Assembly (NCBI GenBank): GCA_964580565.1
Contig: CAZOLN010000003.1
Coordinates: 1-41,499 of the forward strand
From: an uncultured Anaerolineales bacterium
GTDB taxonomy: Bacteria; Chloroflexota; Anaerolineae; B4-G1; DUEL01
Length of the DNA stretch: 41,499 nucleotides
Reading direction: 5' to 3'
Part shown: in pieces, positions 1-41,499 of the stretch
How the letters are laid out: the number at the start of each line of letters is the position of its first letter
Numbering within the stretch: position 1 is the first letter of the stretch
Position numbers and translations under genes: made by a program
The notes under the pieces: generated by a model
Seen by the model: only the letters and a program-made list of their open reading frames with translations
Told to the model about the DNA's origin: nothing
Databases searched by the model: none

Positions 1-284
1 CGCAGCACGGCGTCGCTGTTCAGGAGCAGGAAATACCGCCCCTGGGCCACCGCCATCGCCTGGTTGTTGGCCCGGGCGAACCCCACGTTCTCCCGGTTGA
101 CGATCAACCGGGCCTGGGGGAACCGCTCCCGCACCATCTCCGCGCTCCCGTCGGTGGAGCCGTTGTCCACCACGATGACCTCCACCGCCAGGTCCCCCGC
201 CGCCTCGTAGACGGACCTCAGGCACTGCTCCAGCAACGCCCGCGTGTTCCAACTAACCACGACGACCGAGACATCCACTCTCAT
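1..284 (-). CDS. Glycosyltransferase family 2, N-terminal part (gene runs off the left edge)
   Basis: My own reverse translation from ATG at 284 gives MRVDVSVVVVSWNTRALLEQCLRSVYEAAGDLAVEVIVVDNGSTDGSAEMVRERFPQARLIVNRENVGFARANNQAM..LLLNSDAVL, a typical GT-A/GT2 N-terminus. It is absent from the ORF track because it is truncated. ATGA overlap with the upstream stop at 281-283. Confidence 0.8.
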   Translation of the reverse strand, partial: MRVDVSVVVVSWNTRALLEQCLRSVYEAAGDLAVEVIVVDNGSTDGSAEMVRERFPQARLIVNRENVGFARANNQAMAVAQGRYFLLLNSDAVL

Positions 285-1732
285 CCCCCACTTCCCTGCT
301 TCCTTGCTTCCTCGCTTCCTTGCTTCCCTGCTTCCCCACTCCCCTCTCTCCTACTTCCCTGCTCCCTCAAGAACAACGCCTGGGCCGCCCCCAGCAGCGC
401 CCAGGTATAGACGGCGTAGTCGAACCCGGCGATGGTCTGGGTGTAGACGAAGGGGACGATCCAATCCCCCAGCGCCATCGCCACCAGCGCGCCCACGTAT
501 CCACCGACCGCGGCCAGCCCGAACGCCTCGGCGAAGTCCTGCCGCCCCTTCACCCGCCGGTACAGCCGCCAGAGGACCACGCCCGTCGCCGCCCAGAACC
601 ACAGGAAGAAGAAAAGACCCACCACGCCTGTCTGGGAGAGGACGTCGATGTAGGTGCTGTGGGAGGCCATCGCCTCCAGCGGGAAGTAATTCATGTAGTA
701 GACCGCGTAGCCCGCCGGTCCAACGCCGAAGAGCCAGTGCTCCCCCGTCACCCGCCAGTTGTGAAGCCAGGCGTCGACCCGCGTCACGCCGCTGGCGACC
801 ATCTCCTGCTGCAATTTGGCCTCCACCGCGGGGAGGTTAAAAGCGACGTACAGAGTCACCGCCACGATCAGGAGGATCAGCACCTTGCGCGAGCGCAACA
901 CCCCGATCGCCGCCAGCCCGGCCATCGCCGGCACCCAGGAGGAGAGCCAGCGGAACTGGTGGACGAAGACCTGGTAGAACCACGCCCCGGCCAGGACCAC
1001 CAGCGCCAGGCGGAGCAGCAGGGGCAACCGACGATGGAAGAACCCCAGGGCGAGGGCTAGGCAGATGAACCAGGTCGGGAAGAGCGGCCGCACCTGGAGG
1101 AAGTCCAGGTAGGGCAGGCGCAGGTAGTACCTCAGGATGGCCGCCGTCCCGACGACCAGCAGCAGGCCGACCAGGACACGGACCCACCGGGTATCTTCCT
1201 GCTGGGCCGCCACGAGGAACACCCCCGGCAGCAGGACCATCACGGCCAGCCCACCCAACTGGACGAAGGGCCAGGTGGGCCAGGGCTGCACCAGAACGTC
1301 CCGGAAGGCGATGCTCCAGGGAAGCGAGATGATGGACACCGCGACGAAGCCCAGGAGGGGTACGTTGACCGGCGAGGGCTTGAGCCGGATCTTCCGATCG
1401 GCCAGCCACTGGCTCGCCACCCACCAGGCGACGACGCCCCCCGCCAGGACCAGGCTGATGGGGATGCGGCTTCGGGTGCCGGTGGGAAGCGTGTAGCGGA
1501 TAACGGCGGCGGCAGCGATCACGCCGACGATCCCGTGTTCGATGCGCGCCCGTCCGAGACCCAGCGCCCCTACCAGAGGGAGGAACACGAACGGCAACAG
1601 CAACCAGGGACGGGCCATCCGCACGGCGATCCAGCCTACCGCCACCCCAAACGCCAACACGCCGACGACCATCCCCGCTCGCAACAGCCAGAGCCAGAGG
1701 ACGGGAAAGCGCCGCTCAACTGATGTCAACAT
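281..1732 (-). CDS. Polytopic membrane protein with O-antigen ligase / Wzy_C-type domain (ligase, polymerase or O-oligosaccharyltransferase)
   Basis: Many hydrophobic helices. Signature WLHNWRVTGEHWLFGVGPAGY...ASHSTYIDVLSQTGVVGL. Start trimmed to ATG 1732 (MLTSVERRFPVLWLW), because the longer ORF overlaps the upstream GT gene. The last ~27 codons are encoded by the octamer array. Confidence 0.7.
   Translation of the reverse strand: MLTSVERRFPVLWLWLLRAGMVVGVLAFGVAVGWIAVRMARPWLLLPFVFLPLVGALGLGRARIEHGIVGVIAAAAVIRYTLPTGTRSRIPISLVLAGGVVAWWVASQWLADRKIRLKPSPVNVPLLGFVAVSIISLPWSIAFRDVLVQPWPTWPFVQLGGLAVMVLLPGVFLVAAQQEDTRWVRVLVGLLLVVGTAAILRYYLRLPYLDFLQVRPLFPTWFICLALALGFFHRRLPLLLRLALVVLAGAWFYQVFVHQFRWLSSWVPAMAGLAAIGVLRSRKVLILLIVAVTLYVAFNLPAVEAKLQQEMVASGVTRVDAWLHNWRVTGEHWLFGVGPAGYAVYYMNYFPLEAMASHSTYIDVLSQTGVVGLFFFLWFWAATGVVLWRLYRRVKGRQDFAEAFGLAAVGGYVGALVAMALGDWIVPFVYTQTIAGFDYAVYTWALLGAAQALFLREQGSRREGSGEAGKQGSEEARKQGSGG
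291..368 (-). repeat. Octamer tandem array, CARGGAAG on the gene strand (5 clean plus about 4 degenerate units)
   Basis: Plus strand reads cttccctg cttccttg cttcctcg cttccttg cttccctg cttcccca ctcccctc... The array ends 6 nt before ATG 284. Confidence 0.85.
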
Positions 1733-2939
1733 CGTTCCACTCCGCCACGACCTGTTCCAGAAACGCCTCGAACCGCCGCCCAATCTCCCGCCAGTCGTAC
1801 CGCTCCCGCACCAACCGACGCCCGTTCCGCGCCAACCGCTCACGCAGAGCGGGGTCCTCCAGCAGCCGGACCACCTGGGCGGCGAAGGCCTCCGGCTCGT
1901 CGGCGAGCAGGATGTCCTCCCCCGGCCGGACCTCCAAGCCCTCGGCTCCCTTCGTCGTGGCGACCACGGGCACGCCCAGCGCCATTGCCTCCAGCACCTT
2001 CAGCCGGGTTCCTCCGCCCGTCGTGATTGGAACTACGCAGACCTTGCTGCGGGCGATGCGGGGGCGGACGTCCTCCAGGTAGCCGGTGAGGATCACGTTG
2101 TCGGAAAGGGGGAGACGGGCCAGATCGACCCCCTCTGTCCGACCGGTGATGAAGAGACGCACCCCCGGCCGCCGGGCTACGATTCGGGGCATCACTCCTT
2201 CCAAAAAGAATTCCATCGCCAGCAGGTTGGCGCTGTAGGTCAGCGAGCCGGGGAAGACCAGGGTATCAGGCTCCACCGGGCCAAAGTCTCCGTCATATCG
2301 TGACGGGTCGACCCCGTTGGGGATCACCACCGTCCGGTGGACCTGAGGAGCGACCTGCTCCAACGTCTCCCGCTCCAGATCCGAGGCGACGGTGCACCCT
2401 GCCACCTCGGAGAGAAGCCAAGCCGCATATCGGCGCAACTTCCACCACGTGAGCCGATGCCTCAGGCGACCCCATACCGTCCGCTGCGCCTGCATCTTGT
2501 TGTGGATCATCCGCAGTTCCACATCCTCCACCACGTGGGGTACATCGGTCCGGCCTGCCACGTAGCGGGTAGTGGTGAAGGACGGGCCAATCTCAGAGGT
2601 CACCACTACATCGTACCTCCCCCGCCCCAGTGCTTCCCCTACGAGCGCGTCCATCTCCGGGCTATAGGTCTCCCGCACCGAGCGGGGGAGAGGAGAGAGC
2701 AACCCGATGAGACTCCCCACCCTCTGGGGATGGAACGCCCGTAGCGGGGCCGTCCCCAAGAGCAGGCAACGAGCACGCAGTGCGTCGCCGACGGGCGGGA
2801 CGTCCCGCCCGTCGCGGACGAAGGCCAGCAGGTCCACCTCGTTGCAGCGAGTCAACTCCCGCAGTAGGTAGTAGGTCCGCATCCGTGCCCCGTTGTCGGG
2901 CGGCAAGGGGTACCAGGCGGCGAGGAAGAGGATGCGCAT
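1716..2939 (-). CDS. Glycosyltransferase family 4 (GT-B fold)
   Basis: MRILFLAAWYPLPPDNGARMRTYYLLREL N-terminus. C-terminal GGTRLKVLEAMALGVPVVATTKGAEGL (E-x7-E type) motif. ATG 2939 is preceded by GGAGGTGA. Confidence 0.85.
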   Translation of the reverse strand: MRILFLAAWYPLPPDNGARMRTYYLLRELTRCNEVDLLAFVRDGRDVPPVGDALRARCLLLGTAPLRAFHPQRVGSLIGLLSPLPRSVRETYSPEMDALVGEALGRGRYDVVVTSEIGPSFTTTRYVAGRTDVPHVVEDVELRMIHNKMQAQRTVWGRLRHRLTWWKLRRYAAWLLSEVAGCTVASDLERETLEQVAPQVHRTVVIPNGVDPSRYDGDFGPVEPDTLVFPGSLTYSANLLAMEFFLEGVMPRIVARRPGVRLFITGRTEGVDLARLPLSDNVILTGYLEDVRPRIARSKVCVVPITTGGGTRLKVLEAMALGVPVVATTKGAEGLEVRPGEDILLADEPEAFAAQVVRLLEDPALRERLARNGRRLVRERYDWREIGRRFEAFLEQVVAEWNDVDIS

Positions 2940-2941
2940 TC

Positions 2942-3886
2942 TCACCTCCATAAGATCTGCCGTCCCCACCGGCCCCGGAAGTGGTCGACCACGCCTCGCC
3001 AAAGCGCGCGCCGCTGTGCTCGCTTCCCCCACCACTTCGGCCGCACCGTCCAGGCGATCGACCGACGCATATACTCCATCAGCAGCGTATGGATCCACGC
3101 CCGGTATCCTGCCCCGGTCGATTCCAAGAACAGCAACCGGTTGCGGCTCATATAGTAGTGCACCATCGGCGAAGCCTCCCGCCCGTCGGACGGGATCTTG
3201 TGCCAGATATGCGCGCCGGGCACGTGGAGGATGCGGAATCCCGCACGGCGGATGCGGACGCACCATTCAACCTCCTCATAGTAGAGAAAGAACCGCTCGT
3301 CCAGCAGGCCGACCCGCTCCACCGCCTCCCGCCGCACCAACATCGCGCACCCGCTGACGAAGTCCACCTCCCGCGGCGCGGTGCCGAACTGCCCCCGATC
3401 CGGCTCATCCAACCCCACCATCCGGGTCCGCCCTCGCCGCCAGTCGATGGCTCCACCGGCCGACCAGACCACGTCGGGCCGGTCGTAGTAGTAGATGGTC
3501 GGGCCAACCACCCCCACCCGGGGGTCGGCCTCCGCCGCCTCCACCAACCGACGGAGGAAGCCGGGGGCGACCTCCGTATCGTTGTTGAGGAGGAGCACGT
3601 AGTCGGCCCCGCGCTCCAGCGCGTACCGAAGCCCCACGTTGTTGCCACCCGCGTATCCCAGGTTCTCCCCGGTCTCCAGGAGGGCCACACGGGGGAACCG
3701 CTGCCGGAGCAGGCCCGGCGAGCCGTCGGTGGAGCCGTTATCCACCACCACAACCTCCAAGGACGGGTAATCCACCTCCGCCAACGAAGCCAGACAGGCG
3801 GTGGTGTCCTCCAGGCCGTTCCAGTTCAGCACGACGGCGGTGACACGGGGCCACTTTTCCACCCTAACCATCTCCTCAGGGCCCAT
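2942..3886 (-). CDS. Glycosyltransferase family 2 (rhamnosyltransferase-like)
   Basis: VTAVVLNWNGLEDTTACLASL..VVVVDNGSTDGS..GYAGGNNVGLRYA..LLLNNDTEV motifs. The start is either 3886 (11-nt overlap with the upstream stop) or 3871. Confidence 0.85.
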   Translation of the reverse strand: MGPEEMVRVEKWPRVTAVVLNWNGLEDTTACLASLAEVDYPSLEVVVVDNGSTDGSPGLLRQRFPRVALLETGENLGYAGGNNVGLRYALERGADYVLLLNNDTEVAPGFLRRLVEAAEADPRVGVVGPTIYYYDRPDVVWSAGGAIDWRRGRTRMVGLDEPDRGQFGTAPREVDFVSGCAMLVRREAVERVGLLDERFFLYYEEVEWCVRIRRAGFRILHVPGAHIWHKIPSDGREASPMVHYYMSRNRLLFLESTGAGYRAWIHTLLMEYMRRSIAWTVRPKWWGKRAQRRALWRGVVDHFRGRWGRQILWR

Positions 3887-6800
3887 TCCGCAGCACCAAC
3901 GGCAGGAACACCCGCCCTGCAGGCACCACGCGCAGCGTTACCCAGTCGCTGCGGGGAGGGTTCGAGCGGGTTGTGGCGACGATCGTCCACGTCCCGAACC
4001 ACTCCGCAGTGTAGACATTCCCATTCCACATCCCACCCGCTTCCTTGTCAATGGTGTACTTACACCAGGGAGTCCAGTCGCCGATGCTGTTGCCGTACAG
4101 GTCGAAGGCCTCCACCGTGGCCGTCACCACCTCCCCGCGACCGACCTCGTAACTGCTGAGGCGGAGTTCGATGTACCCCACCTTGGTTCCAGGCCGCACC
4201 TCGAACGGCTCGCACGCGGCGGAGATCGTCCCATCGGTGACAGTGAGGGTCTGCGTGCCCGCCGTCCCCATCATAAACGCTGTTCCCGTGAACGTGTGCT
4301 TTCCCCCGTCCGCCAGGGTGAACGTATAGGGAGAGTCAACCGTATAGGAGAGGGTGGCCTGCGGATCGGAGGTGAGGAAATAGACGCTGCCCTGGTAGTC
4401 GGTCTTGACGTTGTTGAACCGATCGTAGGCGGTCACCTGCGGCCCGAACGGAGAGAAATGATAGCCTGCGTAGACGACGGTGGGGCACCCCTTGATCCCG
4501 AAAGCGGCGAGCGGGCCGGGCCGGAGGGTCACCGTCACCCGATCCGAGACGCCCCCCGTCTCGGCCCGGACCACCGTCTCCCCCGCCGTCGTGTCGGCCA
4601 GGAGAGGCGCCGTGGCGACGCCGCCCGCGGTCAGCGCGACGTACGGAACGTACGGGAGGTGGGCCGAGCTCCCGCCGCCCACCACCGTGAACGTCACCGG
4701 AACCCGATCGGCGATCGGATCGCCCTGGCCGTCCCACAGCCGGGCCCGCAGGGTCGCGCTGGAAACCCCGTCGGCTACGATAGCGGGGGGATCGGCCTCC
4801 AGAGCCATCTGGGCTGGCGGTGGCGTCACACGGATAAGCCCCGTTGTGTCGGTCCCCAGGGTCGCATGGGTGATGATGACGTGGGCGGTGCCCGTGATGT
4901 GGCCGTGCAGCCGCGCCCAGGTCGCATCGGGGCCGGGGATCAGGTCGCTTGGCACGACGCCTCCGCTCACCGGGACCAAGGTCCAGGAGACCGGCTCCGT
5001 CTGGACGAAGTGGCCCACCTCGTCGCGGGCCACGGCGTACAGATCCGCATAGTAGCCCGAGGCCACCTCCAGCGTATCCACCTCGCCCCCCTCCCCGTCC
5101 GCCTGGCTTTCCACCGCCACGGAGGCGGGCGGTCCGACGCCGCAAACGAGGCCCGATCCCACGGGGTCGGCATCTCCGATGGCGACGCTGGCCCCGCTGA
5201 CGATCCCCTCTACCAAAGAGTCCGTGTCGGCGTCGAACCAGACCTGAAACTCGTTGGGCGTGGCGTACATCGCTCCGTTGGCTGCGCGGACCACCACGAA
5301 GAAGTACACCGTCTCACCGGGGTCCACCACCAGGCGGGCGTCGCCAGGATCGGGGGTGACGGTCCGGTATCCGTCGGCATCCAGCGTCAGGTCGGTCACG
5401 GTGACGACGGCCGTGTCGGCGATCGACCAGCGGCGGTTTCCGCCATCCCGATAGATCCACAGCGTGTCGACGACGTCGTTCGCCTGCGCGGAGGTCAACG
5501 GGGTCCCATCGGGGGCCGTAAACCGGAGACGCCACCAGATCGGGCGGACCCCCTCCTCGGTGGGCAGGCCGTTGTGGGTGAACGCGATGGCGAGCACGTC
5601 GTCCATCTGACCGTGCTGGATGGGCGGCGGGTCGGTCGGCATCGCCGCCTCCGCAACCCCACCGGAGACGTTGCGCCAGAGATCGACCTCGACCCCGTCC
5701 CAGTAATCGCTTCCCTCCACGACGTCGACATCGCCGTCCCGGTCGAAATCGGCCGCAGCCACGGTCCGCACGACCATCTGGCTGGGCGCGATGATGTGGT
5801 CGATCCAGTGGGTGTCGGTCAGGAAATCGCCGAAGGGCACGCCGGAGTTCTCGAACCACATCCGCCGCCAGCGGGTGATCCCGGGCATCACGTCGAGCCA
5901 GCCGTCCCTGTTGAAATCTTCCACGACCAGGGACTCCGCCGAGCCGCCCATCCACGGCGGCGAGGGGGGCGTCCCGTACCAGACCGCCGTGGGCTGCCAG
6001 GTCCAGTGAAACGTGGCCGGCTGTTCATCGAAAGGAGTGCCGTCGTTCTCCCAGACCTTCACCTGGTAGTCCGCCTCGACGTGGTCGGCGGAGACGATGT
6101 CCAGGTCGCCATCCCGATCTAAGTCGGCCAGGACCACGTCGTGGACCGCCGCGCCCCAGTAGCCGTGGTAGTGGCTGGGGTTCTCCTCCGGCCCCAGCGT
6201 CACCGTCGCCGGATCCCGCCCTACGATCGTGACGGTCCAAGCGCCGGCAAAGGGGTCGGTGGGGCTACGCAGGGCAAGCAGTTCATACACGTTTGGCCAC
6301 TCCGACCGAAGGACCGGCGAGATCGGAGTACCCACGGCGGGGGCGTGGTCCGTCCCGGCGACCACGTCGGCCCATCCGTCGCCGTCCAGGTCGCCCACCG
6401 CCACGGCGTTGACGCTGTACGTGAGGACAGCGGCGTCGGTGAAGGACCAGGGGCCGTCAAACGGCGTGCCGTCGTTCCGCCAGAGGGTCACTTTGTGGGC
6501 AGGGCTCGGGTCGGCCAGGTGCTCTCCGGATCCGGTGACCAGGTCGGGCCACCCATCCCGGTCCAGATCGTACACGGCGATGTCACCCACCGGTGCGCCC
6601 GGATCGCCGACGGTGTAACCTGTCCACGGTCCATCCGGCTCGGTGCCCTGGTTCTCCCAGATCCGCAGGAACGGCGGGTCCGTGTGGCCGCTGACGATCT
6701 CCAGATCGCCGTCCTGATCCAGGTCGGCCAGGGCGAGGCTCAGGACCGGTCCCGCCTCTGCCACCAGGTGTGCCGTCCACCCGGCCTCCATAGGCTGCCC

Positions 6801-8297
6801 GTCGCTCGTCCAGACCCGGATCTCGCCGATGCTATCGCCGCTGACCAGGTCGGGCCATCCGTCCCGATCCACGTCGCCGGAGACGAGCGCCCGCACATCG
6901 GCCACGCGGGAACCCACGGGGACCGACGGCTCTGCGAAGAGAGCGCCGCCGTGGATCAAGGTGTTCGGCCACCACGCCACCTCAGGCGCAGCGCCCGCGG
7001 CGACCAAGTCCGGGTCGCCGTCCCCGTCCAGATCGCACGCCACTGCGCGCCAGAGGGGGGCTGCGCTTCCACCCAGCACCACCCCGTCCCAGGCCTGGTC
7101 CAGCCCGCCGACGTTGCGCCAGGCACGGGCGCCCGGGGAGGCGCCTCCGCCCACAGCAGCCAGATCGGGCAGCCCGTCCTCGTCGAAATCGGAGGCGGCC
7201 AACCCGTATGCCGGCCCGCCGAGGCTGCCCAACACCTGGTAGGCAGGCGCGGAGCCACCGAAGGGCTGACCAGGGGCGAAGGGGGTGGCCCAACCCAGGA
7301 TCCGGCCCGCCGCGTCGCCCGCCGCAACATCGGGGAGGCCGTCCCGATCGAAGTCAGCCACCGCGAGGGAGAGGAGATCGTCCCCCGCGCCGCCCCACGT
7401 CTGGGAGAGGGTCCACGACCCGGCGAAGGGCGCGCCGGGGTTCTGCCACAGGCGCAGGTCCCCCGCGGCCGTCGCCAGCACGTCGAGCAGGCCGTCCTGG
7501 TTCAGGTCGGCCACGGCCACGGCGTGGATCGGCCCCCCACCCGTGCTCAACGCGGTCGGCAACCCCCAGTCGGCGGTGAACGGATCGCCGGGGCCCATCG
7601 GGTTGCGCCAGAGGTACACCACCCCGTCGCTCCCGGCGACCACCAGGTCGGGCGCGCCATCCCGATCCAGATCGGCCACCGTCCCCGCCGGGAAGGTCAA
7701 CGCCGTCGAAGCGGTCACCACCCCACCGGTCCCCCAGGCCCCGCCGAAGGGGCTGCCGGGGTTGCGCCACAGGCGGACCTCCCCGTCGCAGAAAGCGACC
7801 AGGTCGGGAAAGGTGTCCCGGTCCAGGTCCGCCGCCGCCAGCCCGTTCACCGCTCCCCCGCAGAGGCCGATCTCCACCGACGTCGAGAACGCCGTTCCTG
7901 CAGCCACCCGCACCGCCGATCCGGCCGCAAAAGCCAGGTCCAGGTCGGCATCGAGGTCCAGATCGGCCACATCCAGCCCGGCCGCGTCCCCACTCGGCGC
8001 GAAGAGGGGCGTCCTCCCACCGAAGGAGAGGGGGTTCCCCTCCACGGGAGGGGAGGCCTGCACGGTCCAGGAGGTGTTCAACAGGGCCAGCAGCGCTACC
8101 GTCAGGAGCGCGGCCCCCGCCACGGGCAGGAGGTAGGCCAACGAATTTCGAACGAACAAACGAACGGCGGCCCACACCGTCCCGGTACGCTGGTCGAGAT
8201 AAACGGAGCCCTGCCCGCCCTCCCGCTGGCGCAGTCCACGGGCCGGCGACCCGGCCTTCTTCCATTCGTTAATTCGTTCCCTCATTCGTTGTTCCAT
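3876..8297 (-). CDS. Giant (about 1473 aa) N-terminally anchored surface protein: FG-GAP/VCBS repeats plus C-terminal bacterial Ig-like (Big) domains
   Basis: TM segment LAYLLPVAGAALLTVALLALL. Well over ten repeats of the D(L/F)D(G/R)DG.(P/L)D(L/V)...W.N type. The C-terminal third has invasin-like Ig repeats (LEADPPAIVADGVSSATLRARLWDGQGDPI). Start trimmed to ATG 8297 (AAGGAG SD), since the ORF-track start 8540 overlaps the SGNH gene. Confidence 0.8.
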   Translation of the reverse strand: MEQRMRERINEWKKAGSPARGLRQREGGQGSVYLDQRTGTVWAAVRLFVRNSLAYLLPVAGAALLTVALLALLNTSWTVQASPPVEGNPLSFGGRTPLFAPSGDAAGLDVADLDLDADLDLAFAAGSAVRVAAGTAFSTSVEIGLCGGAVNGLAAADLDRDTFPDLVAFCDGEVRLWRNPGSPFGGAWGTGGVVTASTALTFPAGTVADLDRDGAPDLVVAGSDGVVYLWRNPMGPGDPFTADWGLPTALSTGGGPIHAVAVADLNQDGLLDVLATAAGDLRLWQNPGAPFAGSWTLSQTWGGAGDDLLSLAVADFDRDGLPDVAAGDAAGRILGWATPFAPGQPFGGSAPAYQVLGSLGGPAYGLAASDFDEDGLPDLAAVGGGASPGARAWRNVGGLDQAWDGVVLGGSAAPLWRAVACDLDGDGDPDLVAAGAAPEVAWWPNTLIHGGALFAEPSVPVGSRVADVRALVSGDVDRDGWPDLVSGDSIGEIRVWTSDGQPMEAGWTAHLVAEAGPVLSLALADLDQDGDLEIVSGHTDPPFLRIWENQGTEPDGPWTGYTVGDPGAPVGDIAVYDLDRDGWPDLVTGSGEHLADPSPAHKVTLWRNDGTPFDGPWSFTDAAVLTYSVNAVAVGDLDGDGWADVVAGTDHAPAVGTPISPVLRSEWPNVYELLALRSPTDPFAGAWTVTIVGRDPATVTLGPEENPSHYHGYWGAAVHDVVLADLDRDGDLDIVSADHVEADYQVKVWENDGTPFDEQPATFHWTWQPTAVWYGTPPSPPWMGGSAESLVVEDFNRDGWLDVMPGITRWRRMWFENSGVPFGDFLTDTHWIDHIIAPSQMVVRTVAAADFDRDGDVDVVEGSDYWDGVEVDLWRNVSGGVAEAAMPTDPPPIQHGQMDDVLAIAFTHNGLPTEEGVRPIWWRLRFTAPDGTPLTSAQANDVVDTLWIYRDGGNRRWSIADTAVVTVTDLTLDADGYRTVTPDPGDARLVVDPGETVYFFVVVRAANGAMYATPNEFQVWFDADTDSLVEGIVSGASVAIGDADPVGSGLVCGVGPPASVAVESQADGEGGEVDTLEVASGYYADLYAVARDEVGHFVQTEPVSWTLVPVSGGVVPSDLIPGPDATWARLHGHITGTAHVIITHATLGTDTTGLIRVTPPPAQMALEADPPAIVADGVSSATLRARLWDGQGDPIADRVPVTFTVVGGGSSAHLPYVPYVALTAGGVATAPLLADTTAGETVVRAETGGVSDRVTVTLRPGPLAAFGIKGCPTVVYAGYHFSPFGPQVTAYDRFNNVKTDYQGSVYFLTSDPQATLSYTVDSPYTFTLADGGKHTFTGTAFMMGTAGTQTLTVTDGTISAACEPFEVRPGTKVGYIELRLSSYEVGRGEVVTATVEAFDLYGNSIGDWTPWCKYTIDKEAGGMWNGNVYTAEWFGTWTIVATTRSNPPRSDWVTLRVVPAGRVFLPLVLRNGP

Positions 8298-8314
8298 TCC
8301 CTGCTCCTTGAACC

Positions 8315-9541
8315 TCACCTCGCCGGGTTGTCGACCAGCGAGCGATCGAGCAGCCACTCGGCGATCCGTTCTCCAGCCAGGTGGTGCCCTTCGACGTTCC
8401 AATGGCCGTCCCGCGGATAGTAGAGCGGCCGACCGGTCTCCTCGGTGCGCTGGCGGAACTCGTCGACCATCTCCAGATACGGGATCCCCTGCTCCTCCAA
8501 GAACGCGCGCATGATCCGGTTGGGCTTGTCCAGGTCCCACTCCCTATCCCGCATCGCAGGATAAGTGCGCAGCGCCCAGGCCAGGTAGTCGCCCTCCACC
8601 AGGTGACGGTCGGGGAGGACCACCACGGCCAACTGGGCACCGTCCGCCTCCACTTCCCGCCTCAACTGGGCGATGATCGCCTTCGTGACCGCCCAGGCCT
8701 CCTCCCACTCAGGGGGATAGTCCTCGGCGTAGAGGTACATCCCCATCGGGATCCCCCCGGCGACCGTCTCCCCCGGGACCGGATCCATCACCCCCACCCG
8801 CTGGAGCCACCCAGCGATCCCCCGCAGCCGCGCCTTGACGTACCGGCCGACCACCGGATAGGCGCGGGAGTTGGCAGCGAGGAACCGCTTGACCCGCTCC
8901 AGGAGGTTCCGCGGCGGTGGCTCCGGCTCGACGCGGAAGGGGAAGTTGACCAGTTCCAGTTCGCCATCCTCGCCGAGCACGAAGAAGGGCTTGTACTCCC
9001 GCCCCATATACCGGGTCTCCATCCCCCGGTGGTTCTCCAGCACGTCGCTGGTCGATTGGAACGCCAGGAGCACCAGGTCGGGCTGGTACCTCCGCCCCTC
9101 CAGCCGGTAGAAGAGCAGTTCCTGGTCGTTCCCGTACCCCCACACCCCACCGTTGATGACCTCAATAGGGCGATCCAGCCGCTCGTTCAGGCGGGCCTCC
9201 AGCACCTCCTGGAAGGAATCCTCCAGCGGGACCTCCAGCGCGTCGGCGAAGGAGTCGCCCAGCACCAGGATGCGGTAGGTGCCCGGCGGCTTCTCGTAGG
9301 GGTATTCTCGGTCCCGCAGCCCCTTTGAGTTGATACGGACATAGGTCTGGAACTCGTCGGGCGCGTCGATATTGACCCACCACCCTTCGGCGCCGGGGAT
9401 GTGGAAGACGCCGAACCGCTCGTCGGGCTGGAAGAGCGGATCGGGCCACCAGTGGAGGGTCCGGGCGGCGACCTCCAGGCCGACCAAGAGGAGCAGCCCG
9501 ACCACCAGCACCACGCCGAGGGCGATGCCGACCTTCCTCAC
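8315..9541 (-). CDS. Membrane-anchored SGNH/GDSL-like hydrolase or O-acetyltransferase (AlgJ/AlgX-like)
   Basis: N-terminal TM GIALGVVLVVGLLLLVGL. Block I ILVLGDSFAD. C-terminal YPRDGHWNVEGH (DxxH block). In-frame GTG at 9541 follows GGGAGAGG and lies 1 nt after the upstream stop. Confidence 0.7.
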   Translation of the reverse strand: MRKVGIALGVVLVVGLLLLVGLEVAARTLHWWPDPLFQPDERFGVFHIPGAEGWWVNIDAPDEFQTYVRINSKGLRDREYPYEKPPGTYRILVLGDSFADALEVPLEDSFQEVLEARLNERLDRPIEVINGGVWGYGNDQELLFYRLEGRRYQPDLVLLAFQSTSDVLENHRGMETRYMGREYKPFFVLGEDGELELVNFPFRVEPEPPPRNLLERVKRFLAANSRAYPVVGRYVKARLRGIAGWLQRVGVMDPVPGETVAGGIPMGMYLYAEDYPPEWEEAWAVTKAIIAQLRREVEADGAQLAVVVLPDRHLVEGDYLAWALRTYPAMRDREWDLDKPNRIMRAFLEEQGIPYLEMVDEFRQRTEETGRPLYYPRDGHWNVEGHHLAGERIAEWLLDRSLVDNPAR

Positions 9542-9542
9542 C

Positions 9543-10172
9543 CTACCTCTCCCACCGCACGACCGTCCCCGCCCTGCGGGCCGGGTTGCCGTAGACCAGC
9601 GAGTTGGGCGGGACATCCCGCCGCACCACCGACCCTGCGCCGATGATGGAATTGTCGCCGATGGTCACGCCCTTCATAATGATCGAGTAGGGGCCGATCC
9701 AGACGTCGTCCCCGATGGTGATCGGGGCCTCGACCTCCGCCTCCCCGGTCCTCTCCAGCCACATCTTGTGACCGATGGAATCGAAGATGCTGCAGTTCCA
9801 ACTGATCATGCACCGAGCGCCGATCTTGACCTCGGTGGCGCACATGATCACGTTGTTGGCCCCGATGATGGTCCGCGGCCCGATGGTCAGATGCCCTCCG
9901 CAGACGATCTTGCTCCCCATCGCCAGCCGGGCCCCCCGGCCGATCTCGATGCGCCCGCCCTTCCACTTCAGGATCTGGACCTTGCGCTCGATGATGAACG
10001 GCTCCCGGGAGTCGAATTTGTAGAAGCGCAGCATCCACCGCAGGACCCCCAGCGCCGCGATCACCTTGTCGCGGGGGGGCATATTGAGCCAGAACTTGCG
10101 CCAGAAGTGCGTGTACGGCAGCACGTCCGGCTCTGCGGGCTGTTCTGCTTCCAGAGTCATCGTTTGATCCAT
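9543..10172 (-). CDS. Hexapeptide-repeat (left-handed beta-helix) acetyltransferase
   Basis: IGRGARLAMGSKIVCGGHLTIGPRTIIGANNVIMC..ITIGDDVWIGPYSIIMKGVTIGDNSIIGAGSVV hexapeptide periodicity. GGGAGG SD lies before ATG 10172. Confidence 0.85.
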   Translation of the reverse strand: MDQTMTLEAEQPAEPDVLPYTHFWRKFWLNMPPRDKVIAALGVLRWMLRFYKFDSREPFIIERKVQILKWKGGRIEIGRGARLAMGSKIVCGGHLTIGPRTIIGANNVIMCATEVKIGARCMISWNCSIFDSIGHKMWLERTGEAEVEAPITIGDDVWIGPYSIIMKGVTIGDNSIIGAGSVVRRDVPPNSLVYGNPARRAGTVVRWER

Positions 10173-10190
10173 AAGAGAGTACCTCCCTAT

Positions 10191-10246
10191 GCGTCACACG
10201 TCATACGTCAGGCGTCATGCGTCATACGTCACGCGTCAGGCGTCAG
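10191..10246 (-). repeat. Heptamer tandem array x8, TGACGYR on the gene strand
   Basis: Plus strand reads gcgtcac acgtcat acgtcag gcgtcat gcgtcat acgtcac gcgtcag gcgtcag. Confidence 0.9.
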
Positions 10247-11426
10247 ATGCTACTGCGCCCAGGTGACGGAGCAGATCCTGCACCGCCCCCTCCCAGTCCC
10301 ACGCCTCGACGACCCACCGACGCCCCGCCTGGCCCATCATCCGGGCGCGTTCTGGACACTCCAGCAGATCGCCGATCGCCTCGGCCAGGGCGCGGGGGTC
10401 GCGAGGGACCCGCAGGCCGGTCCGGCCGTGCAGGACCGTCTCCCGCACGCCCCCCTCGTCCACCCCCACCACCGGCGTCGCGCAGGCCATCGCCTCCAGC
10501 GGCACCAGCCCCAGCGGCTCCCGGTGAGGGGTGTAGGCGACCAGGGCAGCGCGGTTGTAGGCCGCCACCAGTTCCCCGTCCTCCACGCCGACCCGAATCC
10601 CCAGGTCCACTCCCCGATCCGCCGCCAGCCCCTCCAGGTACGCCCGTTCCTGCGGCTCGGCGTAGTTGCAGATGAGGCGCAACGGCGGGCGGACGGCCTC
10701 GGGCAGCCGGGCCAGCCCCTCGACCAGCAGGTCGAACCCCTTGTAGGGGGTCAGCGCGCCCACGGAGAGGACGAAGCCGTCCCGCGCCAGCCCCAGCGGG
10801 CGGAACCGATCTGCGTCGATCCCGTGGCGGCAGACGTGGGCCTCCACCCCGTAGATGCGGCGGACGTTGGCCTGGGTGTAGGCGGAGTTGACCAGCACAC
10901 GGGTCGCAGCACGGGTCGCCTCCCGGTCGATCCGCCGCAGAAGGGTGCGGTAGAACCGCAGCGCCGGATCCAGCCGATCCACCACGCCCCGCAGCGGGGA
11001 ACCGTGGAGATAGGGCCGGGGGACCGACGGCTCGTACAGGCGGCGCAGCGGTTCGTGGCAGTAATAGACCGAAGGGGTGCGCAGGTATCGCAACAGCGGC
11101 GGAGCCTGGCTGAACTGGCAAGGATGGACCAACGCCACGTCGAACCCCTCGGCGTCGATCGCGTGGGCCATCCGCCGGTTGACCCGCACCAGCCGGACCA
11201 GGTCGGCCGCCCGCGCAGCCCGGTTGAGCCGGCCAAAGGGGCGGCGCAGTTCCGGTCCAGGGCGAAACGGGAAGGCCCGAACCGGCACCCCGTCCACCTC
11301 CACCGGCGTCGCTGTGGTGAGGGTGAAGAGGGTGAGGTCGTGCCGGGCGGAGAGCCGCCGCACCTGCTCGGAGAGGGTGCGCAGCGCGCCGCCGGAGTGG
11401 AGGTTGTGATAGACCGCGATCCGCAC
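10236..11426 (-). CDS. Glycosyltransferase family 4
   Basis: RIAVYHNLHSGGA N-terminus. PHREPLGLVPLEAMACATPVVGVDEGGVRETV motif. GTG 11426 lies 6 nt after GGGAGG. The stop falls inside the heptamer array. Confidence 0.8.
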   Translation of the reverse strand: MRIAVYHNLHSGGALRTLSEQVRRLSARHDLTLFTLTTATPVEVDGVPVRAFPFRPGPELRRPFGRLNRAARAADLVRLVRVNRRMAHAIDAEGFDVALVHPCQFSQAPPLLRYLRTPSVYYCHEPLRRLYEPSVPRPYLHGSPLRGVVDRLDPALRFYRTLLRRIDREATRAATRVLVNSAYTQANVRRIYGVEAHVCRHGIDADRFRPLGLARDGFVLSVGALTPYKGFDLLVEGLARLPEAVRPPLRLICNYAEPQERAYLEGLAADRGVDLGIRVGVEDGELVAAYNRAALVAYTPHREPLGLVPLEAMACATPVVGVDEGGVRETVLHGRTGLRVPRDPRALAEAIGDLLECPERARMMGQAGRRWVVEAWDWEGAVQDLLRHLGAVASDA

Positions 11427-11428
11427 CG

Positions 11429-12526
11429 TCACCCTCCCGCCACGTTCTGCCAATGGGGCGCCAGGCTTCTGTCCGGATGGCGCGGAGTGAGCCTGCGCCG
11501 CAAGCCGACCAGCAGCCGCAGGGGGATCCCCTGCCAGCGGGTGGACGCCAGAGCCAGGCGATACTTCCGCCGGGGCGACAACGCCAGGGCCTGGGCCAGC
11601 CACCGTCGCCCCCGCTCCAGGTCCCGATGCCGGGCCACCGTCTCCACGCCCAGCCGGTACAACAACATCGCCCGATCCTCTGGCGGCAACCCCTGGAACC
11701 GGTCCGACGCCACCACCGCCGCCTGGGTCTCCGGGTCGCCATCGAAGAAGATGAGCAGCAACTGGCGGAGGAACTCGCGCCGGGTCCAGAGCGGCAGCGA
11801 GGGAAAGAAATCGGCCTCCAGGACCTTCCGCTTGAACCGCTGCACCGACCGCCAGCGGCGTGCCCAGTGAGGATGGGAGCGGGAGGAGGCGTTCTCCCCG
11901 TGGAGTCGGTACGCACAGACCGGCTCGCTGTGGGCAGCGAAGCGAGCCCCCGCCGCCGCCAACCGCAACCAGAGGTCGGCGTCCTCCGTGCCCCGCAGCC
12001 GTTCGTCGAACCAGGGATCGCCGAGCAGGCCCAGCGCCCGCCGTCGCACCATCGCCGAGTGGGTCGCCACGACCACGTTGTGCAGGACCATCACCGCCAG
12101 CAGCCCTTCCTCCGGAATCGAGGGGCGCTCCTCCGCGATCCGCTGCAGCCGCCGCCCCTCCGCGTCGCAGTAATACCCGTCGCCGTAGACCACATCCACC
12201 TCCGGGTGGCGGTCCAAGAAACCGGCCTGCACCTCCAGCGCCTCGGGGAGAAGCCAGTCGTCCGAGTCCAGGAAGACCAGGTACTCCCCCCGCGAGAGCC
12301 GGACCCCCCGGTTGCGGGCCACCGCCCGGCCCTGGTTCTCCTGGTAAAAGTAGCGGATCCGGTCTCCGTACCGCGCCCGCAACACGTCGCCGGTCCCGTC
12401 GGTGGATCCGTCGTCCACCACCACGATCTCGAAGGAGGGATACGCCTGCGCCAGCACGCTGTCGATGGCCTCACAGACCATCGAGGCCCGGTTGTAGGTG
12501 GGGATGATGACGCTAACCTTAGGCAC
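11429..12526 (-). CDS. Glycosyltransferase family 2 with about 130-aa C-terminal extension
   Basis: PKVSVIIPTYNRASMVCEAIDSVLAQ..VVVDDGSTDGT..LDSDDW motifs. GTG start at 12526 is preceded by GAAGGAG. Confidence 0.85.
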   Translation of the reverse strand: MPKVSVIIPTYNRASMVCEAIDSVLAQAYPSFEIVVVDDGSTDGTGDVLRARYGDRIRYFYQENQGRAVARNRGVRLSRGEYLVFLDSDDWLLPEALEVQAGFLDRHPEVDVVYGDGYYCDAEGRRLQRIAEERPSIPEEGLLAVMVLHNVVVATHSAMVRRRALGLLGDPWFDERLRGTEDADLWLRLAAAGARFAAHSEPVCAYRLHGENASSRSHPHWARRWRSVQRFKRKVLEADFFPSLPLWTRREFLRQLLLIFFDGDPETQAAVVASDRFQGLPPEDRAMLLYRLGVETVARHRDLERGRRWLAQALALSPRRKYRLALASTRWQGIPLRLLVGLRRRLTPRHPDRSLAPHWQNVAGG

Positions 12527-13760
12527 CGACTCGCTCCTTCAGATGGGAATGAAGAACCGACCACATCTCCTCGGCACGGCGCGTCCAGGTGTTCTCCTGG
12601 GCGTAGCGCAGCCGCCGCTCCCGCAGGTCCGGCGGCTCCTGCAGAGCCTCCTCCAACGCGGCGAGGAACCCCTCCGGCCCCTCCCCCACGTGGACCACGT
12701 CGGCGAACCGCTCGACCCCCGCCACCGGCGTGCTGACGATGGGCCTCCCCGTCGCCAGGTAGTCGTACAACTTGATGGGGTCCATGCTTCGAGTGAGGGA
12801 GGTGACGGCGTGGGGAAGGATGCAGACGTCGAAACCCCGGAAATAGGCGGGCAGATCGTGAAAATCTCGCCGCCCCAAAAAGCGAACGTTGGACCGCTGG
12901 GCCAGCGCCGCCACCTGATGGCGGTGGTTGTCCCACACGTTGCCCACAAAGACGAAGGACCAGGTGGGACGGGCATCAGCGAGCGCTTCCAGCAGCCCGT
13001 AGTCGATCTTGTCGGCGATCTGGCCGACGTAGCCGACGACGGGACGGGGGAGGTCCACCAGTTCCGGCGCGACGGGGCCGGGCTCGGCCGCCCTCCCCAC
13101 CACCGTCAGGTCGGTCGCGTTGGGGGCCCGACGGGCGTTACCGTTCACCCGTCGGGCGCGGCGATGGAGGGTCTCCGAGACGGCGAAGACCACATCCGCC
13201 TCCCGGAGCAACCGGTCGTTGAGCCGGACCAACTCCTCCCGGTCCGCCACCGGCAGCACCTCGAAGGCGGCCCAGTCGTCGGTCCAGTCGTAGCAGCAGA
13301 GGACCCGCTCCGGAAATGTGTCCAGCGCCCAGGCCTGGAGGGGGTGGGAGAGCCAGAGGATCACCGGCCCCGGCCCCAGCCGCCGCAGCGCGGCGCGGAT
13401 CCGGCCGACGTAGAGGGCACGGTTGACCCGCTGGAGCGCCTTCCACCGCCGGACCCCCTCCAGGCGGGTGAGGGGCAGGCTTTTCTCGGAGCCGGTAAGG
13501 GTCCACACCCTGCCGTCGACGCGGAGGGGGCGGCCCAGAAGGGCGTCCAGGTGGGCGCGGCGGGTGGGCGGCAGGTGGCCCGGACCGAAGCGACCCCGCG
13601 CCAGGTCCAGGATGCTGGTCGCCACCGGGGGCTCGACGTACAGGACGCCCGCGACCTCGGGCCGCTGTGCGAACTCCCAGGCCAGGCGGGTTTTCCGACG
13701 GCCCAGGTTCCCCCACTCATATCCCGAGAAATACAGAAGGCGATACCGCTTAGGGGACAT
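12519..13760 (-). CDS. GT-B fold glycosyltransferase (GT4/TuaH-like)
   Basis: VVGYVGQIADKIDYGLL..VRFLGRRDFHDLPAYFRGFDVCILPH..IKLYDYLATGRPIVSTPVAG. Start trimmed to ATG 13760 (MSPKRYRLLYFSG), an 11-nt overlap with the upstream stop. Confidence 0.7.
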   Translation of the reverse strand: MSPKRYRLLYFSGYEWGNLGRRKTRLAWEFAQRPEVAGVLYVEPPVATSILDLARGRFGPGHLPPTRRAHLDALLGRPLRVDGRVWTLTGSEKSLPLTRLEGVRRWKALQRVNRALYVGRIRAALRRLGPGPVILWLSHPLQAWALDTFPERVLCCYDWTDDWAAFEVLPVADREELVRLNDRLLREADVVFAVSETLHRRARRVNGNARRAPNATDLTVVGRAAEPGPVAPELVDLPRPVVGYVGQIADKIDYGLLEALADARPTWSFVFVGNVWDNHRHQVAALAQRSNVRFLGRRDFHDLPAYFRGFDVCILPHAVTSLTRSMDPIKLYDYLATGRPIVSTPVAGVERFADVVHVGEGPEGFLAALEEALQEPPDLRERRLRYAQENTWTRRAEEMWSVLHSHLKERVGA

Positions 13761-14748
13761 ACCCGTTCTCTTCCACGTAGATGATCCGACTCCCTTGTGG
13801 CTCGAAGTGGACGGGGACCGGCCGCAGTTCGGGCAGGGCGCGGCAGATCTCCTCGTGCCGCCCCGGAGGGGCGTAGAGCAGGAGGAACCCACCCCCTCCC
13901 GCGCCCAGGATCTTCCCCCCGATGGCCCCCCGAGCGCGCGCCGTCTCGTACCACTGGTCGATGACGGGGTTGGTGACCCCGCTGGCCAGGCTCCGCTTCT
14001 CCAGCCAGTTGGCGTGCAGCACCTCCCCGAAGCCGTCCAGTTCGTTCCGGCTCAACGCCTCCACCATCTGCTCGGCAAGGGCGACCATGCGGCGGAGGCC
14101 GGCCCGCTTCGTCTCGTCCATCACACAGTTGCGGGATTGCTCGGCCAGGATGTCGTCGGCGCGGCGGGTCAGGCCGGTGTAGAGCATCAGGAGCCGCCGC
14201 TGCAACTCCCGCCGGGTCTCCGGCGCGCAGAGGATGGGGACCACCTCGACCTCGCCGTCGGGGTAGAAGCGGATGTACTTCAGCCCTCCATAGGCAGCGA
14301 TGTACTGATCCTGCTTGCCGATAGGCTTGCCACACCGTTCCAGTTCGATCTCGCAGGCCTCCCGCGCCAGCCGCTCCGCCCCCACCATATGCCCTCGGTG
14401 GGCGTACAGGGCGTTCAGAAGACCGACGGTGTAGGTGCTGGAGGACCCCAGGCCCGTCCCCTGGGAGGGGATGTCGGAGATCGACGTGATCTCGATGGCC
14501 CGGTCGATGCCCGTGACCCTGAGGGCCTCCCGGATCAACTCGTGCCTCAGTTCGTCCACGCTGTCCACGATCTCCGTGCGGGAGTAACTGGCGCGGATCT
14601 TGTCGTCGAACTTGCGGTTGACGGTGATGTAGATGTACTTGTTGATCGCCGTGCTGACGACCGCGCCGGGCTCCTGCCGGTAAAAGGCGGGCAGGTCCGA
14701 CCCCCCGCCAACGAAACTGATCCGCAAAGGGGTACGCGAGATGATCAT
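13750..14748 (-). CDS. GHMP-family sugar kinase (HddA / heptose-7-phosphate-kinase-like)
   Basis: MIISRTPLRISFVGGGSDLPAFY and PSQGTGLGSSSTYTVGLL (GHMP motif II), then GGKILGAGGGGFLLLY (motif III). ATGA overlap with the AsnB-like stop. Confidence 0.85.
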   Translation of the reverse strand: MIISRTPLRISFVGGGSDLPAFYRQEPGAVVSTAINKYIYITVNRKFDDKIRASYSRTEIVDSVDELRHELIREALRVTGIDRAIEITSISDIPSQGTGLGSSSTYTVGLLNALYAHRGHMVGAERLAREACEIELERCGKPIGKQDQYIAAYGGLKYIRFYPDGEVEVVPILCAPETRRELQRRLLMLYTGLTRRADDILAEQSRNCVMDETKRAGLRRMVALAEQMVEALSRNELDGFGEVLHANWLEKRSLASGVTNPVIDQWYETARARGAIGGKILGAGGGGFLLLYAPPGRHEEICRALPELRPVPVHFEPQGSRIIYVEENGYVP

Positions 14749-16601
14749 TCTTCCACCCCTCCGTCCTGATCCAGGAAACGTCGACACCACAGTTCAAACG
14801 TAAGGAGCACGCCGAGTTTTCGGGTGTGGTCCGTCCCGGCCACGTGTTCCGCCACGAGGGCGCGGACCGCCTCGGGCTCGAAGAAGCCCCGGCCCAACGC
14901 CCGTTCGCTCAGGAGCACCTCTTCGACCCAGGGACGCAACACCGTTCGGAACCAGTGCCCGTACTCCGCGTAGGGGCGGCGGCGCGGCGGTGGGACGAAG
15001 CGCAGTCCGGCCGATCGGAGCCGCCAGCGGAGTTGCCTTTCCAGTTGGGCCACCGCCCCACGCAGCGAAGGAAGCAACGGCTCTCCGGTCGCAGCCCACG
15101 GGATCTTCGCCAGATCGGGGAAAGCCGCAGCAAGGGCCCGCCGATACAGGTATCCCTCCAGCCGCAGGCCGGGCGGCACGCGGACCATGAAATCCACCAG
15201 GTCGTTATCGTAGAAGGGCGTTCGCACGACCAGCCGGCTGCGCAGCAACCGCTGCCCCTCCAGGATCCAGCGGCGCTCGTTCTGTCGGATGGAGTAGTGT
15301 TCTTTGCGGTGGGCAGACAACACGGCCTGGGATTCCCGCAAGACGCGCCGAAAGGCCGCAAACGGCTCTCCCTGGACCTGCCGGTGCACCTCGGGCGTCA
15401 GCAACTGCGCCTGATCCGCGACCGGAAAAACCGTGTTGTAATGACGGAACAGCATCTGCACTAACTGATCCTCCCGATGGACACCGATCAGCGCGCGAGG
15501 GAGATACCGCCCCATCAAGGTGTCCCCCAGGGAACCGGTGTAGACCACACGCGTCAGGCGAGCTGCCTCGGGCACAGCCGCAAGGATGTGCATATGGACC
15601 ACGCTGTTCAGGCCGTCGCCCAACCACACCCCTTCCTTCATCATCCGAGGCAGATCCTCCGGCCGCAGGGGGATAAAATGGTGGCGGGCTCCCGCCCTCT
15701 TCGCCACCTCCCGCGCCAGCCGCGCGTCGTCGCAGCCGGGGACGCCGAAGGTGAAGGTATGCACCTCCCCCTGCGCCCCGTCCATCGCCGCCAGCACCGC
15801 GCGTGAATCGAGCCCGCCGCTGAGCAGCACCCCCTCCGGCCCATCCCCCCGTCGGCACCGCCGGACCGCCTGCCGGAGGTGGTGAACCAGCCCCTCGATG
15901 TACCATTCCTCGGGATGGTCCTCGTACTCTTCGACGAACCGAAACTCCCAGTATGGGCGGATCGCGAGCGTGCCCGCCTCGAACGTCAGCACCGAAGCGG
16001 GGGGCAACAACCGAACGTCCTCAAAAAGGGTCCGATCCGCCAGCAGATGCTCGAACGTGAGGAACTCCGCCAGCCCGACCAGGTCCACGCGGGGCGCGTA
16101 GGCCGGGTCGGCCAGGATGGCCCGCGCGCCGCTGGCGATGAGCAGCCGACCGTCGACCTGAGCGTAGAAGAGGGGCTGGAGTCCCCACCGGTCGTTGACC
16201 ACGACCAGCCGGCCTTCCCCCGGCGACCAGATGGCTGCCACGAAGGGGCCGTTGAGCCGCAGCGCGAAGTCCTCGCCGTGCTCCTCGTACAGGTGGAGCA
16301 GGTACTCGGCGTCGCTCTCGGCGCGGAAACGATGGCCCTTTTCGATCAGACGACGCTTCTCGTCGGCGTAGTCGTACACCTCCCCTTCCATTAGAATGCA
16401 GAGGGAGCGGTCCTCGTTCCAGATCGGTTGGGGCTCCCGGTCGACGGCGCCCAGGGCGAGCCGCCCCAACCCGACCCCCGAACCGAGGTACAGGTCGGTC
16501 TGCTCCTCCTCCCGCACAGCCAACCGGCGCGCCATCTCCCGCAGCCGATCATCCGCCTCCGCGGGCGGGAGGTCGCCGACGAATCCGATCAACCCTGGCA
16601 C
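14745..16601 (-). CDS. Asparagine-synthetase-family amidoligase with degenerate glutaminase domain
   Basis: Intact PP-loop VLLSGGLDSRAV. N-terminus reads (M)PGLIGFVG instead of MCG, and MEGEVYD replaces NGEIYN. Start is GTG 16601 (6-7 nt after AGGGGGG) or TTG 16607. Confidence 0.85.
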   Translation of the reverse strand: MPGLIGFVGDLPPAEADDRLREMARRLAVREEEQTDLYLGSGVGLGRLALGAVDREPQPIWNEDRSLCILMEGEVYDYADEKRRLIEKGHRFRAESDAEYLLHLYEEHGEDFALRLNGPFVAAIWSPGEGRLVVVNDRWGLQPLFYAQVDGRLLIASGARAILADPAYAPRVDLVGLAEFLTFEHLLADRTLFEDVRLLPPASVLTFEAGTLAIRPYWEFRFVEEYEDHPEEWYIEGLVHHLRQAVRRCRRGDGPEGVLLSGGLDSRAVLAAMDGAQGEVHTFTFGVPGCDDARLAREVAKRAGARHHFIPLRPEDLPRMMKEGVWLGDGLNSVVHMHILAAVPEAARLTRVVYTGSLGDTLMGRYLPRALIGVHREDQLVQMLFRHYNTVFPVADQAQLLTPEVHRQVQGEPFAAFRRVLRESQAVLSAHRKEHYSIRQNERRWILEGQRLLRSRLVVRTPFYDNDLVDFMVRVPPGLRLEGYLYRRALAAAFPDLAKIPWAATGEPLLPSLRGAVAQLERQLRWRLRSAGLRFVPPPRRRPYAEYGHWFRTVLRPWVEEVLLSERALGRGFFEPEAVRALVAEHVAGTDHTRKLGVLLTFELWCRRFLDQDGGVEE

Positions 16602-16614
16602 GACCAACCCCCCT

Positions 16615-17298
16615 CTACCATATGGTCCCTTGGATCTCAGGGGGCACGAGCCGCCGCTTGCGCACGAACAGGCTGTTCCGCAGGCAGCCCAACCCCTCCC
16701 CCGTAACCCGGTAGAAGTACCGGCGGACGCCCAGGAGCTCCACGTAACCGATGTGCCCCTGCGGCTGGAACCCCATCCTGCTGTGCGCCTGCAGGGCGGG
16801 TCGGTTGCGGGGATAGACGAACACGACGAGCCGCCGATACCCCTGCCCCCTCAGCTCCCTCGCGATCCGGGAGAGGGCCGCCGAGTAGAGCCGCTTCCCC
16901 CGGTACTCGGGGACGGTATAGGCCTCGTAGACGTACCCCTCCTCCGGGGCGAGGGGAAAAGCCATATCCAGGTAGCCGCTGAACGCCTTCCCAAAGGCCA
17001 CGCCGTTGCCCTGCACGATCCTGCCCCCCACCTTGGTCACGTAGAAGCGGTGGCCCGCGTCCAGGCGGAGCCGGATCAGCTCCTCCTTCAGGAAGGGACG
17101 TAGCTCCTCGAAGGTGGCGGGGACCTCCGGCTCGACCCGCTCCAGCTCGCCGGTGAGGGGGAGCGTCATCACCACCAGCCGCCGGATCAGCGGCCGCGCC
17201 ACCAGGCGAACGCCGATCTCTCGCCCCACAGTCCTCACTCCTCTCAGCCGGCGACCGCGGGTCCGGCCATCGGTCAAAGCCTCCTGGCGTATCTTCAT
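16615..17298 (-). CDS. GNAT-family acyl/acetyltransferase
   Basis: C-terminal half VYEAYTVPEYRGKRLYSAALSRIARELRGQGYRRLVVFVYPRNRPALQAHSRMGF is GNAT motif A/B-like. ATG 17298 forms an ATGA overlap with the upstream stop. The 592-aa track ORF is an out-of-register 5' extension. Confidence 0.65.
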   Translation of the reverse strand: MKIRQEALTDGRTRGRRLRGVRTVGREIGVRLVARPLIRRLVVMTLPLTGELERVEPEVPATFEELRPFLKEELIRLRLDAGHRFYVTKVGGRIVQGNGVAFGKAFSGYLDMAFPLAPEEGYVYEAYTVPEYRGKRLYSAALSRIARELRGQGYRRLVVFVYPRNRPALQAHSRMGFQPQGHIGYVELLGVRRYFYRVTGEGLGCLRNSLFVRKRRLVPPEIQGTIW

Positions 17299-18521
17299 AG
17301 CGCGTAATCCTTGCGGACCAGCGGCCCGAGCGCGCGAGACAGCCGGGCCACCCCAACGGGGGCCGGGGGAACCCCGCCTATGGCCTCCCTCCACCGGCTG
17401 GCCAGACGGCCCCACGCGAACTCCCGCCGTGCCCGCTCCCGCCCCGCCTCCCCCATCCGCCGGGCCAGGTCGGGGTCCTGTAGCAACGTGACCAACCGCG
17501 CGGCCAGATCGGCCGGGTCGTGGGGGTCCACCAGGAAGCCGGTCACCCCGTCGGCGACGGCGTCCACCACCCCGCCCGACCGTCCTCCGACGACCGGCTT
17601 GCCACAGGCGTTCGCCTCCAAGAAGACCATCCCGAACCCTTCCACGTCCCCCGTCTCCGGCTCCTCCCGGCTGGGCATCGCCACCACATCGGCGCCGTTG
17701 TAATAGGCCACCACCTCCCCGTCCGGAACCCGACCGGCGAAGATCACCCGGTCCGCCACGCCGACCTCCTCCGCCAGCCGCTCCAGCCGTTCCCGGTCCG
17801 GCCCGCTCCCGGCGATCAGGTAGACCGCCTGCGGCACCGCCTCCAGCACCCTCGGCAGCGCCCGGATCACCTGGTCCTGCCCCTTGCGGGCGACCAGCCG
17901 CCCGAGGGTGAGGAGGACCCTGCGGCCGTCCAGCCCGTGCCGCTGGCGAACCCGCGCCCCCGCCCCCGGGTCGGGGTGGTAGACCTCCACGTCCACACCG
18001 GGCGGGACAAGGACCACGCGGTCCGGACGCGCCCCCAGCCGGACCGCCAGGTCCGCCGTGGCCCGGCTGATCGCCACGACTCGATCGGCGTTCTGCAACA
18101 CCCATCCCAGCCGCTCCCGCGTCCACGGCTCCAGCGCCGGTCGGGCGATCTCCAGGCCGAAGACGTACTGGACGTAGGGCAGGCCCAGCGTCCGCTTCAG
18201 GAGCAAGCCGGTCATCCCGTCCGGCAGGGCGACGGCGCAGTGGACCATGCCGACGCGGTGTCGGAGGCACAGACCTGCCAGGAAGAAGAACCAACGCAGC
18301 CGTTGCCTGCGTCCTCCGCGGAAGAACCAACTCGGTCCCTCGGGCGAGACTCGCACCATCCGGAAGGGCGCGCTGCGGTCGAACGTTTCCCACTCCCCCT
18401 CCCGATCCGGCGTCACCACCGTCACGCGGGCCGGGCCAAGCCGGGAGAACAGGTTAAACAGATAGGATTCCCGGCCGCCGACGCGGGGGGGGAACGTGTG
18501 GGCAATCAACAGGTGATCCAT
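17295..18521 (-). CDS. Glycosyltransferase family 4
   Basis: MDHLLIAHTFPPRVGGRESY N-terminus. EGFGMVFLEANACGKPVVGGRSGGVVDAV motif. An alternative GTG start at 18539 would give a GTGA overlap with the upstream stop. Confidence 0.85.
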   Translation of the reverse strand: MDHLLIAHTFPPRVGGRESYLFNLFSRLGPARVTVVTPDREGEWETFDRSAPFRMVRVSPEGPSWFFRGGRRQRLRWFFFLAGLCLRHRVGMVHCAVALPDGMTGLLLKRTLGLPYVQYVFGLEIARPALEPWTRERLGWVLQNADRVVAISRATADLAVRLGARPDRVVLVPPGVDVEVYHPDPGAGARVRQRHGLDGRRVLLTLGRLVARKGQDQVIRALPRVLEAVPQAVYLIAGSGPDRERLERLAEEVGVADRVIFAGRVPDGEVVAYYNGADVVAMPSREEPETGDVEGFGMVFLEANACGKPVVGGRSGGVVDAVADGVTGFLVDPHDPADLAARLVTLLQDPDLARRMGEAGRERARREFAWGRLASRWREAIGGVPPAPVGVARLSRALGPLVRKDYAL

Positions 18522-18535
18522 CACGTCCTCTCGGC

Positions 18536-20176
18536 TCACAGATACCCCAGGTCCCGCAGGTGCTCCATCACCTGCGCCTCTTCATCCGCGCTGTACCCCT
18601 CATCCGGCGTCTCGGCCTCCAACGCGACCGCGTCCGCGCGAACGGCCTCCCGCTCGGCGAGGGACGGCGCCAGCAGGTCCCGCAGGATCCGCCCGTCCCA
18701 CTGCTGCGGCACGGGCGTCCCGTAGAGGTGGAGCAGGGTGGCCGGCAGGTCGAGGATGGAGGCCTGCGCCAGGTCGGATGGAGACCGGCGGATGAAATCC
18801 GGCCCGCTCACCACCAGGATCCCCCGGCGGGTGTGGTCGCCGAACCGGTTGAGCCGGTCGACGAAACAGAAGGAGCCCGGCTTGTTGTCCACCACGATGT
18901 CGCAGGCCGAATCGTAGTGGTCGGCGACGACGTCGGGCGCGTCGGCGAGGGCGGGGCCGCGGTAGATCTCCTCCCGTCGGTAGACCCGCGAGAAGATGGG
19001 CCGCCCCTGCGGATCGCGGACCGCAAGGAGGTCGCGGATCAACGCCTCGCGGACCGCCTCGTACTCTTCTGGACCCACAGGCCCTTTGCCGTTCCCTATC
19101 CCTGCGTTGATCAGCAGCGGACCGCTGTTGGACGTGGCGAAGACCTTCGTCCGCGCCCAGTCCAGCCGCTCGGTGAACCGGTAGTCCAGTGCATCCGGCG
19201 CCGACCGGTAGGCCGCCTCCCAGAAGCGGCGCCGCAGCGAGGCCGGCGCTCCCCTGAGCAGGAGCCGGAGGACGCCCCGCACGAGCCGCTCCTTCATTCC
19301 CTGCAGCCCCCTTGCCCGCAGGTACCGGGACAGGGCGAAGTTGATTTCATAGGGAGGAATGTCCAACGAGTGTTCGCCGTAGGCGGCATACCCGTGCTGG
19401 ACCAGCCACGGCCCCAACAGGAAGGCGGTCCGCACCCGCCGGGAGCCGTGGTCGGACATCAGGATGAAGTTCGCCTCCGGGTACCGCTCCATCCACCGGC
19501 CGATCTGTGCGTCCACGTTGACCAGCACCCGCTCGATATACTCCATCCCCGGCGTGAAGTGGTTGACCCGATCCAGCGCGGCGTAGTTGAAGACCAGGAG
19601 GTCGACCTCGTAGGCCTCCGCCAGCATCATCGCGGCCTCGGTCTGGCGCGCCTCGTACTCGATCCACGCCTGGACGTAGGTCTCGACGCCCTCATCCAGG
19701 AGGGCACGGTCCACGTCCACCCGGTAGGGGCCGAACCGATCCTCCACCCGATCCAACGCCTCCGTCGGATAGGTGAACCGGCGGGCGCTCCGGGGGACGG
19801 GGATCCCCGGCACGACGAACCCGTCGAGAGGGCGTGGGGGATACGTGACGGGCACGTTGAACAGCCCCACCCGGACCCCCTCCCGGTTCAGGTAGGTCCA
19901 GAAAGGAGCAGATTTCAACGCGGCGGCGTTGACCATCCGTCCCCTGCCATCCTCGCGGCGGACCGACCAGTCGAAGACGCCGTGTTTTCCCGGGTTGACC
20001 CCGGTGATGAAGGAAGAGAAGGCCACCGGCGTGATGGGGGGCATCGTGGACTCCAGAACGCCCCGCGCGCCCCGCTCGATCAAACGGGCGACGTTCGGCA
20101 TCCGCCCCGCCGCCAGCAGGGGGTCCAGGTACTCCCAACAACCACTGTCGATACTCAGCACCAACGTTTTCCTCAT
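18536..20176 (-). CDS. Type I phosphodiesterase / nucleotide pyrophosphatase family (alkaline-phosphatase superfamily)
   Basis: LVLSIDSGCWEYL, MPPITPVAFSSFITGVNPGKHGV (catalytic Thr context), ILMSDHGS. ATG 20176 forms an ATGA overlap with the Wzt stop and sits directly after the octamer array. Confidence 0.75.
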   Translation of the reverse strand: MRKTLVLSIDSGCWEYLDPLLAAGRMPNVARLIERGARGVLESTMPPITPVAFSSFITGVNPGKHGVFDWSVRREDGRGRMVNAAALKSAPFWTYLNREGVRVGLFNVPVTYPPRPLDGFVVPGIPVPRSARRFTYPTEALDRVEDRFGPYRVDVDRALLDEGVETYVQAWIEYEARQTEAAMMLAEAYEVDLLVFNYAALDRVNHFTPGMEYIERVLVNVDAQIGRWMERYPEANFILMSDHGSRRVRTAFLLGPWLVQHGYAAYGEHSLDIPPYEINFALSRYLRARGLQGMKERLVRGVLRLLLRGAPASLRRRFWEAAYRSAPDALDYRFTERLDWARTKVFATSNSGPLLINAGIGNGKGPVGPEEYEAVREALIRDLLAVRDPQGRPIFSRVYRREEIYRGPALADAPDVVADHYDSACDIVVDNKPGSFCFVDRLNRFGDHTRRGILVVSGPDFIRRSPSDLAQASILDLPATLLHLYGTPVPQQWDGRILRDLLAPSLAEREAVRADAVALEAETPDEGYSADEEAQVMEHLRDLGYL

Positions 20177-21417
20177 GCAGCCTCTGCTCCCTCGCTCCTT
20201 TGCTCCCTTGCTCCCTGCACCCTCCATCGATGCGGCAGGTACACCAACGCTCCCCCCTGATCGAACCGGGAGCCCACCACGAAGTGGACCGCTCCGTCGA
20301 TCTGGTCATAGGTGAGCGGAGAAAAATGGTCCCGCTTGATGCCGACGTTGACGTTGTACTCCCCGTTGAGGAGGTTCAGGCTCTCGTAGATGACCTCGGC
20401 GACCCCCTCATCCCCCGGCTCGAAGTGGCCGTGGATGTCGAACCGGGCCGTCGTGGTACCGTGGAGGATGCGGTATCCCTGACGGATGCGGGAGTAGAAG
20501 ACGGGGTCGTCCACCGGCGCGTTGGCGCGGAAGTGGATGCGCAGCCTCATCGGCTCCGCCGTCAGGAAGGAGTTGCGCGGCTCCCCCTCCCCGTCGAGCA
20601 GTTCCACCCGCGTGATCTCCATCTCCCGACCGCCCCCTCCTCGCCTATCCACCTCCCGCCGCAGCGCCTCGCCAGCGAAGCCGGTGTGGTAGAGATCCAA
20701 CGCCTCCTGGGTCTCCCCCAGGAACATCACCTTGCCCTTGTAGAGGAACAGGGTCCGATCGCACAACTTCTGGATCATCTCCTTGTTGTGAGAGACCACC
20801 ACCATCGTCTTGCCGGCATCCCGGAACTCCTGGATCCGCCGGACGCACTTATCGCGGAACATGTAATCCCCAACGGCCAGCACCTCGTCGATGAGCAGCA
20901 CGTCCGGATCCACGTGGACCGCCACGGCGAAGCCCAGTCGGACGAACATCCCGGAGGAGTACCGCTTGACCGGCATGTCGATGAACTCCTCCAGTTCGGA
21001 GAAGGCGACGATGCTGTCGAACTTCTCGTCGATCTCCCGCCGCTTCAGCCCCAGGATGGCGCCGTTGAGGTAGATGTTCTCCCGCCCGCTCAGGTCGGGA
21101 TGGAAGCCCGCGCCCAACTCGATGAGGGCGGAGACCCTGCCGCGCACCGTGATCCGCCCGCTGGTGGGGCGGGTGACCCGGGAGAGGAGTTTCAGGACGG
21201 TCGTCTTCCCCGCCCCGTTGGGGCCGATGATGCCCAGCACCTCCCCCTTCTTGACCTCAAAACTCACCCCGTCCAGCGCCCAGAGCAGGTCCCCCCGATC
21301 CTTCCCATCCCGCCCGACCACCTTGCCCAGCAGGTTCGGCAGCGCGTCCCGCAGGCTCCCCCGTCCGAACCGACGGCGGTAGGCCTTTCGCACGTTCTCA
21401 AACTCGATCGCGGCCAT
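20173..21417 (-). CDS. wzt: Polysaccharide-export ABC transporter ATP-binding protein with C-terminal Wzt_C-type carbohydrate-binding domain
   Basis: Walker A GPNGAGKTT, signature YSSGMFVRL, Walker B LLIDEVLAVGD. About 150-aa beta-rich C-terminal domain (ITRVELLDGEGEPRNSF...LNGEYNVNVGI). Start trimmed to ATG 21417 (MAAIEFENV). Confidence 0.9.
   Translation of the reverse strand: MAAIEFENVRKAYRRRFGRGSLRDALPNLLGKVVGRDGKDRGDLLWALDGVSFEVKKGEVLGIIGPNGAGKTTVLKLLSRVTRPTSGRITVRGRVSALIELGAGFHPDLSGRENIYLNGAILGLKRREIDEKFDSIVAFSELEEFIDMPVKRYSSGMFVRLGFAVAVHVDPDVLLIDEVLAVGDYMFRDKCVRRIQEFRDAGKTMVVVSHNKEMIQKLCDRTLFLYKGKVMFLGETQEALDLYHTGFAGEALRREVDRRGGGGREMEITRVELLDGEGEPRNSFLTAEPMRLRIHFRANAPVDDPVFYSRIRQGYRILHGTTTARFDIHGHFEPGDEGVAEVIYESLNLLNGEYNVNVGIKRDHFSPLTYDQIDGAVHFVVGSRFDQGGALVYLPHRWRVQGAREQRSEGAEAA
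20186..20225 (-). repeat. Octamer tandem array x5, RAGGGAGC on the gene strand
   Basis: Plus strand reads gctccctc gctccttt gctccctt gctccctg caccctcc. Lies directly upstream of ATG 20176. Confidence 0.8.
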
Positions 21418-21434
21418 TCGGTACCCCTCCTCCC

Positions 21435-22223
21435 CTATATGACGTCCGCAAAGACCGCCTCCGCCCGCTTGAAGTAGGCGTAGGCCAGCACGAAGACCAC
21501 AAGGGAGATCGACGCCGCCACCAGCAACTGCGTGGGATCCACCCACTCTCTGTAGAGGATCACCCGCCGGTACCCGTCGATGAGCACCGCCATCGGATTG
21601 AGCATGTAGAGGGCTCGGAACCGCTCCGGGACCATATCCACAGGGTAGATGATGGGGGTCAGGTACATCCACAACTGGACCCCCAGCGGGACGATGAACC
21701 GGATGTCCCGGTAGAAGACGTTCAACGCGGAGGCGAAGAGGACCACGCCGCTCGTGAGCAGCACCTGGATCAGAAGCAGCAGAGGGACGAGGGCGAAGGT
21801 CGGACCCAAGGGGAAGCGGTAGAAGAGCATCATTAGGACGAAGACCACGGAGGCGATGGAGAGATCCACCAGACCGGCAAGGACCGAGGCCAGAGGGAGG
21901 ATCTCCCGGGGGAAGTAGATCTTGCTCACCAGGTGCATGTTGCGCACCAGGCTCTCCGTCCCCAGGGTGATCGAGGTGACGGTGAAGGTCCAGGGCAGAA
22001 GGGCGGAGTAGTAGAAGATCGGATAGGGGATCCCGCCGGTTGGGAGGCGGACAAAGTAGGAGAAGACCACGGCCATGATGATGGTAGCCGAAAGCGGCTG
22101 GAGGATGGCCCAGGCCACCCCCAGCAGGGACTGCTTGTAACGGACCTTCACCTCCCGACCGACCCAACTCCAGAGAAGTTCTCTGTATGCGACCAACTCA
22201 CGAACGTATGCGACCACTTCCAC
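21435..22223 (-). CDS. wzm: ABC-2 type polysaccharide-export permease
   Basis: YRELLWSWVGREVKVRYKQSLLGVAWAILQPL, the canonical ABC-2 N-terminus, plus six hydrophobic helices. GTG start at 22223, or 22217 (better spaced from GGGAGG). Confidence 0.9.
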   Translation of the reverse strand: MEVVAYVRELVAYRELLWSWVGREVKVRYKQSLLGVAWAILQPLSATIIMAVVFSYFVRLPTGGIPYPIFYYSALLPWTFTVTSITLGTESLVRNMHLVSKIYFPREILPLASVLAGLVDLSIASVVFVLMMLFYRFPLGPTFALVPLLLLIQVLLTSGVVLFASALNVFYRDIRFIVPLGVQLWMYLTPIIYPVDMVPERFRALYMLNPMAVLIDGYRRVILYREWVDPTQLLVAASISLVVFVLAYAYFKRAEAVFADVI

Positions 22224-22314
22224 CTCCCATCATAAACCGCCCAGAGGAGACGTTGACATCCTGCATGCGTGCACCATCGTTGCCAAGGTCCGCCAAAGCC
22301 CGGGCGGTTGGTTC

Positions 22315-24117
22315 TTAGTTTAGGGGAGCCGGCTCTTTTTGAGGGCTCTTCTCGACCTCTGCGACCTCCAGGGGCGGTAGAAGCCGTTCCAGATCCTCCC
22401 GTCGGATGACCCAGCGCCAGCGGACGTGCTCCGCCTGCAGCCGACCCGTGCGGCACCAGCGGCGGACCACAGCGGGGCGGACTCCCAGCACCCTTGCGGC
22501 CTCGCCGACGGTCAGGGTGGGCCGTTCGGCCAGGGGAGCCCGTTCGGCTGCCCATCGCGGCGTCGGATGGAGGCGCAACTGCCGCCGGGGCACCCGGTTG
22601 AACATCAGCCAGGTCGGGACCCCTGGGACGTGCTCCTCCAGCGACCTCAGCATCTGCAGGAGAGAAGCGACCCGCGTCCGTCGATGCCCGCACGCCATCA
22701 GCACGCTGTCACACCTCCGCGCGATGAGGAGGGTCTCAGGGGAGGTGAGGCCAGCGGCGCTGTCGATGAGGATGACGTCGGCCCCCTTCTTGAGTTCCTC
22801 CAGCAACGCGCCCCATCGGTCGCCGACGAACAGAACCGTCGGATCGGACACGGGCCGACCGGCAGGCAGCAGGTGGAGACGGTCTACATCGGTGGAGTTC
22901 CTCTCGATGAGATCCCAAGCAGTGGACAGTTTCCGCTCTCCCCGCAGCAGTTCGGCCAGGCCCTCCAGGTTGGGCAGATCGAACCACTCGTGGAGCGTGG
23001 GGGAACGCAGGTCCCCATCGACCAAGAGGGTGCGCAACCCTGCCTCGGCCAGGGCCTTCCCCAGGCTGGCCGCGACGAAGGTCCTGCCGACCCCGGCGTC
23101 CGCCCCGGCGACCAGGACGACCGCCGGCCAGCGCTCCTCCAACTCCATCACCAGAGCCGTCCGCAGGTGCCGCAACGCCTCCATATCGGCCGGTCGGAAA
23201 GGCAGGGTGGAAAGCAGCCGCTCCCGCCCCACTTTGACGCGGGGGAGCGCCCCCAACACCGGACGATCCAGGAACGCACCCTCCTCCACCGCCTCCCACC
23301 GGACCGTGTCGTCCAGCCGTTCGACGACCAGCACGCCGGCGACCGCCAACGCCAGCCCCGCGACGGCCGCCACGCCGACCGTCATCCCCGTCTGCCGGGG
23401 GAGGGGGGCCGCGGGCTCCGCCGCTGGCTCGAAGATGGAGAGCGCGTTAGGTGCCTCTATCCGAAGGGAGTCCAGCAGGCTGGCGTAGGTGGACTGGTAG
23501 TTGGTCCTCAGCGTCTCCAACTGTTCCAGCCGCCGTCGAGCCTCCTCCAGTTCCGCAGCCGAGGTCAGTTCGGGCAGCGTTCTCTGGAGATCGGTGATCT
23601 CCTCATCCAGCCGTTCGATCCGCGCCTCCAGGTCGTCCAACTGTGCGCGGATGAACTCCCGTCGCTGCCGCTCCTCCTCCTGCGAGACCGGGCTCCGCCT
23701 GACCAGTTCCTCGGCGATCGCGTTGGCAACGGCCGCCGCCAACCGGGGGTCCTGATCCACCACCTGGATCTCCAGCAACTGAGCCTCCGGGTAAACCCGG
23801 GTCGTGATCTGGCTCGCCAGCTGGGTCGGGCTCCGATCGAGACCCAGCCGGTCGATGACCGCCTGCGTCACCGGACCCTCTCGGGCCAGGCGGGCGTAGG
23901 CGTTGGCCAGATTGTTGGCGATGGTCAACTGCCACGGGTCCGGATCGGGGGTCTGCAGGCTGGTCCCGACCATCAGCGTGGCCTTCGCGCGATAGAAATT
24001 CGGCTGGCGGGACACCAGAGCGCCTGCGACCAGGGTGGGGATCAGCACGCTGAGCACAAACAGCCAGCTCCAGCGACGGGCGATCCCCCAATATCGCCAA
24101 AAACGCTTACTCATCAT
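22315..24117 (-). CDS. Wzz/PCP domain + BY-kinase-like P-loop domain (Walker A Lys replaced by Arg) + C-terminal excisionase-type HTH
   Basis: Two TMs flank a coiled-coil region. VAGADAGVGRT (Walker A with R), LLVDGDLRSP (A'), DVILIDSAAG (B). No Tyr cluster. C-terminus LTVGEAARVLGVRPAVVRRWCRTGRLQAEHVRWRWVIRREDLERLL. ATGA overlap with the response regulator stop. Confidence 0.8.
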   Translation of the reverse strand: MMSKRFWRYWGIARRWSWLFVLSVLIPTLVAGALVSRQPNFYRAKATLMVGTSLQTPDPDPWQLTIANNLANAYARLAREGPVTQAVIDRLGLDRSPTQLASQITTRVYPEAQLLEIQVVDQDPRLAAAVANAIAEELVRRSPVSQEEERQRREFIRAQLDDLEARIERLDEEITDLQRTLPELTSAAELEEARRRLEQLETLRTNYQSTYASLLDSLRIEAPNALSIFEPAAEPAAPLPRQTGMTVGVAAVAGLALAVAGVLVVERLDDTVRWEAVEEGAFLDRPVLGALPRVKVGRERLLSTLPFRPADMEALRHLRTALVMELEERWPAVVLVAGADAGVGRTFVAASLGKALAEAGLRTLLVDGDLRSPTLHEWFDLPNLEGLAELLRGERKLSTAWDLIERNSTDVDRLHLLPAGRPVSDPTVLFVGDRWGALLEELKKGADVILIDSAAGLTSPETLLIARRCDSVLMACGHRRTRVASLLQMLRSLEEHVPGVPTWLMFNRVPRRQLRLHPTPRWAAERAPLAERPTLTVGEAARVLGVRPAVVRRWCRTGRLQAEHVRWRWVIRREDLERLLPPLEVAEVEKSPQKEPAPLN

Positions 24118-24848
24118 GCACACTCCTTACCAACCCGCTCTTCCTCTTCGCTCGGAAGGTGGTCCCCTGCGAAGTAGTAACCGATCCCCCACCGCGTGCG
24201 AATGTAGCGCGGATCGGACGGGTCCACCTCGATCTTCCGCCGCAAGTAGCGGATGTAGACGCTCAAGTACCCGATTTCCTCCGCATACTCCGGCCCCCAG
24301 ACGTTGGTGAGCAGTTCCCTGTGGGGCACGACCCGCCCCCCCTGGCGGACCAGGTAGAGGAGGAGACGCTGTTCCGTGGGCGTGAGGTGGATCGCGACCC
24401 CCTGTCGCGCGACCTTGCCGTCTGCCAGGTCGACGTAGAGATTGCCGTCGTCATACACCTCCTGCCACGTTCCCCCCGCGTTCGCCCGCGCACGACGGAG
24501 GATGGCCCGAAGGCGAAACACCAACTCCTCCAGACTGCAAGGCTTGCTCAGATAGTCATCCGCCCCCAGGGAGAACCCCTTGATGACCGATTCCGTCTCC
24601 GTTCGGGCAGAGAGGATCAGGATGGGAACGTCGCACACGTCCCGAAGCCGCCGGCAGACCGCCCACCCGTCCATCTGCGGCATCATGATGTCGAGGACGA
24701 TGACGTCGGGACGCACCTCGTACGCACGTCGGAGTCCCTCCTCCCCGCTCTCGGCGGTGATGACGCGAAAACCCTCCCGCTCTAGGGTCAACCGGAGTAG
24801 CCCCAGCAGTTGCGGATCATCGTCGATCACCAGTACCGTTTCCTTCAT
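24114..24848 (-). CDS. OmpR/PhoB-family response regulator (first gene of the glycan operon)
   Basis: Receiver VLVIDDD...VIVLDIMMPQMDG...LSKP. Winged helix LTPTEQRLLLYL...YIRYLRRKIE...YIRTRWGIGYYF. SD GAGGAGGGGGG. Confidence 0.92.
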   Translation of the reverse strand: MKETVLVIDDDPQLLGLLRLTLEREGFRVITAESGEEGLRRAYEVRPDVIVLDIMMPQMDGWAVCRRLRDVCDVPILILSARTETESVIKGFSLGADDYLSKPCSLEELVFRLRAILRRARANAGGTWQEVYDDGNLYVDLADGKVARQGVAIHLTPTEQRLLLYLVRQGGRVVPHRELLTNVWGPEYAEEIGYLSVYIRYLRRKIEVDPSDPRYIRTRWGIGYYFAGDHLPSEEEERVGKECA

Positions 24849-24885
24849 CCCCCCTCCTCATTCCTTAAACGTCTGCGTAATTCTT

Positions 24886-24894
24886 AAAATACCA
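24886..24894 (-). promoter_or_regulatory. Possible extended -10 (TGGTATTTT) for the response-regulator-led glycan operon
   Basis: Lies in the only AT-rich stretch between the upstream terminator and ATG 24848. No convincing -35 box. Confidence 0.25.
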
Positions 24895-24925
24895 GAACGT
24901 CGTATGGGTTAGGTGAAAGAAAGGT

Positions 24926-24990
24926 CAAAAAACAACGAAAAACCCCCTCCCGTCGCTGGAGGGGGTCCAAAAGACCGGGTTACAACCCGG
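24926..24990 (-). terminator. Tandem intrinsic terminators after the second response regulator
   Basis: Minus strand reads CCGGGT-TGTA-ACCCGG TCTTTT, then ACCCCCTCC-AGCGACG-GGAGGGGGT TTTTCGTTGTTTTTT. Confidence 0.65.
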
Positions 24991-24993
24991 AGG

Positions 24994-25698
24994 CTACAGA
25001 AGATCCTCCGCCTCAAAGAAGTAACCGCTACCGCGGACGGTGCGGATGTAACGAGGCGATTTGGGGTCCGGCTCGATCTTGCGCCGCAGACGATAGATGT
25101 ACTGCTTCACCAGGTCCGGCTCACCGATCCGCTCCGGCCCCCACACCCGGGTCAGGATGGCGTCGGGGCTCAGGACCCGACCGGCGTGCCGGATGAGGAG
25201 ACGGAGGACCTCGAACTCCTTGGGGGTCAGATACACCGTCCGGTTGCCGATGACCAGTTCGTGGCGACCACAATCCAGCATCACCGAAGCGGCCGGGAAC
25301 AGGACCTCCTGCTCCCGGTCCTCCCGCTCGCCGGCCCGGCGCAGGGAGGCGAAGAGACGGCCGATCAACTCCGAACGGTTGAACGGCTTCACAACGTAGT
25401 CGTCCGCCCCGAGGGAGAAACCACGTACCACATCCTCAATGGTTCCACGGGCGGTGACGAAGATGATGGGCACGTCGGTCATCTCCCGCAACCGTCGGCA
25501 GACCTCGAACCCGTCCACCTCCGGCATCACTACGTCGAGGAGGACCACGTCTGGGTGGAGCTGGTAAGCCATCCGCAGGCCAGTCAGTGCATCCTGAGCC
25601 GTGAAGACCTCAAAGCCCTCCGCGCCCAGGATCACCTTGAGCATCTTTAGCACATCGGGTTGGTCATCGATCGCAAGGACGCGGAACCGCCGACGCAT
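24994..25698 (-). CDS. OmpR/PhoB-family response regulator (monocistronic)
   Basis: VLAIDDQ...VVLLDVVMPEVDG...VVKP. LTPKEFEVLRLL...YIYRLRRKIE...YIRTVRGSGYFF. Start trimmed to ATG 25698 because the track start (TTG 25731) lies at the predicted transcription start. Confidence 0.92.
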   Translation of the reverse strand: MRRRFRVLAIDDQPDVLKMLKVILGAEGFEVFTAQDALTGLRMAYQLHPDVVLLDVVMPEVDGFEVCRRLREMTDVPIIFVTARGTIEDVVRGFSLGADDYVVKPFNRSELIGRLFASLRRAGEREDREQEVLFPAASVMLDCGRHELVIGNRTVYLTPKEFEVLRLLIRHAGRVLSPDAILTRVWGPERIGEPDLVKQYIYRLRRKIEPDPKSPRYIRTVRGSGYFFEAEDLL

Positions 25699-25735
25699 TT
25701 CCTCTCCCTCCTCCCCCTCATCGGGCCCCAATCAA

Positions 25736-25764
25736 ATACTACCACAGCAGAGGTTTTGTGTCAA
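25736..25764 (-). promoter_or_regulatory. Sigma70-type promoter for the monocistronic response regulator
   Basis: Minus strand reads TTGACA, 17 nt, TAGTAT. This lies about 35 nt upstream of ATG 25698. Confidence 0.55.
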
Positions 25765-25871
25765 TCTTTTGAGAGACCTGTCCGCCGCGCCCGTCCCCCT
25801 CTTGCAGGTTACAGACATCCCAGCGGATACCGTCACGGGCCCGGCCGCCAGGCCCCATCCGCCACGCAACG

Positions 25872-26807
25872 TCAAAGCCCCTCCAAAGTACCCTGGATCT
25901 GCGCGCGGATCGTCTTCCTCTGCTCAAGGATCTGCCGGAGGGCGTCGCGCGTCTCATCCCACGCCGTCGCCAATTGAACGACCCGATCCAGGAGAGACTC
26001 GGCAGGATCGAGGACATGGACAAGGAGGGGTTGAACCAGGGTGGCCCCCAGGCCGGTGGAGGCGCGCGAACTGAACCACCCATCCATCGGCTCCAGGATC
26101 CGTCGGTGAAGCCCTTCGACCAGGTCCGGGAGCATCGTCACGACCTCGCCGAGCCGTTCCAACCCATCCTGTACCTGACCGGCGGCGGGACCGGGCAGGT
26201 GGTCCAGGATCCAACGCAGGAAACTCCCCATCGTCTCCGCCAGAGGACCGGTGATCTCCAGCAGGCCGTTAACGCTGTTCTCCAGCGCCAGCATCCGCTG
26301 GGAGAGGGCAGCGAGGGTCTGTTGGAGCCACTGGAAGGCGGATTGGAGGGAAGGGAAACGGGACTGGAAGTCCAGCAACGCGGTTCGGCCGACCTCCAGG
26401 CCGGAGCGGAGGGCCTCCGCCCCCTCCCGCAGCCCGCCGATCAGGCCATCCAGTGTCTCCAGCGCCTGCTCCAGCCGTCCATCCAGCCCGGCCTCCTCCA
26501 TCGCTTCGTACAGGGCGACGACCTCGCGCTGCCGGTTCACCTCGGCCGAGAGGTGGCCGTAGCCCATCTGCCAGACGGCCAGCCCGCCCGTCACGGCCAC
26601 GACGGTTCCCCCGGCCACCGCCGCCTTGAGGAACCGCCGCCGGGAGGTCCTCCCCGGCACCGCCACCGATCCCGAGACCGCCTGTCGGGTCAGCCGGTCC
26701 AGTTCTTCCAACGTCCCGTCGTCCAGCCGCTCCAGCCGGTCGATGATCCGAGCCATCCGCGCAGCGCGGCGGATCCTGGTCGTCCGCACATCCCCCGTTG
26801 AGGTCAT
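25872..26807 (-). CDS. Hypothetical helical protein with internal Tat-like motif and one TM/signal segment
   Basis: SRRRFLKAAVAGGTVVAVTGGLAVW at about residues 55-80. The remainder is Leu/Glu/Ala-rich and predicted helical. I recognise no family. SD GGTGGAGGGAAG. Confidence 0.55.
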   Translation of the reverse strand: MTSTGDVRTTRIRRAARMARIIDRLERLDDGTLEELDRLTRQAVSGSVAVPGRTSRRRFLKAAVAGGTVVAVTGGLAVWQMGYGHLSAEVNRQREVVALYEAMEEAGLDGRLEQALETLDGLIGGLREGAEALRSGLEVGRTALLDFQSRFPSLQSAFQWLQQTLAALSQRMLALENSVNGLLEITGPLAETMGSFLRWILDHLPGPAAGQVQDGLERLGEVVTMLPDLVEGLHRRILEPMDGWFSSRASTGLGATLVQPLLVHVLDPAESLLDRVVQLATAWDETRDALRQILEQRKTIRAQIQGTLEGL

Positions 26808-26829
26808 CGACTCTTCCCTCCACCTATGT

Positions 26830-26888
26830 ATAGAAAACTACAGAGAGGCACAGAGACCCCTCTGTTTTGGAGACTCTGTGCTCTCTGT
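26830..26888 (-). terminator. Long hairpin (palindromic-element family) plus T-run after era
   Basis: About 15 bp stem ACAGAGAG(G)CACAGAG / CTCTGTGCTCTCTGT with one bulge, followed on the minus strand by AGTTTTCTAT. Confidence 0.5.
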
Positions 26889-26907
26889 GTCTTTGTGGCG
26901 TGAACCC

Positions 26908-27855
26908 TTAATCCGGCCTGTAGCCCATCCAGCGAACCCGCGCCAGATCCCTCCGCCAGTTCTTGCTCACCTTCACCCACAGGTCCAGATAGACCCGTCC
27001 GCCGACCATCCGTTCGATCTCCTGACGGGCCGCCGTGCCGATCCGTCGGAGCATCCGCCCCCCCTTGCCGATCAGGATCCCCTTCTGGGACTCCCGCTCC
27101 ACGTAGATGTTGGCGGCGATGTAGACCACCCCGTTCTCCCGCTCCTGAAACTCCTCCACCAGCACGGCGACGGAGTGGGGCACCTCGTCCCGGGTGAGGC
27201 GAAGGATCTGCTCGCGGATCAACTCGGCGGCGATCTCCCGCTCCGTCTGATCGGTGATCTGGTCGCCCGGGTAGTACCGCGGCCCCTCCGGAAGGTGCTC
27301 GACGATCATCTCCAGCAGTTTGTCCAGGTTCACCGCCTCGGTGGCGACGGTCATCATCCACCCGGCGTGATCGGGCATCAACGCCCAGTACGCCTCGGTG
27401 TGGGATTTGACCCGATCCGGCGGCAGGAGGTCCATCTTGTTGAGCACCAAAATGACCGGGTTCTGGGTCCGCTCCCGGATCATCCTCGCGATCATCTGGT
27501 CCTCTTCCCGCGGCAGCACCGACACGTCGACCACGAAGAGGATCACGTCCGACCCGGGGATGGCGCGGGCCGCGGTGGCGACCATCACCTCCCCCAACTT
27601 GTGGAAGGGCTTGTGCAGCCCCGGCGTGTCGATGAAGATGATCTGGTAGTTCTCCCGCGTCAGGATCCCCCGGATGCGGGTGCGGGTGGTCTGGGGTTTG
27701 GGGGAGACGATGGCTACCTTGTGCCCCAGGAACTGGTTCATCAGGGTGGACTTCCCCACGTTGGGCCGGCCGATGACGGCGACGAAGCCGGATTTGTGGC
27801 CGGGGGGGACGTCCTCCAGGTCGTAGAACTCGGGTTCGCTTGTGGTTTCGTCCAT
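26908..27855 (-). CDS. era: GTPase Era
   Basis: GFVAVIGRPNVGKSTLMN (G1), DTPG (G3), NKMD (G4), C-terminal KH domain ERESQKGILIGKGGRMLRRIG. Confidence 0.95.
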   Translation of the reverse strand: MDETTSEPEFYDLEDVPPGHKSGFVAVIGRPNVGKSTLMNQFLGHKVAIVSPKPQTTRTRIRGILTRENYQIIFIDTPGLHKPFHKLGEVMVATAARAIPGSDVILFVVDVSVLPREEDQMIARMIRERTQNPVILVLNKMDLLPPDRVKSHTEAYWALMPDHAGWMMTVATEAVNLDKLLEMIVEHLPEGPRYYPGDQITDQTEREIAAELIREQILRLTRDEVPHSVAVLVEEFQERENGVVYIAANIYVERESQKGILIGKGGRMLRRIGTAARQEIERMVGGRVYLDLWVKVSKNWRRDLARVRWMGYRPD

Positions 27856-27870
27856 GGGCTCACCTGTTTT

Positions 27871-27947
27871 GTGTCATGCGTCAAACGTCATGCGTCATAC
27901 GTCACACGTCAAGCGTCAGACGTCAAACGTCAGGCGTCAGGCGTCAA
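27871..27947 (-). repeat. Heptamer tandem array x11, same TGACGYR family
   Basis: Plus strand reads gtgtcat gcgtcaa acgtcat gcgtcat acgtcac acgtcaa gcgtcag acgtcaa acgtcag gcgtcag gcgtcaa. Confidence 0.9.
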
Positions 27948-29036
27948 AGCGAGGCGGGTGACGAGCGGCAGGTACAGCGCAGCACCCCCGGCGAGGGGGA
28001 TCCGCTCCACAAGGGTGTACGGTCCGCCCGCCCCGTCGTCCCGATAGGTCTCCAGCACAACGAAGTCGTCCTCAACCCGGATAACGAGAAAGGTGCTGGG
28101 GGCTCCTCGATCCCCCTTTCCACGGGCGTGCCCGGCGTCCAGTTGCCAGACCCCGTCGATGCGCACCGCGCTGTAGTTGTGCGTGTGCCCGCAGATGTAG
28201 GCCACCACGCCGTGGGCCGCCAGGAGGTCCCAAAACCGATCTCGGTTCGCCGGATGAGCGTCGAGGCTGTCGCCGACGTGTCGCTCCCGCCCCGTCTCCG
28301 CGTCCGGCTGCGGGAAGGCCGGCTCGTGGCCGAAGACGAAGATGTAGGGCCGGTCGGTCGCCTGCAGGTCCGCCGCCAACCACTCGTAGAGGTGGTCGGG
28401 AAGGTCCCCATCGGTCGCCATCGGCCCGCCGACGTCGCAGTAGACGTTGAGCATCACCAGGTGGGCAGCGCCGTAGTCGAACGAGTAGGTCGTCGTCGGG
28501 CAGCCGGAGGGGCCGGGGTTCACCGGGCCGTAGTCGTACGCCTGGAGCCAGGCCACGTCGTCGGGGGTCTCCACCTCGTGGTTGCCGACGCCGGGATACC
28601 ACGGGAAGTCGGCCCCAAGGGTCTGGGAGAGGGTCCACTGCACCCCCAGCGGCGGATCGACGTCGCCGGGGCTGACCATGAAGGCCACGTCGCCCAGGGC
28701 GGCGATGGCCTCGCACGCCCCGCGGAAGTAGTGGACGGAGTCGTAGAGGCCCGGCCCTGCGTACTGCCGCATATCGGCAGCGACGGCGAAGGCGAAGGAG
28801 GAAGAGGGGGAGAGAGGGGAGAGAGGAGACAAGGGGACAGGGGGAGAAGGAGGAACCGTGGGAGAGGATACGGCAGGAGGACGAGCTGTAGGGGCGAGGG
28901 TGGGAGAGGCGGTGGGAGAGGTGATAGGGGGAGCAGCAGGAACGGCAGCGCAGGCAACCCCGAGCAAGAGGAGCGACAGCAAGATCGACGACGGGGTCAG
29001 GCCGAGCACCCTCCCCAACCGGTGGAGTCCCTTCAC
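27930..29036 (-). CDS. Secreted or anchored calcineurin-like metallophosphoesterase
   Basis: Signal/anchor ILLSLLLLGVACAAV and a Pro/Ser-rich linker, then SPGDVD, GVGNHE, VFGHEP, ICGHTHN motifs. GTG 29036 follows GGAGGAGG. The stop lies inside the heptamer array. Confidence 0.8.
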   Translation of the reverse strand: MKGLHRLGRVLGLTPSSILLSLLLLGVACAAVPAAPPITSPTASPTLAPTARPPAVSSPTVPPSPPVPLSPLSPLSPSSSFAFAVAADMRQYAGPGLYDSVHYFRGACEAIAALGDVAFMVSPGDVDPPLGVQWTLSQTLGADFPWYPGVGNHEVETPDDVAWLQAYDYGPVNPGPSGCPTTTYSFDYGAAHLVMLNVYCDVGGPMATDGDLPDHLYEWLAADLQATDRPYIFVFGHEPAFPQPDAETGRERHVGDSLDAHPANRDRFWDLLAAHGVVAYICGHTHNYSAVRIDGVWQLDAGHARGKGDRGAPSTFLVIRVEDDFVVLETYRDDGAGGPYTLVERIPLAGGAALYLPLVTRLALTPDA

Positions 29037-29049
29037 CGCCTCCTCCGGA

Positions 29050-29727
29050 CTACTCGCTTTTCTGAGGCAGGTGGGGCAACAGCCAGGCCAGGAATGCATC
29101 GGTGGAGCGGGTCTGGAGCAGGACGCGCCCCGGCCCGGTGAGGTCCACCACCAGCCCTTCCCCGCTGAAGAAGGTGGACTTCAGGCCGCCGATGCGGCGC
29201 ACCTTGAAGCCGATCCCCTCGGTGAAGGCGACCAGGTGGCCCGTGTCCACCGTGTAGGTCTCCCCCGCTTCCAGATCCACCGGGTGGATAGCGCCGAAGG
29301 ACGAGAGGAGCAACTTCCCCGTGCCGGAGGCGCGCAGCATGATCAGCCCCTCGGAGGCAAAAAAGGTCTTCGCACCGCCCCACTTGGTATCCAGCGTAAC
29401 CCCCATCTCAGAGGCGACGTAGGAGCCGGACTGCACCAGAAGGGTCTCGTCCTTGAGATCCACCACGAAGAGGTCGCCAGGAAGAGCGGGGGCAACGGTC
29501 AGTTCTCCTCCGGTGGACGGGGCGCGGTAGGTGTTCTGGAAGAAGCTCTCCCCCGCCAGGAGGGAACGGGCCAGGGACTTCAGGATGCCGCCCGCCGCCT
29601 TGGTCTGCACGGCGATCCCTTTGGACATGCTGACCATCGCGCCGCCTTCCACCCGCACTTCCTCGTTGGGGCCCAGGCGGAGGACCCCAAGGGAGTAGGA
29701 TGGGCGATACAAGATTTCTACCTCCAT
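29050..29727 (-). CDS. AIM24 / TIGR00266 (DUF124) family protein
   Basis: Full-length family-like sequence ...GGAMVSMSKGIAVQTK...GESFFQNTY...VDTGHLVAFTEGIGFKV...SGEGLVVDLTGPGRVLLQTR. Confidence 0.8.
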   Translation of the reverse strand: MEVEILYRPSYSLGVLRLGPNEEVRVEGGAMVSMSKGIAVQTKAAGGILKSLARSLLAGESFFQNTYRAPSTGGELTVAPALPGDLFVVDLKDETLLVQSGSYVASEMGVTLDTKWGGAKTFFASEGLIMLRASGTGKLLLSSFGAIHPVDLEAGETYTVDTGHLVAFTEGIGFKVRRIGGLKSTFFSGEGLVVDLTGPGRVLLQTRSTDAFLAWLLPHLPQKSE

Positions 29728-29763
29728 CGCGTTTCTCCTTTCCTTGTTTGGTTTGTTTACTTC

Positions 29764-30363
29764 TTACCCCTGCCCTCTAACCACGTAAATCCCCGGCAGG
29801 CTCGCCAGGGTGACCGCCCCCTTCAGCAGGACGTTGGCCCAGAAGATGGACCACACGGTAGCGGCGGGGAGGACGCCCCCAAACGCCCCCCAGCAAAAGA
29901 TGAGGCTGTCCAGCGGGACGCTGACCGCGTTGCTGGTGAGGACCCGCATCCACTGGTAGCGGCGGGTGATGCGGGTGACCCAGAGGTGGTAGATCTCGGT
30001 GTCGATGAACTCGGCGACCACCTCGGCGACGATGGAGGCGATAACGATCCGCCAAACCGGGGTGAGGACGGCGGCGAACTCCCGCTGGAGCGACCAGGTG
30101 GGGTCCGGCGGGAGCCAGGCGGCGAAGGCGAAAAGACCCGCCATCACCAGGTTGATGACCCCCGCTGCGACGATCACCGTCCGTGCCGCCGATCGCCCTA
30201 GCGACTTGTGCACCAGGTCCCGCAGGGTGAAGGTGAACGGGTAGATGAACGTGCCCGCGTCGATGCTGAAGCCCGCCACCCAGGCGATCTTCAGGCTCAA
30301 GATGTCGGAGAGCATCTGGGCAGCGATGTAGGCAGAGATGACCAGGACGCCAACGGTGCTCAC
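29764..30363 (-). CDS. yhhQ: Queuosine-precursor transporter (YhhQ/DUF165 family)
   Basis: AQMLSDILSLKI...GTFIYPFTFTLRDLVHK...DTEIYHLW...SNAVSVPLDSLIF. GTG start at 30363 follows GGGGAG. Confidence 0.85.
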   Translation of the reverse strand: MSTVGVLVISAYIAAQMLSDILSLKIAWVAGFSIDAGTFIYPFTFTLRDLVHKSLGRSAARTVIVAAGVINLVMAGLFAFAAWLPPDPTWSLQREFAAVLTPVWRIVIASIVAEVVAEFIDTEIYHLWVTRITRRYQWMRVLTSNAVSVPLDSLIFCWGAFGGVLPAATVWSIFWANVLLKGAVTLASLPGIYVVRGQG

Positions 30364-30407
30364 TTTGTCTCCCCTGTTTTTAAGTTACAGGACTTACGCA
30401 GCCTCAT

Positions 30408-30478
30408 CACAGAAGCACGGAGGCCACAGAGTTCTACCGGGTTTTCCAGGTTTTCTCTGCGTCCTCCGTGCCCCTGTG
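30408..30478. repeat. Intergenic palindromic element (REP/MITE-like), full copy
   Basis: GCACGGAGGCCACAGAG (30415-30431) pairs with CTCTGCGTCCTCCGTGC (30455-30471) at 15 of 17 positions. An outer CACAG/CTGTG extension adds to the stem. The loop is 23 nt. Confidence 0.75.
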
Positions 30479-30507
30479 GTTTCGTCCAATACAAGTGTGT
30501 AACTCCT

Positions 30508-30549
30508 GGCAGGTTACAGGTTACAGGCTACAAGTTACAGGTCTCAGGT
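30508..30549 (-). repeat. Heptamer tandem array x5-6, CCTGTAA family on the gene strand
   Basis: Minus strand reads ACCTGAG ACCTGTA ACTTGTA GCCTGTA ACCTGTA ACCTGCC. Confidence 0.85.
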
Positions 30550-31470
30550 CGCGGGTTGGTGGTTCCACAAGCGGCAGAAAGCGCAAGGGCCGGGGACACT
30601 GGTGGGCTGGCCGCAGACGGGGCATGGATGGAGTTCAACCTGCTCCGATTGCTCCTTGAACAGCCCGTCCTTCCGGGCACGGAGGAAACTGAGGTAGAAC
30701 TGCAACTTGCTGCCCGGCGACTGGACCTCCAACCGACTGAGCAGGTCTTTATAGAAGATCGTGGTGCTTCCCTCCGCGTAGGGGCATTCCTCGTAGATGT
30801 AGTCGATCCCCCGGAGGAGGGCGTAGGCGGCCACCTCCCGCTCGTAGAAGCGGCAGAAGGGCTTGACCTTGCGGGCCAGCCCTTCCCGCTCCTCCAGCAC
30901 GGGGGCCTGCCGGGCCAGGTAGCCCACCTGCCAGTGGAGGACGTTGCTCAGAAGGACAGCGACCTCATCGTCCAGGTTATGGCCGGTGGCCAGCACGCCA
31001 TATCCGTGCTCCCAGGCGATGCGGTTCATCTCGTGTCGCTTGATGAGCCCACAGACGGAGCAGGGCTTGCCCCGCCCCCGCAGTTTTCGGCGCGCCACCT
31101 GGGGGATCGTCTCCCCGTACAGGGCGGGGACATCGACCACGTGCAACTGGGCCTCGGGGTGCTGCGCTACAAAGGCTTCAACCTTCTGGAAGGAGAGCCG
31201 GGAATAGCCAAACCCGCCGTCGATCCCCAGGTCGATGTACAGCCCGTCGGCTTGGTAGCCCAGGCGAAGGAGCACGTCCCAGAGGCTGAGGCTGTCCTTC
31301 CCTCCGGAGACGGCGACCAGCACCCGGTCTTCGCGGCGAAACATTCGGTACTTCCGGATCGCCCGCTCCGTCTGCGCGACGAACCACTCCAGGTAATGCT
31401 CCTCGCAGAGCGCCAGTTTGTGATGCCGCATGTTGAACGCGGCCCGCTTCCCGCACTTTCGACAGCGCAC
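30544..31470 (-). CDS. ttuA: TtuA/Ncs6-family tRNA 2-thiolation PP-loop ATPase
   Basis: N-terminal zinc finger CRKC..CEEH, PP-loop VAVSGGKDS, CSVCG and C-terminal CPVCG..CAFC clusters. The specific tRNA target is inferred from the family only. Confidence 0.8.
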   Translation of the reverse strand: MRCRKCGKRAAFNMRHHKLALCEEHYLEWFVAQTERAIRKYRMFRREDRVLVAVSGGKDSLSLWDVLLRLGYQADGLYIDLGIDGGFGYSRLSFQKVEAFVAQHPEAQLHVVDVPALYGETIPQVARRKLRGRGKPCSVCGLIKRHEMNRIAWEHGYGVLATGHNLDDEVAVLLSNVLHWQVGYLARQAPVLEEREGLARKVKPFCRFYEREVAAYALLRGIDYIYEECPYAEGSTTIFYKDLLSRLEVQSPGSKLQFYLSFLRARKDGLFKEQSEQVELHPCPVCGQPTSVPGPCAFCRLWNHQPAT

Positions 31471-31489
31471 AGGTCGACCCCGATCGCCC

Positions 31490-31678
31490 TTATCCGCCGG
31501 AAACCACCGAGATCAACTTCACCTCGTCGTCCGGCTCCAGCACCGTGTCCTCGGTCAACAACTTGCCGTCCCGCACGGCCAACACCGTCTCCGGGATCAG
31601 CCCCACCTTCTCTATCGCCTGACGGACGGTCATCCGCCCTTCCAGTTCCCACTCCTTGTCCCGATGAACGATCCGCAT
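31490..31678 (-). CDS. ttuB: ThiS/MoaD-like sulfur-carrier protein ending in Gly-Gly (TtuB-like)
   Basis: 62 aa, MRIVHRDKEWELEGRMTVRQAIEKVGL...DDEVKLISVVSGG-stop. GGAGG SD. Lies immediately upstream of the TtuA-like gene. Confidence 0.7.
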   Translation of the reverse strand: MRIVHRDKEWELEGRMTVRQAIEKVGLIPETVLAVRDGKLLTEDTVLEPDDEVKLISVVSGG

Positions 31679-31703
31679 CCCAACCTCCGCACAGGGGAAC
31701 CCG

Positions 31704-32375
31704 CTACGGCTCCCGGAAACGTGCCTCCAGTTGCTCCAACAGTTCCGCCGCCTCCACCAGTTTGTCCAGCGGGTTCTGCTCACCCACGAAATACCGATAG
31801 TCGCAGGGCATCACATCCAGCGTCGTTACCAACTCGTTGAACCGCTCCCGCAACGTCCGTTCGCTCACGCCGTAGGTCCGGGCGACCTCCCGCTGGGTGA
31901 CCGGACGCAGGTTGACCTTCCGCACGGTATAATCCAGCGCGGCGGCCCACGTCTCCGGCTTGCGCATCGGCAGAGGCTTTCTGCCGACGGCGATCCGATA
32001 CTCCAGCCACATCTGCAACGCCGCCCCGATCTCCTCGATGGGCAATCGGGCCTCGGTCATCTTCTCCGTAAGGATCGTCTCCACCGGGTCCAGCCCGCTG
32101 GCGAAGAGCCGCTCGAACCGCTCGGCGACCTCGGAGTCCGGCTCAAGGCGGAGGAACTCGGCCAACGCCCGCAGCGCTTGATCGAAGTCGCCGCTACGGG
32201 AGAGGGCCCGCGCCAGGTTCAAATGGTATTCCGGCACCTCCGGCGCAACGCGAATCGCAGCGCGGAACTTCTTCACCGCCGTCTCGATGTCCCATTCCTG
32301 GTAGGCCTTCAGCCCCTCACGGTTCAGCACCTCCGCCTTCGCCCGGCGCACCTTCGCCGATTCTTTTGCCGCCAT
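31704..32375 (-). CDS. TPR-like N-terminal domain plus C-terminal HTH-like segment, function unknown
   Basis: EYHLNLARALSRSGDFDQALRALAEFLRLEP (TPR-like) and VTQREVARTYGVSERTLRERFNELV (HTH-like). Start set to ATG 32375 (AGGAGAG SD), because ATG 32432 overlaps the predicted -10 box. Confidence 0.6.
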   Translation of the reverse strand: MAAKESAKVRRAKAEVLNREGLKAYQEWDIETAVKKFRAAIRVAPEVPEYHLNLARALSRSGDFDQALRALAEFLRLEPDSEVAERFERLFASGLDPVETILTEKMTEARLPIEEIGAALQMWLEYRIAVGRKPLPMRKPETWAAALDYTVRKVNLRPVTQREVARTYGVSERTLRERFNELVTTLDVMPCDYRYFVGEQNPLDKLVEAAELLEQLEARFREP

Positions 32376-32431
32376 AGTGCTCTCCTGAACAACGGTGGGT
32401 CCAAATGACTGCTTGCTGATAAGGTCCTTCA

Positions 32432-32459
32432 ATTATATCACGGGTGTCAAAGTTTTCAA
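32432..32459 (-). promoter_or_regulatory. Sigma70-type promoter (extended -10) for the minus-strand TPR/HTH-ttuBA-yhhQ-era unit
   Basis: Minus strand reads TTGAAA, 16 nt, (TGA)TATAAT. Confidence 0.6.
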
Positions 32460-32482
32460 CGACACTTCTTGACTTTCTCGCA

Positions 32483-32511
32483 TTGACGGTTCGGACAAAC
32501 GGCGGTAGAAT
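32483..32511 (+). promoter_or_regulatory. Sigma70-type promoter for pdxS-pdxT
   Basis: TTGACG, 17 nt, TAGAAT. About 90-nt GC-rich leader with CCGACA/UGUCGG and GGUGG/CCACC pairings before AAGGAGGGA ATG. Confidence 0.6.
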
Positions 32512-32609
32512 TAGTTTGGTGGAAAAGCGGCTTTGTCCCAATCACCCCGGCCACCGACAGCAGGTTGGGTGGCGGGTCCGTTTGTCGGGTGCTTTAAGGA
32601 GGGAATAAC

Positions 32610-33497
32610 ATGAAAAGGGAGATCGGTACGGAAAAGGTCAAGCGCGGATTGGCGCAGATGCTGAAGGGCGGCGTGATCATGGACGTGACCAACGCCGAGC
32701 AGGCACGTATCGCCGAGGAGGCGGGAGCCGTCGCCGTGATGGCCCTGGAGCGGGTCCCGGCGGACATCCGTGCCCAGGGGGGCGTGGCCCGGATGGCCGA
32801 TCCGGAGAAGATCCTGGAGATCATGGAGGCGGTCTCCATCCCGGTGATGGCCAAGTGCCGCATCGGTCACTTCGTCGAGGCCCAGATCCTGGAGGCGCTG
32901 GGGGTGGATTTCATCGACGAGAGCGAGGTCCTCACCCCCGCCGACGAGGAACACCACATCGACAAGCGGAAGTTCAAGGCCCCCTTCGTCTGCGGCTGCC
33001 GCAACCTGGGCGAAGCGCTGCGGCGGATCGGCGAGGGGGCGGCGATGATCCGCACCAAGGGGGAGGCGGGCACCGGCAACGTGGTCGAGGCGGTGCGGCA
33101 CGCCCGGGCCGTCTTGGGGGAGATCCGGCGGCTGACGACGATGGCGCCGGAGGAGTTGATGGCCTACGCCAAAGAGATCGGCGCGCCCTACGAGTTGGTC
33201 GTCGAGACGGCCCGGCTGGGCCGGCTGCCGGTGGTCAACTTCGCCGCCGGGGGGATCGCCACGCCCGCCGACGCGGCGCTGATGATGCAGTTGGGGATGG
33301 ACGGCGTGTTCGTCGGCAGCGGCATCTTCAAGAGCGGCGACCCGGTCAAGCGGGCGCGGGCCATCGTCCAGGCGGTCACCCACTACGACAACCCGGAGAT
33401 CCTGGCCGAGGTCAGCCGCAACCTGGGCGAGCCGATGGTCGGCATCGACATCAGCACGCTGCCCGAGGGAGAACGGCTGGCGGTGCGGGGGTGGTAG
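32610..33497 (+). CDS. pdxS: Pyridoxal 5'-phosphate synthase, lyase subunit PdxS
   Basis: [42 protein letters not shown]...GEAGTGN...[19 protein letters not shown], near-invariant PdxS blocks. Confidence 0.97.
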
Positions 33498-33500
33498 CGG

Positions 33501-34082
33501 ATGAAGATCGGCGTCCTGGCCGTACAGGGGGCCTTCATCGAGCACGAGCAGATGCTGCAACGGATCGGCGCGGAGCCGGTGGAGGTCCGGCTGCCGGCCC
33601 ATCTTGAGGGAATCGGCGGCCTGATCATCCCCGGCGGGGAGTCCACCACCATCGGACGGATGATCGAAAAGTGGGGTCTGCTGGAGCCGATCCAAGCCCT
33701 GGCCCGGTCCGGCCTTCCCGTCTGGGGGACCTGCGCCGGGATGATCCTGATGGCGAAGGAGGTGGTGGACGGCGTGCCGGGCCAGCCACTGCTGGGCCTG
33801 ATGGACGTGACGGTCCGCCGCAACGCCTTCGGCCGCCAGGTCGATAGTTTCGAGACCGATCTGGAGGTGCCCGCGCTGGGCGATCCGCCCTTCCGGGCCG
33901 TCTTCATCCGCGCGCCGCTCATCGAGCGGGTTGGCGAGGGGGTGGAAGTTCTGGCCCGGCTGGAGGACGGGACGGTGGTAGCGGTGCGGCAGGGGAACCT
34001 GCTGGCCACCTCCTTCCATCCGGAGTTGACGGAGGACGAGCGGTTCCATCGATACTTTGTCGGTCTTTGCGGTGAGAAATAA
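33501..34082 (+). CDS. pdxT: Pyridoxal 5'-phosphate synthase, glutaminase subunit PdxT
   Basis: [15 protein letters not shown]...[11 protein letters not shown]...[12 protein letters not shown]...ATSFHPELT. Confidence 0.95.
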
Positions 34083-34088
34083 CCGCTG

Positions 34089-34337
34089 ATGAGAGTGACA
34101 TACGATCCGCGATACAACATCGCCTACATCCGCTTCCGCGAGAAACGGGAGCCGGTGGAAGCCGTTAAGGTAAGCGAGGAGATGATCGTGGACATTGCTC
34201 CCGACGGTACGATTTACGGAATCGAACTCCTGAACGCGAATGAGCAACTGAGGCACGAGGGAAACGTGCTCCTCTTCATCAACGAGGCAACGGGGGAACG
34301 AGTTGAATGGCCGCTGACCACGGTGTTGTCTGAGTAG
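34089..34337 (+). CDS. DUF2283-family small protein
   Basis: MRVTYDPRYNIAYIRF...VDIAPDGTIYGIELLNANEQL matches the DUF2283 pattern. Confidence 0.65.
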   Translation: MRVTYDPRYNIAYIRFREKREPVEAVKVSEEMIVDIAPDGTIYGIELLNANEQLRHEGNVLLFINEATGERVEWPLTTVLSE

Positions 34338-34367
34338 TCAGGAGGGACGGAGGTTTGAGTTCGTAAG

Positions 34368-35978
34368 ATGAGTATGGAAAGCGAGAAGGAAGCGGGGAAG
34401 AGAACGGATTCCGGTTACTACAACCACATCACCGATGACCTGGACGCTTTGCTATCCGTCCTGCCGGAGGACATCCGCGACGCGCTGCAGCGCATCGGCC
34501 GGCGGGACGATCTTTTGGAGGTGATCCTGGACCTGGGTCGCGTCCCCACCGCCCGTTTCACCGACGGGGAGGTGGTGCTGCGCGATACCGAGGTCACGCG
34601 GGAGGAGATCCAACACGTGGTGGACCGGGTGGGGGAGTTCGATGCCGACAACCGGGCCGGCATCGCCCGCACCCTCCACCGCATCGCCGCCATCCGCAAC
34701 CGTCGCGGCGACATCGTCGGCCTCACCTGCCGCGTGGGCCGCGCCGTCTACGGCACCATCGCCATCATCCAGGACATCATCGAGAGCGGCAAGAGCATCC
34801 TCCTCGTCGGGCGGCCCGGCGTGGGCAAGACGACGATGCTCCGGGAGGCGGCCCGGGTCCTGGCGGAGAAGAAGCGGGTCATCATCGTCGACACCTCCAA
34901 CGAGATCGGCGGCGACGGGGACATCCCCCACCCCGCCGTCGGCCGCGCCCGCCGGATGCAGGTGGAGATGCCGTCCCTCCAGCACGAGGTGATGATCGAG
35001 GCGGTGGAGAACCACAACCCAGAGGTGATCATCATCGACGAGATCGGCCGGGAACTGGAGGCGATGGCGGCGCGGACCATCGCCGAGCGGGGCGTCCAAC
35101 TGATCGCCACCGCCCACGGCAACACGCTGGACAACCTCCTCCTGAACCCCACCCTGTCCGACCTGGTGGGCGGCATCGAGAGCGTGACCCTCTCCGACGA
35201 GGAGGCCCGCCGGAGGGGGACCCAGAAGACCATCCTGGAGCGGCGCGCGCCGCCCACGTTCGACGTGCTGATCGAGATCCAGGACCGGCAGCGGCTCCTG
35301 ATCCACCACAACGTCGCCGAGGCGGTCGACAGCCTCCTGCGGGGCCGTCCCATCCGGGCGGAACTGCGGTATCGGGATGGGAAGGGTGAGATCCACTCGG
35401 AGTGGGTGACCCCCCTCTCCATCGAGGAGCGGGAGGCCGGGCGGGCGGAGCGGGCAGGGCGCCCCCCGTCCCGACCGGAACCGGCCGCGGTGGAGTCCGC
35501 CGGCATCGACGTGACCACGCCGGTGCGGATCTTCCCCTACGGCATCGCCCGCAACCGGCTCACCCGCGCCGCCCGGCACATGCAGGTGCCGGTCTATCTG
35601 GTGGACGATCTGGGCGAGGCGGAGGTGATGATCACCACCAAGGGGTTCTACCGGAAGCGGCCCAACCTGGTGGTGGACGCCGAACGGCGCGGGCTCCCCA
35701 TCTACGTCCTGCGGGCCAACACGGTGGCCCAGATGGAGGCCTGCCTGCGGGACCTGTTCGACCTGGACACCGCCGCGTCCGACCCGCTGCGGCAAGCCCT
35801 GCAGGAGACCCGGGAGGCGATCCGGCAGGTGCAGGCCGGTGTACCGGAGGTGGAACTCTCCCCCCAGAACGCCTACATCCGCCGCCGCCAGCATGAGATG
35901 GCCCGCGCGGCCAACCTTTCCTCCTACTCCGTGGGGAAGGGAGCCAACCGAAGAGTGCGTATCTACCGGGAGGAATGA
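34368..35978 (+). CDS. R3H-domain AAA ATPase (ycf45 / SpoIIIAA-like)
   Basis: Walker A LLVGRPGVGKTT, Walker B VIIIDEIG, ATAHG, C-terminal R3H-like YIRRRQHEMA...RRVRIY. Confidence 0.85.
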   Translation: MSMESEKEAGKRTDSGYYNHITDDLDALLSVLPEDIRDALQRIGRRDDLLEVILDLGRVPTARFTDGEVVLRDTEVTREEIQHVVDRVGEFDADNRAGIARTLHRIAAIRNRRGDIVGLTCRVGRAVYGTIAIIQDIIESGKSILLVGRPGVGKTTMLREAARVLAEKKRVIIVDTSNEIGGDGDIPHPAVGRARRMQVEMPSLQHEVMIEAVENHNPEVIIIDEIGRELEAMAARTIAERGVQLIATAHGNTLDNLLLNPTLSDLVGGIESVTLSDEEARRRGTQKTILERRAPPTFDVLIEIQDRQRLLIHHNVAEAVDSLLRGRPIRAELRYRDGKGEIHSEWVTPLSIEEREAGRAERAGRPPSRPEPAAVESAGIDVTTPVRIFPYGIARNRLTRAARHMQVPVYLVDDLGEAEVMITTKGFYRKRPNLVVDAERRGLPIYVLRANTVAQMEACLRDLFDLDTAASDPLRQALQETREAIRQVQAGVPEVELSPQNAYIRRRQHEMARAANLSSYSVGKGANRRVRIYREE

Positions 35979-35985
35979 CCCCCTC

Positions 35986-36609
35986 GTGTTGATCACGTTC
36001 GAGGGCCCTGAGGGCAGCGGAAAGACGACCCAGGCCCGGCTCCTGGCGGAGCACCTGCGCGGGCTGGGGTACGAGGTGATCCTTACCCGAGAACCCGGGG
36101 GAACGCCGGTCGGGGACCAGATCCGGCAGATCCTTCACGACCCGGCCAACGCTGGGATGTATGCCTGGACCGAGGTCTTCCTCTACACCGCCTCCCGTGC
36201 CCAACTGGTAGCCGAGGTGATCCGGCCGGCGCTGGCGACCGGGAAACTGGTCGTCTGCGACCGGTTCTACGACAGCACCCTGGCCTATCAGGGGTACGGC
36301 CGCGGGCTGGACCTGGAGGTCCTCTGGCAGATCACCCGCATCGCCACCGGCGGGCTCGTCCCCGACCTGACCCTCTACCTGGACATCCAGCCCGACGAGG
36401 GGCTGACGCGACGGCTGCTGGGCGGCGGGGAGTGGAACCGGCTGGACCAGGAAACCCTGGCCTTCCATCGCCGAGTGCGGGCCGGTTACTTGGAACTGGC
36501 CGGGATGGAGCCGGAGCGGTGGGTCGTGATCGACGGCGCCCGGCCTATTCCCGAAGTACGGCGAGAGATACAGGCTGTCGTGGAGTCGAGGTTGGATGGA
36601 GGCGACTAG
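35986..36609 (+). CDS. tmk: Thymidylate kinase
   Basis: LITFEGPEGSGKTTQARLL...REPGGTPVG...CDRFYDSTLAYQGYGRG. In-frame GTG 35986 lies just after the upstream stop, and the track start 35839 overlaps the ATPase gene. Confidence 0.9.
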   Translation: MLITFEGPEGSGKTTQARLLAEHLRGLGYEVILTREPGGTPVGDQIRQILHDPANAGMYAWTEVFLYTASRAQLVAEVIRPALATGKLVVCDRFYDSTLAYQGYGRGLDLEVLWQITRIATGGLVPDLTLYLDIQPDEGLTRRLLGGGEWNRLDQETLAFHRRVRAGYLELAGMEPERWVVIDGARPIPEVRREIQAVVESRLDGGD

Positions 36610-36613
36610 TCCT

Positions 36614-36655
36614 CAGTTGCCGGTTGCTCGTTGCCCGTTGCTGGTTGCCGGTTGG
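36614..36655. repeat. Heptamer tandem array x6, NNGTTGC (plus strand), between convergent genes
   Basis: cagttgc cggttgc tcgttgc ccgttgc tggttgc cggttgg. Confidence 0.85.
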
Positions 36656-36667
36656 CGGCCGAGGCGG

Positions 36668-37081
36668 TCATTCCTCCAGGTCGCTGCCGAGATCGCCGCC
36701 GAGGTCCTCGCCGCCCTCACCGAGCAGATCCGGCATCTCTTTCTCGATCTCCTCTGGGCTCTGCCCGGCCTCCAGCCGATCCACCACTTCCTCGAACTCC
36801 GGCCCCAGATCCTCCCCCACCTCGTCGGCCATTCGGCGCATCAGCCGGGCCATCGAGCGGGGGTCGTTCTCATCGAAATCGGACAGGAACGAGGGATCGG
36901 CCAGATCCTCCAGGCGGCTCTCCTCGGAGCGGACCACCCGCACGCGGGAGACCAGCCGGGTAAGGTGCGTGGACCCGCAGCGCGGGCAGACCGGCTCCCC
37001 TGTCTCCGCCTCCGAGAAGGTGCGCCAGAAGATGGCGACTTTGCGGCGACAGTCGTGGCACCGGTACTCGTAGATCGGCAT
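36668..37081 (-). CDS. FmdB-family zinc-ribbon protein with acidic C-terminal tail
   Basis: MPIYEYRCHDCRRK...CPRCGS. AGGAGGTG SD 5 nt before ATG 37081. Confidence 0.8.
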   Translation of the reverse strand: MPIYEYRCHDCRRKVAIFWRTFSEAETGEPVCPRCGSTHLTRLVSRVRVVRSEESRLEDLADPSFLSDFDENDPRSMARLMRRMADEVGEDLGPEFEEVVDRLEAGQSPEEIEKEMPDLLGEGGEDLGGDLGSDLEE

Positions 37082-37109
37082 ACGCACCTCCTACGAGAAG
37101 TGGCTACCC

Positions 37110-37138
37110 ATTATACTGCGAGATACGATGGGGTGCAA
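37110..37138 (-). promoter_or_regulatory. Sigma70-type promoter for the FmdB-family gene
   Basis: Minus strand reads TTGCAC, 17 nt, TATAAT. A plus-strand TATACT at 37112-37117 overlaps it and could serve gmk. Confidence 0.55.
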
Positions 37139-37140
37139 CC

Positions 37141-37752
37141 TTGAGTGAATACTTCGTCCCCCAGTGGTATCCTCTGCTCGTCGTGATCTCCGGCCCGGCG
37201 GGCGTGGGAAAGGACTCGCTGGTACGGCGGATGAAGGAAGAGGGATACCCCTTCCACTTCGTCGTCACCGCCACCGACCGGCCGCCCCGACCCGGCGAGG
37301 TCCACGGCGTCGATTACTTTTTCCTCCCCACCGAGGAGTTCCTGCGGATGGAGCAGGAAGGGGAACTGCTGGAGCACGCTATCGTCTACGGACAGCACAA
37401 GGGCATCCCGAAGCAGCAGGTGCGGGAGGCGATGGCGGCGGGCAAGGACGTGGTGATGCGGGTGGACGTCCAGGGGGCCGCCACCATCCGCAAAATCGCG
37501 CCCGAGGCGGTGCTCATTTTCCTGACCGCTTCGATGGAAGAACTGGAGGCCCGCCTCCGCCGCCGCGGAACCGACCCTCCAGAGCAGGTCGCACTGCGCC
37601 TCAGCAAGGTCAGGGAGGAGATGGCACAGATCGACATGTTCGACTACGTGGTGGTGAACCGGGAGGGGGAACTGGATCGGGCGGTCCGCCAGGTGGTAGC
37701 GATCATCGAGGCGGAGCATTGCCGGGTGCACCCACGGATTGTGCGACTGTAG
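37141..37752 (+). CDS. gmk: Guanylate kinase
   Basis: LLVVISGPAGVGKDSL...TDRPPRPGEVHGVDYFF...YGQHKG. TTG start codon. Confidence 0.9.
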   Translation: MSEYFVPQWYPLLVVISGPAGVGKDSLVRRMKEEGYPFHFVVTATDRPPRPGEVHGVDYFFLPTEEFLRMEQEGELLEHAIVYGQHKGIPKQQVREAMAAGKDVVMRVDVQGAATIRKIAPEAVLIFLTASMEELEARLRRRGTDPPEQVALRLSKVREEMAQIDMFDYVVVNREGELDRAVRQVVAIIEAEHCRVHPRIVRL

Positions 37753-37766
37753 AAACAGGGGACAGG

Positions 37767-38495
37767 ATGCGAGAAGCAGGAGAGCGGCTGGTCCGCGTGC
37801 CCATCCCTCACGTCCCGCCGTTCTGGACCTACGTGATCCTCGCCCTCAACATCTTTGCGTTCGCCGCCAGCCTCTTGGTGGGCCAAGAGTTGGCCTTCGC
37901 TCTGGGGGCAAAGATCAACCAGGCCATCATCGCCGGTCAGTTCTGGCGCCTGGGCACCGCGTTGTTCCTCCACGCCAACCTGCTCCACCTGGGGTTCAAC
38001 GGTTACGCCCTCTGGATCTTCGGCCCTCAGGTCGAAGGCCCCTACGGACGGCTTCGTTTCCTGTTGATCTACTTCCTCAGCGGGCTGGCCGCCAGCGCCA
38101 TCAGTTTCCTGTTCACCCCTGCCGTCTCGATCGGCGCCTCTGGGGCGATCTTCGGGCTGATCGGTGCGAGCGGGGCCTATCTCTACCGCTACCGCGACCG
38201 CCTCTTGATGGGACGGAATCGGCTGGCCAACCTCATCGGGATCGTAGCCTACAACGTCCTCTACGGCTTCGTCTCGCCTTGGGTGGATAACGCCGCCCAC
38301 ATCGGCGGGCTGCTGGCCGGCCTGGCTCTGGGCTGGTTCCTGGCACCCCGCTACGAGGTCTCCTTCACCGATCCGACACGGCCGCTGCGGGTGGTGGACC
38401 AGGTCTCCCTTCGCCAATGGCTGCTTGGCATCCTCCTGGTGAGCCTCGGGATCGGGCTGGCCCTCGTGGGCGGGTTCGTTCGATGGGGAGGTTGA
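37767..38495 (+). CDS. Rhomboid-family intramembrane serine protease
   Basis: FWRLGTALFLHANLLHLGFN, catalytic GASGAIFGL, AAHIGGLLAG. Start trimmed to in-frame ATG 37767. Confidence 0.85.
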   Translation: MREAGERLVRVPIPHVPPFWTYVILALNIFAFAASLLVGQELAFALGAKINQAIIAGQFWRLGTALFLHANLLHLGFNGYALWIFGPQVEGPYGRLRFLLIYFLSGLAASAISFLFTPAVSIGASGAIFGLIGASGAYLYRYRDRLLMGRNRLANLIGIVAYNVLYGFVSPWVDNAAHIGGLLAGLALGWFLAPRYEVSFTDPTRPLRVVDQVSLRQWLLGILLVSLGIGLALVGGFVRWGG

Positions 38496-38514
38496 GGACA
38501 GGAGAAAGGATGAG

Positions 38515-39915
38515 ATGACACATTCGGTGTGGGGTATTCTCCTCCGCATTGCAGGCGTGTTCTTCCTGATCGGCGTCAATGCCTTCTTCGTGATGATCGA
38601 GTTCGCCGTCGTCGCTGCGCGGCGCACGCGGGTGGACCAACTGGTCCAGGAGGACGGGAACCGCGCCCGGATCGTCCAGCGGTGGGTCGCCTCCCAGGAG
38701 CACAAGGACGCGCTGATCGCCGCCGCCCAACTGGGCATCACCATCGCCAGCCTGGCCCTGGGCTACTTGGGCGAGGAGACCTTCCAGTCGATCGTCGAGG
38801 CCCTGCTCCACGGCGTGTCGGTCCCGCCCTCCCTGGAATCGGTGATCGCGGCCCTTCCCCTCGTCATCTCCCTCACCGTCGTCACCGGGCTGCACGTCGT
38901 GTTGGGGGAGCAAGTGCCGAAGGTGGCCGTCCTCCGCGCGCCGGAGCGGATGGCCCTCCTCGCCGCCCCCTGGATGGCCATCTTCCAGAAGGTCTTCCAC
39001 CCCTTCGTCTGGCTGCTGGACCGGACGGCGGCGGGCGTCCTAAGCCTTCTGGGAATGGAGCCGGTGGGCCACCACTCCACCCTCTACAGCCTGGAGGAAC
39101 TGCGCCAGATCGTCCGCGAGAGCGAGGAGCAGGGCGTGCTGGCCGCCCAGGAAGAGGACATGCTCCAGGCGATCTTCCGGCTGCGGACCATCCGGGCCTC
39201 TCAGGTGATGGTGCCCCGAACGGAGATGGTCTGCGTGCCCGCCGACGCGACGCTGCGGGAGGTGGCCGAACTGGCCGCCCGCACCGCGCTGACCAAGTTC
39301 CCCGTCTTCGAGGGCGACCTGGACCACATCGTCGGCGTGGTGCACCTGAAGGACCTGGTCGGGCAGATGCCCGAGGGGGACACCGGCGCGCCGGTTCGCT
39401 CGCTGATGCGGGAGGCCCTCTTCCTGCCGGAGACGATCCCGGTCGTGGACCTTCTGACCGCCTTCCGGCGCGCCCGCCAGCACATCGCCATCCTGGTGGA
39501 CGAGTACGGCGGGACGGCCGGACTGGTCACGCTGGAGGATCTCTTAGAGGAGATCGTCGGCGAGGTGCAGGACGCTTTCGACCGAACCGCCCCCGCCATC
39601 CAGCGGATGCCCGACGGGACCGTCCTGGTCGACGGGCTGGTCCAGATCGAAGAGGTAAACGAGGCCCTCGACCTCTCGCTCCAGGATCCTTACTACACCA
39701 CGGTCGGCGGGCTGGTGATGGGGCGGTTGGACCGGGTGCCCCAGGTGGGGGACGAGGTCGTCATCGGCGACCAGGGCATCCGACTGCGGGTGGAGGAGAT
39801 GGACGGACTGCGGGTCGCGCGGGTGCGGATCATCCCCGTCAAAGACGCAGGCCCCGCCGTCCCACAGAAGAAGATCGACCTGGCGCTGGAGAACGATGCT
39901 GCAGGTTCACGTTGA
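38515..39915 (+). CDS. HlyC/CorC-family transporter (DUF21 + CBS pair + CorC_HlyC)
   Basis: N-terminal DUF21 helices [21 protein letters not shown] region [11 protein letters not shown]...[27 protein letters not shown], CorC C-terminal domain. Confidence 0.9.
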
Positions 39916-40102
39916 CGACGTCGTTCAGATGCGCAAACCGCACCCCTGCGGGAGCCTGGAGTGGGTGGTGACCCGCGTGGGAGCAGACATCGGCATCCGC
40001 TGTCTGGGGTGCGGGCGGAGGGTGATGCTCCCCCGATCCCGGTTCGAGAAACGGGTCAAACGGATCATCGGTCGATTGGACCCCACGCAGCAGGATGGAT
40101 GA
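39896..40102 (+). CDS. DUF951-family small protein
   Basis: [46 protein letters not shown] matches the DUF951 pattern. Overlaps both neighbouring genes. Confidence 0.65.
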
Positions 40103-41282
40103 GCCCCCCCGCCGTTTCCTACTCCTCTACTCGGCGACCGGGGGTGGACACCTTCAGGCGGCCCGCGCGGTGGCGGAGGGTCTGCGGGACCGGTTCGGAG
40201 AGCGGGCGCGGGTCGAACTGGTCGACGCACTGACCGAGTACGCCCCCTGGCCGATCTCCCGCGCACCGGATTGGTACGGGGCTGCGCTGCGGGACGGCGG
40301 CTATCTCTACGGGCTGGGGTTCCGCCTCTTCGACGGCCGCCGCCGGGCGCGCGCCCTCTCCACCCTCTTCCGGCCGTGGGCCCTCCCCGCCGCGCACCGG
40401 CTCCTGGCGGACCACCCCGCCGACGTAGTGGTCGTTTTCCACCCCGTGCCGGTCCACACCCTCGCTCGCGCGCTGGGCCGTCTCCGATCGCCCCTCCCCC
40501 TCGTCGCCGTCGGCATCGACCTTGTGGCAATGCACGCCTTCTGGGCCGATCCCACCGTCTTCCACTACCTGGTGGCGACGGACGCGGCGCGGGAGCAGTT
40601 GCTCCGCCACGGGATCGACCCGCGCCGGGTGCGCGTGGTAGGCTTGCCCGTGGGCCGGCGGTTCTACGAGGTCCGAAGGCACGACCCCCGGACGCTTCGC
40701 CAACGGCTGGGGCTGGACCCCGAGGTGCCGGTGGTGGTGGCGATGGCCGGAGGGGTGGGGTTCGCCCCGTTGGCCCGGGTGGCGCGGGCATTGGTGGGTG
40801 CGAGGTTGCCCGCTCAGACCGTCGTTATCACCGGACGCAACCGGCGGTTGTACGAGCGGCTCCGCCCCCTCGCCGCAGACGGACGATTGCGGGTGGAGGG
40901 GCTCGTGGAGAACGTACACGAGTGGATGCGCGCGGCGGATCTGCTGGTGACCAAAGCGGGACCGGCCACCCTCGCCGAAGCGCTGGCGGTGGGGGTCCCA
41001 CCGGTGATCTGGGGGGCGATCCCGGCCCAGGAGACCCCCAACGTGCGGCTGCTGGTCGGGGCGGGTGCGGGCGTCTGGGCACCGGGGCCCCGCCGGACGG
41101 TGGAGGTGGTCCGCCGCCTCCTGCACGATCCCGAGGCGCGGGATCGGATGCGGGAGCGGGCCCGCCGACTGGTCCGCCCGGACGCGGCCGAGAGGATCGC
41201 CGAAGCGCTGTGGAGAATCGCCGGGGGTGGGACCCTCCCGCAGGTTAGGGAACCTGCGGGAGGGTGGCCAACGGGCGGGTAG
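40095..41282 (+). CDS. GT28-family glycolipid synthase (MGDG synthase / UgtP-like)
   Basis: [24 protein letters not shown]-terminus, and [24 protein letters not shown]...QETPNV C-terminal motif. Confidence 0.8.
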
Positions 41283-41299
41283 CCCGTGCTGCGTCATAC

Positions 41300-41327
41300 T
41301 TGACATCTCCCTGCGGTGTGCTAATAT
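41300..41327 (+). promoter_or_regulatory. Strong sigma70-type promoter with extended -10
   Basis: TTGACA (41300-41305), 16 nt, TGcTAATAT (-10 at 41322-41327). Lies 18 nt after the GT28 stop. Confidence 0.6.
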
Positions 41328-41344
41328 TTGCCTTGGAGGTAGGT

Positions 41345-41419
41345 ATGATGTCCGCCGCTTGGCTTCTCATCGACGATAACGACAATCCGAGCGCCCTCCA
41401 GGGGCGGCCAGCGGCGTGA
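41345..41419 (+). CDS. Candidate 24-codon small ORF (MMSAAWLLIDDNDNPSALQGRPAA) inside an orphan promoter-terminator unit; may instead be non-coding
   Basis: GGAGG at 41335-41339 lies 5 nt before ATG 41345, with the stop TGA at 41417-41419. There is no homology evidence. See the corresponding finding. Confidence 0.2.
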   Translation: MMSAAWLLIDDNDNPSALQGRPAA

Positions 41420-41445
41420 CGTCTATCGCCTACGCGTGTGCTCTA

Positions 41446-41481
41446 GAGCCGCCCCATCGGTGGGCGGCTCGTTTCTTTATT
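41446..41481 (+). terminator. Intrinsic terminator
   Basis: GAGCCGCCC(CA)-TCGG-(T)GGGCGGCTC, a 9-bp GC stem, followed by GTTTCTTTATT. Confidence 0.7.
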
Positions 41482-41484
41482 CAC

Positions 41485-41499
41485 CACGGAGGCACAGAG
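41485..41499. repeat. Left arm of another copy of the same palindromic element, cut by the window edge
   Basis: CACGGAGGCACAGAG matches 30416-30431 (CACGGAGGCCACAGAG) and 26845-26855 (GAGGCACAGAG). Confidence 0.6.

Follow-up and report, generated by a model that had tools for sequence, protein, structure and literature searches.

In a hot-spring bacterium of the Thermoflexia (Chloroflexota), two sugar-polymer genes meet at a junction that carries about ten tandem copies of a purine-rich octamer, CARGGAAG. The sequence-only reading regarded this array as an amplified ribosome-binding site (RBS) that is also translated as the tail of the upstream protein. The locus raises the question of whether the repeat serves translation, acts as a switch, or is a product of repeat turnover that the two genes tolerate. 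It was examined in a window of 41,499 nucleotides and in related genomes.

The array and its flanking genes

In the window, TRF reported the array at 291-367 with a period of 8, 9.9 copies, 78% matches, and a score of 70. On the minus strand, it reads ..GAGC AGGGAAGT AGGAGAGA GGGGAGTG GGGAAGCA GGGAAGCA AGGAAGCG AGGAAGCA AGGAAGCA GGGAAGTG GGGG ATGA. The two-unit pattern CRRGGAAGCRRGGAAG, with at most one mismatch, has six matches in the window, five of them inside the array; in dinucleotide-preserving shuffles of the whole window the mean was 0.03, and six or more matches were reached in 0 of 100. The octamer array is thus present as had been claimed, at 9.9 units, but T is lacking only in the 3'-most five (291-330); three T's, including an out-of-frame TAG, occur in the older units on the 5' side. 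The clean units are the young and polymorphic portion of the array, and sister strains carry six of them there, or none. The degenerate units (331-368) are also present in the sister species and include GAGTG, one endpoint of a 61-nt deletion allele.

An assembly artefact of a repetitive region might be suspected in a metagenome-assembled genome (MAG) that is fragmented into 230 contigs and has the array 290 nt from a contig end. The array is, however, shorter than a read, and it was recovered in six independent assemblies (NCBI, ENA, JGI, Logan) with colinear flanks. This explanation was rejected as next to impossible.

The ORF at 281..1843 (minus strand) matches Pfam Wzy_C with an E value of 4.5e-8, and its C-terminal end is ..EQGSRREGSGEAGKQGSEEARKQGSGG before the stop codon. 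The array encodes the last ~27 codons of this gene, downstream of the last conserved Wzy_C segment (GFDYAVYTW..), and the full Wzy_C core is kept in all alleles. The N-terminus of the family-2 glycosyltransferase (GT2), MRVDVSVVVVSWNT, lines up with the starts of orthologues. The proposed read-through is borne out, since the Wzy_C ORF does continue through the array and, in the window, terminates where its TGA and the GT2 ATG overlap as ATGA. It had also been claimed that the ORF ends only there; in three near-identical assemblies, the Wzy frame passes ATGA and stops 29 nt inside GT2. For this one orthologue, protein lengths are 467, 472, 483, and 495 aa, and low-complexity G/S/E/K/R tails occur in Thermoflexia MAGs.

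Table 1. Coordinates of the array, its parts, and the neighbouring features in the window.
Feature	Position	Strand	Description	Evidence
Octamer tandem array	291..367	-	~10 units of CARGGAAG; consensus CAGGGAAG on the gene strand, CTTCCCTG on the + strand	TRF, sequence, shuffles
Five clean T-free units	291..330	-	CAGGGAAG CAAGGAAG CGAGGAAG CAAGGAAG CAGGGAAG	Exact pattern matches, strain alignment
Degenerate older units	331..368	-	GAGC AGGGAAGT AGGAGAGA GGGGAGTG GGGAAG..	Sequence, strain alignment
Final unit core AGGGAAG	291..297	-	Probable Shine-Dalgarno site of the GT2 gene	Sequence, anti-SD duplex profile
Partial unit TGGGGG	285..290	-	Between array and start codon	Sequence
ATGA overlap	281..284	-	GT2 ATG 284-282, Wzy_C TGA 283-281	ORF list
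Wzy_C / O-antigen-ligase-family membrane protein gene	281..1732	-	483 aa from MLTSVERRF	Pfam PF04932; database protein P0124, 483 aa
GT2 gene, 5' part	3..284	-	Runs past the window edge	Pfam PF00535 Glycos_transf_2, E 5e-22
Sister array	20185..20216	-	AGGGAGCA x4, read through by the upstream ORF, then ATGA overlap	TRF, sequence

Variation among strains, congeners, and outgroups

The comparison of unit number across related genomes, which had been suggested as a check, showed that it is variable: strains and congeners have ~3, 5, 10 or 11. Strain alleles were taken from short-read metagenome assemblies. Strains L122 (99.5% nucleotide identity) and L126 (99.3%) have exactly 8 nt more, i.e. one extra unit, which relocates the Wzy stop from ATGA to a TAG 29 nt downstream, inside GT2; both retain the GT2 Shine-Dalgarno (SD) site and start. 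In L125 (99.8%), a 61-nt deletion between GAGTG microhomologies takes out the clean units together with the GT2 ATG. Junction lengths from anchor to anchor are 85, 93, 93, and 24 nt among strains. With a unit of 8 nt, not a multiple of 3, the changes between strains alter the reading frame as those at a phase-variable locus do. ON/OFF switching of a gene product by such a frame change was not found among the alleles compared, in which the Wzy_C core is kept, as are the GT2 SD and start in those with one unit more.

In congeners, the Wzy-GT2 junction has ~5 units or degenerate units. Between the GFDYA motif and the stop there are 144 nt in the window, 96 nt in G001, 129 nt in G002, and 75-84 nt in outgroups lacking the array. 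The sister species (cluster of P0002) has degenerate units, and its tail does not vary among five members on ten contigs; an invariant tail there and a variable clean array here are the expected behaviour of simple sequence repeats (SSRs), since pure repeats are unstable and interrupted ones stable. The ATGA overlap is conserved in G001, G002, and the P0002 species. Among the orthologous junctions compared, the array is absent from genera outside the genus (g1), where the Wzy-GT2 pair is kept with GTGA or ATGGCTGA overlaps. One such outgroup, L011, shows just one AAGGAA at the array position, ahead of an overlapping GTGA junction. That the array is absent where the junction stays tight makes a necessary, selected amplifier of the RBS less plausible.

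The tail differs in length, frame, and sequence between strains and species and is missing outside the genus. It is thus not conserved as a protein, and a conserved functional tail was rejected. This lack of conservation fits a repeat at the nucleotide level but says nothing for function.

The arrays at the Wzy-GT2 junction and at 20185-20216 are kept in all three sampled congeners (G001 and G002 also have arrays at the junction orthologous to the latter), with Wzy only 74% identical to that of G002. This persistence at two junctions could reflect selection instead of continuous turnover and to that extent counts against slippage without function. Orthologous purine arrays are ~75% identical, whereas their coding flanks are 87-97% identical, so the arrays diverge faster. 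The substitutions between them are mostly A<->G and leave the arrays purine-only, a bias that could be a constraint and would then also speak against neutrality.

Shine-Dalgarno character

The anti-SD was assumed to be canonical, the 16S rRNA being missing from the MAG, and enrichment of GGAGG at 86 of 167 reliable starts is the sole support for this assumption. On that basis, the duplex of a unit with the anti-SD has -5.2 to -9.1 kcal/mol, and all of the ~10 unit windows reach -5 kcal/mol, compared with ~3.4 in 10 random windows. The genuine SDs of the genome have a median of -9.5 (GGAGG), so the array units are weaker than normal SDs. The SD spacing of ~5-10 nt is satisfied by the last unit only, with AGGGA 8 nt before ATG; the others lie 16-80 nt upstream of it. 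From its position and pairing, the last unit probably works as the SD of GT2. Single-copy SD regions occur as had been described; the ATG at 8297 is preceded by AAGGAGCAGGGA and the GTG at 12526 by GAAGGAGCGAG. The notion of an amplified SD holds in part: the units are moderately SD-like, L011 has its single AAGGAA, and the last unit is at SD distance, but the array is not special.

A genome-wide class of purine-rich arrays

The 2.74-Mb genome contains 272 arrays of 6-10-nt units (at least 3 copies), 63 of which are purine-rich, and sampled relatives have 1-12 arrays per 100 kb. Between co-directional genes, purine arrays are sense in 27 cases and antisense in 2 (p = 1.6e-6), or 36 and 3 when pooled over three congeners (with G001 and G002), while both orientations are present in non-purine unit families. 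The in-house gene caller misses about one quarter of genes and was used only for the codon model and the 80% co-directional baseline. Purine arrays end 0-27 nt ahead of a start codon in 23 of 63 cases, where the terminal unit usually provides GGAG/AGGA/AAGG at SD distance; about half do not adjoin a start codon. Proximity to start codons gives a weak contrast (37% in the purine class vs 30% in other arrays), and the strand test based on flanking genes is more informative. A strong sense lock would, however, also result from positive selection for an mRNA-level function, which counts against a neutral reading.

An upstream sense gene is present for 34 of the purine arrays; 19 of these start just past the stop codon, 4 include it, and 11 are read through. 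Read-through is therefore a minority outcome and an accident of where the stop lies; in three arrays of the genome it extends over 490-1836 nt. The arrangement seen at the Wzy-GT2 junction is found again at 20185-20216 and at other places in the genome, in agreement with the sequence-only reading. The octamer array falls within a class of purine-rich GCARGRR 7/8-mer arrays specific to the genus, which is a subset of a family-wide tendency, in Thermoflexia relatives, to form 7-9-nt satellites at co-directional junctions. It had been called the functional opposite of stop-bearing heptamers; it is instead an ordinary member of a genome-wide satellite population and not designed.

Origin of the array and alternative explanations

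Head-to-tail units beyond chance, polymorphism in unit number, and a genome-wide excess make the array a hypervariable SSR (VNTR). The repeat and its read-through, the differences between strains and species, the strand-locked class across the genome, and the moderate SD complementarity are observed; the array itself is likely, in our judgement, to have arisen by slipped-strand amplification of the purine-rich RBS of GT2. Slippage would be the mechanism and the SD the seed, with the upstream units near-neutral and the tail tolerated.

In this scheme, the SD site of GT2 would have sat within the final Wzy_C codons at an ancestral tight Wzy-GT2 overlap, and each duplication of the SD-bearing octamer would have lengthened the Wzy ORF. 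Since the clean units have no T, a stop codon is impossible in them, and the residues that purine codons can supply would be limited to Gly, Glu, Lys, Arg, Ser, Ala, and Gln. The product may be a harmless, disordered, hydrophilic tail of cytoplasmic type, tolerated rather than selected, and the array would have been kept as a stop-free, hydrophilic, sense-oriented sequence. Upstream units would at most add some weak contacts with the 30S subunit and an unstructured stretch ahead of the start. The purine class would be nearly exclusively sense because of its SD origin, and selection against anti-SD-like pyrimidine arrays in mRNA may reinforce this orientation.

A selected translational element, the view taken in the sequence-only reading, is the most probable of the alternatives, although we regard it as unlikely. 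Here, the array would be a multi-SD standby or loading platform with an unstructured purine leader, raising or stabilising GT2 initiation, or termination-reinitiation coupling, on GC-rich thermophile mRNA. The pairing of every unit with the assumed canonical anti-SD (-5 to -9 kcal/mol; ~10 windows reach -5 vs a background of 3.4), the 27:2 sense lock of the class and its termination at start codons, their persistence at two orthologous junctions in three species, the predicted unpaired state of the array region, and the published analogue of forward TAACTGA repeats abutting start codons in Beggiatoaceae (PMC4679880) would all suit such a role. Against it, unit number is unconstrained, one near-identical strain has neither clean units nor the ATG, the same gene pair outside g1 has no array, the units are weaker than normal SDs, and about half of the purine arrays are away from start codons; an SD origin without function equally predicts the sense lock and the proximity to starts. 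Still less probable is a genus-wide version, in which selected sense-strand, stop-free, SD-like purine satellites are tunable ribosome-loading platforms at operon junctions, with unit number and frame setting the coupling strength and occasionally perhaps fusing neighbouring genes. The array could also be a contingency (phase-variation) locus, at which gain or loss of units would make the Wzy ORF end at the ATGA overlap, end at the TAG 29 nt inside GT2, or fuse in frame with GT2, stochastically modulating GT2 expression and hence the surface glycan. The 8-nt unit lies within a surface-polysaccharide cluster, two of the three predicted states are present among strains at least 99.3% identical, the third frame enters the GT2 frame, and octanucleotide repeats have a precedent in losA of Haemophilus influenzae. 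We nevertheless consider this quite improbable: the repeat lies past the last conserved Wzy_C segment, so that no frame turns Wzy off; GT2 retains its own SD and start in the alleles with an extra unit; there is no Wzy-GT2 fusion allele among the listed homologues or proteins examined; and similar arrays at dozens of junctions of unrelated genes argue for a mutational propensity, not a dedicated switch.

An element acting through structure or protein binding, either a G-quadruplex in RNA or DNA or a series of GGA sites to which a CsrA-like regulator would bind, is largely refuted and very improbable. G001 has a canonical four-run G3 motif immediately before ATG, and GGA occurs in every unit. 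However, no canonical quadruplex motif (PQS; at least four G3 runs, loops of at most 7 nt) was found in the arrays of the window, L122, L123, and G002, and among 53 purine arrays only 7 contain one, by which a G-quadruplex was rejected as a class property. A CsrA sponge was considered because other arrays have the CsrB-repeat-like CAGGATG in addition to the GGA of each unit here; it was rejected because none of the 26 related genomes searched encodes CsrA (PF02599), with E. coli, B. subtilis, and T. maritima positive as controls. Rfam matched no family in window positions 1-1200 (E <= 1). Folding of the junction RNA was no better than that of shuffled sequence (z = +1.05), and a stable RNA structure was rejected on this value; in the predicted centroid structure, the array is largely unpaired.

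Implications

Long SSRs are a known kind of repeat, of which the array is a lineage-specific example and one of dozens alike in the genome; the encoded tail is a by-product. Amplification of 7-9-nt units across the lineage reshapes tight operon junctions; where the seed is an RBS within the last codons of the upstream gene, the result is a stop-free array and a longer upstream protein, and a change of one unit moves the stop. For the annotation of Thermoflexia MAGs, this accounts for low-complexity tails, variable protein lengths, and apparent frameshifts or fusions. At 36:3 in three genomes, the strand lock of the purine class gives a clear signal; either SD-seeded origin or selection at the mRNA level governs satellite survival. 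Should additional SD-like units prove to tune initiation in a thermophile, they would offer a simple natural system for studying standby sites, and the ribosome platform would be a fast-evolving post-transcriptional rheostat, here on a surface-glycan cluster.

Comparison with known repeat systems

A literature search on Thermoflexus and tandem repeats found nothing relevant. The STRR heptamers of cyanobacteria are genome-wide 7-nt tandem repeat families in intergenic spacers; they resemble the present arrays as genome-wide families of one lineage, but the units and the phylum differ, and we know of no SD likeness or strand lock described for them. In Haemophilus influenzae, octanucleotide repeats drive phase variation of the LOS gene losA. 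SSRs behind phase variation of surface-glycan genes share with the array a unit that is not a multiple of 3, a polysaccharide cluster, strain variability, and frame shifting; unlike them, the array is at the extreme 3' end and switches no gene off, changing only the tail and the stop position. An H. influenzae SSR paper names tetranucleotide repeats (PMC2651432).

The long simple sequence repeats of prokaryotes (LSSRs; units of 5-11 nt; Mrazek et al. 2007, as summarised in PMC4679880) are similar to the array in having short head-to-tail units, longer than expected by chance and abundant in scattered lineages, in lying mainly outside conserved coding sequence, and in varying in unit number between strains. 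The array differs from LSSRs in its purine-rich, SD-like unit class, found almost solely on the mRNA strand, and in the translation of this copy as a C-terminal tail.

The heptamer TAACTGA forms direct repeats in marine Beggiatoaceae, some Cyanobacteria, and Bacteroidetes (MacGregor 2015, PMC4679880). Lineage and size are different, since the TAACTGA repeats have 2-6 units and the CARGGAAG repeat of Thermoflexia, Chloroflexota, reaches ~11. TAACTGA contains stop codons in the forward orientation and has little SD character, whereas CARGGAAG is stop-free and SD-like and so lacks the stop-bearing unit of that type (PMC4679880). Some TAACTGA repeats overlap the end of the upstream ORF, as the array does, and in both systems close strains differ by unit-length indels, of 7 nt for TAACTGA and 8 nt for CARGGAAG (PMC4679880). 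Forward TAACTGA repeats abut start codons in Beggiatoaceae, for which a role in translational regulation was proposed by the authors (PMC4679880), and the forward orientation directly before starts is shared by the purine class described here (27:2; 23 of 63 start-proximal).

Structure of the array and its reading frames

On the minus (gene) strand, the array at the junction between the gene of a Wzy_C/O-antigen-ligase-family membrane protein (Wzy) and that of a family-2 glycosyltransferase (GT2) reads ..TTCTTGAGGGAGC AGGGAAGT AGGAGAGA GGGGAGTG GGGAAGCA GGGAAGCA AGGAAGCG AGGAAGCA AGGAAGCA GGGAAGTG GGGG ATGA, and Tandem Repeats Finder (TRF) assigns it a period of 8, 9.9 copies, and 78% matches. 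The two-unit pattern CRRGGAAGCRRGGAAG (at most one mismatch) matches six times in the window, five of them inside the array; the mean over dinucleotide-preserving shuffles of the whole window is 0.03, and none of 100 gets to six. The Wzy ORF, a Pfam Wzy_C match with the C-terminal end ..EQGSRREGSGEAGKQGSEEARKQGSGG, closes in a TGA that shares bases with the GT2 ATG. The array and the ORF reading through it, as described by a sequence-only reading, are therefore borne out, and the two single-copy Shine-Dalgarno (SD) regions quoted there were found in place. The clean units, stated in the same reading to be devoid of T, are the five 3' ones only; in the older 5' units three T's occur, including an out-of-frame TAG. 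The longest Wzy ORF, from a GTG (520 aa), over-extends the gene, since the database protein of the same contig and the closest homologues begin MLTSVERRF.

Coordinates of the array, related arrays, and junctions (window positions unless a locus, L, or a contig of the window's own MAG, C, is named)
Feature	Location	Strand	Sequence	Description
Wzy-GT2 array	291-367	-		
T-free 3' units	291-330	-		
Longest Wzy ORF	281-1843	-		GTG start at 1843
GT2 start (ATG)	284-282	-		overlapped by Wzy stop TGA
Wzy_C start (ATG at 1732)	1716-1732	-		17-nt overlap with end of upstream GT4-type glycosyltransferase gene
Second window array	20185-20216		AGGGAGCA x4	ATGA overlap, same architecture
G-rich array	28803-28847	+	AGAGAGGGG	~5 units; crude gene model puts a minus-strand ORF here
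Array-less relative	L011		..AGAAGGAACACGAGTGA	GTGA overlap, single AAGGAA at SD distance
Array-less relative	L022		ATGGCTGA	overlap
Array-less relative	L004			Wzy ends in TAA
Related species (P0004)	L124:2908-2965		GTTGCTT/GTTGCTG	no purine array; unrelated heptamer array right after Wzy TAG, up to contig end
Deletion allele	L125:2560-2640		GGAGAGAGGGGA before GTG	GT2 start as called, two codons downstream (assembly-level)
Read-through purine arrays	C70:8717-8754; C30:9483-9529; C46:15976-16016			upstream ORF open 490-1836 nt further
Composite arrays	C159:3290-3360; C40:15-74; C100:1761-1830		e.g. cttcctggctccctcgcttcc	pyrimidine array adjoining complementary purine array

The 16S gene is absent from the MAG. 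GGAGG is the top pentamer at -12 to -3 of reliable [AG]TGA junctions (86 of 167), so the anti-SD can fairly be assumed to be canonical. Against this assumed sequence, CACCUCCUUU, every one of the ten 8-nt steps along the array forms a duplex of -5.2 to -9.1 kcal/mol, the genuine SDs of the MAG have a median of -9.5 kcal/mol, and random 84-nt genome windows reach -5 kcal/mol in 3.4 of ten steps on average. By these energies, the predicted SD character of the units is moderate and falls short of that of real SDs. Working SD distance is reached by the last unit alone (AGGGA, 8 nt ahead of the ATG).

The junction RNA showed no structure beyond that of shuffled sequences (z = +1.05), with the array mostly unpaired in the predicted centroid structure, and no Rfam family match was found over window positions 1-1200 (E <= 1). 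Two candidates were rejected. A canonical G-quadruplex is absent from the window array, the motif being present in only seven of 53 purine arrays. A gene for CsrA, which binds reiterated GGA, was found in none of 26 related genomes, and control genomes were positive.

Orthologous junctions and strain alleles

The MAG that contains the window, as contig C3, amounts to 2.74 Mb in 230 contigs. Conservation of the Wzy-GT2 pair extends over the family and order, but the array is confined to the genus. The conserved GFDYA motif lies 144 nt from the Wzy stop in the window; the distance is 96 nt in G001 (a congener deposited as 'Thermoflexia bacterium isolate J88'; Wzy 93% identical in amino acids), 129 nt in G002 (a second congener; 74%), and 75-84 nt in array-less relatives. 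Since junctions of these relatives are tight or overlapping, it appears that the ancestral junction was likewise tight and overlapping, with the SD of GT2 in the final Wzy codons, and that this SD-bearing stretch expanded in situ to give the array. 'Amplified Shine-Dalgarno' is right as a description of origin; array-less orthologues outside the genus speak against a selected SD-amplifier function. In P0004, a more distant Wzy homologue that is 83% identical over the C-terminal region, the end reads ..AHIVAREEPRRLA-TAG, and the heptamer array that follows suggests that the satellites drawn to the Wzy junction differ from lineage to lineage.

Near-identical Wzy proteins turned up in a protein search, with lengths of 467, 472, 483, and 495 aa within a single 90% cluster, and the DNA of the cluster members, all contigs of short-read metagenome assemblies, was aligned to the window. 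L122 (ENA ERZ27248139; 99.5% identical over 3.2 kb) and L126 (JGI 3300033156; 99.3%) carry exactly one additional 8-nt unit (93 vs 85 nt between fixed anchors) in a slightly different unit order. Their shifted Wzy frame runs past the ATGA to a TAG 29 nt inside GT2, giving the tail ..KEARK(R/Q)GSREVGDESGCLGRRG. L125 (ENA ERZ27248120; 99.8%), an assembly-level allele, lacks 61 nt between GAGTG microhomologies, and with them every clean unit as well as the GT2 ATG; its Wzy stops at the same TAG. The ATGA, once taken as the only place where the Wzy ORF ends, is therefore not an obligatory terminus. A sister species (P0002 cluster, 88% identity) has degenerate units, with one tail common to five members on ten contigs. 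Pure simple sequence repeats (SSRs) vary and interrupted ones stay fixed, and judged from these alignments the junction appears to follow this textbook behaviour. Tails differ among strains rather than being conserved at the protein level, and are clearly not under amino-acid selection.

Distribution of arrays in the genome

TRF found 272 arrays of period 6-10 and at least three copies in the whole MAG, with the unit families TGACGYW, CAGGATG, AACCTGA, CCTGCGA, GGTGAYTG, and a purine-rich GCARGRR class, the last comprising 63 arrays by composition. With a codon model that had been trained on the MAG, a coding strand was assigned to both 240-nt flanks of every array; gene calls come from a crude in-house model. 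By these calls, 134 arrays of all classes lie between co-directional genes vs nine between convergent or divergent ones, against a baseline of 80% co-directional neighbouring pairs (Fisher p = 1.6e-5); divergent and convergent junctions are avoided by all unit classes.

The purine class is strand-locked, with purines on the mRNA strand in 27 arrays vs two on the opposite strand (binomial p = 1.6e-6), whereas other families occur in both orientations (e.g. ACGTTTG/AAACGTC 7:5). A second strand-locked family consists of ATTGGGTG/GGTGATTG octamers (6:0 sense vs antisense), and ACTGGGTG units stand at 4:2. G001 has ten purine arrays in ~545 kb (5:1) and G002 five in 195 kb (4:0), giving 36:3 when the three genomes are pooled. 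Four other genera of the family carry 7-9-nt satellites of other units at 1-12 per 100 kb, and the purine class is essentially absent there.

In 23 of the 63 purine arrays, a start codon follows 0-27 nt after the array end, and on inspection the terminal unit of such arrays usually has a GGAG, AGGA, or AAGG motif at SD distance. Among 34 with an upstream sense gene, 19 start just past the stop, four include it, and 11 read through; therefore, read-through at Wzy-GT2 is a minority outcome set by where the stop happened to be. In the three long read-throughs in the table, neighbouring genes appear to be fused in frame, unless the arrays encode linkers within long proteins, and the composite arrays could form long repeat-armed hairpins. 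Arrays were also found in G001 and G002 at the junction orthologous to that of the second window array. Orthologous purine arrays are ~75% identical vs 87-97% for their coding flanks, the changes being mostly A<->G.

Origin and possible function of the array

The array is fairly likely to be a hypervariable octamer SSR, seeded on the ribosome-binding site of GT2 in the 3' end of Wzy and grown by slipped-strand mispairing. In this scheme, the site within Wzy would seed the repeat and mispairing would expand the SD-bearing octamer; expansion would be tolerated because clean units cannot make stops, because purine codons give a hydrophilic, disordered tail past the last membrane segment, and because the sense orientation keeps anti-SD-like pyrimidine runs out of the mRNA. 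The probable GT2 SD is the last unit, and the remaining units would be near-neutral.

A functional element, either a standby site or a place of ribosome stacking as the sequence-only reading implied, would agree with the strand lock and with the persistence of arrays across the genus; however, the unit number varies freely, the L125 deletion allele exists, and orthologues do without the array, so that such a role seems rather unlikely. The frame switching observed among alleles could suggest a contingency locus, but it inactivates no gene, and this possibility is considered quite improbable.

Comparison with known repeats

The array, taken as an SSR expanded from a ribosome-binding site, is real, correctly described, and mechanistically ordinary, a lineage-specific example of a known repeat type. 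Two aspects are modestly interesting: purine-class arrays are strictly locked to the sense strand, and a documented one-unit allele moves a stop codon. By every criterion tested it is a long SSR with a 5-11-nt unit, the type of Mrazek et al. 2007 as summarised in PMC4679880. [quoted passage not shown] The array nevertheless falls outside the TAACTGA sequence definition, since its units are stop-free and SD-like, whereas TAACTGA units are stop-bearing and SD-poor.

Follow-up and report, generated by a model that had tools for sequence, protein, structure and literature searches.

The window analysed here, a stretch of 41,499 nucleotides (41.5 kb), carries two genes whose products bear one and the same C-terminal box, a giant FG-GAP protein (P0001) and a metallophosphoesterase (P0002), which belong to unrelated Pfam families. 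The window is syntenic with GCA_011192125.1, a Thermoflexia bacterium, the closest homologues of the carriers are labelled Thermoflexia, Anaerolineales or Chloroflexi, and the window appears, from its sequence, to come from a Thermoflexia/Anaerolineae-type member of the Chloroflexota. The P0001 gene (3876..8297, minus strand) encodes a surface protein with FG-GAP/VCBS and Big_1 Ig-like regions, as assigned from its translation, from Pfam (FG-GAP_3 1.8e-59, FG-GAP 9e-28, weak matches to Big_1/Invasin_D3) and from the lengths and N-termini of its homologues. The minus-strand open reading frame itself spans 3876-8540 (1554 codons), and translation likely starts at Met82, which would give a protein of 1473 aa, matching homologue P0123. 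Its predicted N-terminal export signal (8055..8297, minus strand) consists of an extended basic n-region and the hydrophobic segment SLAYLLPVAGAALLTVALLALL, with cleavage predicted after VQA; the homologues have short classical signal peptides ending in VQA, ILA or VRA, with the same A-x-A site before SPPVEGNPL. The product ends in VVPAGRVFLPLVLRNGP followed by a stop codon (3876-3878). Within the tail GRVFLPLVLRNGP (3879-3917, minus strand), Arg-Val (3909-3914) directly precedes the box FLPLVLR (3888..3908). All 15 of the closest homologues (P0123-P0137, with best local alignments to P0001 of 40-89% identity) keep [FY]LP[LS]V in place, most with Y, so that F and Y alternate at the first position of the box.

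P0002 (27930..29099, minus strand) is predicted, from its translation, Pfam (Metallophos, 2.5e-10) and 1212 homologues, the closest labelled Thermoflexia, to be an exported calcineurin-like metallophosphoesterase. An alternative GTG start at 29036 agrees with homologue P0003. The hydrophobic segment of its signal (28950..28991, minus strand) ends in the lipobox-like LLGVAC, which is followed by a Pro/Ser/Thr-rich linker of ~50 residues, and P0002 is probably a lipoprotein; when P0002 and its homologues were scanned (121 proteins), 26 showed a lipobox-type pattern, among them most of the close homologues. The product of the open reading frame (27930-29099) ends in GGAALYLPLVTRLALTPDA followed by a stop codon, and its tail LYLPLVTRLALTPDA (27933-27977, minus strand) contains the box YLPLVTR (27954..27974). 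In the AlphaFold2 model of P0002, a helix at residues 36-48 gives way to a linker modelled with low confidence as far as residue 100, residues 101-370 have a mean pLDDT of ~95 (10-residue block means 78-98), and residues 371-389 have a mean pLDDT of 45-58 and no secondary structure past 371. In 96 of the 121 phosphoesterase family members, the final 22 residues include a YLP-like core. Homologues of both carriers retain the tail although the remaining sequence diverges.

A sequence-only reading of the window had proposed that these unrelated exported proteins share one tail, and the search of the window upholds this. The pattern [FY]LPL[VIL].[RK] has exactly two matches in the six-frame translation, both at real gene ends, whereas translations with shuffled residues average 0.03 matches and never exceed 1. 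As that reading had also stated, none of the other real open reading frames of the window has the motif in the six-frame scan. A match to a looser pattern, WLPIILR (37104-37121), is due to chance, as its frame is non-coding, spans 11 codons and falls between genes. Further features described by the sequence-only reading agree with our analysis: by our heuristic, both carriers have N-terminal export signals (a VQA site in P0001 and a lipobox-type signal in P0002); the tail lies beyond the folded domains, as seen in the low-pLDDT, unstructured end of the P0002 model; and the motif is not followed by a hydrophobic helix and a basic tail, since only NGP (P0001) or LALTPDA (P0002) remain.

Two similar gene ends could in principle also arise with no protein signal involved, whether by coincidence, by common descent of the two genes or from a terminator, repeat or other DNA or RNA element at gene ends, as the motif is short and the end of P0002 overlaps a DNA satellite. 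The boxes of P0001 and P0002, however, share 13 of 21 nucleotides and differ in synonymous codons, so their similarity is one of peptides and not of a DNA repeat, and the satellite begins only past the P0002 box. The last five codons of P0002 and its TGA form the opening units of a TGACGNN heptamer satellite that occupies the space between P0002 and era: on the gene strand, the gene ends ...CTCGCT TTGACGCC TGACGCC TGA, with TGACGNN units onward, and Tandem Repeats Finder reports a period of 7 at 27873-27948. In a relative (locus L121), the tail is as in P0002, with ~5 heptamer units beyond the stop versus ~9 in the window. With carriers from unrelated families, retention in homologues, two matches against 0.03 expected, and the C-terminal enrichment and recurrence on dozens of unrelated families described below, this explanation is effectively refuted, and we give it a negligible probability.

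Of the seven residues after the box that end P0002 (LALTPDA; 27930..27953 with the stop codon, minus strand), the last five are encoded by the satellite. The three that end P0001 (NGP; 3876..3887 with the stop codon, minus strand) are encoded by AATGGGCCCTGA, which holds, in another frame, the ATG (3884-3886) that starts the downstream GT2 glycosyltransferase gene (2942-3886, with a GT2 Pfam match). Across 39 Chloroflexota C-terminal tails, 0 to 7 residues follow the basic residue, most often 2-3, and in eight tails none. What follows the Arg is thus incidental and dispensable: in one gene the heptamer satellite encodes it, and in the other the overlapping next-gene start does; this observation is new here.

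The sequence-only reading took the motif to be undescribed; this does not hold, since NCBIfam already curates it in two models, NF053834 (ultrashort_CTERM) and NF050076 (sort_motif_YLP), both named "YLP-box putative sorting motif". P0002 passes both cut-offs, with 12.2 bits for the full protein and 16.8 bits for the tail alone against NF053834 (cut-off 10), and 16.3 bits for the tail against NF050076 (cut-off 15). P0001, which has F in place of Y, scores 13.0 bits with NF050076, under the cut-off, and is not matched by NF053834. The textbook tails YLPLVLRNH and YLPLVLRNR themselves score 11.1-13.2 bits within whole proteins (96-108 aa), which indicates that the NF050076 cut-off is marginal for an 11-position model, and the F-variant escapes the curated model. 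The extension of seven residues after the P0002 box is also unusually long. Both tails in the window are YLP-boxes nonetheless, with the same motif, the same extreme C-terminal position, exported carriers and a Chloroflexota lineage. The consensus is (basic)-x-[YF]-L-P-[LV]-V-x-[RK], followed by 0-7 arbitrary residues. Our literature search found no paper on the YLP-box, on YLPLV-type strings in that sense or on a Chloroflexota C-terminal sorting motif; neither the literature nor the model records gave a mechanism or partner, the NCBIfam models being names only.

We scanned 185,579 species genomes with TACCTGCCGCTGGTGNNNCG, one GC-rich codon spelling of YLPLV.R, and obtained at least 120 loci, which serve as a sample. 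Among the matches listed, a stop codon follows within 10 codons of YLPLV.R in 39 of 49 from Chloroflexota versus 6 of 72 others (Fisher, 3.7e-16), and an N-terminal hydrophobic signal is present in 17 of 21 C-terminal carriers versus 9 of 56 controls; signal-peptide calls here and below come from a hydropathy heuristic, not SignalP. Several neighbours in related loci that were not chosen by the pattern also bear the YLP-box. Indeed, among such pattern-unselected open reading frames, the tail is found on 9 of the 51 whose N-terminus is signal-like versus 3 of the 179 others (p = 9e-5), or 6 of 48 versus 2 of 178 (p = 0.0014) once the window and its orthologue loci are removed. The enrichment among signal-peptide proteins that the sequence-only reading had put forward as a check is therefore present in 50 related Chloroflexota loci, which were used in place of the organism's own proteome. 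YLP-box tails occur on dozens of unrelated protein families in many contexts among the matches listed, and across distant classes Y, L and P hardly vary. No member of the small Gly-rich YLP-box protein family is encoded by the window or by the relatives L121 and L122.

Short C-terminal signatures shared by many unrelated signal-peptide proteins of a genome are also the hallmark of LPXTG/sortase, PEP-CTERM/exosortase, GlyGly-CTERM/rhombosortase and MYXO-CTERM/myxosortase, and the L-P-x-[TV] core of LPXTG resembles that of the YLP-box. It could accordingly be proposed that an extracytoplasmic protease or transpeptidase devoted to the box, similar in function to a sortase but with unrelated requirements, cleaves at the box or ahead of it and moves the protein to the wall, the sheath or a glycan acceptor. 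Such a cleaved sorting signal would suit the L-P-x-V core, the strongly C-terminal position on exported proteins and the NCBI name, and the internal copies found at domain boundaries in three loci (L061, L094, L110) could be processing sites. All characterised C-terminal sorting signals, however, are tripartite, with a transmembrane helix and a basic cluster (10.1101/2023.06.07.544157), whereas the YLP-box has neither a helix nor an Arg cluster to hold a substrate at the membrane, is followed by only 0-7 residues and can be N-terminal. The same preprint on myxosortase does not mention the YLP-box. An LPXTG/sortase substrate is rejected on the lack of a helix and basic tail after the box, and PEP-CTERM, GlyGly-CTERM and MYXO-CTERM on the lack of a helix past the motif and of any NCBIfam match at E <= 1 in P0001 or P0002. 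Furthermore, 8 of the 39 tails stop exactly at the Arg, which makes cleavage past the box impossible there, and cleavage at N-terminal copies would free the whole protein instead of attaching it.

P0001 lies in a glycan operon in the window and in L122, which could point to a glycan acceptor. P0002, in contrast, adjoins era outside that operon in the window and in L121, and tails occur in many contexts; it is the FG-GAP protein, and not its tag, that is conserved inside the operon. The link to the adjacent glycan machinery suggested by the sequence-only reading is therefore rejected for the motif itself. The window has no gene for a sortase, exosortase, rhombosortase, CPBP protein or peptidase. 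All-against-all clustering of open reading frames from 48 Chloroflexota loci gave no recurrent candidate partner gene; apart from a common ABC ATPase, the only families to recur themselves carry the YLP-box. We consider a cleaved signal rather unlikely.

The position of the box is not fixed. In two loci (L058, L074), it lies straight after the signal peptide, ahead of a Pro/Thr linker; the L058 copy scores above both NCBIfam cut-offs, and that of L074 is matched by neither model. In three homologues of the phosphoesterase (P0098, P0096, P0116), the box is N-terminal to the catalytic domain, and in four (P0084, P0105, P0070, P0096) a similar Asp-rich tail of two repeats stands in place of the C-terminal box. 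Type I dockerins (PF00404) consist of two calcium-binding repeats of ~22 residues each. The two of the four tails that were scanned (P0084, P0105) score 19.4-20.9 bits against Dockerin_1 PF00404, below the gathering score of 22.9, and Pfam finds no dockerin in P0001 or P0002. The N-terminal cases number only five in all and the replacement cases four. From those in the phosphoesterase family, it appears that the box of a single enzyme family can move to the N-terminal side or yield to a dockerin-like module, which is new here.

Tolerance of either terminus, the variable position and the empty partner search in the 48 loci would also fit a box that anchors itself. Its composition, a basic residue, I/V-Y-L-P-L-V-L/M and Arg, could allow ~7 hydrophobic residues flanked by basic ones to enter the outer membrane leaflet or a hydrophobic layer of the sheath or wall with no specific receptor. 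Nevertheless, the nearly invariant Y, L and P exceed the needs of a generic hydrophobic patch, a stretch of seven residues that includes a central proline is not long enough to anchor stably in a membrane, and P0002 already has a lipobox. Self-anchoring is in our view improbable.

On balance, we think it probable that the YLP-box is an ultrashort mark of Sec-exported surface and secreted proteins across the phylum Chloroflexota and, jointly, that it serves as a portable tag for tethering or sorting, placed at a protein terminus. A sorting or attachment tag, already proposed by the sequence-only reading, is the most reasonable reading of a non-random tail on unrelated exported proteins. After export, the exposed, unstructured box would be read as a short linear peptide by a putative envelope component, and would keep otherwise soluble exoproteins, such as the adhesin-like FG-GAP giant and the lipoprotein phosphoesterase, on the surface of the cell or filament. 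Such tethering would need no membrane-spanning segment, and the residues past the conserved Arg/Lys would carry no information. Against tethering, P0002 is probably lipid-anchored already and would have no evident need of a further tether.

A more specific form of this tethering tag is possible, and we offer it tentatively. The YLP-box may be a minimal, position-independent docking peptide, an analogue of a dockerin in ~8 residues for a putative receptor of the envelope or sheath, and not a cleaved, sortase-style signal. The dispensable residues after the Arg, the N-terminal shifts of the box and its replacement by dockerin-like tails favour docking over C-terminal transpeptidation. Dockerin-cohesin, SLH and LysM modules are likewise portable, found at either end of diverse exoenzymes and often on a Pro/Thr linker; a dockerin, in contrast to the YLP-box, is a calcium-binding fold of 60-70 residues, and we know of no cohesin-like receptor for the box. 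The eukaryotic CAAX box and the tails bound by PDZ domains are also C-terminal signals of a few residues with no helix, whereas the YLP-box has no Cys, lies at a variable distance from the carboxyl end, has N-terminal copies and would act outside the cytoplasm. To our knowledge, no receptor, enzyme or experiment is on record for the YLP-box, and the window provides clean examples of it without a decisive mechanistic handle.

Wastewater sludge, hot springs and sediments harbour abundant Chloroflexota, whose envelope is unusual. For their surface proteome, the YLP-box is probably the main label, and as such it is of use in annotation even ahead of a mechanism. If the docking peptide is real, it would represent a surface-display system that is new, needs no helix and is specific to the Chloroflexota.

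P0001, the giant FG-GAP/VCBS protein, is encoded by a long ORF at 3876-8540 on the minus strand whose product ends in LRVVPAGRVFLPLVLRNGP before the stop codon, and P0002, the exported calcineurin-like metallophosphoesterase (27930-29099, minus strand), ends in IPLAGGAALYLPLVTRLALTPDA before its own. Homologues indicate that the real start of P0001 is probably Met82 (8297), which would give a protein of 1473 residues. Translation of 3879-3917 and 27933-27977 yields exactly the peptides quoted in the sequence-only reading, and its observation of a common C-terminal motif on the two proteins is confirmed. The two sites are the only matches to [FY]LPL[VIL].[RK] in the six-frame translation of the window, as compared with a mean of 0.03 (maximum 1) in residue-shuffled translations. 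Of the 21 nucleotides in each box, 13 are identical between the two genes and the differences fall at synonymous positions, which argues that their likeness is selected at the peptide level. A loosely matching WLPIILR at 37104-37121 (plus strand), separated from the next stop by 8 codons, was rejected as a chance match; it lies 11 codons past the preceding stop, in the gap after a zinc-ribbon gene.

The motif has an existing NCBIfam entry in the form of two tiny models, NF053834 (ultrashort_CTERM, 10 positions, cut-off 10 bits) and NF050076 (sort_motif_YLP, 11 positions, cut-off 15 bits), both titled 'YLP-box putative sorting motif-containing protein', and our literature search found no paper mentioning it. 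The full P0002 protein scores 12.2 bits with NF053834, and its tail alone exceeds both cut-offs (16.8 bits with NF053834, 16.3 bits with NF050076). The P0001 tail reaches 13.0 bits with NF050076, under the cut-off, and no match to NF053834 was reported. Since canonical YLPLVLRN tails score merely 11.1-13.2 bits inside whole proteins of 96-108 aa, this is weak evidence against membership. The two tails are additional cases of the YLP-box, P0001 being a sub-threshold F-variant.

Both carriers have export features. P0001 consists of at least 10 FG-GAP/VCBS repeats with Big_1-type Ig domains, preceded by a hydrophobic segment terminating in VQA, in the region where its homologues have a short classical signal peptide ahead of a conserved SPPVEGNPL. 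The signal of P0002 terminates in a lipobox-like LLGVAC (LLAGC, LTAC or LVAC in close homologues), followed by a Pro/Ser/Thr linker of ~50 residues. The AlphaFold2 model of P0002 was built on 83 sequences and has a mean pLDDT of 83. Averages are ~95 for the catalytic domain (residues 101-370; 10-residue blocks at 78-98) but 45-58 for residues 371-389, and secondary structure is absent beyond residue 371.

The box is conserved in both families. All 15 closest P0001 homologues (P0123-P0137; 40-89% identity in the best local alignment) terminate in [FY]LP[LS]V..., some with F and others with Y at the first position, and remoter Chloroflexota FG-GAP/Big_1 proteins end in FLPVVLRNH, FLPLLLRN, HMPLVLRGAGH or YLPMVWKAY; a Myxococcus match has no such C-terminal motif. 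Among P0002 and 120 homologues, 96 of the 121 phosphoesterases have a [FYWH]-h-P-h-h core in the last 22 residues. In three homologues (P0098, P0096 and P0116) the box is instead N-terminal, past the signal peptide and directly ahead of the catalytic domain (for example TGTAYLPAIVRRDSLPFTFAVAADMR). In four Chloroflexota phosphoesterases (P0084, P0105, P0070 and P0096) the C-terminal box is replaced by a similar two-repeat D-x-D-x-D-G-x-I-D tail, so that P0096 combines this Asp-rich tail with an N-terminal YLP-box; the two of the four that were scanned, P0084 and P0105, score 19.4-20.9 bits against Pfam Dockerin_1, under the gathering score of 22.9.

GTDB, at one genome per species, was scanned with the GC-rich spelling TACCTGCCGCTGGTGNNNCG (Y-L-P-L-V-x-R), giving at least 120 loci. 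Among the matches listed, the in-frame distance from box to next stop is bimodal, with the stop at most 10 codons away in 39 of 49 Chloroflexota matches (Anaerolineae, Thermoflexia, Chloroflexia, Caldilineaceae, Ardenticatenaceae and Promineifilaceae) versus 6 of 72 elsewhere (Fisher p = 3.7e-16). Also among the matches listed, a strongly hydrophobic stretch falls within the first 90 residues of 17 of 21 complete carriers (100 aa or longer), versus 9 of 56 internal non-Chloroflexota matches. In ORFs unselected by pattern, drawn from the same loci, the window and two orthologue loci, YLP-type tails are more frequent where the N-terminus is signal-like (9 of 51) than where it is not (3 of 179; p = 9e-5); one of the latter three is P0001, misjudged because its longest ORF begins too far upstream. 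Without the window and orthologue loci, the counts are 6 of 48 versus 2 of 178 (p = 0.0014). The idea of an undescribed recognition tag therefore holds in part: the motif is genuine and associated with export, but NCBIfam already lists it.

The box is also found at other positions. In L058 and L074 it comes after the signal peptide and is followed by a Pro/Thr linker and then a domain; the L058 copy scores above both NCBIfam cut-offs, and the L074 piece matches neither model. Internal copies in L061, L094 and L110 lie at domain boundaries.

Several scan loci merit separate mention. A small secreted protein (96-108 aa), absent from the window and without a Pfam family, recurs in four Chloroflexota loci (L068 at 7319-7645, L069, L086 and L009; 4 of the 49 Chloroflexota matches listed); in it, a signal peptide is followed by Gly-rich repeats (GGGY.L.W.TVDGGG / GG.Y.L.GT.GQ.DAG / GG.Y.L.GGFW) and a canonical YLPLVLRN tail. 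One actinobacterial family (L024, L072 and L103, in Streptomyces and Spirillospora; ~200-300 aa), which lacks a hydrophobic N-terminus or signal peptide, ends in VDEVYLPLVRR(R/S)G and so resembles the YLP-box; it supplies 3 of the 6 non-Chloroflexota near-stop matches listed. In a MAG labelled Holophagae (L070, 430-449), a 65-codon frame ends in GGGKIYLPLVLRQ and a stop. This is a canonical YLP tail in a bin from outside Chloroflexota; the contig may be mis-binned, the frame may be a gene fragment, or the tail may genuinely occur beyond the phylum.

Among the matches listed, 0-7 residues follow the basic residue (none in 8 tails, one in 3, two in 10, three in 14, four in 1, five in 2 and seven in 1). 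A TGACGNN/GCGTCAN heptamer satellite (27871-27948) fills the gap directly upstream of era, and its first units form the last five P0002 codons and TGA (TTG ACG CCT GAC GCC TGA); a second array (10189-10245) lies directly upstream of the hexapeptide-transferase gene. In L121, the Thermoflexia relative, the tail is identical, with ~5 units past the stop versus ~9 in the window. The N-G-P codons and stop of P0001 (AATGGGCCCTGA) include the start codon (ATG) of the GT2 glycosyltransferase gene that comes next, and this 11-nt overlap (3876-3886; ATGGGCCCTGA) suggests that translation is coupled here within the glycan operon. The residues past both boxes are incidental; together with the eight tails stopping exactly at Arg, these two ends argue that the information of the YLP-box ends at the basic residue.

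The P0001 gene resides within a one-strand polysaccharide operon (Wzy_C, GT2, AlgX-like SGNH, hexapeptide acyltransferase, GT2, GT1/GT4, GHMP kinase, asparagine synthase, type I phosphodiesterase, Wzt/Wzm and a Wzc-like protein), as does its counterpart in L122, the JGI relative. At gene junctions of this operon, the gene strand carries arrays of purine-rich octamers (291-367 and 20181-20224; CAGGGAAG ~10x, AGGGAGCA ~4x) that resemble amplified Shine-Dalgarno sequences. P0002 lies outside the operon, flanked by a vitamin-uptake-type transporter gene and era, and the arrangement in L121 is alike, so the motif is not glycan-cluster-specific and the suggested link to the adjacent glycan machinery is not borne out. 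A 311-aa protein at 25872-26807 (minus strand), without a Pfam match, has a twin-arginine-type signal (TSRRRFLKAAVAGG) and an apparently Leu/Glu/Arg-rich remainder that is possibly helical; L121 has a 311-aa gene, likewise without a Pfam match, at the equivalent place beside era (12198-13133). No sortase, exosortase, rhombosortase, CPBP protease or other peptidase gene was found in the window, and neighbour clustering across 48 loci gave no candidate partner gene.

All characterised C-terminal sorting domains have a helix or basic cluster that holds the substrate in the membrane (10.1101/2023.06.07.544157). The YLP-box, in contrast, has neither, as the sequence-only reading had noted of the hydrophobic helix and basic tail. 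Furthermore, many tails end at Arg, the box works at the N-terminus as well as at the C-terminus, and in homologues a dockerin-like module takes its place. We therefore prefer a docking function and consider sortase-like cleavage unlikely; that the box is a hydrophobic anchor acting without any receptor seems very improbable. In this sample the YLP-box is a Chloroflexota-restricted, conserved peptide-level signal at the free, unstructured terminus of exported proteins of many families, and docking would mean that the box, recognised as a linear peptide after export, serves to tether or sort its carrier.

Follow-up and report, generated by a model that had tools for sequence, protein, structure and literature searches.

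In many bacteria, heptanucleotide repeats are the over-represented class of long simple-sequence repeats (long SSRs; Mrazek et al. 2007, quoted in PMC4692102 and PMC4679880), and polymerase slippage has been proposed to explain their excess (same two papers). The GGGAATC and GGGGAYT repeats of Xanthomonas and Nostoc are about 90% intergenic and closer to the upstream ORF's 3' end; they occur equally on both strands, are sometimes inverted and vary between close relatives (PMC4692102). The TAACTGA repeats of marine Beggiatoaceae, cyanobacteria and Bacteroidetes place stop codons in three frames and overlap the ends of upstream ORFs (MacGregor 2015, PMC4679880); MacGregor proposed a post-transcriptional regulator for them. 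In Calothrix, three heptanucleotide STRR families are known (cited in PMC4692102). Phase-variable 7-bp repeats also occur upstream of a gene, as with (ATCTTTC)n in the hmw1A 5'-UTR of H. influenzae (PMC12721329), and phase-variable heptanucleotide repeats are reported for neuO of E. coli K1 (PMC13001214).

We analysed a stretch of 41,499 nt (hereafter the window; G+C 67%) from an uncultured Anaerolineales bacterium. Its minus strand carries, from 10245 to 10190, eight contiguous TGACG-Y-N units arranged head to tail with no spacers between them (array 1: TGACGCC, TGACGCG, TGACGTA, TGACGCA, TGACGCC, TGACGTA, TGACGTG and TGACGCA), for which Tandem Repeats Finder gave a period of 7 and 8.1 copies. 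The first-pass annotation had placed the array at 10191-10246; the eight units are real, and the true span, 10190-10245, is one base off from that. Upstream lies a GT4 glycosyltransferase of 396 aa (10236..11426, minus strand; Pfam GT4/Glycos_transf_1), read from a GTG at 11426 (VRIAVYH...) within a longest ORF of 10236..11603. Units 1 and 2 of the array encode the last two codons of this gene (GAC GCC) and its TGA stop (10236-10238). Thus, as the annotation had proposed, the upstream ORF ends at the first in-frame unit, which is the second of the array. Two further proposals were also borne out: relative to the GT4 frame, the TGAs of the eight units fall in frames 2, 0, 1, 2, 0, 1, 2 and 0, and the complementary strand holds no stop codon.

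On its other side, array 1 abuts a Shine-Dalgarno sequence and ends 17 nt before the ATG (10172) of a co-directional hexapeptide-repeat acetyltransferase of 209 aa (9543..10172, minus strand; Pfam Hexapep). The intervening sequence, TAGGGAGGTACTCTCTT (10173..10189, minus strand), contains the Shine-Dalgarno-like GGGAGG (10182-10187) and the spacer before the ATG, and it is conserved also in relatives that lack the expanded array. The distance from the GT4 stop to the ATG is 63 nt in the window versus about 21-27 nt in relatives. These genes lie in a glycosyltransferase/Wzy cluster, with the acetyltransferase and an AlgX-like SGNH protein downstream of the array. The closest homologues of GT4 and of Era, encoded elsewhere in the window, come from hot-spring and hydrothermal metagenomes, and those with a name are assigned to Anaerolineales, Thermoflexales, Thermoflexia or Chloroflexi.

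Array 1 is close to the Xanthomonas and Nostoc long SSRs. Like these, TGACGNN repeats are head-to-tail 7-nt units, intergenic in about 90% of cases, adjacent to 3' ends, found in both orientations and in some inverted pairs, variable in length and sequence between close relatives, and accompanied by an excess of period 7. The tandem arrangement, the intergenic or 3'-adjacent position, the presence of several arrays with a period-7 excess and the change by 7-nt steps between relatives are all found here. Unlike the Xanthomonas and Nostoc repeats, the TGACGYN unit does not form G-quadruplexes, and the host belongs to a thermophilic Chloroflexota lineage.

The TAACTGA repeats are another close parallel. 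Both they and array 1 have forward stops in three frames, overlap the end of the upstream ORF by up to about two units, precede the following start codon by a short distance and show no predicted RNA structure. The stop-codon arrangement, presented in the first-pass annotation as unrecognised, had therefore already been described for TAACTGA (PMC4679880). However, in Beggiatoa the TAACTGA repeats have 2-6 copies, are strongly forward-biased and often replace the Shine-Dalgarno sequence, whereas array 1 is followed by a strong GGGAGG; the units also differ, TAACTGA versus TGACGYN, and TGACGNN at large has no orientation bias. With the STRR elements of heterocystous cyanobacteria our arrays share the presence of a few recurrent heptamer families (TGACGYN; GCAACYR/GGTTGCY) in dispersed non-coding tandem arrays, and the annotation's description of a period-7, STRR-like array at a gene junction holds in that sense. 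Array 1 is not an STRR in the strict sense, as its unit is TGACGYN, which we take to differ from the canonical STRR units, and its host is not a cyanobacterium. Our literature search found no report linking heptamer repeats to Chloroflexi or Thermoflexus. The class is known; to our knowledge, neither this lineage nor the TGACGYN unit has been described for it.

Array 1 is not alone in the window, a point that the first-pass annotation missed. In a scan by period, the window gave four period-7 and two period-8 arrays, and periods 5, 9, 10 and 11 were not represented. The second TGACG array (array 2; 27872..27948, minus strand; repeat scan and Pfam) lies between a metallophosphoesterase gene and era and has 11 units, ten with the TGACG core and one with TGACA. 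The stop of the metallophosphoesterase (27930-27932) is the third unit of this array, and the era ATG lies 16 nt past its end, again with the array abutting a Shine-Dalgarno sequence. Note that the same TGACG core occurs at two unrelated junctions within 41 kb. The pattern TGACGNNTGACG has 16 matches in the window, nine of them in array 2 and all on the minus strand, versus 0.15 expected; none of 100 shuffles reached 16. Over the two arrays, 18 of the 19 units keep the TGACG core, and most base changes fall at positions 6 (C/T) and 7 (any base) of the unit. By our own estimate, which counts minimum mutation events and allows for unit duplication, this pattern is weakly non-random (p~0.03) and only suggestive.

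Array 3 (30508..30556, minus strand) follows a TtuA-like gene and consists of CAACCCG, CGACCTG, AGACCTG, TAACTTG, TAGCCTG, TAACCTG and TAACCTG, that is, of units that drift around TAACCTG; the stop of the TtuA-like gene (30544-30546) is the TGA of one of its units. Array 4 (36616..36658), six copies of GTTGC-Y-N between the convergent tmk and a Zn-ribbon gene, has stop codons on neither strand; read on the opposite strand, it belongs to the CAACCAG/CAGCAAC family of relatives. In L268, a GGTTGCT array follows the Wzy gene. The presence of GTTGCYN in the window and of CAACCAG in relatives therefore means that this array family occurs in both orientations. The sequence of array 4 at 36616-36658 is identical in three samples, so the arrays are not equally unstable. 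The two period-8 arrays are Shine-Dalgarno-like. One, about six copies of CARGGAAG (286..340, minus strand), is translated as the tail of the ORF 281..1843 and runs up to an ATGA in which this ORF's stop overlaps the start of the following one; the other, four copies of NAGGGAGC (20185..20217, minus strand), immediately precedes another such ATGA overlap, at about 20173-20176. With a second TGACGYN array, two heptamer arrays of other units and a pair of octamer arrays in the same window, the suggestion that the placement of array 1 at a junction marks a special device lost its ground.

The history of the GT4 junction was read from relatives, graded by the identity of their GT4 to that of the window, whose contigs were compared at the junction. 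At 67% identity (L269) the spacer measures 370 nt and there is no array. At 80% (L268) the junction reads TGACGTG AGACGCT, followed by AGGAGG, and at 86% (L003 and L004) it reads CGACGTA TGACATA, or a TGATGTA variant, in a 21-nt spacer. Nine units are present at 88% (L135), four of them with mutated cores (TAACG, TGGCG, TGACA and TCACG), and in another contig of the same clade (L002, 88%) the contig end falls inside the array. At 99-100% identity, L001 and L132 have eight units, as in the window, and L133 has seven, one of them substituted, while the acetyltransferase is identical in the window and in all three. The same-species contigs compared were 4-14 kb long. A metagenome scan with 20-mer anchors gave 11 loci, and the orthologous junction was found only in L135, the others being chance matches. 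The comparison of unit numbers at orthologous junctions, which the first-pass annotation had recommended, thus gave 8, 7, 9, about 2 and 0 units.

These series suggest that the ancestral GT4 junction had a proto-repeat of two units, with the TGA stop inside it, which was expanded in one clade. Between strains the array changes in steps of a whole unit, and point mutations erode it. A different outcome is seen at 82% identity (L005), in which seven GAACRYA units hold no in-frame stop and are translated as the tail ...RTQNTERRTQNAERET of the GT4 homologue P0004. The GT4 homologues (P0001-P0011) have 392-415 aa, and their C-terminal tails past the conserved ...HL motif vary in length and sequence; GT4 can therefore tolerate having its last two codons within the array.

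Similar turnover was observed at two other junctions. The era array of L126 is identical to that of the window; that of L127 differs from it despite a 100% identical Era protein, and the contig L127 begins inside this array. The array is absent in a 94% relative (L128), and an 86% relative (L130) has 2-3 units (CGACGTT TGACGTT TCACATT), with the TGA of the first full unit serving as the stop of the upstream gene. At the junction between the TtuA-like gene and Vut_1, all relatives examined have a heptamer array, but its unit drifts: it is CAACCAG in L130, CAGCAAC in L128, AAACCTG in L129 and TAACCTG in the window. The arrays of L130 and L128 are translated and extend into the start of the following gene. 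Therefore, stop content is not conserved even where the array is.

The idea, raised in the first-pass annotation, of a slippage-prone spacer fits this record: seven versus eight units are found between identical flanking proteins, relatives have nine, about two or none, and the contigs L002 and L127 break inside such arrays.

We extended the analysis to one genome per GTDB species, in which a search for four or more consecutive TGACGNN units returned at least 120 loci. The matches listed include Verrucomicrobiota, Planctomycetota, Acidobacteriota, Bacteroidota, Nitrospirota, Streptomyces, cyanobacteria and about 20 Chloroflexota. Most of the genome arrays listed are perfect (TGACGAA, TGACGGC and so on), and among these same matches, arrays with variable last two bases are typical of Anaerolineae/Thermoflexales. 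Genes at the scanned loci were taken from a self-training ORF caller, which matched the stops and strands of the gene tables of L003, L128 and L130, and the viral-contig loci listed served as an independent replicate of the orientation test.

Between co-directional genes, the matches listed hold 32 genome and 28 viral arrays in the sense orientation versus 28 genome and 22 viral in the antisense orientation. A further 26 genome and 8 viral arrays among them lie between convergent genes, and 7 genome and 32 viral arrays between divergent genes. Inside predicted ORFs, the matches listed contain no sense array, genome or viral, and 11 genome and 14 viral antisense arrays; the 11 come from about 125 genome arrays. 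Thus, among the matches listed in genomes and viral contigs, TGACGNN has no orientation bias at co-directional junctions (60 sense versus 50 antisense). The first-pass annotation had named equal occurrence in both orientations as the observation that would count against its own stop-codon logic, and this is what the count gave. Chloroflexota alone have 8 sense and 6 antisense arrays among the matches listed. Moreover, the two window TGACG arrays are forward and end 16-17 nt before an ATG, whereas among the matches listed the two orientations are about equally frequent. In Anaerolineae/Thermoflexales most arrays variable at positions 6 and 7 have the sense orientation, with a start codon 5-41 nt further on, although the numbers are small and gene strand is confounded with replication strand. 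Inverted partner arrays, which would form a long hairpin, were present in four other metagenome-assembled genomes (MAGs; L027, L052, L073 and L092).

The TGACGNN loci also carry other repeats. Among the matches listed, 112 of these other arrays are of period 7, versus 25, 25, 13 and 7 of periods 5, 6, 8 and 9, so genomes with TGACGNN arrays have a specifically heptameric repeat habit. Thermophilic Chloroflexota and the widespread TGACGNN unit are now added to the long-standing puzzle of favoured 7-nt bacterial repeats. Stop-bearing units make up 62% of the 112 other heptamer arrays, versus 39% in a null of random intergenic 7-mers from the same loci; at co-directional junctions, the stop-bearing ones are 15 sense-only and 20 antisense-only.

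Among the matches listed, sense-adjacent TGACGNN arrays supply the stop of the upstream ORF in 21 of about 67 genome cases and 12 of 41 viral cases. This third or so fits seeding of arrays at or beside stop codons, and it fits equally the trivial rule that a stop-bearing sense array can exist only at or after the end of an ORF.

Taken together, the best explanation is that array 1 is a heptanucleotide simple-sequence repeat of the long-SSR, STRR-like type that arose by slipped-strand expansion of a two-unit proto-repeat overlapping the GT4 TGA, and that its stops in all frames are a by-product; we give this reading a probability of about 0.7. The founder would have been a two-unit proto-repeat that already overlapped the GT4 stop. 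Slipped-strand expansion would then have multiplied the stop-containing unit in the intercistronic spacer of a polysaccharide operon of a Thermoflexales/Anaerolineae (Chloroflexota) host. TGA falls in all frames because the founder unit held a stop and 7 is not a multiple of 3. The effects would be passive: the array supplies the end of the GT4 gene (two codons and the stop), the gain or loss of 7 nt leaves the GT4 and acetyltransferase proteins unaltered, and the stop-to-ATG spacer is lengthened from about 21-27 nt to 63 nt with the strong GGGAGG kept. The anatomy of the array, the proto-repeat in relatives, the turnover in copy number and sequence, the existence of several arrays and the absence of an orientation bias are observed directly; slippage as the mechanism and near-neutrality of its products are what we infer. 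The octamer arrays at other junctions, being Shine-Dalgarno-like, fit seeding by whatever signal occupies a short spacer.

Three observations go against pure slippage: the variation at positions 6 and 7, the recurrence of TGACG and the sense-leaning arrays of the closest lineage; yet L135 shows that cores decay. Given that TGACG recurs at unrelated junctions and that GAC GTN TGA ends three different genes in relatives, the choice of unit is non-random.

No functional signature was detected that would favour another reading. A scan of the whole window at the Rfam gathering thresholds returned no family. The RNA of both junctions is neither more nor less structured than shuffled sequences (z of -1.56 and +0.19), and we accordingly dropped the ideas that the array acts as a terminator, as a processing hairpin or as a deliberately unstructured standby site. 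The window TGACG arrays have no inverted partner, since all 16 TGACGNNTGACG matches lie on one strand; with the folding scores above, this ruled out a REP-like or terminator hairpin formed by inverted arrays. Around array 1, neither a sigma-70-like promoter nor an intrinsic terminator was found on the gene strand, and array 1 therefore lies most simply within a polycistronic transcript.

The first alternative is that the TGACG cores with two free bases form a putative mRNA or DNA binding platform for a multimeric or cooperative factor that, bound beside the Shine-Dalgarno sequence, tunes downstream translation; candidates may be S1, Csp or CsrA-like proteins, or, by analogy, a TRAP/HutP-like ring protein. 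In its favour, arrays 1 and 2 have an invariant five-base core with variation confined to two positions, and they end 16-17 nt before the ATG against the Shine-Dalgarno sequence. In addition, most TGACGYY-type arrays in MAGs of other Anaerolineae/Thermoflexales have the sense orientation and a start 5-41 nt away, and there are precedents in the post-transcriptional proposal for TAACTGA (PMC4679880) and in the regulatory effects, speculative themselves, of Nostoc heptamer repeats (bioRxiv 10.1101/2022.06.06.494920). However, although array 1 has the core-plus-two-variable-bases pattern of TRAP/HutP-type arrays, it is unconserved in orthologues: about two units remain in the 80% and 86% relatives by GT4, the era array is absent in the 94% relative, the 82% relative has another unit (GAACRYA) at its GT4 junction and the cores of the 88% relative (L135) have decayed. 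Moreover, other arrays of the same genome have unrelated cores, and the 110 co-directional cases among the matches listed have no orientation bias; the cross-genome sample was chosen by intact cores and so says nothing on their conservation. We therefore regard a binding platform as improbable. Nor did any of our results support the phased protein-binding array that the first-pass annotation had listed among the possible roles. The position bias, the recurrence of TGACG and the preference for period 7 leave a small but appreciable chance that some factor recognises the core.

A broader and more speculative version, for which we see only a slim chance, is that TGACG-core arrays form a dispersed family of cis-elements in Thermoflexales/Anaerolineae, and possibly far beyond, whose five-base core, at 7-nt spacing, would be read by a factor on mRNA shortly before ribosome-binding sites. 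If this were true, drift in copy number would be a genome-wide heritable dial on the translation of downstream cistrons. More broadly still, the cross-phylum preference for period 7 and for a few unit families may reflect a dedicated mechanism, other than generic polymerase slippage, that generates or maintains arrays.

A further alternative is that array 1 is a contingency locus of the phase or rheostat type, in which copy number would act on the length of the spacer or on mRNA processing, and through these on the O-acetylation of surface polysaccharide. The genes are suggestive, with an acetyltransferase and an AlgX-like SGNH protein downstream within a glycosyltransferase/Wzy cluster, and there is natural copy-number polymorphism (7, 8 and 9 units). 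As in hmw1A (PMC12721329) and neuO (PMC13001214), which provide the precedents, 7-nt units vary in copy number in a population beside a gene for a surface structure or an acetyltransferase. Unlike these, array 1 has no repeat hairpin, no promoter context and no frame switch within an ORF, and similar arrays lie at housekeeping junctions, before era and between tmk and the Zn-ribbon gene; array 4, moreover, is invariant across three samples. Array 1 thus lies in none of the placements typical of contingency SSRs, that is, in a promoter, a structured 5'-UTR or an ORF, and its repeats are part of neither promoter nor hairpin. Translational phase variation of the neuO type was ruled out, as the sense strand of array 1 has stops in every frame and is untranslatable. 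We consider a contingency locus quite unlikely.

Weakest of all, and very unlikely in our opinion, is a selected frame-independent translation stop before the Shine-Dalgarno sequence, which would give clean re-initiation of the downstream gene: TGA in all three frames with a stop-free opposite strand, sense-strand stops in all three window heptamer arrays between co-directional genes, upstream stops supplied by about a third of the sense-adjacent TGACGNN arrays listed and the enrichment of stop-containing heptamer units (62% versus 39%) speak for it. But one in-frame stop suffices, the matches listed are divided equally between sense and antisense placement, and stop-free arrays, translated as C-terminal tails or entering an overlapping start, are tolerated in relatives; seeding at stop codons, together with the survival of stop-bearing sense arrays only outside ORFs (PMC4679880), accounts for the enrichment. 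Since relatives manage with one TGA and a 21-27 nt spacer, a stop in all frames is not needed. The stop-codon logic of the first-pass annotation, as a selected and orientation-dependent device, did not hold up against the genome and viral counts, against the 15 sense-only and 20 antisense-only cases among the other stop-bearing heptamer arrays or against the translated arrays at the GT4 junction of L005 and at the TtuA-like to Vut_1 junction. The all-frame stop is neither conserved nor orientation-selected at large, and it is most likely a by-product and not a device.

Arrays of this kind have practical consequences. They supply stop codons and short C-terminal tails (-DA, -DV) that call for caution in annotation, they create spurious antisense ORFs and they break metagenome contigs. 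As they differ between otherwise identical strains, they are possible strain markers for hot-spring and hydrothermal Chloroflexota. The GT4 junction, moreover, provides a clean natural series (0, 2, 7, 8 and 9 units) in which slippage and regulatory ideas can be compared.

The genome loci recovered by the scan for four consecutive TGACGNN units, one genome per GTDB species (L006-L125), had been selected solely because each carries one TGACGNN array. Among the matches listed, these same loci contained 112 additional period-7 arrays made of other units, and the arrays of periods 5, 6, 8 and 9 numbered 25, 25, 13 and 7, respectively. This heptamer habit was found, among the matches listed, in Verrucomicrobiota, Planctomycetota, Acidobacteriota, Bacteroidota, Chloroflexota and cyanobacteria. 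Individual 'viral' contigs, 40-50 kb long, held four to six TGACGNN arrays each, at separate sites and with both strands represented, as seen in IMGVR_UViG_3300028920_000094 (loci L216, L217 and L219) and IMGVR_UViG_3300027730_000053 (loci L173, L198 and L223). On viral contigs, the arrays occurred more often in divergent than in convergent intergenic regions (32 and 8 among the matches listed), the reverse of the bacterial genomes (7 divergent and 26 convergent, again among the matches listed).

In relatives, GAC GTN TGA (-Asp-Val-stop) is the shared 3' end of three different genes, GT4, Vut_1 and a metallophosphoesterase gene (L003 at about 11050-11062, L129 at about 1460-1472 and L130 at about 9973-9990). 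This ending equals 1.5 TGACGTN units, and it suggests that many gene ends carry contracted or nascent arrays. Heptamer arrays can also lack in-frame stops, as occurs in L005 (3890-3946, protein P0004, the GT4 homologue), L128 (8197-8258) and L130 (8197-8240). These arrays encode repetitive C-terminal tails, for example ...RTQNTERRTQNAERET, and are also able to enter the start codon of the next gene directly.

Paired arrays occur in other Anaerolineae/Thermoflexales MAGs, where no more than a few bases separate a CGTCA-type array from the TGACG-type array after it (L027 6805-6859, L073 about 735-793, L052 about 7190-7267 and L092 4356-4417). The pairs would form near-perfect hairpins of about 18-26 bp built of heptamer units, sited after a stop codon and before the next Shine-Dalgarno sequence, without a T-run. 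They may be REP-like intercistronic stem-loops.

Octamer tandem arrays were present in the window at 286-340 (-) and 20185-20217 (-), and in L005 at 5814-5884 (+). Their units, CARGGAAG, NAGGGAGC and TGGGGGAC, are G/A-rich and Shine-Dalgarno-like, and the start of the next gene lies directly 3' of each array. In the window, both arrays encode the C-terminal tail of the ORF that precedes them and reach an ATGA stop/start overlap. The octamer arrays look like expansions seeded by a ribosome-binding site. In L005, an octamer array fills the spacer orthologous to the start region of the window's large FG-GAP/Big_1 protein gene. Near that start (8240-8310 (-) and 8003-8056), the window carries loose repeats of GGAACGAAT-like motifs, several in-frame ATGs among them, and a 25-nt two-copy repeat.

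The stop-free antisense strand of TGACGNN-type arrays can seed spurious ORF calls. A 152-aa plus-strand ORF (window 10217-10675 (+)) starts at an ATG within the GT4-acetyltransferase array (ATGCGTCAGG...). Finally, the contig L126, whose Era is 100% identical to that of the window and whose arrays are identical too, carries a DDE_Tnp_1 transposase (12440-13522) on the downstream side of the response regulator; different genes occupy this place in the window (about 24100-24990). On the two sequences compared, this difference is a strain-level insertion or rearrangement.

Follow-up and report, generated by a model that had tools for sequence, protein, structure and literature searches.

A conserved Chloroflexota family of Wzc-type co-polymerases fused to an excisionase-type helix-turn-helix, and a pseudokinase member of it

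The locus

The window analysed here is a stretch of 41,499 nucleotides from an uncultured Anaerolineales bacterium of the Chloroflexota, and this work focuses on one gene in it and on its neighbours; coordinates marked (-) are on the minus strand. The gene lies at 22315..24117(-) and encodes a 600-aa fusion of a polysaccharide co-polymerase (PCP), a BY-pseudokinase domain and a C-terminal HTH_17 helix-turn-helix (HTH). Its open reading frame is uninterrupted, its GC by codon position is that of a real gene (GC3 0.84), and its domains are found by Pfam and NCBIfam models. Directly upstream is RR1 (24114..24848(-); Pfam Response_reg and Trans_reg_C), an OmpR-type response regulator whose stop overlaps the start of the fusion gene. 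The TGA of one and the ATG of the other share an ATGA at 24114-24117, which agrees with the translational coupling proposed in an earlier note on this DNA. A second OmpR-type regulator, RR2 (24994..25698(-), by Pfam; probable ATG at 25698), has its own promoter (25736-25764) and terminator by scan. It is 93% identical to its orthologue in the related locus L001, a figure that exceeds those for RR1 and the fusion protein.

The promoter/terminator scan places an intrinsic terminator after RR2 at 24940..24968(-), so the operon of RR1, the fusion gene and wzm starts at a conserved promoter block upstream of RR1, at 24877..24932(-). The block contains an 11-bp-spaced direct repeat, TTTGACC/TTTCACC, together with TGGTATTTT. 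It is nearly identical in the window, L001, L007 and L010 and recognisable in L015, L033 and L014, with flanks that diverge. It looks like a response-regulator site rather than an obvious operator for the HTH; an 11-bp direct repeat is the binding pattern of OmpR/PhoB-type regulators, so no involvement of the HTH is required here.

The next gene of the operon encodes a Wzm-type ABC-2 permease (21435..22223(-); Pfam ABC2_membrane). Beyond it is a Wzt-type ABC ATPase with a Wzt_C glycan-binding domain (20173..21417(-); Pfam ABC_tran and Wzt_C), and a Wzy_C-domain gene lies at the far end of the cluster (281-1843). The spacer between the fusion gene and wzm holds an intercistronic element at 22235..22309(-), with invariant inverted arms of 10-11 nt, AACCGCCCGGG and CTGGGCGGTT, around a variable interior. 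RNAalifold finds the outer stem conserved; since the arms are invariant, covariation gives no support for a function in RNA over one in DNA.

We found neither a phosphotyrosine phosphatase nor a histidine kinase beside the fusion gene in the cluster. The sole 'PTPase' match to Pfam in the window (34368-35978) was rejected: it is a SpoIIIAA-type AAA/R3H protein, 10 kb off and on the other strand. Among related loci, a kinase-like C-terminus precedes RR1 in L027 and an Hpt gene is present in L009, so genes elsewhere probably supply the input.

Architecture and kinase domain

Two transmembrane helices are evident from the hydropathy scan, at residues ~17-36 (24010..24069(-)) and ~245-266 (23320..23385(-)), and the AF2 model has helices at 17-36 and 243-268. 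Between them lies the extracytoplasmic co-polymerase domain (residues 37-244; 23386..24009(-)), assigned by AF2, Foldseek, TIGR01006 (E 2e-10) and TIGR03007 (E 7e-9), with both profile scores under their cut-offs. Its AF2 secondary structure has an alpha/beta part and a long helical hairpin (146-183 / 187-219). The model of the whole protein reaches a pLDDT of 85 and a pTM of 0.54, and is uninformative on the oligomer and on where the HTH is placed. Foldseek matches it to full-length Wzc with an E-value of 1.6e-27. The arrangement that the earlier note had read from the letters, two membrane helices with a co-polymerase domain and then a BY-kinase-like P-loop domain, is borne out by hydropathy and structure alike. 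The gene product is a Wzc-type (PCP-2a-like) polysaccharide co-polymerase that heads a glycan synthesis/export operon.

The P-loop domain (residues ~305-512; 22582..23205(-)) matches the NCBIfam BY-kinase models with E-values from 1e-22 to 1e-26, every score being below the respective cut-off. In Foldseek it matches the kinase domains of Wzc, CapB, Etk and BceF with a TMt of 0.77-0.90 and an rmsd of 2-3 A. On TIGR01007, 'tyrosine autokinase' (cut-off 108.05 bits), it scores 79.7 bits, against 151.7 for P0017 and 138.7 for P0028, two canonical fusion relatives.

Its Walker A reads GADAGVGRT (residues 338-346) in place of a GK[ST] motif. Arg345 (AGG codon, 23083..23085(-)) takes the place of the catalytic Lys: in the alignment it pairs with residue 540 of E. 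coli Wzc, a Lys that was replaced by Met in the crystallised K540M construct. The same AGG is present in two diverged orthologues, L001 (84% protein identity) and L010 (78%), whose neighbouring codons differ, so the change is no read error; sister lineages have AAG. By motif alignment Walker A' (LLVDGDLRSP, of DxDxR form; 22999..23028(-)) is intact and Walker B (DVILIDSAAG; 22750..22779(-)) keeps its Asp, with Ala-Ala for the usual Pro-Pro. D367 and D452 are invariant across the fusion family. The motif EALRHLR (residues 313-319; 23161..23181(-)) preserves the ExxRxxR ring-oligomerisation motif defined for BY-kinases (PMC9800525).

The linker that follows (residues 513-532; 22522..22581(-)) begins RRQLRLHPTPRW and in alignments occupies the position of the Tyr cluster of canonical members. 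It contains no Tyr, and neither does the rest of the 336-aa cytoplasmic part. The substitution in Walker A, the intact Walker A' and B and the missing Tyr-rich tail were therefore all described correctly in the earlier note. By its sequence the kinase domain of the window protein is a BY pseudokinase: with Arg for Lys and no phospho-acceptor Tyr in the cytoplasm, it would be unable to run the autophosphorylation cycle of the Wzc octamer/monomer switch. Residual nucleotide binding, or activity on other substrates, is possible. Lys-to-Arg replacement keeps nucleotide binding in some P-loop enzymes, a counterpoint to the pseudokinase reading.

The HTH domain

The HTH, a winged helix-turn-helix like those of BldC, Xis and RacA, spans residues 535-580 (22378..22515(-)), where the earlier note had placed an excisionase-type HTH_17, and profile searches uphold that assignment. 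It scores 41.4 bits against Pfam HTH_17 (PF12728; E 1.7e-10; cut-off 27) and 29.5 bits against TIGR01764, 'excisionase family' (cut-off 28.8). The BldC subfamily model NF033787 gives a partial match of 17.1 bits against a cut-off of 77. The best sequence match in the PDB is BldC (6amk, E 9e-4); the HTH segment alone, used as a query via the word index, gave no matches.

The core of the domain model has a pLDDT of 83-90, and Foldseek matches it to RacA, BldC and Xis with a TMt of ~0.8 and an rmsd of 1-2 A (6ama, 6amk, 4j2n), and also to RdfS, at E-values that are weak (~4e-3) and do not discriminate among subtypes of winged HTH. It superposes on these four proteins in their DNA-bound form. In BldC, Arg30 reads a base and Trp31 kinks the DNA, and the protein forms head-to-tail multimers on direct repeats (PMC5859096). 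The equivalent residues here are R553 and W554. W554 is invariant in the family and R553 nearly so, and the basic wing is kept.

The same comparison raises the idea that the HTH is an architectural tether of the RacA or Xis kind, one that holds the chromosome or the cluster's locus at the membrane by the exporter and regulates nothing specifically. RacA, the chromosome-anchoring protein of B. subtilis, is the top structural match, and the excisionases and RdfS, which are architectural proteins that oligomerise on DNA, come close behind it; the BldC paper itself stresses the similarity of its fold to Xis and RacA (PMC5859096), and a membrane ring with several HTH copies would lend itself to tethering. 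However, matches this weak do not separate the subtypes, and the fixed position of the gene at the head of polysaccharide clusters beside regulators points to locus-specific control. We regard a pure tether as rather improbable.

The fusion family

The same fusion of PCP, kinase domain and HTH recurs in 59 protein clusters, which come from independent samples and independent assemblers, with the HTH at the C-terminus in all 59. A profile search of genome contigs with a closer 16-sequence alignment finds it in the genomes of 17 GTDB species, all Chloroflexota (Anaerolineae, Thermoflexia, Caldilinea). In a tree built without the HTH, all 56 HTH-bearing sequences form one clade. Comparison with the 84% orthologue gives dN/dS values of 0.11 (PCP), 0.23 (kinase domain) and 0.10 (HTH). 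Purifying selection acts on every domain, including the pseudokinase domain and the HTH, and on the linker. The earlier note had named a frameshift or assembly artefact, two genes joined into one, as a result that would overturn it, and a gene-calling error fusing a co-polymerase gene to a small HTH gene would have the same effect. The sole hint of two units is the low confidence of the linker in the AF2 model (pLDDT <50 at residues 517-526). An unbroken architecture in so many independent clusters and genomes, the selection on linker and HTH, and the monophyly of the HTH-bearing proteins rule such an artefact out for practical purposes.

Nearly all members of the family have a canonical GK[ST] and, in the stretch that joins the kinase domain to the HTH, a Tyr cluster. 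The change of Lys to Arg is restricted to the window protein and its four closest relatives, and loss of the Tyr cluster spans a slightly wider clade. The losses are graded: P0001-5 have GRT and no Tyr, P0006 has GKT and no Tyr, and P0007-11 have a single Tyr, with Walker A' D to N in P0003 and P0006-10. All members outside P0001-11 have GK[ST] and 2-6 Tyr in the linker. HTH_17 is an ancestral feature of the whole family, and the decay of the kinase, judged from these alignments, happened recently, with its successive steps still visible in near relatives. A canonical kinase is the rule in the family, so the HTH fusion and the degeneration of the kinase are two separate events. The earlier note was right that the fusion is real, but not in treating it as peculiar to one degenerate protein.

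Could the protein still be an active kinase or ATPase in which Arg345 does the work of Lys, phosphorylating other proteins in trans, for example RR1 or sugar-nucleotide enzymes? The Walker A Thr, both Asp of Walker A' and the Asp of Walker B are kept within the Lys-to-Arg clade, and BY-kinases do phosphorylate other substrates (PMC4007543). There is also a curated NCBIfam family, NF047398 'KGGVGR-motif variant AAA ATPase', so Arg at the Lys position of the P-loop is a recurrent natural variant. The match to it is weak, however (53.9 bits, E 2.8e-14, cut-off 90), and GADAGVGRT lacks the KGG portion of the motif. In Wzc, K540M abolishes function (PMC9800525). The joint loss of all cytoplasmic Tyr, the Walker A' changes in sisters and the raised dN/dS of the kinase domain fit loss of catalysis and not retargeting. 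We therefore think an active enzyme very unlikely.

The decay does not follow the type of exporter either. The Tyr-less clade (L001, L007, L008, L010) adjoins Wzm/Wzt, and we considered whether kinase loss tracks a switch from Wzx/Wzy to Wzm/Wzt. This was rejected as a rule: L024 and L027 have Wzm/Wzt together with GKT and a Tyr cluster, and P0009, with one Tyr, adjoins Wzx.

The coupled response regulator

In 14 distinct loci (from 16 records), whose fusion proteins span 37-87% identity to the target, orthologues of RR1 lie directly upstream of the fusion gene with an overlap of 1-8 nt, and the two closest HTH-less relatives examined, P0045 and P0049, have no regulator upstream. This pairing suggests another role for the HTH. 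It may mainly dock the co-translated RR1, so that the membrane protein sequesters and releases the regulator as an anti-activator or partner switch, with DNA binding secondary or absent. There are precedents. TorI, which has the excisionase fold, binds TorR, an OmpR-type regulator, at its C-terminal DNA-binding domain and inhibits it (PMC3509656), and ATPases of the MinD/ParA type control transcription factors, one of them, the 'antiactivator' FleN, being among the PDB sequence matches. But TorI binds TorR through a C-terminal helix (PMC3509656) that has no clear counterpart in the window HTH. The Caldilinea-type members (L019, L022-L024) keep the HTH with no response regulator within 6 kb upstream, and the family retains the equivalents of the BldC residues that contact DNA. 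Docking as the main function is in our opinion doubtful, though it deserves to be taken seriously.

A model for the fusion protein

Our preferred reading, to which we give a probability of roughly one half, is that the window protein is a Wzc-type co-polymerase whose pseudokinase domain serves as a scaffold and whose HTHs, clustered by the ring, would bind DNA at control regions of the cluster. The architecture, the loss of catalytic and acceptor residues, the conservation of the family, the purifying selection and the synteny are all observed directly. The pseudokinase domain would most likely be a constitutive oligomeric scaffold, possibly one that binds nucleotide, as has been proposed for EcpK, HfsB and GumC. 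A ring of kinase domains at the membrane would gather several copies of the HTH. Domains of the BldC/Xis type, to which this HTH belongs, lack a dimerisation domain and multimerise cooperatively on DNA, and the ring could favour this cooperative binding. Its targets would probably be the cluster's own control regions, and the fusion gene does head the cluster behind a strongly conserved promoter block. We infer the formation of the ring, the binding of DNA, the target sites and the regulatory outcome.

In the canonical relatives, phosphorylation of the Tyr cluster may gate DNA binding by the HTH, because the cluster lies exactly between the ring and the HTH. In the lineage of the window protein this gate would have been lost, leaving regulation to the two conserved OmpR-type regulators, of which RR1 is translationally coupled. 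One counterpoint is that the HTH sits within ~20 residues of a membrane-attached ring, which limits its access to DNA. Membrane-tethered regulators exist, among them ToxR and CadC. The coupling of polymer assembly to transcription through the HTH, which the earlier note had suggested, is plausible on this model.

Comparison with known systems

The window protein resembles Wzc, Etk and CapAB (PCP-2a) in having a two-TM co-polymerase followed by a P-loop kinase fold, in the presence of Walker A', the Walker B Asp and the ExxRxxR ring motif, and in the location of its gene in a polysaccharide cluster. It differs from them in its Walker A Arg, in the absence of cytoplasmic Tyr and in the extra C-terminal winged HTH. 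Its outer domain is also much smaller, it falls below every NCBIfam BY-kinase cut-off, and the neighbouring exporter is of the ABC type, Wzm/Wzt, and not the flippase Wzx.

Pseudokinases of the BY type are already known. EcpK of Myxococcus and HfsB of Caulobacter (PMC12004946) and GumC of Xanthomonas (PMC9800525) have been proposed to act as scaffolds without any need of phosphorylation, and like the window protein these have the BY fold without the catalytic residue, the Tyr tail or both. EcpK and HfsB stand alone with a separate PCP partner and have lost all Walker motifs. The window domain, in contrast, shares a polypeptide with its PCP and bears an HTH, and of the sequence motifs it retains Walker A', the Walker B Asp and ExxRxxR; the fused arrangement of GumC is closer to it. 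Kinase-dead BY homologues without Tyr are therefore an established class, which qualifies the earlier note. That note knew of no described example of the fusion, and our literature search likewise found no published description of a BY-kinase or co-polymerase fused to an excisionase-type HTH. The fusion is a conserved Chloroflexota family for which this search found no earlier account.

BldC of Streptomyces, Xis, TorI, RdfS and RacA share with the window HTH a winged helix of the HTH_17/MerR-like type without a coiled-coil dimerisation domain. They are small soluble proteins, whereas here the domain is attached to the C-terminus of a membrane protein of 600 aa. The proposed logic has its nearest precedent in type Ia ParA (P1 ParA, F SopA), where a MinD/ParA P-loop domain is covalently linked to an HTH, and DNA binding and autoregulation depend on the state of the nucleotide or the oligomer. 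Type Ia ParA has an N-terminal HTH, is soluble, carries Walker A KGGxxK[ST] and has no role at the membrane or in polysaccharide synthesis, and its specific homology to the window protein goes no further than the superfamily.

What the family may tell us

BY-kinases are thought to work through a cycle of autophosphorylation that alters their oligomeric state. With a DNA-binding domain built in just after the Tyr cluster, this family could give the cycle a direct and testable output to the rest of the cell. The natural series from active kinase to Tyr-less protein to Lys-to-Arg pseudokinase, all among close relatives, supplies ready 'mutants' for an unphosphorylatable ring. These proteins also extend the BY pseudokinases to the Chloroflexota, to Wzm/Wzt ABC-exporter clusters and to a form fused in cis.

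We offer a broader reading of the family only tentatively, as one that is possible and still short of likely. Its members might be membrane-anchored signal transducers, in which the state of the ring, set by Tyr phosphorylation, gates either DNA binding by the BldC-type HTH or capture of the response regulator, and the window protein might be a 'locked' pseudokinase version of them. If this is true, transcription would report the status of polysaccharide polymerisation with no need for a diffusible messenger. The fusion protein may thus link the assembly of an envelope polymer to the control of genes, and the family gives a handle on how envelope polymers are regulated in a poorly studied and mostly uncultured phylum.

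Architecture of the fusion protein

The gene at 22315..24117 on the minus strand is an intact open reading frame with the codon pattern of real genes (GC1 > GC2 << GC3, GC3 0.84, on a contig of 66% GC). Its product carries an HTH_17 domain (E 1.7e-10; 22378-22515, minus strand) and a CbiA domain (2.3e-8), both above the Pfam gathering scores. The NCBIfam BY-kinase models TIGR03018, TIGR01007, Wzc, Etk and EpsG match residues 306-496 at E 1e-21 to 1e-26, and TIGR01764, 'excisionase family', scores barely above its cut-off. Two transmembrane helices, at about residues 17-36 and 245-266, come out of both a hydropathy scan and an AlphaFold2 model built on a 37-sequence alignment (mean pLDDT 85); between them the model places an alpha/beta domain that includes a long hairpin of helices. 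In Foldseek the complete model is matched by full-length Wzc (9r62, 7nhr; E 1e-27 to 1e-24), and its kinase part by the kinase domains of Wzc, CapB, Etk and BceF, with TMt 0.77-0.90 and rmsd 2-3 A. Domain search and structure prediction, the latter giving two membrane helices, a Wzc-like fold and a winged HTH, both uphold the HTH and P-loop assignments of the earlier note, and all its coordinates for the motifs and the HTH are correct.

The earlier note also claimed a Lys-to-Arg Walker A and a missing tyrosine cluster. The Walker A, GADAGVGRT, occupies residues 338-346, and R345, encoded by AGG at 23083-23085 on the minus strand, aligns in HMMER with K540 of E. coli Wzc, the position that is Met in the K540M construct. 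Walker A' (LLVDGDLRSP, 22999-23028) and Walker B (DVILIDSAAG, 22750-22779) lie on the same strand. The tyrosine deficit is greater than was claimed; there is none in the entire 336-residue cytoplasmic part. Three defining features of BY-kinases are lacking: the catalytic Lys, the Tyr cluster and a score above the curated cut-off. We believe the protein can be filed, on its sequence, as a fused BY pseudokinase and would work like one, and since it fits that class its pseudokinase status is of an already known kind.

NF047398, 'KGGVGR-motif variant AAA ATPase', is a curated P-loop family in which Arg replaces the Walker A Lys. It matches residues 341-493 below threshold (53.9 bits against a cut-off of 90), and a literature search found nothing on these ATPases.

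Spread and origin of the fusion

A search of a collection of 5.8 billion proteins yielded 44 clusters that are covered over their full length and carry a precomputed HTH_17, drawn only from Chloroflexota MAGs (Anaerolineales, Thermoflexia, 'Chloroflexi bacterium'). An HMM built from the family's own HTH finds a C-terminal HTH in 59 of 264 fetched proteins, 18 of them among the best 150 representatives of a 50%-identity library. A genome scan with the HTH verified places the full-length fusion in 17 GTDB species, all Chloroflexota (Anaerolineae, Thermoflexia, Caldilinea/Caldilineaceae, Bellilinea). The idea that the fusion is a frameshift or assembly artefact, which the earlier note named as a possible refutation, is ruled out by this family of the same architecture. 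The note knew of no described example, and a search over 8 million full texts found no description of a co-polymerase/BY-kinase/HTH_17 protein; the architecture does exist in databases, under the names 'helix-turn-helix domain-containing protein' or 'polysaccharide biosynthesis tyrosine autokinase'.

We believe the fusion has a single, old origin because all 56 HTH-bearing proteins fall in one clade of a 196-sequence neighbour-joining tree built from the co-polymerase and kinase part only. The 12 HTH-less sequences inside that clade are truncated proteins or secondary losses. Comparison of the window protein with its 84%-identity orthologue (locus L001) gives dN/dS values of 0.11 (co-polymerase domain), 0.23 (kinase domain) and 0.10 (HTH). 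Of the folded parts, the kinase domain is under the weakest constraint; at the level of these sequences, selection maintains both it, degenerate as it is, and the HTH.

Probable stepwise decay of the phosphorylation cycle

In the alignment a typical member of the family is a canonical BY-kinase: it shows S-P-x4-G-K-[ST], D-x-D-x-R and ExxRxxR, keeps the Walker B Asp, and has 2-6 tyrosines (YYSAY, GYYYSY, SYYHYY and similar) between the kinase domain and the HTH. A basic motif, RRR..LW..LR.RLPF, often follows directly (alignment columns ~560-620; P0013, for example, reads RRRKDSLWRSLRRRLPFIGGG). The window's clade lacks this motif; it may be a helix that binds the membrane or forms an interface, and that went missing with the Tyr cluster.

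G-R-T occurs only in the window protein and its four closest relatives (P0001-P0005, at least 75% identity), which have no linker Tyr. P0006 (64%) keeps GKT with no linker Tyr, and P0007-P0011 (49-57%) have one each. The AAG to AGG change is common to the window, L001 and L010, with differing adjoining codons. P0003 and P0006-P0010 (loci L001, L007, L009, L013) have Asn in place of the second Walker A' Asp, which we read from the alignment as an independent catalytic-site substitution within the same Tyr-poor clade. Gauged by TIGR01007 ('polysaccharide biosynthesis tyrosine autokinase', cut-off 108 bits), P0017, P0028, P0009 and P0044 score 151.7, 138.7, 107.0 and 105.4 bits, the window protein 79.7 and P0006 77.9. 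On these graded scores and residue losses we place the window protein last in a series in which one sub-clade lost the phosphorylation cycle step by step. The decay is not simply tied to an ABC exporter, since L024 and L027 have Wzm/Wzt together with a kinase that is intact and has its Tyr cluster.

In an unlikely alternative, Arg345 would still support catalysis on other substrates. The protein keeps ExxRxxR, Walker A', the Walker B Asp and the Walker A Thr, which suggests that ring formation, and perhaps nucleotide binding too, still matter in what we regard as a pseudokinase.

Gene cluster and response regulators

Every gene from 25698 down to 281 is on the minus strand. The order is RR2 (OmpR-type response regulator, 24994-25698), RR1 (also OmpR type), the fusion gene, Wzm, Wzt with a Wzt_C domain (20173-21417), a type I phosphodiesterase-family protein, glycosyltransferases with an AsnB-like amidotransferase, GHMP kinase and acetyltransferase, an AlgX/SGNH protein, a 1554-aa FG-GAP repeat/Big_1 protein (3876-8540), and more glycosyltransferases with a Wzy_C protein (281-1843). 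In Gram-negative O-antigen systems Wzt_C recognises the chain-terminating residue; here it sits in a Chloroflexota cluster that also holds a Wzc-like co-polymerase and the Wzy_C protein. The FG-GAP/Big_1 gene, embedded in the glycan cluster and with a similar gene in that of L009, may encode a polymer-associated surface protein.

Upstream of RR2, at 25872-26807(-), synteny with L001 is kept for a 311-aa protein that has a twin-arginine-like RRRFLKAAVAGG segment and no Pfam match. The sole phosphotyrosine-phosphatase-named domain in the window (PF25516, 'PTPase') lies in a 536-aa protein with SpoIIIAA-like AAA and R3H domains at 34368-35978(+), on the opposite strand, 10 kb off and probably unrelated to the glycan cluster.

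The claimed ATGA coupling is real: the fusion gene start overlaps the RR1 stop at 24114-24117. The overlapping pair is kept in 14 distinct related loci, at fusion-protein identities down to 37%, usually with RR2 directly upstream. Identity to L001 falls from RR2 (93%) to RR1 (87%) to the fusion protein (84%). RR2 has its own predicted promoter (TTGACA-17-TAGTAT, 25764..25736) and terminator (24968..24940), both on the minus strand, and no histidine kinase lies near it. One alternative is that the HTH docks RR1, as the excisionase-fold protein TorI binds the DNA-binding domain of OmpR-type TorR (PMC3509656). Caldilinea-type members keep the HTH with no regulator within 6 kb, and the two nearest HTH-less relatives examined (P0045, P0049) have no regulator upstream.

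The HTH and its candidate sites

The nearest solved sequences to the HTH are Streptomyces BldC (6amk, E 9e-4) and a mycobacteriophage Xis. Modelled on their own, the last 81 residues (core pLDDT 83-90) can be overlaid on RacA, BldC, Pukovnik Xis, Tn916 Xis, RdfS and MerR N-domains, with TMt ~0.8 and rmsd 1-2 A for BldC and Xis. The HTH might be an architectural tether, like RacA or Xis. We favour DNA binding of the BldC type. In the structures of BldC on DNA, Arg30 is the base-reading residue, Trp31 touches the backbone and also contributes to the head-to-tail interface, and a basic wing inserts into an AT-rich minor groove (PMC5859096). These residues align with R553 (nearly invariant in the family) and W554 (invariant), and the wing is H/R-rich. 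BldC-type domains have no module for dimerisation; they bind cooperatively, as multimers, to direct repeats (PMC5859096), which makes joining one to an oligomeric ring mechanistically suggestive.

Upstream of RR1 lies a 56-bp promoter block (24877-24932, minus strand; TTTTTTGACCTTTCTTTCACCTAACCCATACGACGTTCTGGTATTTTAAGAATTACG) that hardly differs between the window, L001, L007 and L010 and can still be recognised in L015, L033 and L014. It is nearly unchanged between loci with only 64-84% protein identity, and the terminator immediately upstream has diverged. The block holds an 11-bp-spaced direct repeat, TTTGACC N4 TTTCACC, occurring once in the window, an extended -10 (TGGTATTTT) and an AT-rich AATT segment. 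The layout is as expected for an OmpR/PhoB-type site over the -35, followed by the extended -10; we take the block for a probable response-regulator site and also for a candidate site of the HTH. In the spacer between the fusion gene and wzm, directly before the wzm ribosome-binding site, invariant inverted arms of 10-11 nt (AACCGCCCGGG / CTGGGCGGTT; 22235-22309, minus strand) enclose a variable interior of about 55 nt. This element might act in the RNA, as a stem, or in the DNA, as a split site; the arms show no covariation to tell the two apart.

Proposed mechanism and significance

What we infer about ring formation, DNA binding, targets and regulatory sign goes beyond the observed architecture, residue losses, conservation and synteny of the family. 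The kinase ring of the co-polymerase would be a phosphorylation-independent scaffold, as proposed for the BY pseudokinases EcpK and HfsB (PMC12004946) and GumC (PMC9800525). At the membrane it would display several BldC-type HTH domains. The Tyr cluster of canonical relatives is placed exactly between ring and HTH, so a phosphorylation-driven octamer/monomer cycle would alter HTH valency and gate DNA binding. The window's lineage would have lost this phospho-gate, with control presumably passing through RR1 and RR2. The closest parallel in logic is type Ia ParA, in which a ParA/MinD-superfamily ATPase and an HTH are covalently joined and the HTH serves autoregulation. We believe the significance lies mainly in the family, through which BY-kinases may have a phospho-gated, membrane-tethered DNA-binding output, and in a natural series from active to dead, more than in the Lys-to-Arg change itself.

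Follow-up and report, generated by a model that had tools for sequence, protein, structure and literature searches.

Families of tandem heptanucleotides known as STRR are reportedly scattered through the intergenic DNA of one lineage, the cyanobacteria, and are said to have been described by Mazel and colleagues in 1990. Heptamer SSRs also accompany virulence genes, as with the (TTTTGAT)n tract in the ctxAB promoter of Vibrio cholerae, for which an effect on expression has been proven. Expression control is likewise proven for (ATCTTTC)n in the 5′-UTR of hmw1A and hmw2A in Haemophilus influenzae, where the repeat hairpin is cut by RNase III (PMC12721329). Among the long SSRs of prokaryotes, heptanucleotides form the most common class (Mrazek, 2007, as cited in PMC4679880). 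Chloroflexus aurantiacus contains 22 satellites derived from (GATAGRA)n, a unit with one degenerate position (Subirana and Messeguer, 2019, PMC6749651). TAACTGA direct repeats occur in marine Beggiatoaceae, cyanobacteria, and Bacteroidetes; their function is conjectural, with a role in translational regulation having been proposed (MacGregor, 2015, PMC4679880).

The stretch of DNA analyzed here (41,499 nt, hereafter the window) contains two arrays of one heptamer, A1 and A2, of which A2 occupies the junction between a calcineurin-like metallophosphoesterase gene and era (Table 1). A2 is best read as a hypervariable heptanucleotide satellite that fills the intercistronic spacer, a reading to which we give a probability of about two in three. 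From 27946 to 27871 on the minus strand, A2 runs TGACGCC TGACGCC TGACGTT TGACGTC TGACGCT TGACGTG TGACGTA TGACGCA TGACGTT TGACGCA TGACAC and is followed by AAAAC AGGTGA GCCC ATG. Rereading of this strand agrees with the preliminary description as to the ten perfect-core units and the TGACAC, the stop codon inside the array, and the era ATG. The unit-encoded protein tail reported there is also real, as units 1–3 encode the phosphoesterase end ..LALTPDA and then the stop (..LTPDA*). Tandem Repeats Finder (TRF) describes A2 as ten copies of period 7, though period 21 scores higher. A2 is probably transcribed within a polycistronic mRNA.

Table 1. Coordinates of A1, A2, their neighboring genes, and the other short-period arrays of the window
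Feature	Position	Strand	Basis
A2, ten units TGACG+YN, cores perfect (27879-27883 ... 27942-27946)	27877-27946	minus	
Decayed end unit TGACAC, era-proximal 3′ edge of A2	27871-27876	minus	
Metallophosphoesterase stop, TGA of A2 unit 3	27930-27932	minus	
era Shine-Dalgarno AGGTGA, 5 nt past the decayed unit of A2, kept in all conspecific contigs	27860-27865	minus	Read from sequence
era, GTPase + KH domain, downstream cistron (ATG 27855-27853)	26908-27855	minus	Pfam MMR_HSR1 + KH_2
Metallophosphoesterase ORF (calcineurin-like), upstream cistron	27930-29099	minus	Pfam Metallophos
A1, eight units TGACG+YN, same unit as A2	10190-10245	minus	
GT4 glycosyltransferase stop, TGA of A1 unit 2 (tail ..SDA*)	10236-10238	minus	
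Shine-Dalgarno GGGAGG of the hexapeptide-repeat transferase, 2 nt past the last A1 unit (transferase ATG 10172-10170)	10182-10187	minus	
GT4 glycosyltransferase	10236-11603	minus	Pfam
Hexapeptide-repeat transferase	9543-10172	minus	Pfam
GTTGC+YN array, six units, flanked by thymidylate kinase (TAG 36607-36609) and a Zn-ribbon gene (stop 36668), whose 3′ ends converge on it	36616-36658		
TAACCTG array, 4.7 units, 1 nt past the stop of ATP_bind_3 (30544-30546)	30510-30542	gene strand	
Octamer arrays of Shine-Dalgarno-like units (AGGGAGCA; GGAAGCNN)	20181-20224 and 291-367	gene strand	

A1 and A2 lie on the same strand with the same layout, the upstream stop codon falling inside the array and a Shine-Dalgarno sequence following 2–5 nt beyond its end. 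The simplest explanation of this common layout is that both intergenic spacers are very short and are filled by the array, so that a positional rule is unneeded. Position 7 of the unit takes all four bases in A1 and A2 (A7 C5 G3 T3), and the unit is therefore TGACGYN rather than the TGACGYR first given for it. A TGA is present in every frame, and the sense strand of either array thus cannot be coding. Counted by register, perfect CGTCA cores spaced 7 nt apart number ten in A2 (27879–27946) and eight in A1 (10192–10245), with no run of two or more cores at this spacing elsewhere in the window. The window contains 14 instances of three tandem cores, all within A1 or A2, against an expectation of 0.00 in 100 shuffles. 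The lone pentamer TGACG is not enriched in the window (95 observed versus 105 ± 10 expected).

An identical Era protein is encoded by seven contigs, each drawn from an independent assembly (ENA, JGI, or Logan); the seventh (L005) begins 16 nt ahead of the era ATG and does not span A2. A2 is present as five alleles, of 2+1, 3, 10+1 (three contigs and the window), 11+1, and 12+1 units, which place the phosphoesterase stop and the era start 18 to 88 nt apart. Units that have been added duplicate their neighbors: one allele gains 7 nt (TGACGTT) and another 14 nt (TGACGTG TGACGTA). The first three units, including the stop codon, are the same across alleles, so that all of the length variation falls in the untranslated part of the array. 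Over 20,696 bp, contig L001 is 99.72% identical to the window, and the single gap in the alignment is the 14-nt difference in A2. At A1, one of three other contigs has seven units in place of the eight of the window, along with one spacer substitution. Unit number, which the preliminary description had raised as a possible population variable, is therefore polymorphic at both loci (two alleles at A1), in contigs that are otherwise 98.9–99.9% identical. Since new units copy their neighbors and arrays differ by whole units, whole-unit slippage is the demonstrated mode of change; such growth and shrinkage is what replication slippage or unequal exchange would give. The three further short-period arrays of the window that could be compared, in one to three available contigs, are invariant.

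Short-read assemblers can collapse repeats, and the preliminary description had considered that the arrays might be artefacts of assembly. Such an origin, in assembly or in sequencing, is extremely improbable. A2 spans only 76 nt, less than one read or a 141-mer, and it appears with identical flanks in 10 independent assemblies (ENA, JGI, Logan, and NCBI). On the other side of era, the 3′ spacer (26830–26900) contains short direct and inverted repeats of the CACAGAG/CTCTGTG type (..cagagaggcacagagacccctctgttttggagaCTCTGTGCTCTCTGTG..) and is a candidate hairpin-forming 3′ element; it shows one SNP among the seven contigs and is otherwise invariant.

Genomes, one for each species, were searched for five tandem cores with the pattern (TGACGNN)4TGACG; the matches listed were nearly exclusively perfect single-spacer microsatellites and came from many phyla, with Streptomyces, Verrucomicrobiota, and Bacteroidota among the sources. 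These were rejected as members of the same family, being perfect repeats without mixed spacers. Mixed-spacer arrays among the matches listed are concentrated in a few Chloroflexota MAGs (Thermoflexales, Anaerolineae, Sphaerobacter), and none of the listed matches is homologous to the window loci. When metagenomes were scanned with a pattern that forced a switch from C to T at position 6, thereby excluding perfect arrays, mixed-spacer TGACGYN arrays were found in at least 120 contigs, mostly with a GC content of 0.60–0.70. Among the metagenome matches listed, one assembly often holds several such contigs, including the sample that contains one of the conspecific contigs. The claim that A1 and A2 represent a genuine repeat family rather than a local slippage accident is thus upheld by the two window loci, by the orthologous junction of contig L170, and by these metagenome contigs. 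One match to the TGACGYN pattern was found among viral contigs, and a viral origin of the arrays was rejected on this basis.

Across 131 arrays with 1543 units, the family weights are T.96 G.93 A.98 C.98 G.94 for the core, C.47/T.45 at position 6, and T.51 C.22 A.17 G.10 at position 7. The commonest spacers are TT, CT, CC, and CA, higher-order patterns of 14 or 21 nt are frequent, and mutated cores make up 16% of the units. TRF detects about 390 tandem arrays on 887 kb of family contigs, of which 256 have period 7, while periods 8 and 6 account for 43 and 30, respectively; this census is biased through the choice of contigs, while the secondary arrays on those contigs are unbiased. About 159 of the period-7 arrays are TGACGYN, and each other heptamer accounts for at most six. 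The nearest named homologs of the phosphoesterase belong to Thermoflexia MAGs (identities of 94% and 74%), followed by those of Anaerolineae (64–66%), and one related contig is labeled as a hydrothermal vent metagenome. The family is abundant in Thermoflexia/Anaerolineae-like Chloroflexota, the genomes of which are unusually rich in 7-nt tandem repeats. Literature searches returned no description of the TGACGYN family, nor of tandem repeats in Thermoflexus. TGACGYN constitutes a previously undescribed heptamer satellite family of an uncultured Thermoflexia-like lineage from hydrothermal-type metagenomes.

Two observations concern the composition of individual family loci. In Anaerolineae bacterium S143_38, two arrays on separate contigs (L029 5728–5827 and L079 171–263) share a homologous upstream flank of about 60 nt (..cacgaattacg..ccaagatgcgcctgcagcgccgact..agcgcc), and in this genome the TGACGYN array may move as part of a larger repeated element. 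In L111 (a Sphaerobacter sp. MAG), L142/L241, L152, and L191, TGACG arrays grade into or adjoin ACGCANN, TCACGYN, or TTCCACG heptamers, and it appears that one heptamer family can seed another or decay into it.

The family shows the features by which heptanucleotide satellites are recognized, namely a tandem excess over composition, polymorphism in unit number, presence at many loci, and a mostly non-coding location. As in other prokaryotic heptamer satellites, 7-nt non-coding units stand in tandem, one unit recurs at many loci, a position is degenerate, length changes by slippage, and no function is established. The (GATAGRA)n satellites share the phylum Chloroflexota with TGACGYN, whereas the unit differs and the host is of a Thermoflexia-like lineage rather than Chloroflexus. 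Two further differences from known heptamer satellites are the unusually diverse spacer dinucleotide beside a perfect core and the very high density found here, with about six short-period arrays in 41.5 kb. The STRR repeats of cyanobacteria are said to be similar in forming heptanucleotide families in the intergenic DNA of one lineage, and are set apart by their described unit and by phylum. A2 is thus an ordinary kind of bacterial DNA satellite, lineage-specific, for which the sequence evidence shows no dedicated function.

Gene contexts across the family were assigned from gene calls made with a crude GC3-based heuristic. On these calls, 37 arrays are sense and co-directional, 15 antisense and co-directional, 8 divergent, and 5 convergent; the divergent and convergent cases run counter to the proposal that such arrays are restricted to stop-to-start spacers of same-strand gene pairs. 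An additional 12–22 arrays (at most 22 of 155, on rough calls) coincide with an antisense ORF, which runs along the strand that lacks stops, and the location of family arrays is otherwise mostly non-coding. A same-strand start lies no more than 45 nt downstream of the array in 46 of 113 cases, including 13 TTG artefacts inside the array, and the mirror arrangement is found in 32 of 113. Many arrays halt just short of a Shine-Dalgarno sequence, and individual loci show that the array can abut it in either orientation. On the TGACG strand, 46 loci have a positive GC skew and 42 a negative one, and replication polarity was rejected for this reason. The orientation logic suggested by A1 and A2 is therefore not general: family arrays occur in both orientations, abut Shine-Dalgarno sequences either way, and show no GC-skew polarity. 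Orientation and junction type roughly follow availability, and the arrays would seem to take up any dispensable bases in very short spacers.

The TGA within each sense unit raises the question of whether the array was selected as a frame-independent translation stop, shielding era from read-through or frameshifted ribosomes. A TGA appears in each frame within 21 nt, in 20 of 39 family cases a TGA of the array itself (at +3, +10, or +17) terminates the ORF upstream of a sense array, and the window's other sense heptamer, TAACCTG, also carries a stop codon. However, three units would be enough for this purpose, yet arrays reach 10–22 units, and antisense arrays, which are stop-free and read through by ORFs, are common. 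The stop property would account for the tolerance of the arrays better than for their origin, and we consider selection for it very improbable. Origin by duplication of a gene's own TGA stop was also rejected as a general rule, with the stop located in unit 3 in 10 cases, unit 2 in 6, and unit 1 in 4, and with antisense arrays in existence.

Inverted partners are a further feature of the family, with CGTCA units followed by a short loop and TGACG units in 28 clusters, compared with 3 clusters in the reverse order. At the inverted-partner loci (L131–L250, for example L166, L199, and L244), the short arm usually has two or three units, and some loci form near-perfect long palindromes just upstream of the ribosome-binding site. 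These clusters could form hairpins, which would allow the arrays to be viewed as hairpin-type elements such as REPs or terminators. A1 and A2 themselves have no inverted partner in the window and no overlapping terminator-like site, and they lack the stem-loop that characterizes REP/BIME elements. For these two arrays, a hairpin-type element was judged jointly with the artefact explanation above and is as improbable.

Scans of the window with Rfam (gathering thresholds) and for tRNAs found nothing, and promoter and terminator scans found no sigma-70-like promoter or intrinsic terminator in or abutting A1 or A2. Two terminator-like sites on the plus strand (10125–10142) were set aside, as they lie inside the transferase gene and are unrelated to the arrays. 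Folds of the sense-strand RNA, with and without flanks, are no better than those of shuffled sequences (z = -0.2 to -1.6; -0.23 and -0.95 with flanks). The antisense strand of A2 does fold better (z = -4.6), owing solely to the self-complementarity of ACGT; A1 gives z = -2.0, without the effect seen in A2.

Orthologous junctions show how long such arrays last. In the syntenic contig L170 (83–88% nucleotide identity), the array is kept at the junction and its first two units are identical to those of A2, and its spacers are CC CC TA CT CT CT plus a decayed unit, the interior and the ribosome-binding region differing from A2. More varied arrangements are found at the junctions of other relatives, ordered here by the amino acid identity of the phosphoesterase: in L253 (89%), the ORF reads through a different repeat-like tail; in L259 (79%), the spacer is plain; in L254 (78%), a different heptamer, TTCGGYG x3, begins at the stop; in L251 (76%), a vestige of the form CGACGTT TGACGTT TCACATT is present; and in L257 (68%), the spacer is again plain. 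The junction between ATP_bind_3 and Vut_1 behaves similarly: the window carries TAACCTG there, L251 has CAGCAAC, and L170 is without an array. Judged from these aligned junctions, arrays are gained, replaced, and lost on a species time scale, and this turnover is a poor fit to a conserved regulatory element. As a separate observation, an AIM24-family gene (29050–29727) is absent from the otherwise syntenic L170 (window 28804–29780 versus L170 6014–6314), a gene-sized indel between genomes that are 83–88% identical.

It might be proposed that A2 is a contingency-type expression element, in which the number of units would set the distance from the stop to the era ribosome-binding site, or the RNA context, and slippage would produce heritable, reversible changes in the output of Era (and, at A1, of the acetyltransferase). 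In its favor, near-identical strains differ in unit number, and do so only where the array is untranslated; A1 and A2 end 2–5 nt from a Shine-Dalgarno sequence; and in H. influenzae a heptamer SSR within a 5′-UTR has a proven role in expression control (PMC12721329). Like the hmw and ctxAB repeats, A2 is a heptamer SSR upstream of a start codon with a strain-variable number of units. However, those repeats are located in the promoter or 5′-UTR of virulence genes, whereas A2 is intercistronic and precedes era, a housekeeping gene unlike the surface and virulence genes usual in phase variation. A2 also has no hairpin partner in the window and no significant sense fold, so there is no counterpart of the RNase III mechanism of hmw. 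Family arrays occur in either orientation, some of them at junctions where genes converge or diverge, and close relatives are without an array at the era junction. Considering both sides, a contingency-type element is unlikely.

The most distinctive property of the arrays is the contrast between core and spacer. In the 18 full units of the window, deviations occur at 0 of 90 core sites and at 19 of 36 sites at positions 6–7 (Fisher p = 5e-13). Seven of the ten A2 spacers are distinct, so that recent homogenization cannot account for the perfect core. Decayed units are observed at array ends. The invariant 5-nt core suggests either purifying selection on the core as a recognition motif or core-dependent slippage, with interrupted arrays decaying from their edges.

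If the core is a recognition motif, the array may serve as a binding platform for a protein that reads TGACG at 7-nt spacing, either an RNA-binding oligomer similar to TRAP or HutP or a duplex-binding regulator, which would imply a lineage-wide regulon. Repeated recognition sites characteristically combine a conserved core with free spacer positions, one heptamer family is dominant, and arrays stand directly upstream of ribosome-binding sites. TGACGYN resembles TRAP and HutP targets in having a short conserved core at fixed spacing with free spacer bases, but differs from them in that its strand relative to the gene is not fixed, and the occurrence of both orientations relative to the downstream gene argues against a reader at the RNA level.

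An analogous proposal exists for the TAACTGA repeats of Beggiatoaceae (PMC4679880), which are also stop-containing heptamers of hydrothermal-sediment organisms, abundant between genes. TAACTGA often stands in the forward orientation a few nucleotides before a start codon; A1 and A2 are forward and end 2–5 nt ahead of a clear Shine-Dalgarno sequence, and family arrays abut one in either orientation. The two differ in unit and phylum, and TAACTGA occurs in sets of 2–6 near-identical copies, whereas A1 and A2 contain 8–11 copies with variable spacers. Moreover, TAACTGA often replaces the Shine-Dalgarno sequence, while a clear one follows A1 and A2, and the TGACGYN family is found in both orientations. 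Against a binding platform at A2, no candidate protein is known, the locus varies from 2 to 12 units with the essential downstream gene still present, lone TGACG is not enriched, and relatives carry other heptamers or none at the era junction. A platform of this kind would be distinctly unlikely. A more elaborate version would treat TGACG at 7-nt spacing as a recognition code for a Thermoflexia/Anaerolineae protein on duplex DNA or RNA, with the two free positions kept diverse to damp slippage, the hundreds of intergenic arrays acting as a lineage-wide layer over translation initiation or local DNA structure, and the 28 versus 3 bias among inverted partners reflecting the geometry of the complex. 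This last idea is a long shot.

For the reading of A2 as a tolerated, hypervariable satellite, the following course may be envisaged. Whole-unit slippage or unequal exchange between units would expand and contract the array, which would persist where it is harmless; in a compact genome, this would be the few bases separating a stop codon from the ribosome-binding site that follows, and the array would thus come to fill that spacer. The sense orientation would be especially harmless to the upstream gene, as every frame is closed within three units, a consequence of the TGA in each unit and of 7 not being a multiple of 3. The phosphoesterase would gain only the tail LTPDA at any length of A2. 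The main physical effect of A2 would then be the altered distance from stop to start (18 to 88 nt), which may alter the translational coupling of era, though the array would not be required for coupling. An effect of A2 on the coupling of the phosphoesterase and era cistrons is plausible but unproven.

Several observations sit less comfortably with a tolerated satellite. Pure neutral slippage explains neither the perfect core beside free spacers nor the dominance of one heptamer family, the latter hinting that TGACG itself has some special property. Among the strictly defined co-directional cases, sense arrays outnumber antisense ones (37 versus 15), and the ending of arrays just short of the Shine-Dalgarno sequence could reflect function rather than tolerance. 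If no binding factor exists, TGACGYN would be a clear case of compact genomes tolerating satellites only in the few bases that part a stop codon from the following ribosome-binding site.

Natural populations show directly that these arrays form the principal indel hot spots among strains otherwise 99.7% identical, and the arrays offer ready-made VNTR markers for strain tracking. They also affect annotation, as they shift stop codons, append short unit-encoded tails, and can mislead gene callers. At its other end, the phosphoesterase has a predicted signal peptide ending in ..LLLGVAC, followed by a P/S/T-rich linker, and these sequence features make it a probable lipoprotein. In several assemblies, automatic annotation begins this gene at 28772 (280 aa), thereby dropping the signal-peptide N-terminus. 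A TRF repeat at 28803–28847 was rejected as a further intergenic array, as it corresponds to the coding P/S-rich linker.

Apart from A1 and A2, the window holds four more short-period arrays, all outside genes or at gene ends (Table 1). The GTTGC+YN array has the same design of a 5-nt core followed by Y and N as TGACGYN; its reverse complement (NRGCAAC/CAGCAAC) recurs in L251 (9050–9093), and a similar-looking stretch is present upstream of the TGACG array of L198. The TAACCTG array contains TAA and closes all frames; it is missing in L170, where the 170-nt spacer has shrunk to 19 nt. Of the octamer arrays, the one at 20181–20224 lies within the 3′ end of a Wzt-type ABC ATPase ORF and extends up to the ATG of the next gene (20176), the start of which overlaps the Wzt stop (ATGA). 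The array at 291–367 lies between the stop of one gene and the following ATG, and the GGAAGCNN unit is also found directly upstream of the TGACG array in L185.

Follow-up and report, generated by a model that had tools for sequence, protein, structure and literature searches.

Behind a TtuA-like gene of an uncultured Anaerolineales bacterium lies a run of heptanucleotides that places a stop codon in every reading frame before the next gene begins, and the question raised by this locus is whether that stop content has been selected or accompanies a tandem repeat of another origin. The window, namely the whole 41,499-nt stretch of DNA that was analysed, is contig C3 of the host genome (G000), a 2.74-Mb Thermoflexales MAG of 66% GC in which a self-trained codon model called 2307 genes with 90% of the sequence coding. 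The era gene close to the junction has its relatives in Thermoflexales MAGs (Chloroflexota, Anaerolineae).

Reading of both strands confirmed the heptamer run letter for letter as the preliminary description had given it, the minus strand from 30549 to 30508 being ACCTGAG ACCTGTA ACTTGTA GCCTGTA ACCTGTA ACCTGCC. When the units are counted in phase from the conserved Trp codon of ttuA (Table 1), units 1 and 2 are degenerate and coding, and units 1-3 together encode the tail NHQPAT of TtuA and end it with the TGA at 30546..30544, meaning that the last six ttuA codons plus the stop fall within the array. The untranslated units 4-8 contribute TAA, TAG, TAA and TAA. The stops sit at offsets 3 (TGA), 12 (TAA), 19 (TAG), 26 (TAA) and 33 (TAA), in frames 0, 0, 1, 2 and 0, thereby closing three of three frames on the sense strand as had been claimed; the claimed regular spacing of 7 nt holds for the later intervals, whereas the first is 9 nt. 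Composed of head-to-tail short units and longer than chance allows, the array qualifies as a heptanucleotide repeat, called by TRF at 30510-30542 with period 7, 4.7 copies and a score of 52. It ends 146 nt from the start of yhhQ in a ttuA-yhhQ spacer of 180 nt.

Two solitary copies of the unit, both noticed earlier, were found again in the window: the terminal 11-mer CTGTAACCTGC, for which shuffles predict 0 copies and which is one of three intergenic copies genome-wide, and the CCTGTAAC copy ahead of the yhhQ Shine-Dalgarno sequence. The spacer harbouring the former also contains a near-consensus sigma-70-type promoter (TTGACA, 17 nt, TAGTAT) at 25740-25768 (-), which precedes an OmpR-type response-regulator gene at 24994-25731 (-).

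Table 1. Coordinates of the features at the ttuA-yhhQ junction, its orthologous versions, and related loci elsewhere (window positions unless a contig is named)
Feature	Position	Strand	Basis or remark
Heptamer array, 8 in-phase units	30509..30564	(-)	sequence, TRF, parse from conserved Trp codon against orthologues G001, G008 and G005
TtuA-like 2-thiouridine synthetase gene, 308 aa	30544..31470	(-)	ORF; Pfam TtuA_LIM_N 3e-8, PP-loop 6.6e-7; orthologues in 22 related genomes
yhhQ/Vut_1, queuosine-precursor transporter family	29764..30363	(-)	Pfam Vut_1, 4.9e-37; GTG start
yhhQ Shine-Dalgarno GGGGAG	30369-30374		sequence
Solitary 1.5-unit copy CTGTAACCTGC	25804..25814	(-)	promoter-bearing spacer upstream of response-regulator gene
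Solitary CCTGTAAC copy	30384..30391	(-)	9 nt upstream of yhhQ Shine-Dalgarno
Short inverted unit TGTAAC-CTGCCAGGA-GTTACA	30498..30518	(-)	distal array end; in MFE structure
REP-like palindromic element, ~78 nt, arms CCACAGGGGCACGGAGGACGCAGAG / CTCTGTGGCCTCCGTGCTTCTGTG	30404..30482	(-)	between array and yhhQ
G000 units after Trp codon: AACCACC AACCCGC GACCTGA GACCTGT AACTTGT AGCCTGT AACCTGT AACCTGC	30564..30509	(-)	third-unit TGA ends ttuA
G008 units after Trp codon: AATCAGC AACCAGC AACCAGC AACCAGT AACCAGT AACCAGC ACA-ATG			AACCAGT units create TAA
G005 units after Trp codon: GACCAGC AACCCGC AACCAGC x3 ACC-ATGA			stop-free, translated as ..QQPATSNQQPAP
G001 (same genus) after Trp codon: decayed remnant			20-nt spacer to yhhQ
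Array plus inverted complement, G000	C15:25827-25911, C88:6687-6795, C167:1010-1091, C168:1761-1870
Array plus inverted complement, G000	C31:14817-14912, C126:6775-6841, C1:14238-14308
Clustered heptamer families, G232:C1	1784146-1784933, 978341-979043, 542613-542886, 607828-608039

The run behind ttuA is one of many. In total, 124 period-7 arrays were counted in G000 versus 4 in the locally shuffled genome (1-5 over the shuffles); 121 merged arrays were classified, and a stricter threshold retained 68 arrays of period 7 versus 3-11 at periods 3-6 and 9-13. Most of the merged arrays (98/121) are intergenic, and 87 of 93 spacer arrays occupy same-strand spacers, with 3 convergent and 3 divergent, the same-strand/convergent/divergent expectation being 64/10/18 by spacer length (p=2e-6) and 71/10/12 by spacer number (p=4e-4). 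Within these spacers the arrays hug the upstream stop at a median of 6 nt, 58 of 87 lying within 12 nt, and they stand off from the next start by a median of 26 nt; 60 arrays are nearer to the stop versus 26 nearer to the next start (p=3e-4). Stop-free arrays at gene ends are read through as C-terminal tails, and six arrays of G000 lie within 31 nt of a gene 3' end. Period-8 arrays are over-represented too (72 versus 5 in the shuffled genome), exemplified by CTTCCCTG and TGCTCCCT at window positions 291-367 and 20181-20224, which bear the same CCTG core; the one at 291-367 has ~10 copies in G000 and ~5 in G001.

A degenerate core unites these arrays. An in-phase TG with the consensus C-Y-T-G-M-N-N is shared by 113 of the 121, a figure inflated by the procedure, as strand and phase were chosen among 14 options to maximise in-phase TG and a random heptamer contains TG or CA in ~56% of cases by a rough estimate. 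T reaches 98% and G 95%; at positions 1 and 5, which lie outside that selection, C accounts for 73% and A or C for 91%, respectively. The dominant units are TTTGACG, CTTGACG, CCTGCAT, CCTGCTT and CCTGCGA, and CCTGTAA accounts for 4 of 580 units, one or two substitutions away from CCTGCAT and CCTGTAT. What had been taken for a second family converging on the same architecture is accordingly a rare variant of one superfamily.

This superfamily extends well beyond the host genome. Of 251 Anaerolineae genomes, 88 contain the pattern (CYTGNNN)5, with varied NNN and up to 414 hits, the reversed pattern being near zero in most genomes and high in a few array-rich ones, e.g. G048. Within a single family the counts range from 1 to 98 hits. 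CCTGTAA itself recurs in a genome of another family (G208), and the TGACGNN sub-family is limited to three genera. Loss of mismatch repair fails to explain the array blooms, because MutL (TIGR00585) scored above the cut-off in 245 of the 251 genomes, array-rich ones included. A search of one literature library found no report of heptamer repeats in Anaerolineae.

The history of the ttuA array was read from the relatives carrying ttuA, the DNA being parsed in phase from the same Trp codon. As judged by this alignment of codons and units, the array is orthologous to the (AACCAGC)n arrays at the same junction in two sister genera, represented by G008 and G005. More distant genera end ttuA with CRLW[G/R/E] and the stop, with no array there. 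Since the array is present in G000, G008 and G005 and in none of the distant genera, it is older than these three genera. It reaches the yhhQ start codon in both G008 and G005, suggesting that it originally took up everything between the Trp codon and the start of yhhQ, with an ancestral unit that was probably stop-free in every frame. In G005 the array lacks a stop in any frame and the terminating TGA overlaps the yhhQ ATG. In G008 only two units, both carrying the C-to-T variant, contain TAA, and two frames are closed. The G000 unit differs from AACCAGT of G008 by one A-to-T change. The all-frame stop property is therefore not conserved among the orthologous arrays, being lacking in G005, partial in G008 and lost with the decay in G001.

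Turnover of the units themselves is equally apparent, with AACCAGC in G005 and G008, AACCTGT in G000 and decay in G001. Sibling arrays in the window, compared between G000 and G001, kept their positions but differ in copy number (~10 versus 5 and 11 versus 7) and in their variable positions, and core positions decay in the G001 copies as well. Fixed position combined with changed copy number and drifted variable positions is the signature that slippage together with point mutation is expected to leave. When contigs of metagenomes and genomes were scanned with degenerate patterns for other junction alleles, only the G001 type was returned, and the contig of HyVt-544 begins inside yhhQ. Repeats of other lengths occupy the 3' end of ttuA in other genera, an 8-mer CTTGCCCA / CTTGCAGA array in G004 (L071) and a ~10-nt GAACGCAGAT-like repeat in G015 (L076), both translated as long TtuA tails.

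An independent view was provided by G232, a rebuilt complete Anaerolineae genome from another family (2.57 Mb, 49% GC) that was passed through the same pipeline. Period 7 stands out here too (61 arrays versus 0-6), and 54 of 56 arrays are intergenic. Stop hugging was not found in this genome (median 169 nt), nor was an operon preference (35/12/7 same-strand/convergent/divergent observed versus 33/7/14 expected) or a bias of closure towards the sense strand (7 versus 9). Several of its array families, such as TTAGAGC and GACGGAG, lack the CYTG core. Its long intergenic regions contain different heptamer families side by side, like cyanobacterial STRR clusters, and one of the units, TAGCTGA, departs from the Beggiatoaceae repeat TAACTGA at a single position.

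The remainder of the ttuA-yhhQ spacer is dominated by another kind of element. A 206-nt stretch folds at -74.2 kcal/mol (z -3.9), its long central hairpin corresponding to a REP-like palindrome that lies 30 nt downstream of the array. This element is dispersed over 113 genome loci with a median length of 74 nt, strongly enriched in convergent spacers (29 loci) and found at 60 loci in same-strand spacers; it was not found at the ttuA-yhhQ junction of G001, G005 or G008. Only 1 of 121 heptamer arrays has a copy within 150 nt, on which ground a functional link between the two was rejected, and the palindrome is an unrelated insertion separate from the heptamer family. The solitary CCTGTAAC probably represents what was once the far end of the array, severed by an insertion of ~120 nt bearing the REP-like element. 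No terminator-like site or promoter was predicted in the spacer, and the Rfam search of it gave no match at gathering score, spurious miRNA-hairpin matches on the palindrome appearing at E<=1. A preQ1 or other riboswitch ahead of yhhQ was likewise rejected in view of the lacking Rfam match and a junction of 0-20 nt in the relatives. Further along the window, positions 28804-29780, including an ORF at 29050-29727 (-), gave no BLAST alignment to the syntenic contig of G001, the flanks being 87-88% identical, and an indel that separates two species of the same genus is the probable reason.

Folding was also compared across the arrays, which reach -0.166 kcal/mol per nt versus -0.142 in their own shuffles and -0.29 in other spacers. 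The arrays are less structured than other spacers solely because they are less GC-rich, and the idea of a structure-free linker was rejected on the comparison with their own shuffles. Seven loci in G000 consist of an array directly followed by the inverted complement of its own unit family, which would give long imperfect hairpins, the pair at C1:14238-14308 being AACCTGT/CAGGTTT. The same arrangement was seen twice in G001 (L218, L234). Where such pairs belong to the TGACG family, the arm with TGA adjoins the upstream stop, as judged by manual reading.

Whether the stops are selected was assessed on the 87 arrays in same-strand spacers, under the proposal that arrays behind genes serve as a barrier against ribosomes that read through a stop or slip out of frame, keeping them from reaching the next cistron. 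All-frame closure occurs on the sense strand in 28 and on the antisense strand in 13, exclusive closure being 25 versus 10 (binomial p=0.017); among stop-proximal arrays the counts are 19 versus 4 (p=0.003), and a column-permutation null yields 18.2+-3.4 sense closures against the 28 observed (p=0.002). The ttuA array itself closes all frames, and the TGACGNN arrays carry their TGA mostly on the sense strand, often as the very stop of the upstream gene; in the inverted pairs the TGA-bearing arm is the stop-side one. The enrichment is carried by this one family, however, and its bias could equally reflect strand compositional skew, TTTGACG being G+T-rich. As many as 49 of the 87 arrays close neither strand, and the 36 CYTGCNN arrays are stop-free on both, with orientations of ~20 versus 16 by hand tally and no bias. 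Moreover, stop-free arrays are translated as tails, the orthologous array of G005 is both stop-free and translated, and that of G001 has been left to decay. The TGACG arrays of close relatives (8 sense versus 5 antisense) show no significant bias, and G232 shows no sense bias at all. As gcd(7,3)=1, a stop triplet anywhere in a heptamer shuts every frame after at most three copies, rendering closure automatic for every stop-bearing unit. The outcome named beforehand as refuting the earlier suggestion, a complete lack of sense-strand stop enrichment, was not what G000 showed. All-frame closure is mostly an arithmetic by-product and not a designed feature, the selection reading is weakly supported, and a stop barrier is improbable.

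A different functional proposal regards the C-Y-T-G-M core, repeated every 7 and sometimes 8 nt, as a recognition array bound by a DNA or RNA factor at operon-internal junctions, e.g. a regulator of translational coupling or mRNA processing. It would account for a conserved core with free flanking positions that recurs class-wide with varied NNN, for the enrichment in same-strand spacers with depletion in divergent and convergent ones, and for positions conserved between species; the CTG core common to TAACTGA (rotated ACTGATA) and the STRR1/STRR3 units is a lead and not a test. Such recognition is nevertheless unlikely, as the presence of CYTGCNN in both orientations argues against a strand-specific RNA motif, G232 has core-less families whose placement is not operon-specific, core positions have decayed in the G001 copies, related genomes differ 100-fold in how many arrays they have, and the TG match owes part of its height to the 14 strand-and-phase options. 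Less credible still is an RNA hairpin, terminator or mRNA-stabilising element that protects or ends the ttuA transcript. The array does end in a short inverted unit, the seven array-plus-complement loci would form long hairpins, and a strong hairpin follows 30 nt downstream, but the small hairpin is weak and largely missing from the centroid fold, neither a T-run nor a terminator-like site accompanies it, arrays are depleted in convergent spacers (3 versus ~10 expected) and fold not meaningfully better or worse than shuffles, and the strong hairpin belongs to the unrelated REP-like element, which is near 1 of 121 arrays and missing from the orthologous junctions. Phase variation, in which slippage would toggle TtuA length or yhhQ expression, can be considered extremely improbable: a unit length that is not a multiple of 3, copy numbers of sibling arrays that differ between species, and TtuA tails that differ between genera because of the array all speak for it, yet with the TGA in the third unit and all frames closed downstream, copy changes in units 4-8 cannot alter TtuA, yhhQ has its own Shine-Dalgarno sequence 130 nt away and no promoter was found in the spacer, and the genes serve housekeeping tRNA modification and transport and are not contingency loci. 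In its widest form the functional proposal would make the (C-Y-T-G-M-N-N)n arrays heptad-periodic elements at operon-internal junctions, read by a putative factor or organising translation termination and re-initiation, with the TGA/TAA variants as fail-safe all-frame terminators and the CTG core shared with TAACTGA and STRR pointing to a common mechanism across several phyla, a view that we regard as improbable.

The best explanation, to which we assign a probability of roughly 72%, is that the CCTGTAA run is a heptanucleotide satellite comparable to LSSR and STRR repeats, maintained by slippage and tolerated where it adjoins stop codons. The anatomy of the array, its genome- and class-wide family, its orthology and its unit turnover are direct observations, and we infer slippage as the generating mechanism together with the absence of a selected function. 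The ancestor shared by three Thermoflexales genera would have acquired an (AACCAGC)n array at the ttuA 3' end; this array would have filled the short ttuA-yhhQ junction and been partly translated as a low-complexity TtuA tail, and it may have persisted via replication slippage and unit-to-unit homogenisation. Along the branch to G000, substitutions (A to T within the core, C to T at the last position) presumably spread through the units and gave TGA, TAA and TAG. As 7 is coprime to 3, a stop triplet recurs in all frames, so ttuA ends in the third unit and the rest is untranslated. Later, a REP-like hairpin element would have inserted in or beside the array, widening the spacer to 180 nt. The array adjoins the stop codon because such repeats are tolerated there in a 90%-coding genome; at a gene end it would interfere neither with the protein encoded upstream nor with the ribosome-binding site of the following gene. 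The all-frame stops are a recent and local by-product of unit drift.

Several observations stand against the satellite reading. The 87 of 93 spacer arrays in same-strand spacers, with 64-71 expected, are unlike neutral placement, and the hugging of stops (median 6 nt; 60 versus 26) and the enrichment of sense closure point the same way. A class-wide core of 4-5 nt with 2-3 free positions is closer to what a recognition motif would show than to the outcome of slippage alone, and the array has been kept at the ttuA-yhhQ junction across three genera. The conserved CYTG core and the same-strand-junction placement are not fully explained by neutrality, which keeps a functional reading alive with a small share of the probability.

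For the ttuA-yhhQ locus itself little is at stake, although the array explains the differing low-complexity C-terminal tails of TtuA orthologues and the junction differences between close relatives. The wider meaning is that many Anaerolineae bear tens to hundreds of heptamer arrays on one degenerate core, and that in the compact genome of a thermophile such arrays accumulate beside stop codons within operons. This lineage would be well suited to studies of why bacterial tandem repeats favour a length of 7 nt. The appearance of a stop in every frame should not be taken as design without a strand-aware, multi-genome test.

Comparison with known systems places these arrays among the long simple sequence repeats of prokaryotes. 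Heptanucleotide units are the most abundant LSSR class in most of the SSR-rich prokaryotic genomes examined, and polymerase slippage was proposed as the origin of LSSRs, according to the summary of Mrazek 2007 given in MacGregor 2015 (PMC4679880). As far as that summary goes, the likeness lies in head-to-tail 7-nt units above chance, an overwhelmingly intergenic location, copy numbers shifting between relatives and a sporadic phylogeny; the differences are that most arrays here share a degenerate CYTGM core instead of arbitrary units and that they prefer same-strand junctions, against the stop codon, in a compact genome.

The TAACTGA direct repeats of Beggiatoaceae, Cyanobacteria and Bacteroidetes (MacGregor 2015, PMC4679880) are similar in being intergenic heptamer direct repeats of 2-6 or more copies in ~100-170 sets per genome, in closing all frames in one orientation by the stops of the unit, and in lacking predicted RNA structure. 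Their embedded stops limit where the arrays can lie or overlap with coding sequence, and something similar to a factor-binding role was proposed for them (MacGregor 2015, PMC4679880). The BOGUAY arrays, however, lie a few nt upstream of start codons (PMC4679880), whereas the median array of G000 is 6 nt from a stop and 26 nt from the next start. The unit sequence also differs and is far more variable here (CCTGTAA / AACCTGT; consensus CYTGMNN), although TAACTGA, when rotated to ACTGATA, has the CTG(A) core in common with it.

The two families meet the cyanobacterial heptamers at the same trinucleotide. STRR1 and STRR3 units read ACTGGGG and ACTGTTG on the complementary strand. The STRR (short tandemly repeated repetitive) heptamers, which were reportedly described by Mazel et al. 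in 1990, resemble the present arrays in comprising several families per genome, in forming tandem intergenic arrays, and in clustering in long spacers as in G232. They come from another phylum with other units (CCCCAGT, TTGGTCA, CAACAGT), and the likeness is one of unit description in which only the CTG core is shared. Closer in taxonomy are the (GATAGRA)n satellites of Chloroflexus aurantiacus, which have a heptamer unit scattered over the genome in ~22 arrays (Subirana & Messeguer 2019, PMC6749651) and belong to the same phylum, but to the class Chloroflexia and not Anaerolineae, and whose unit lacks the CYTG core. Set beside these systems, the CCTGTAA array behind ttuA is nothing out of the ordinary, being one of the many 7-base tandem repeats that make up a large family within this lineage of Chloroflexota.
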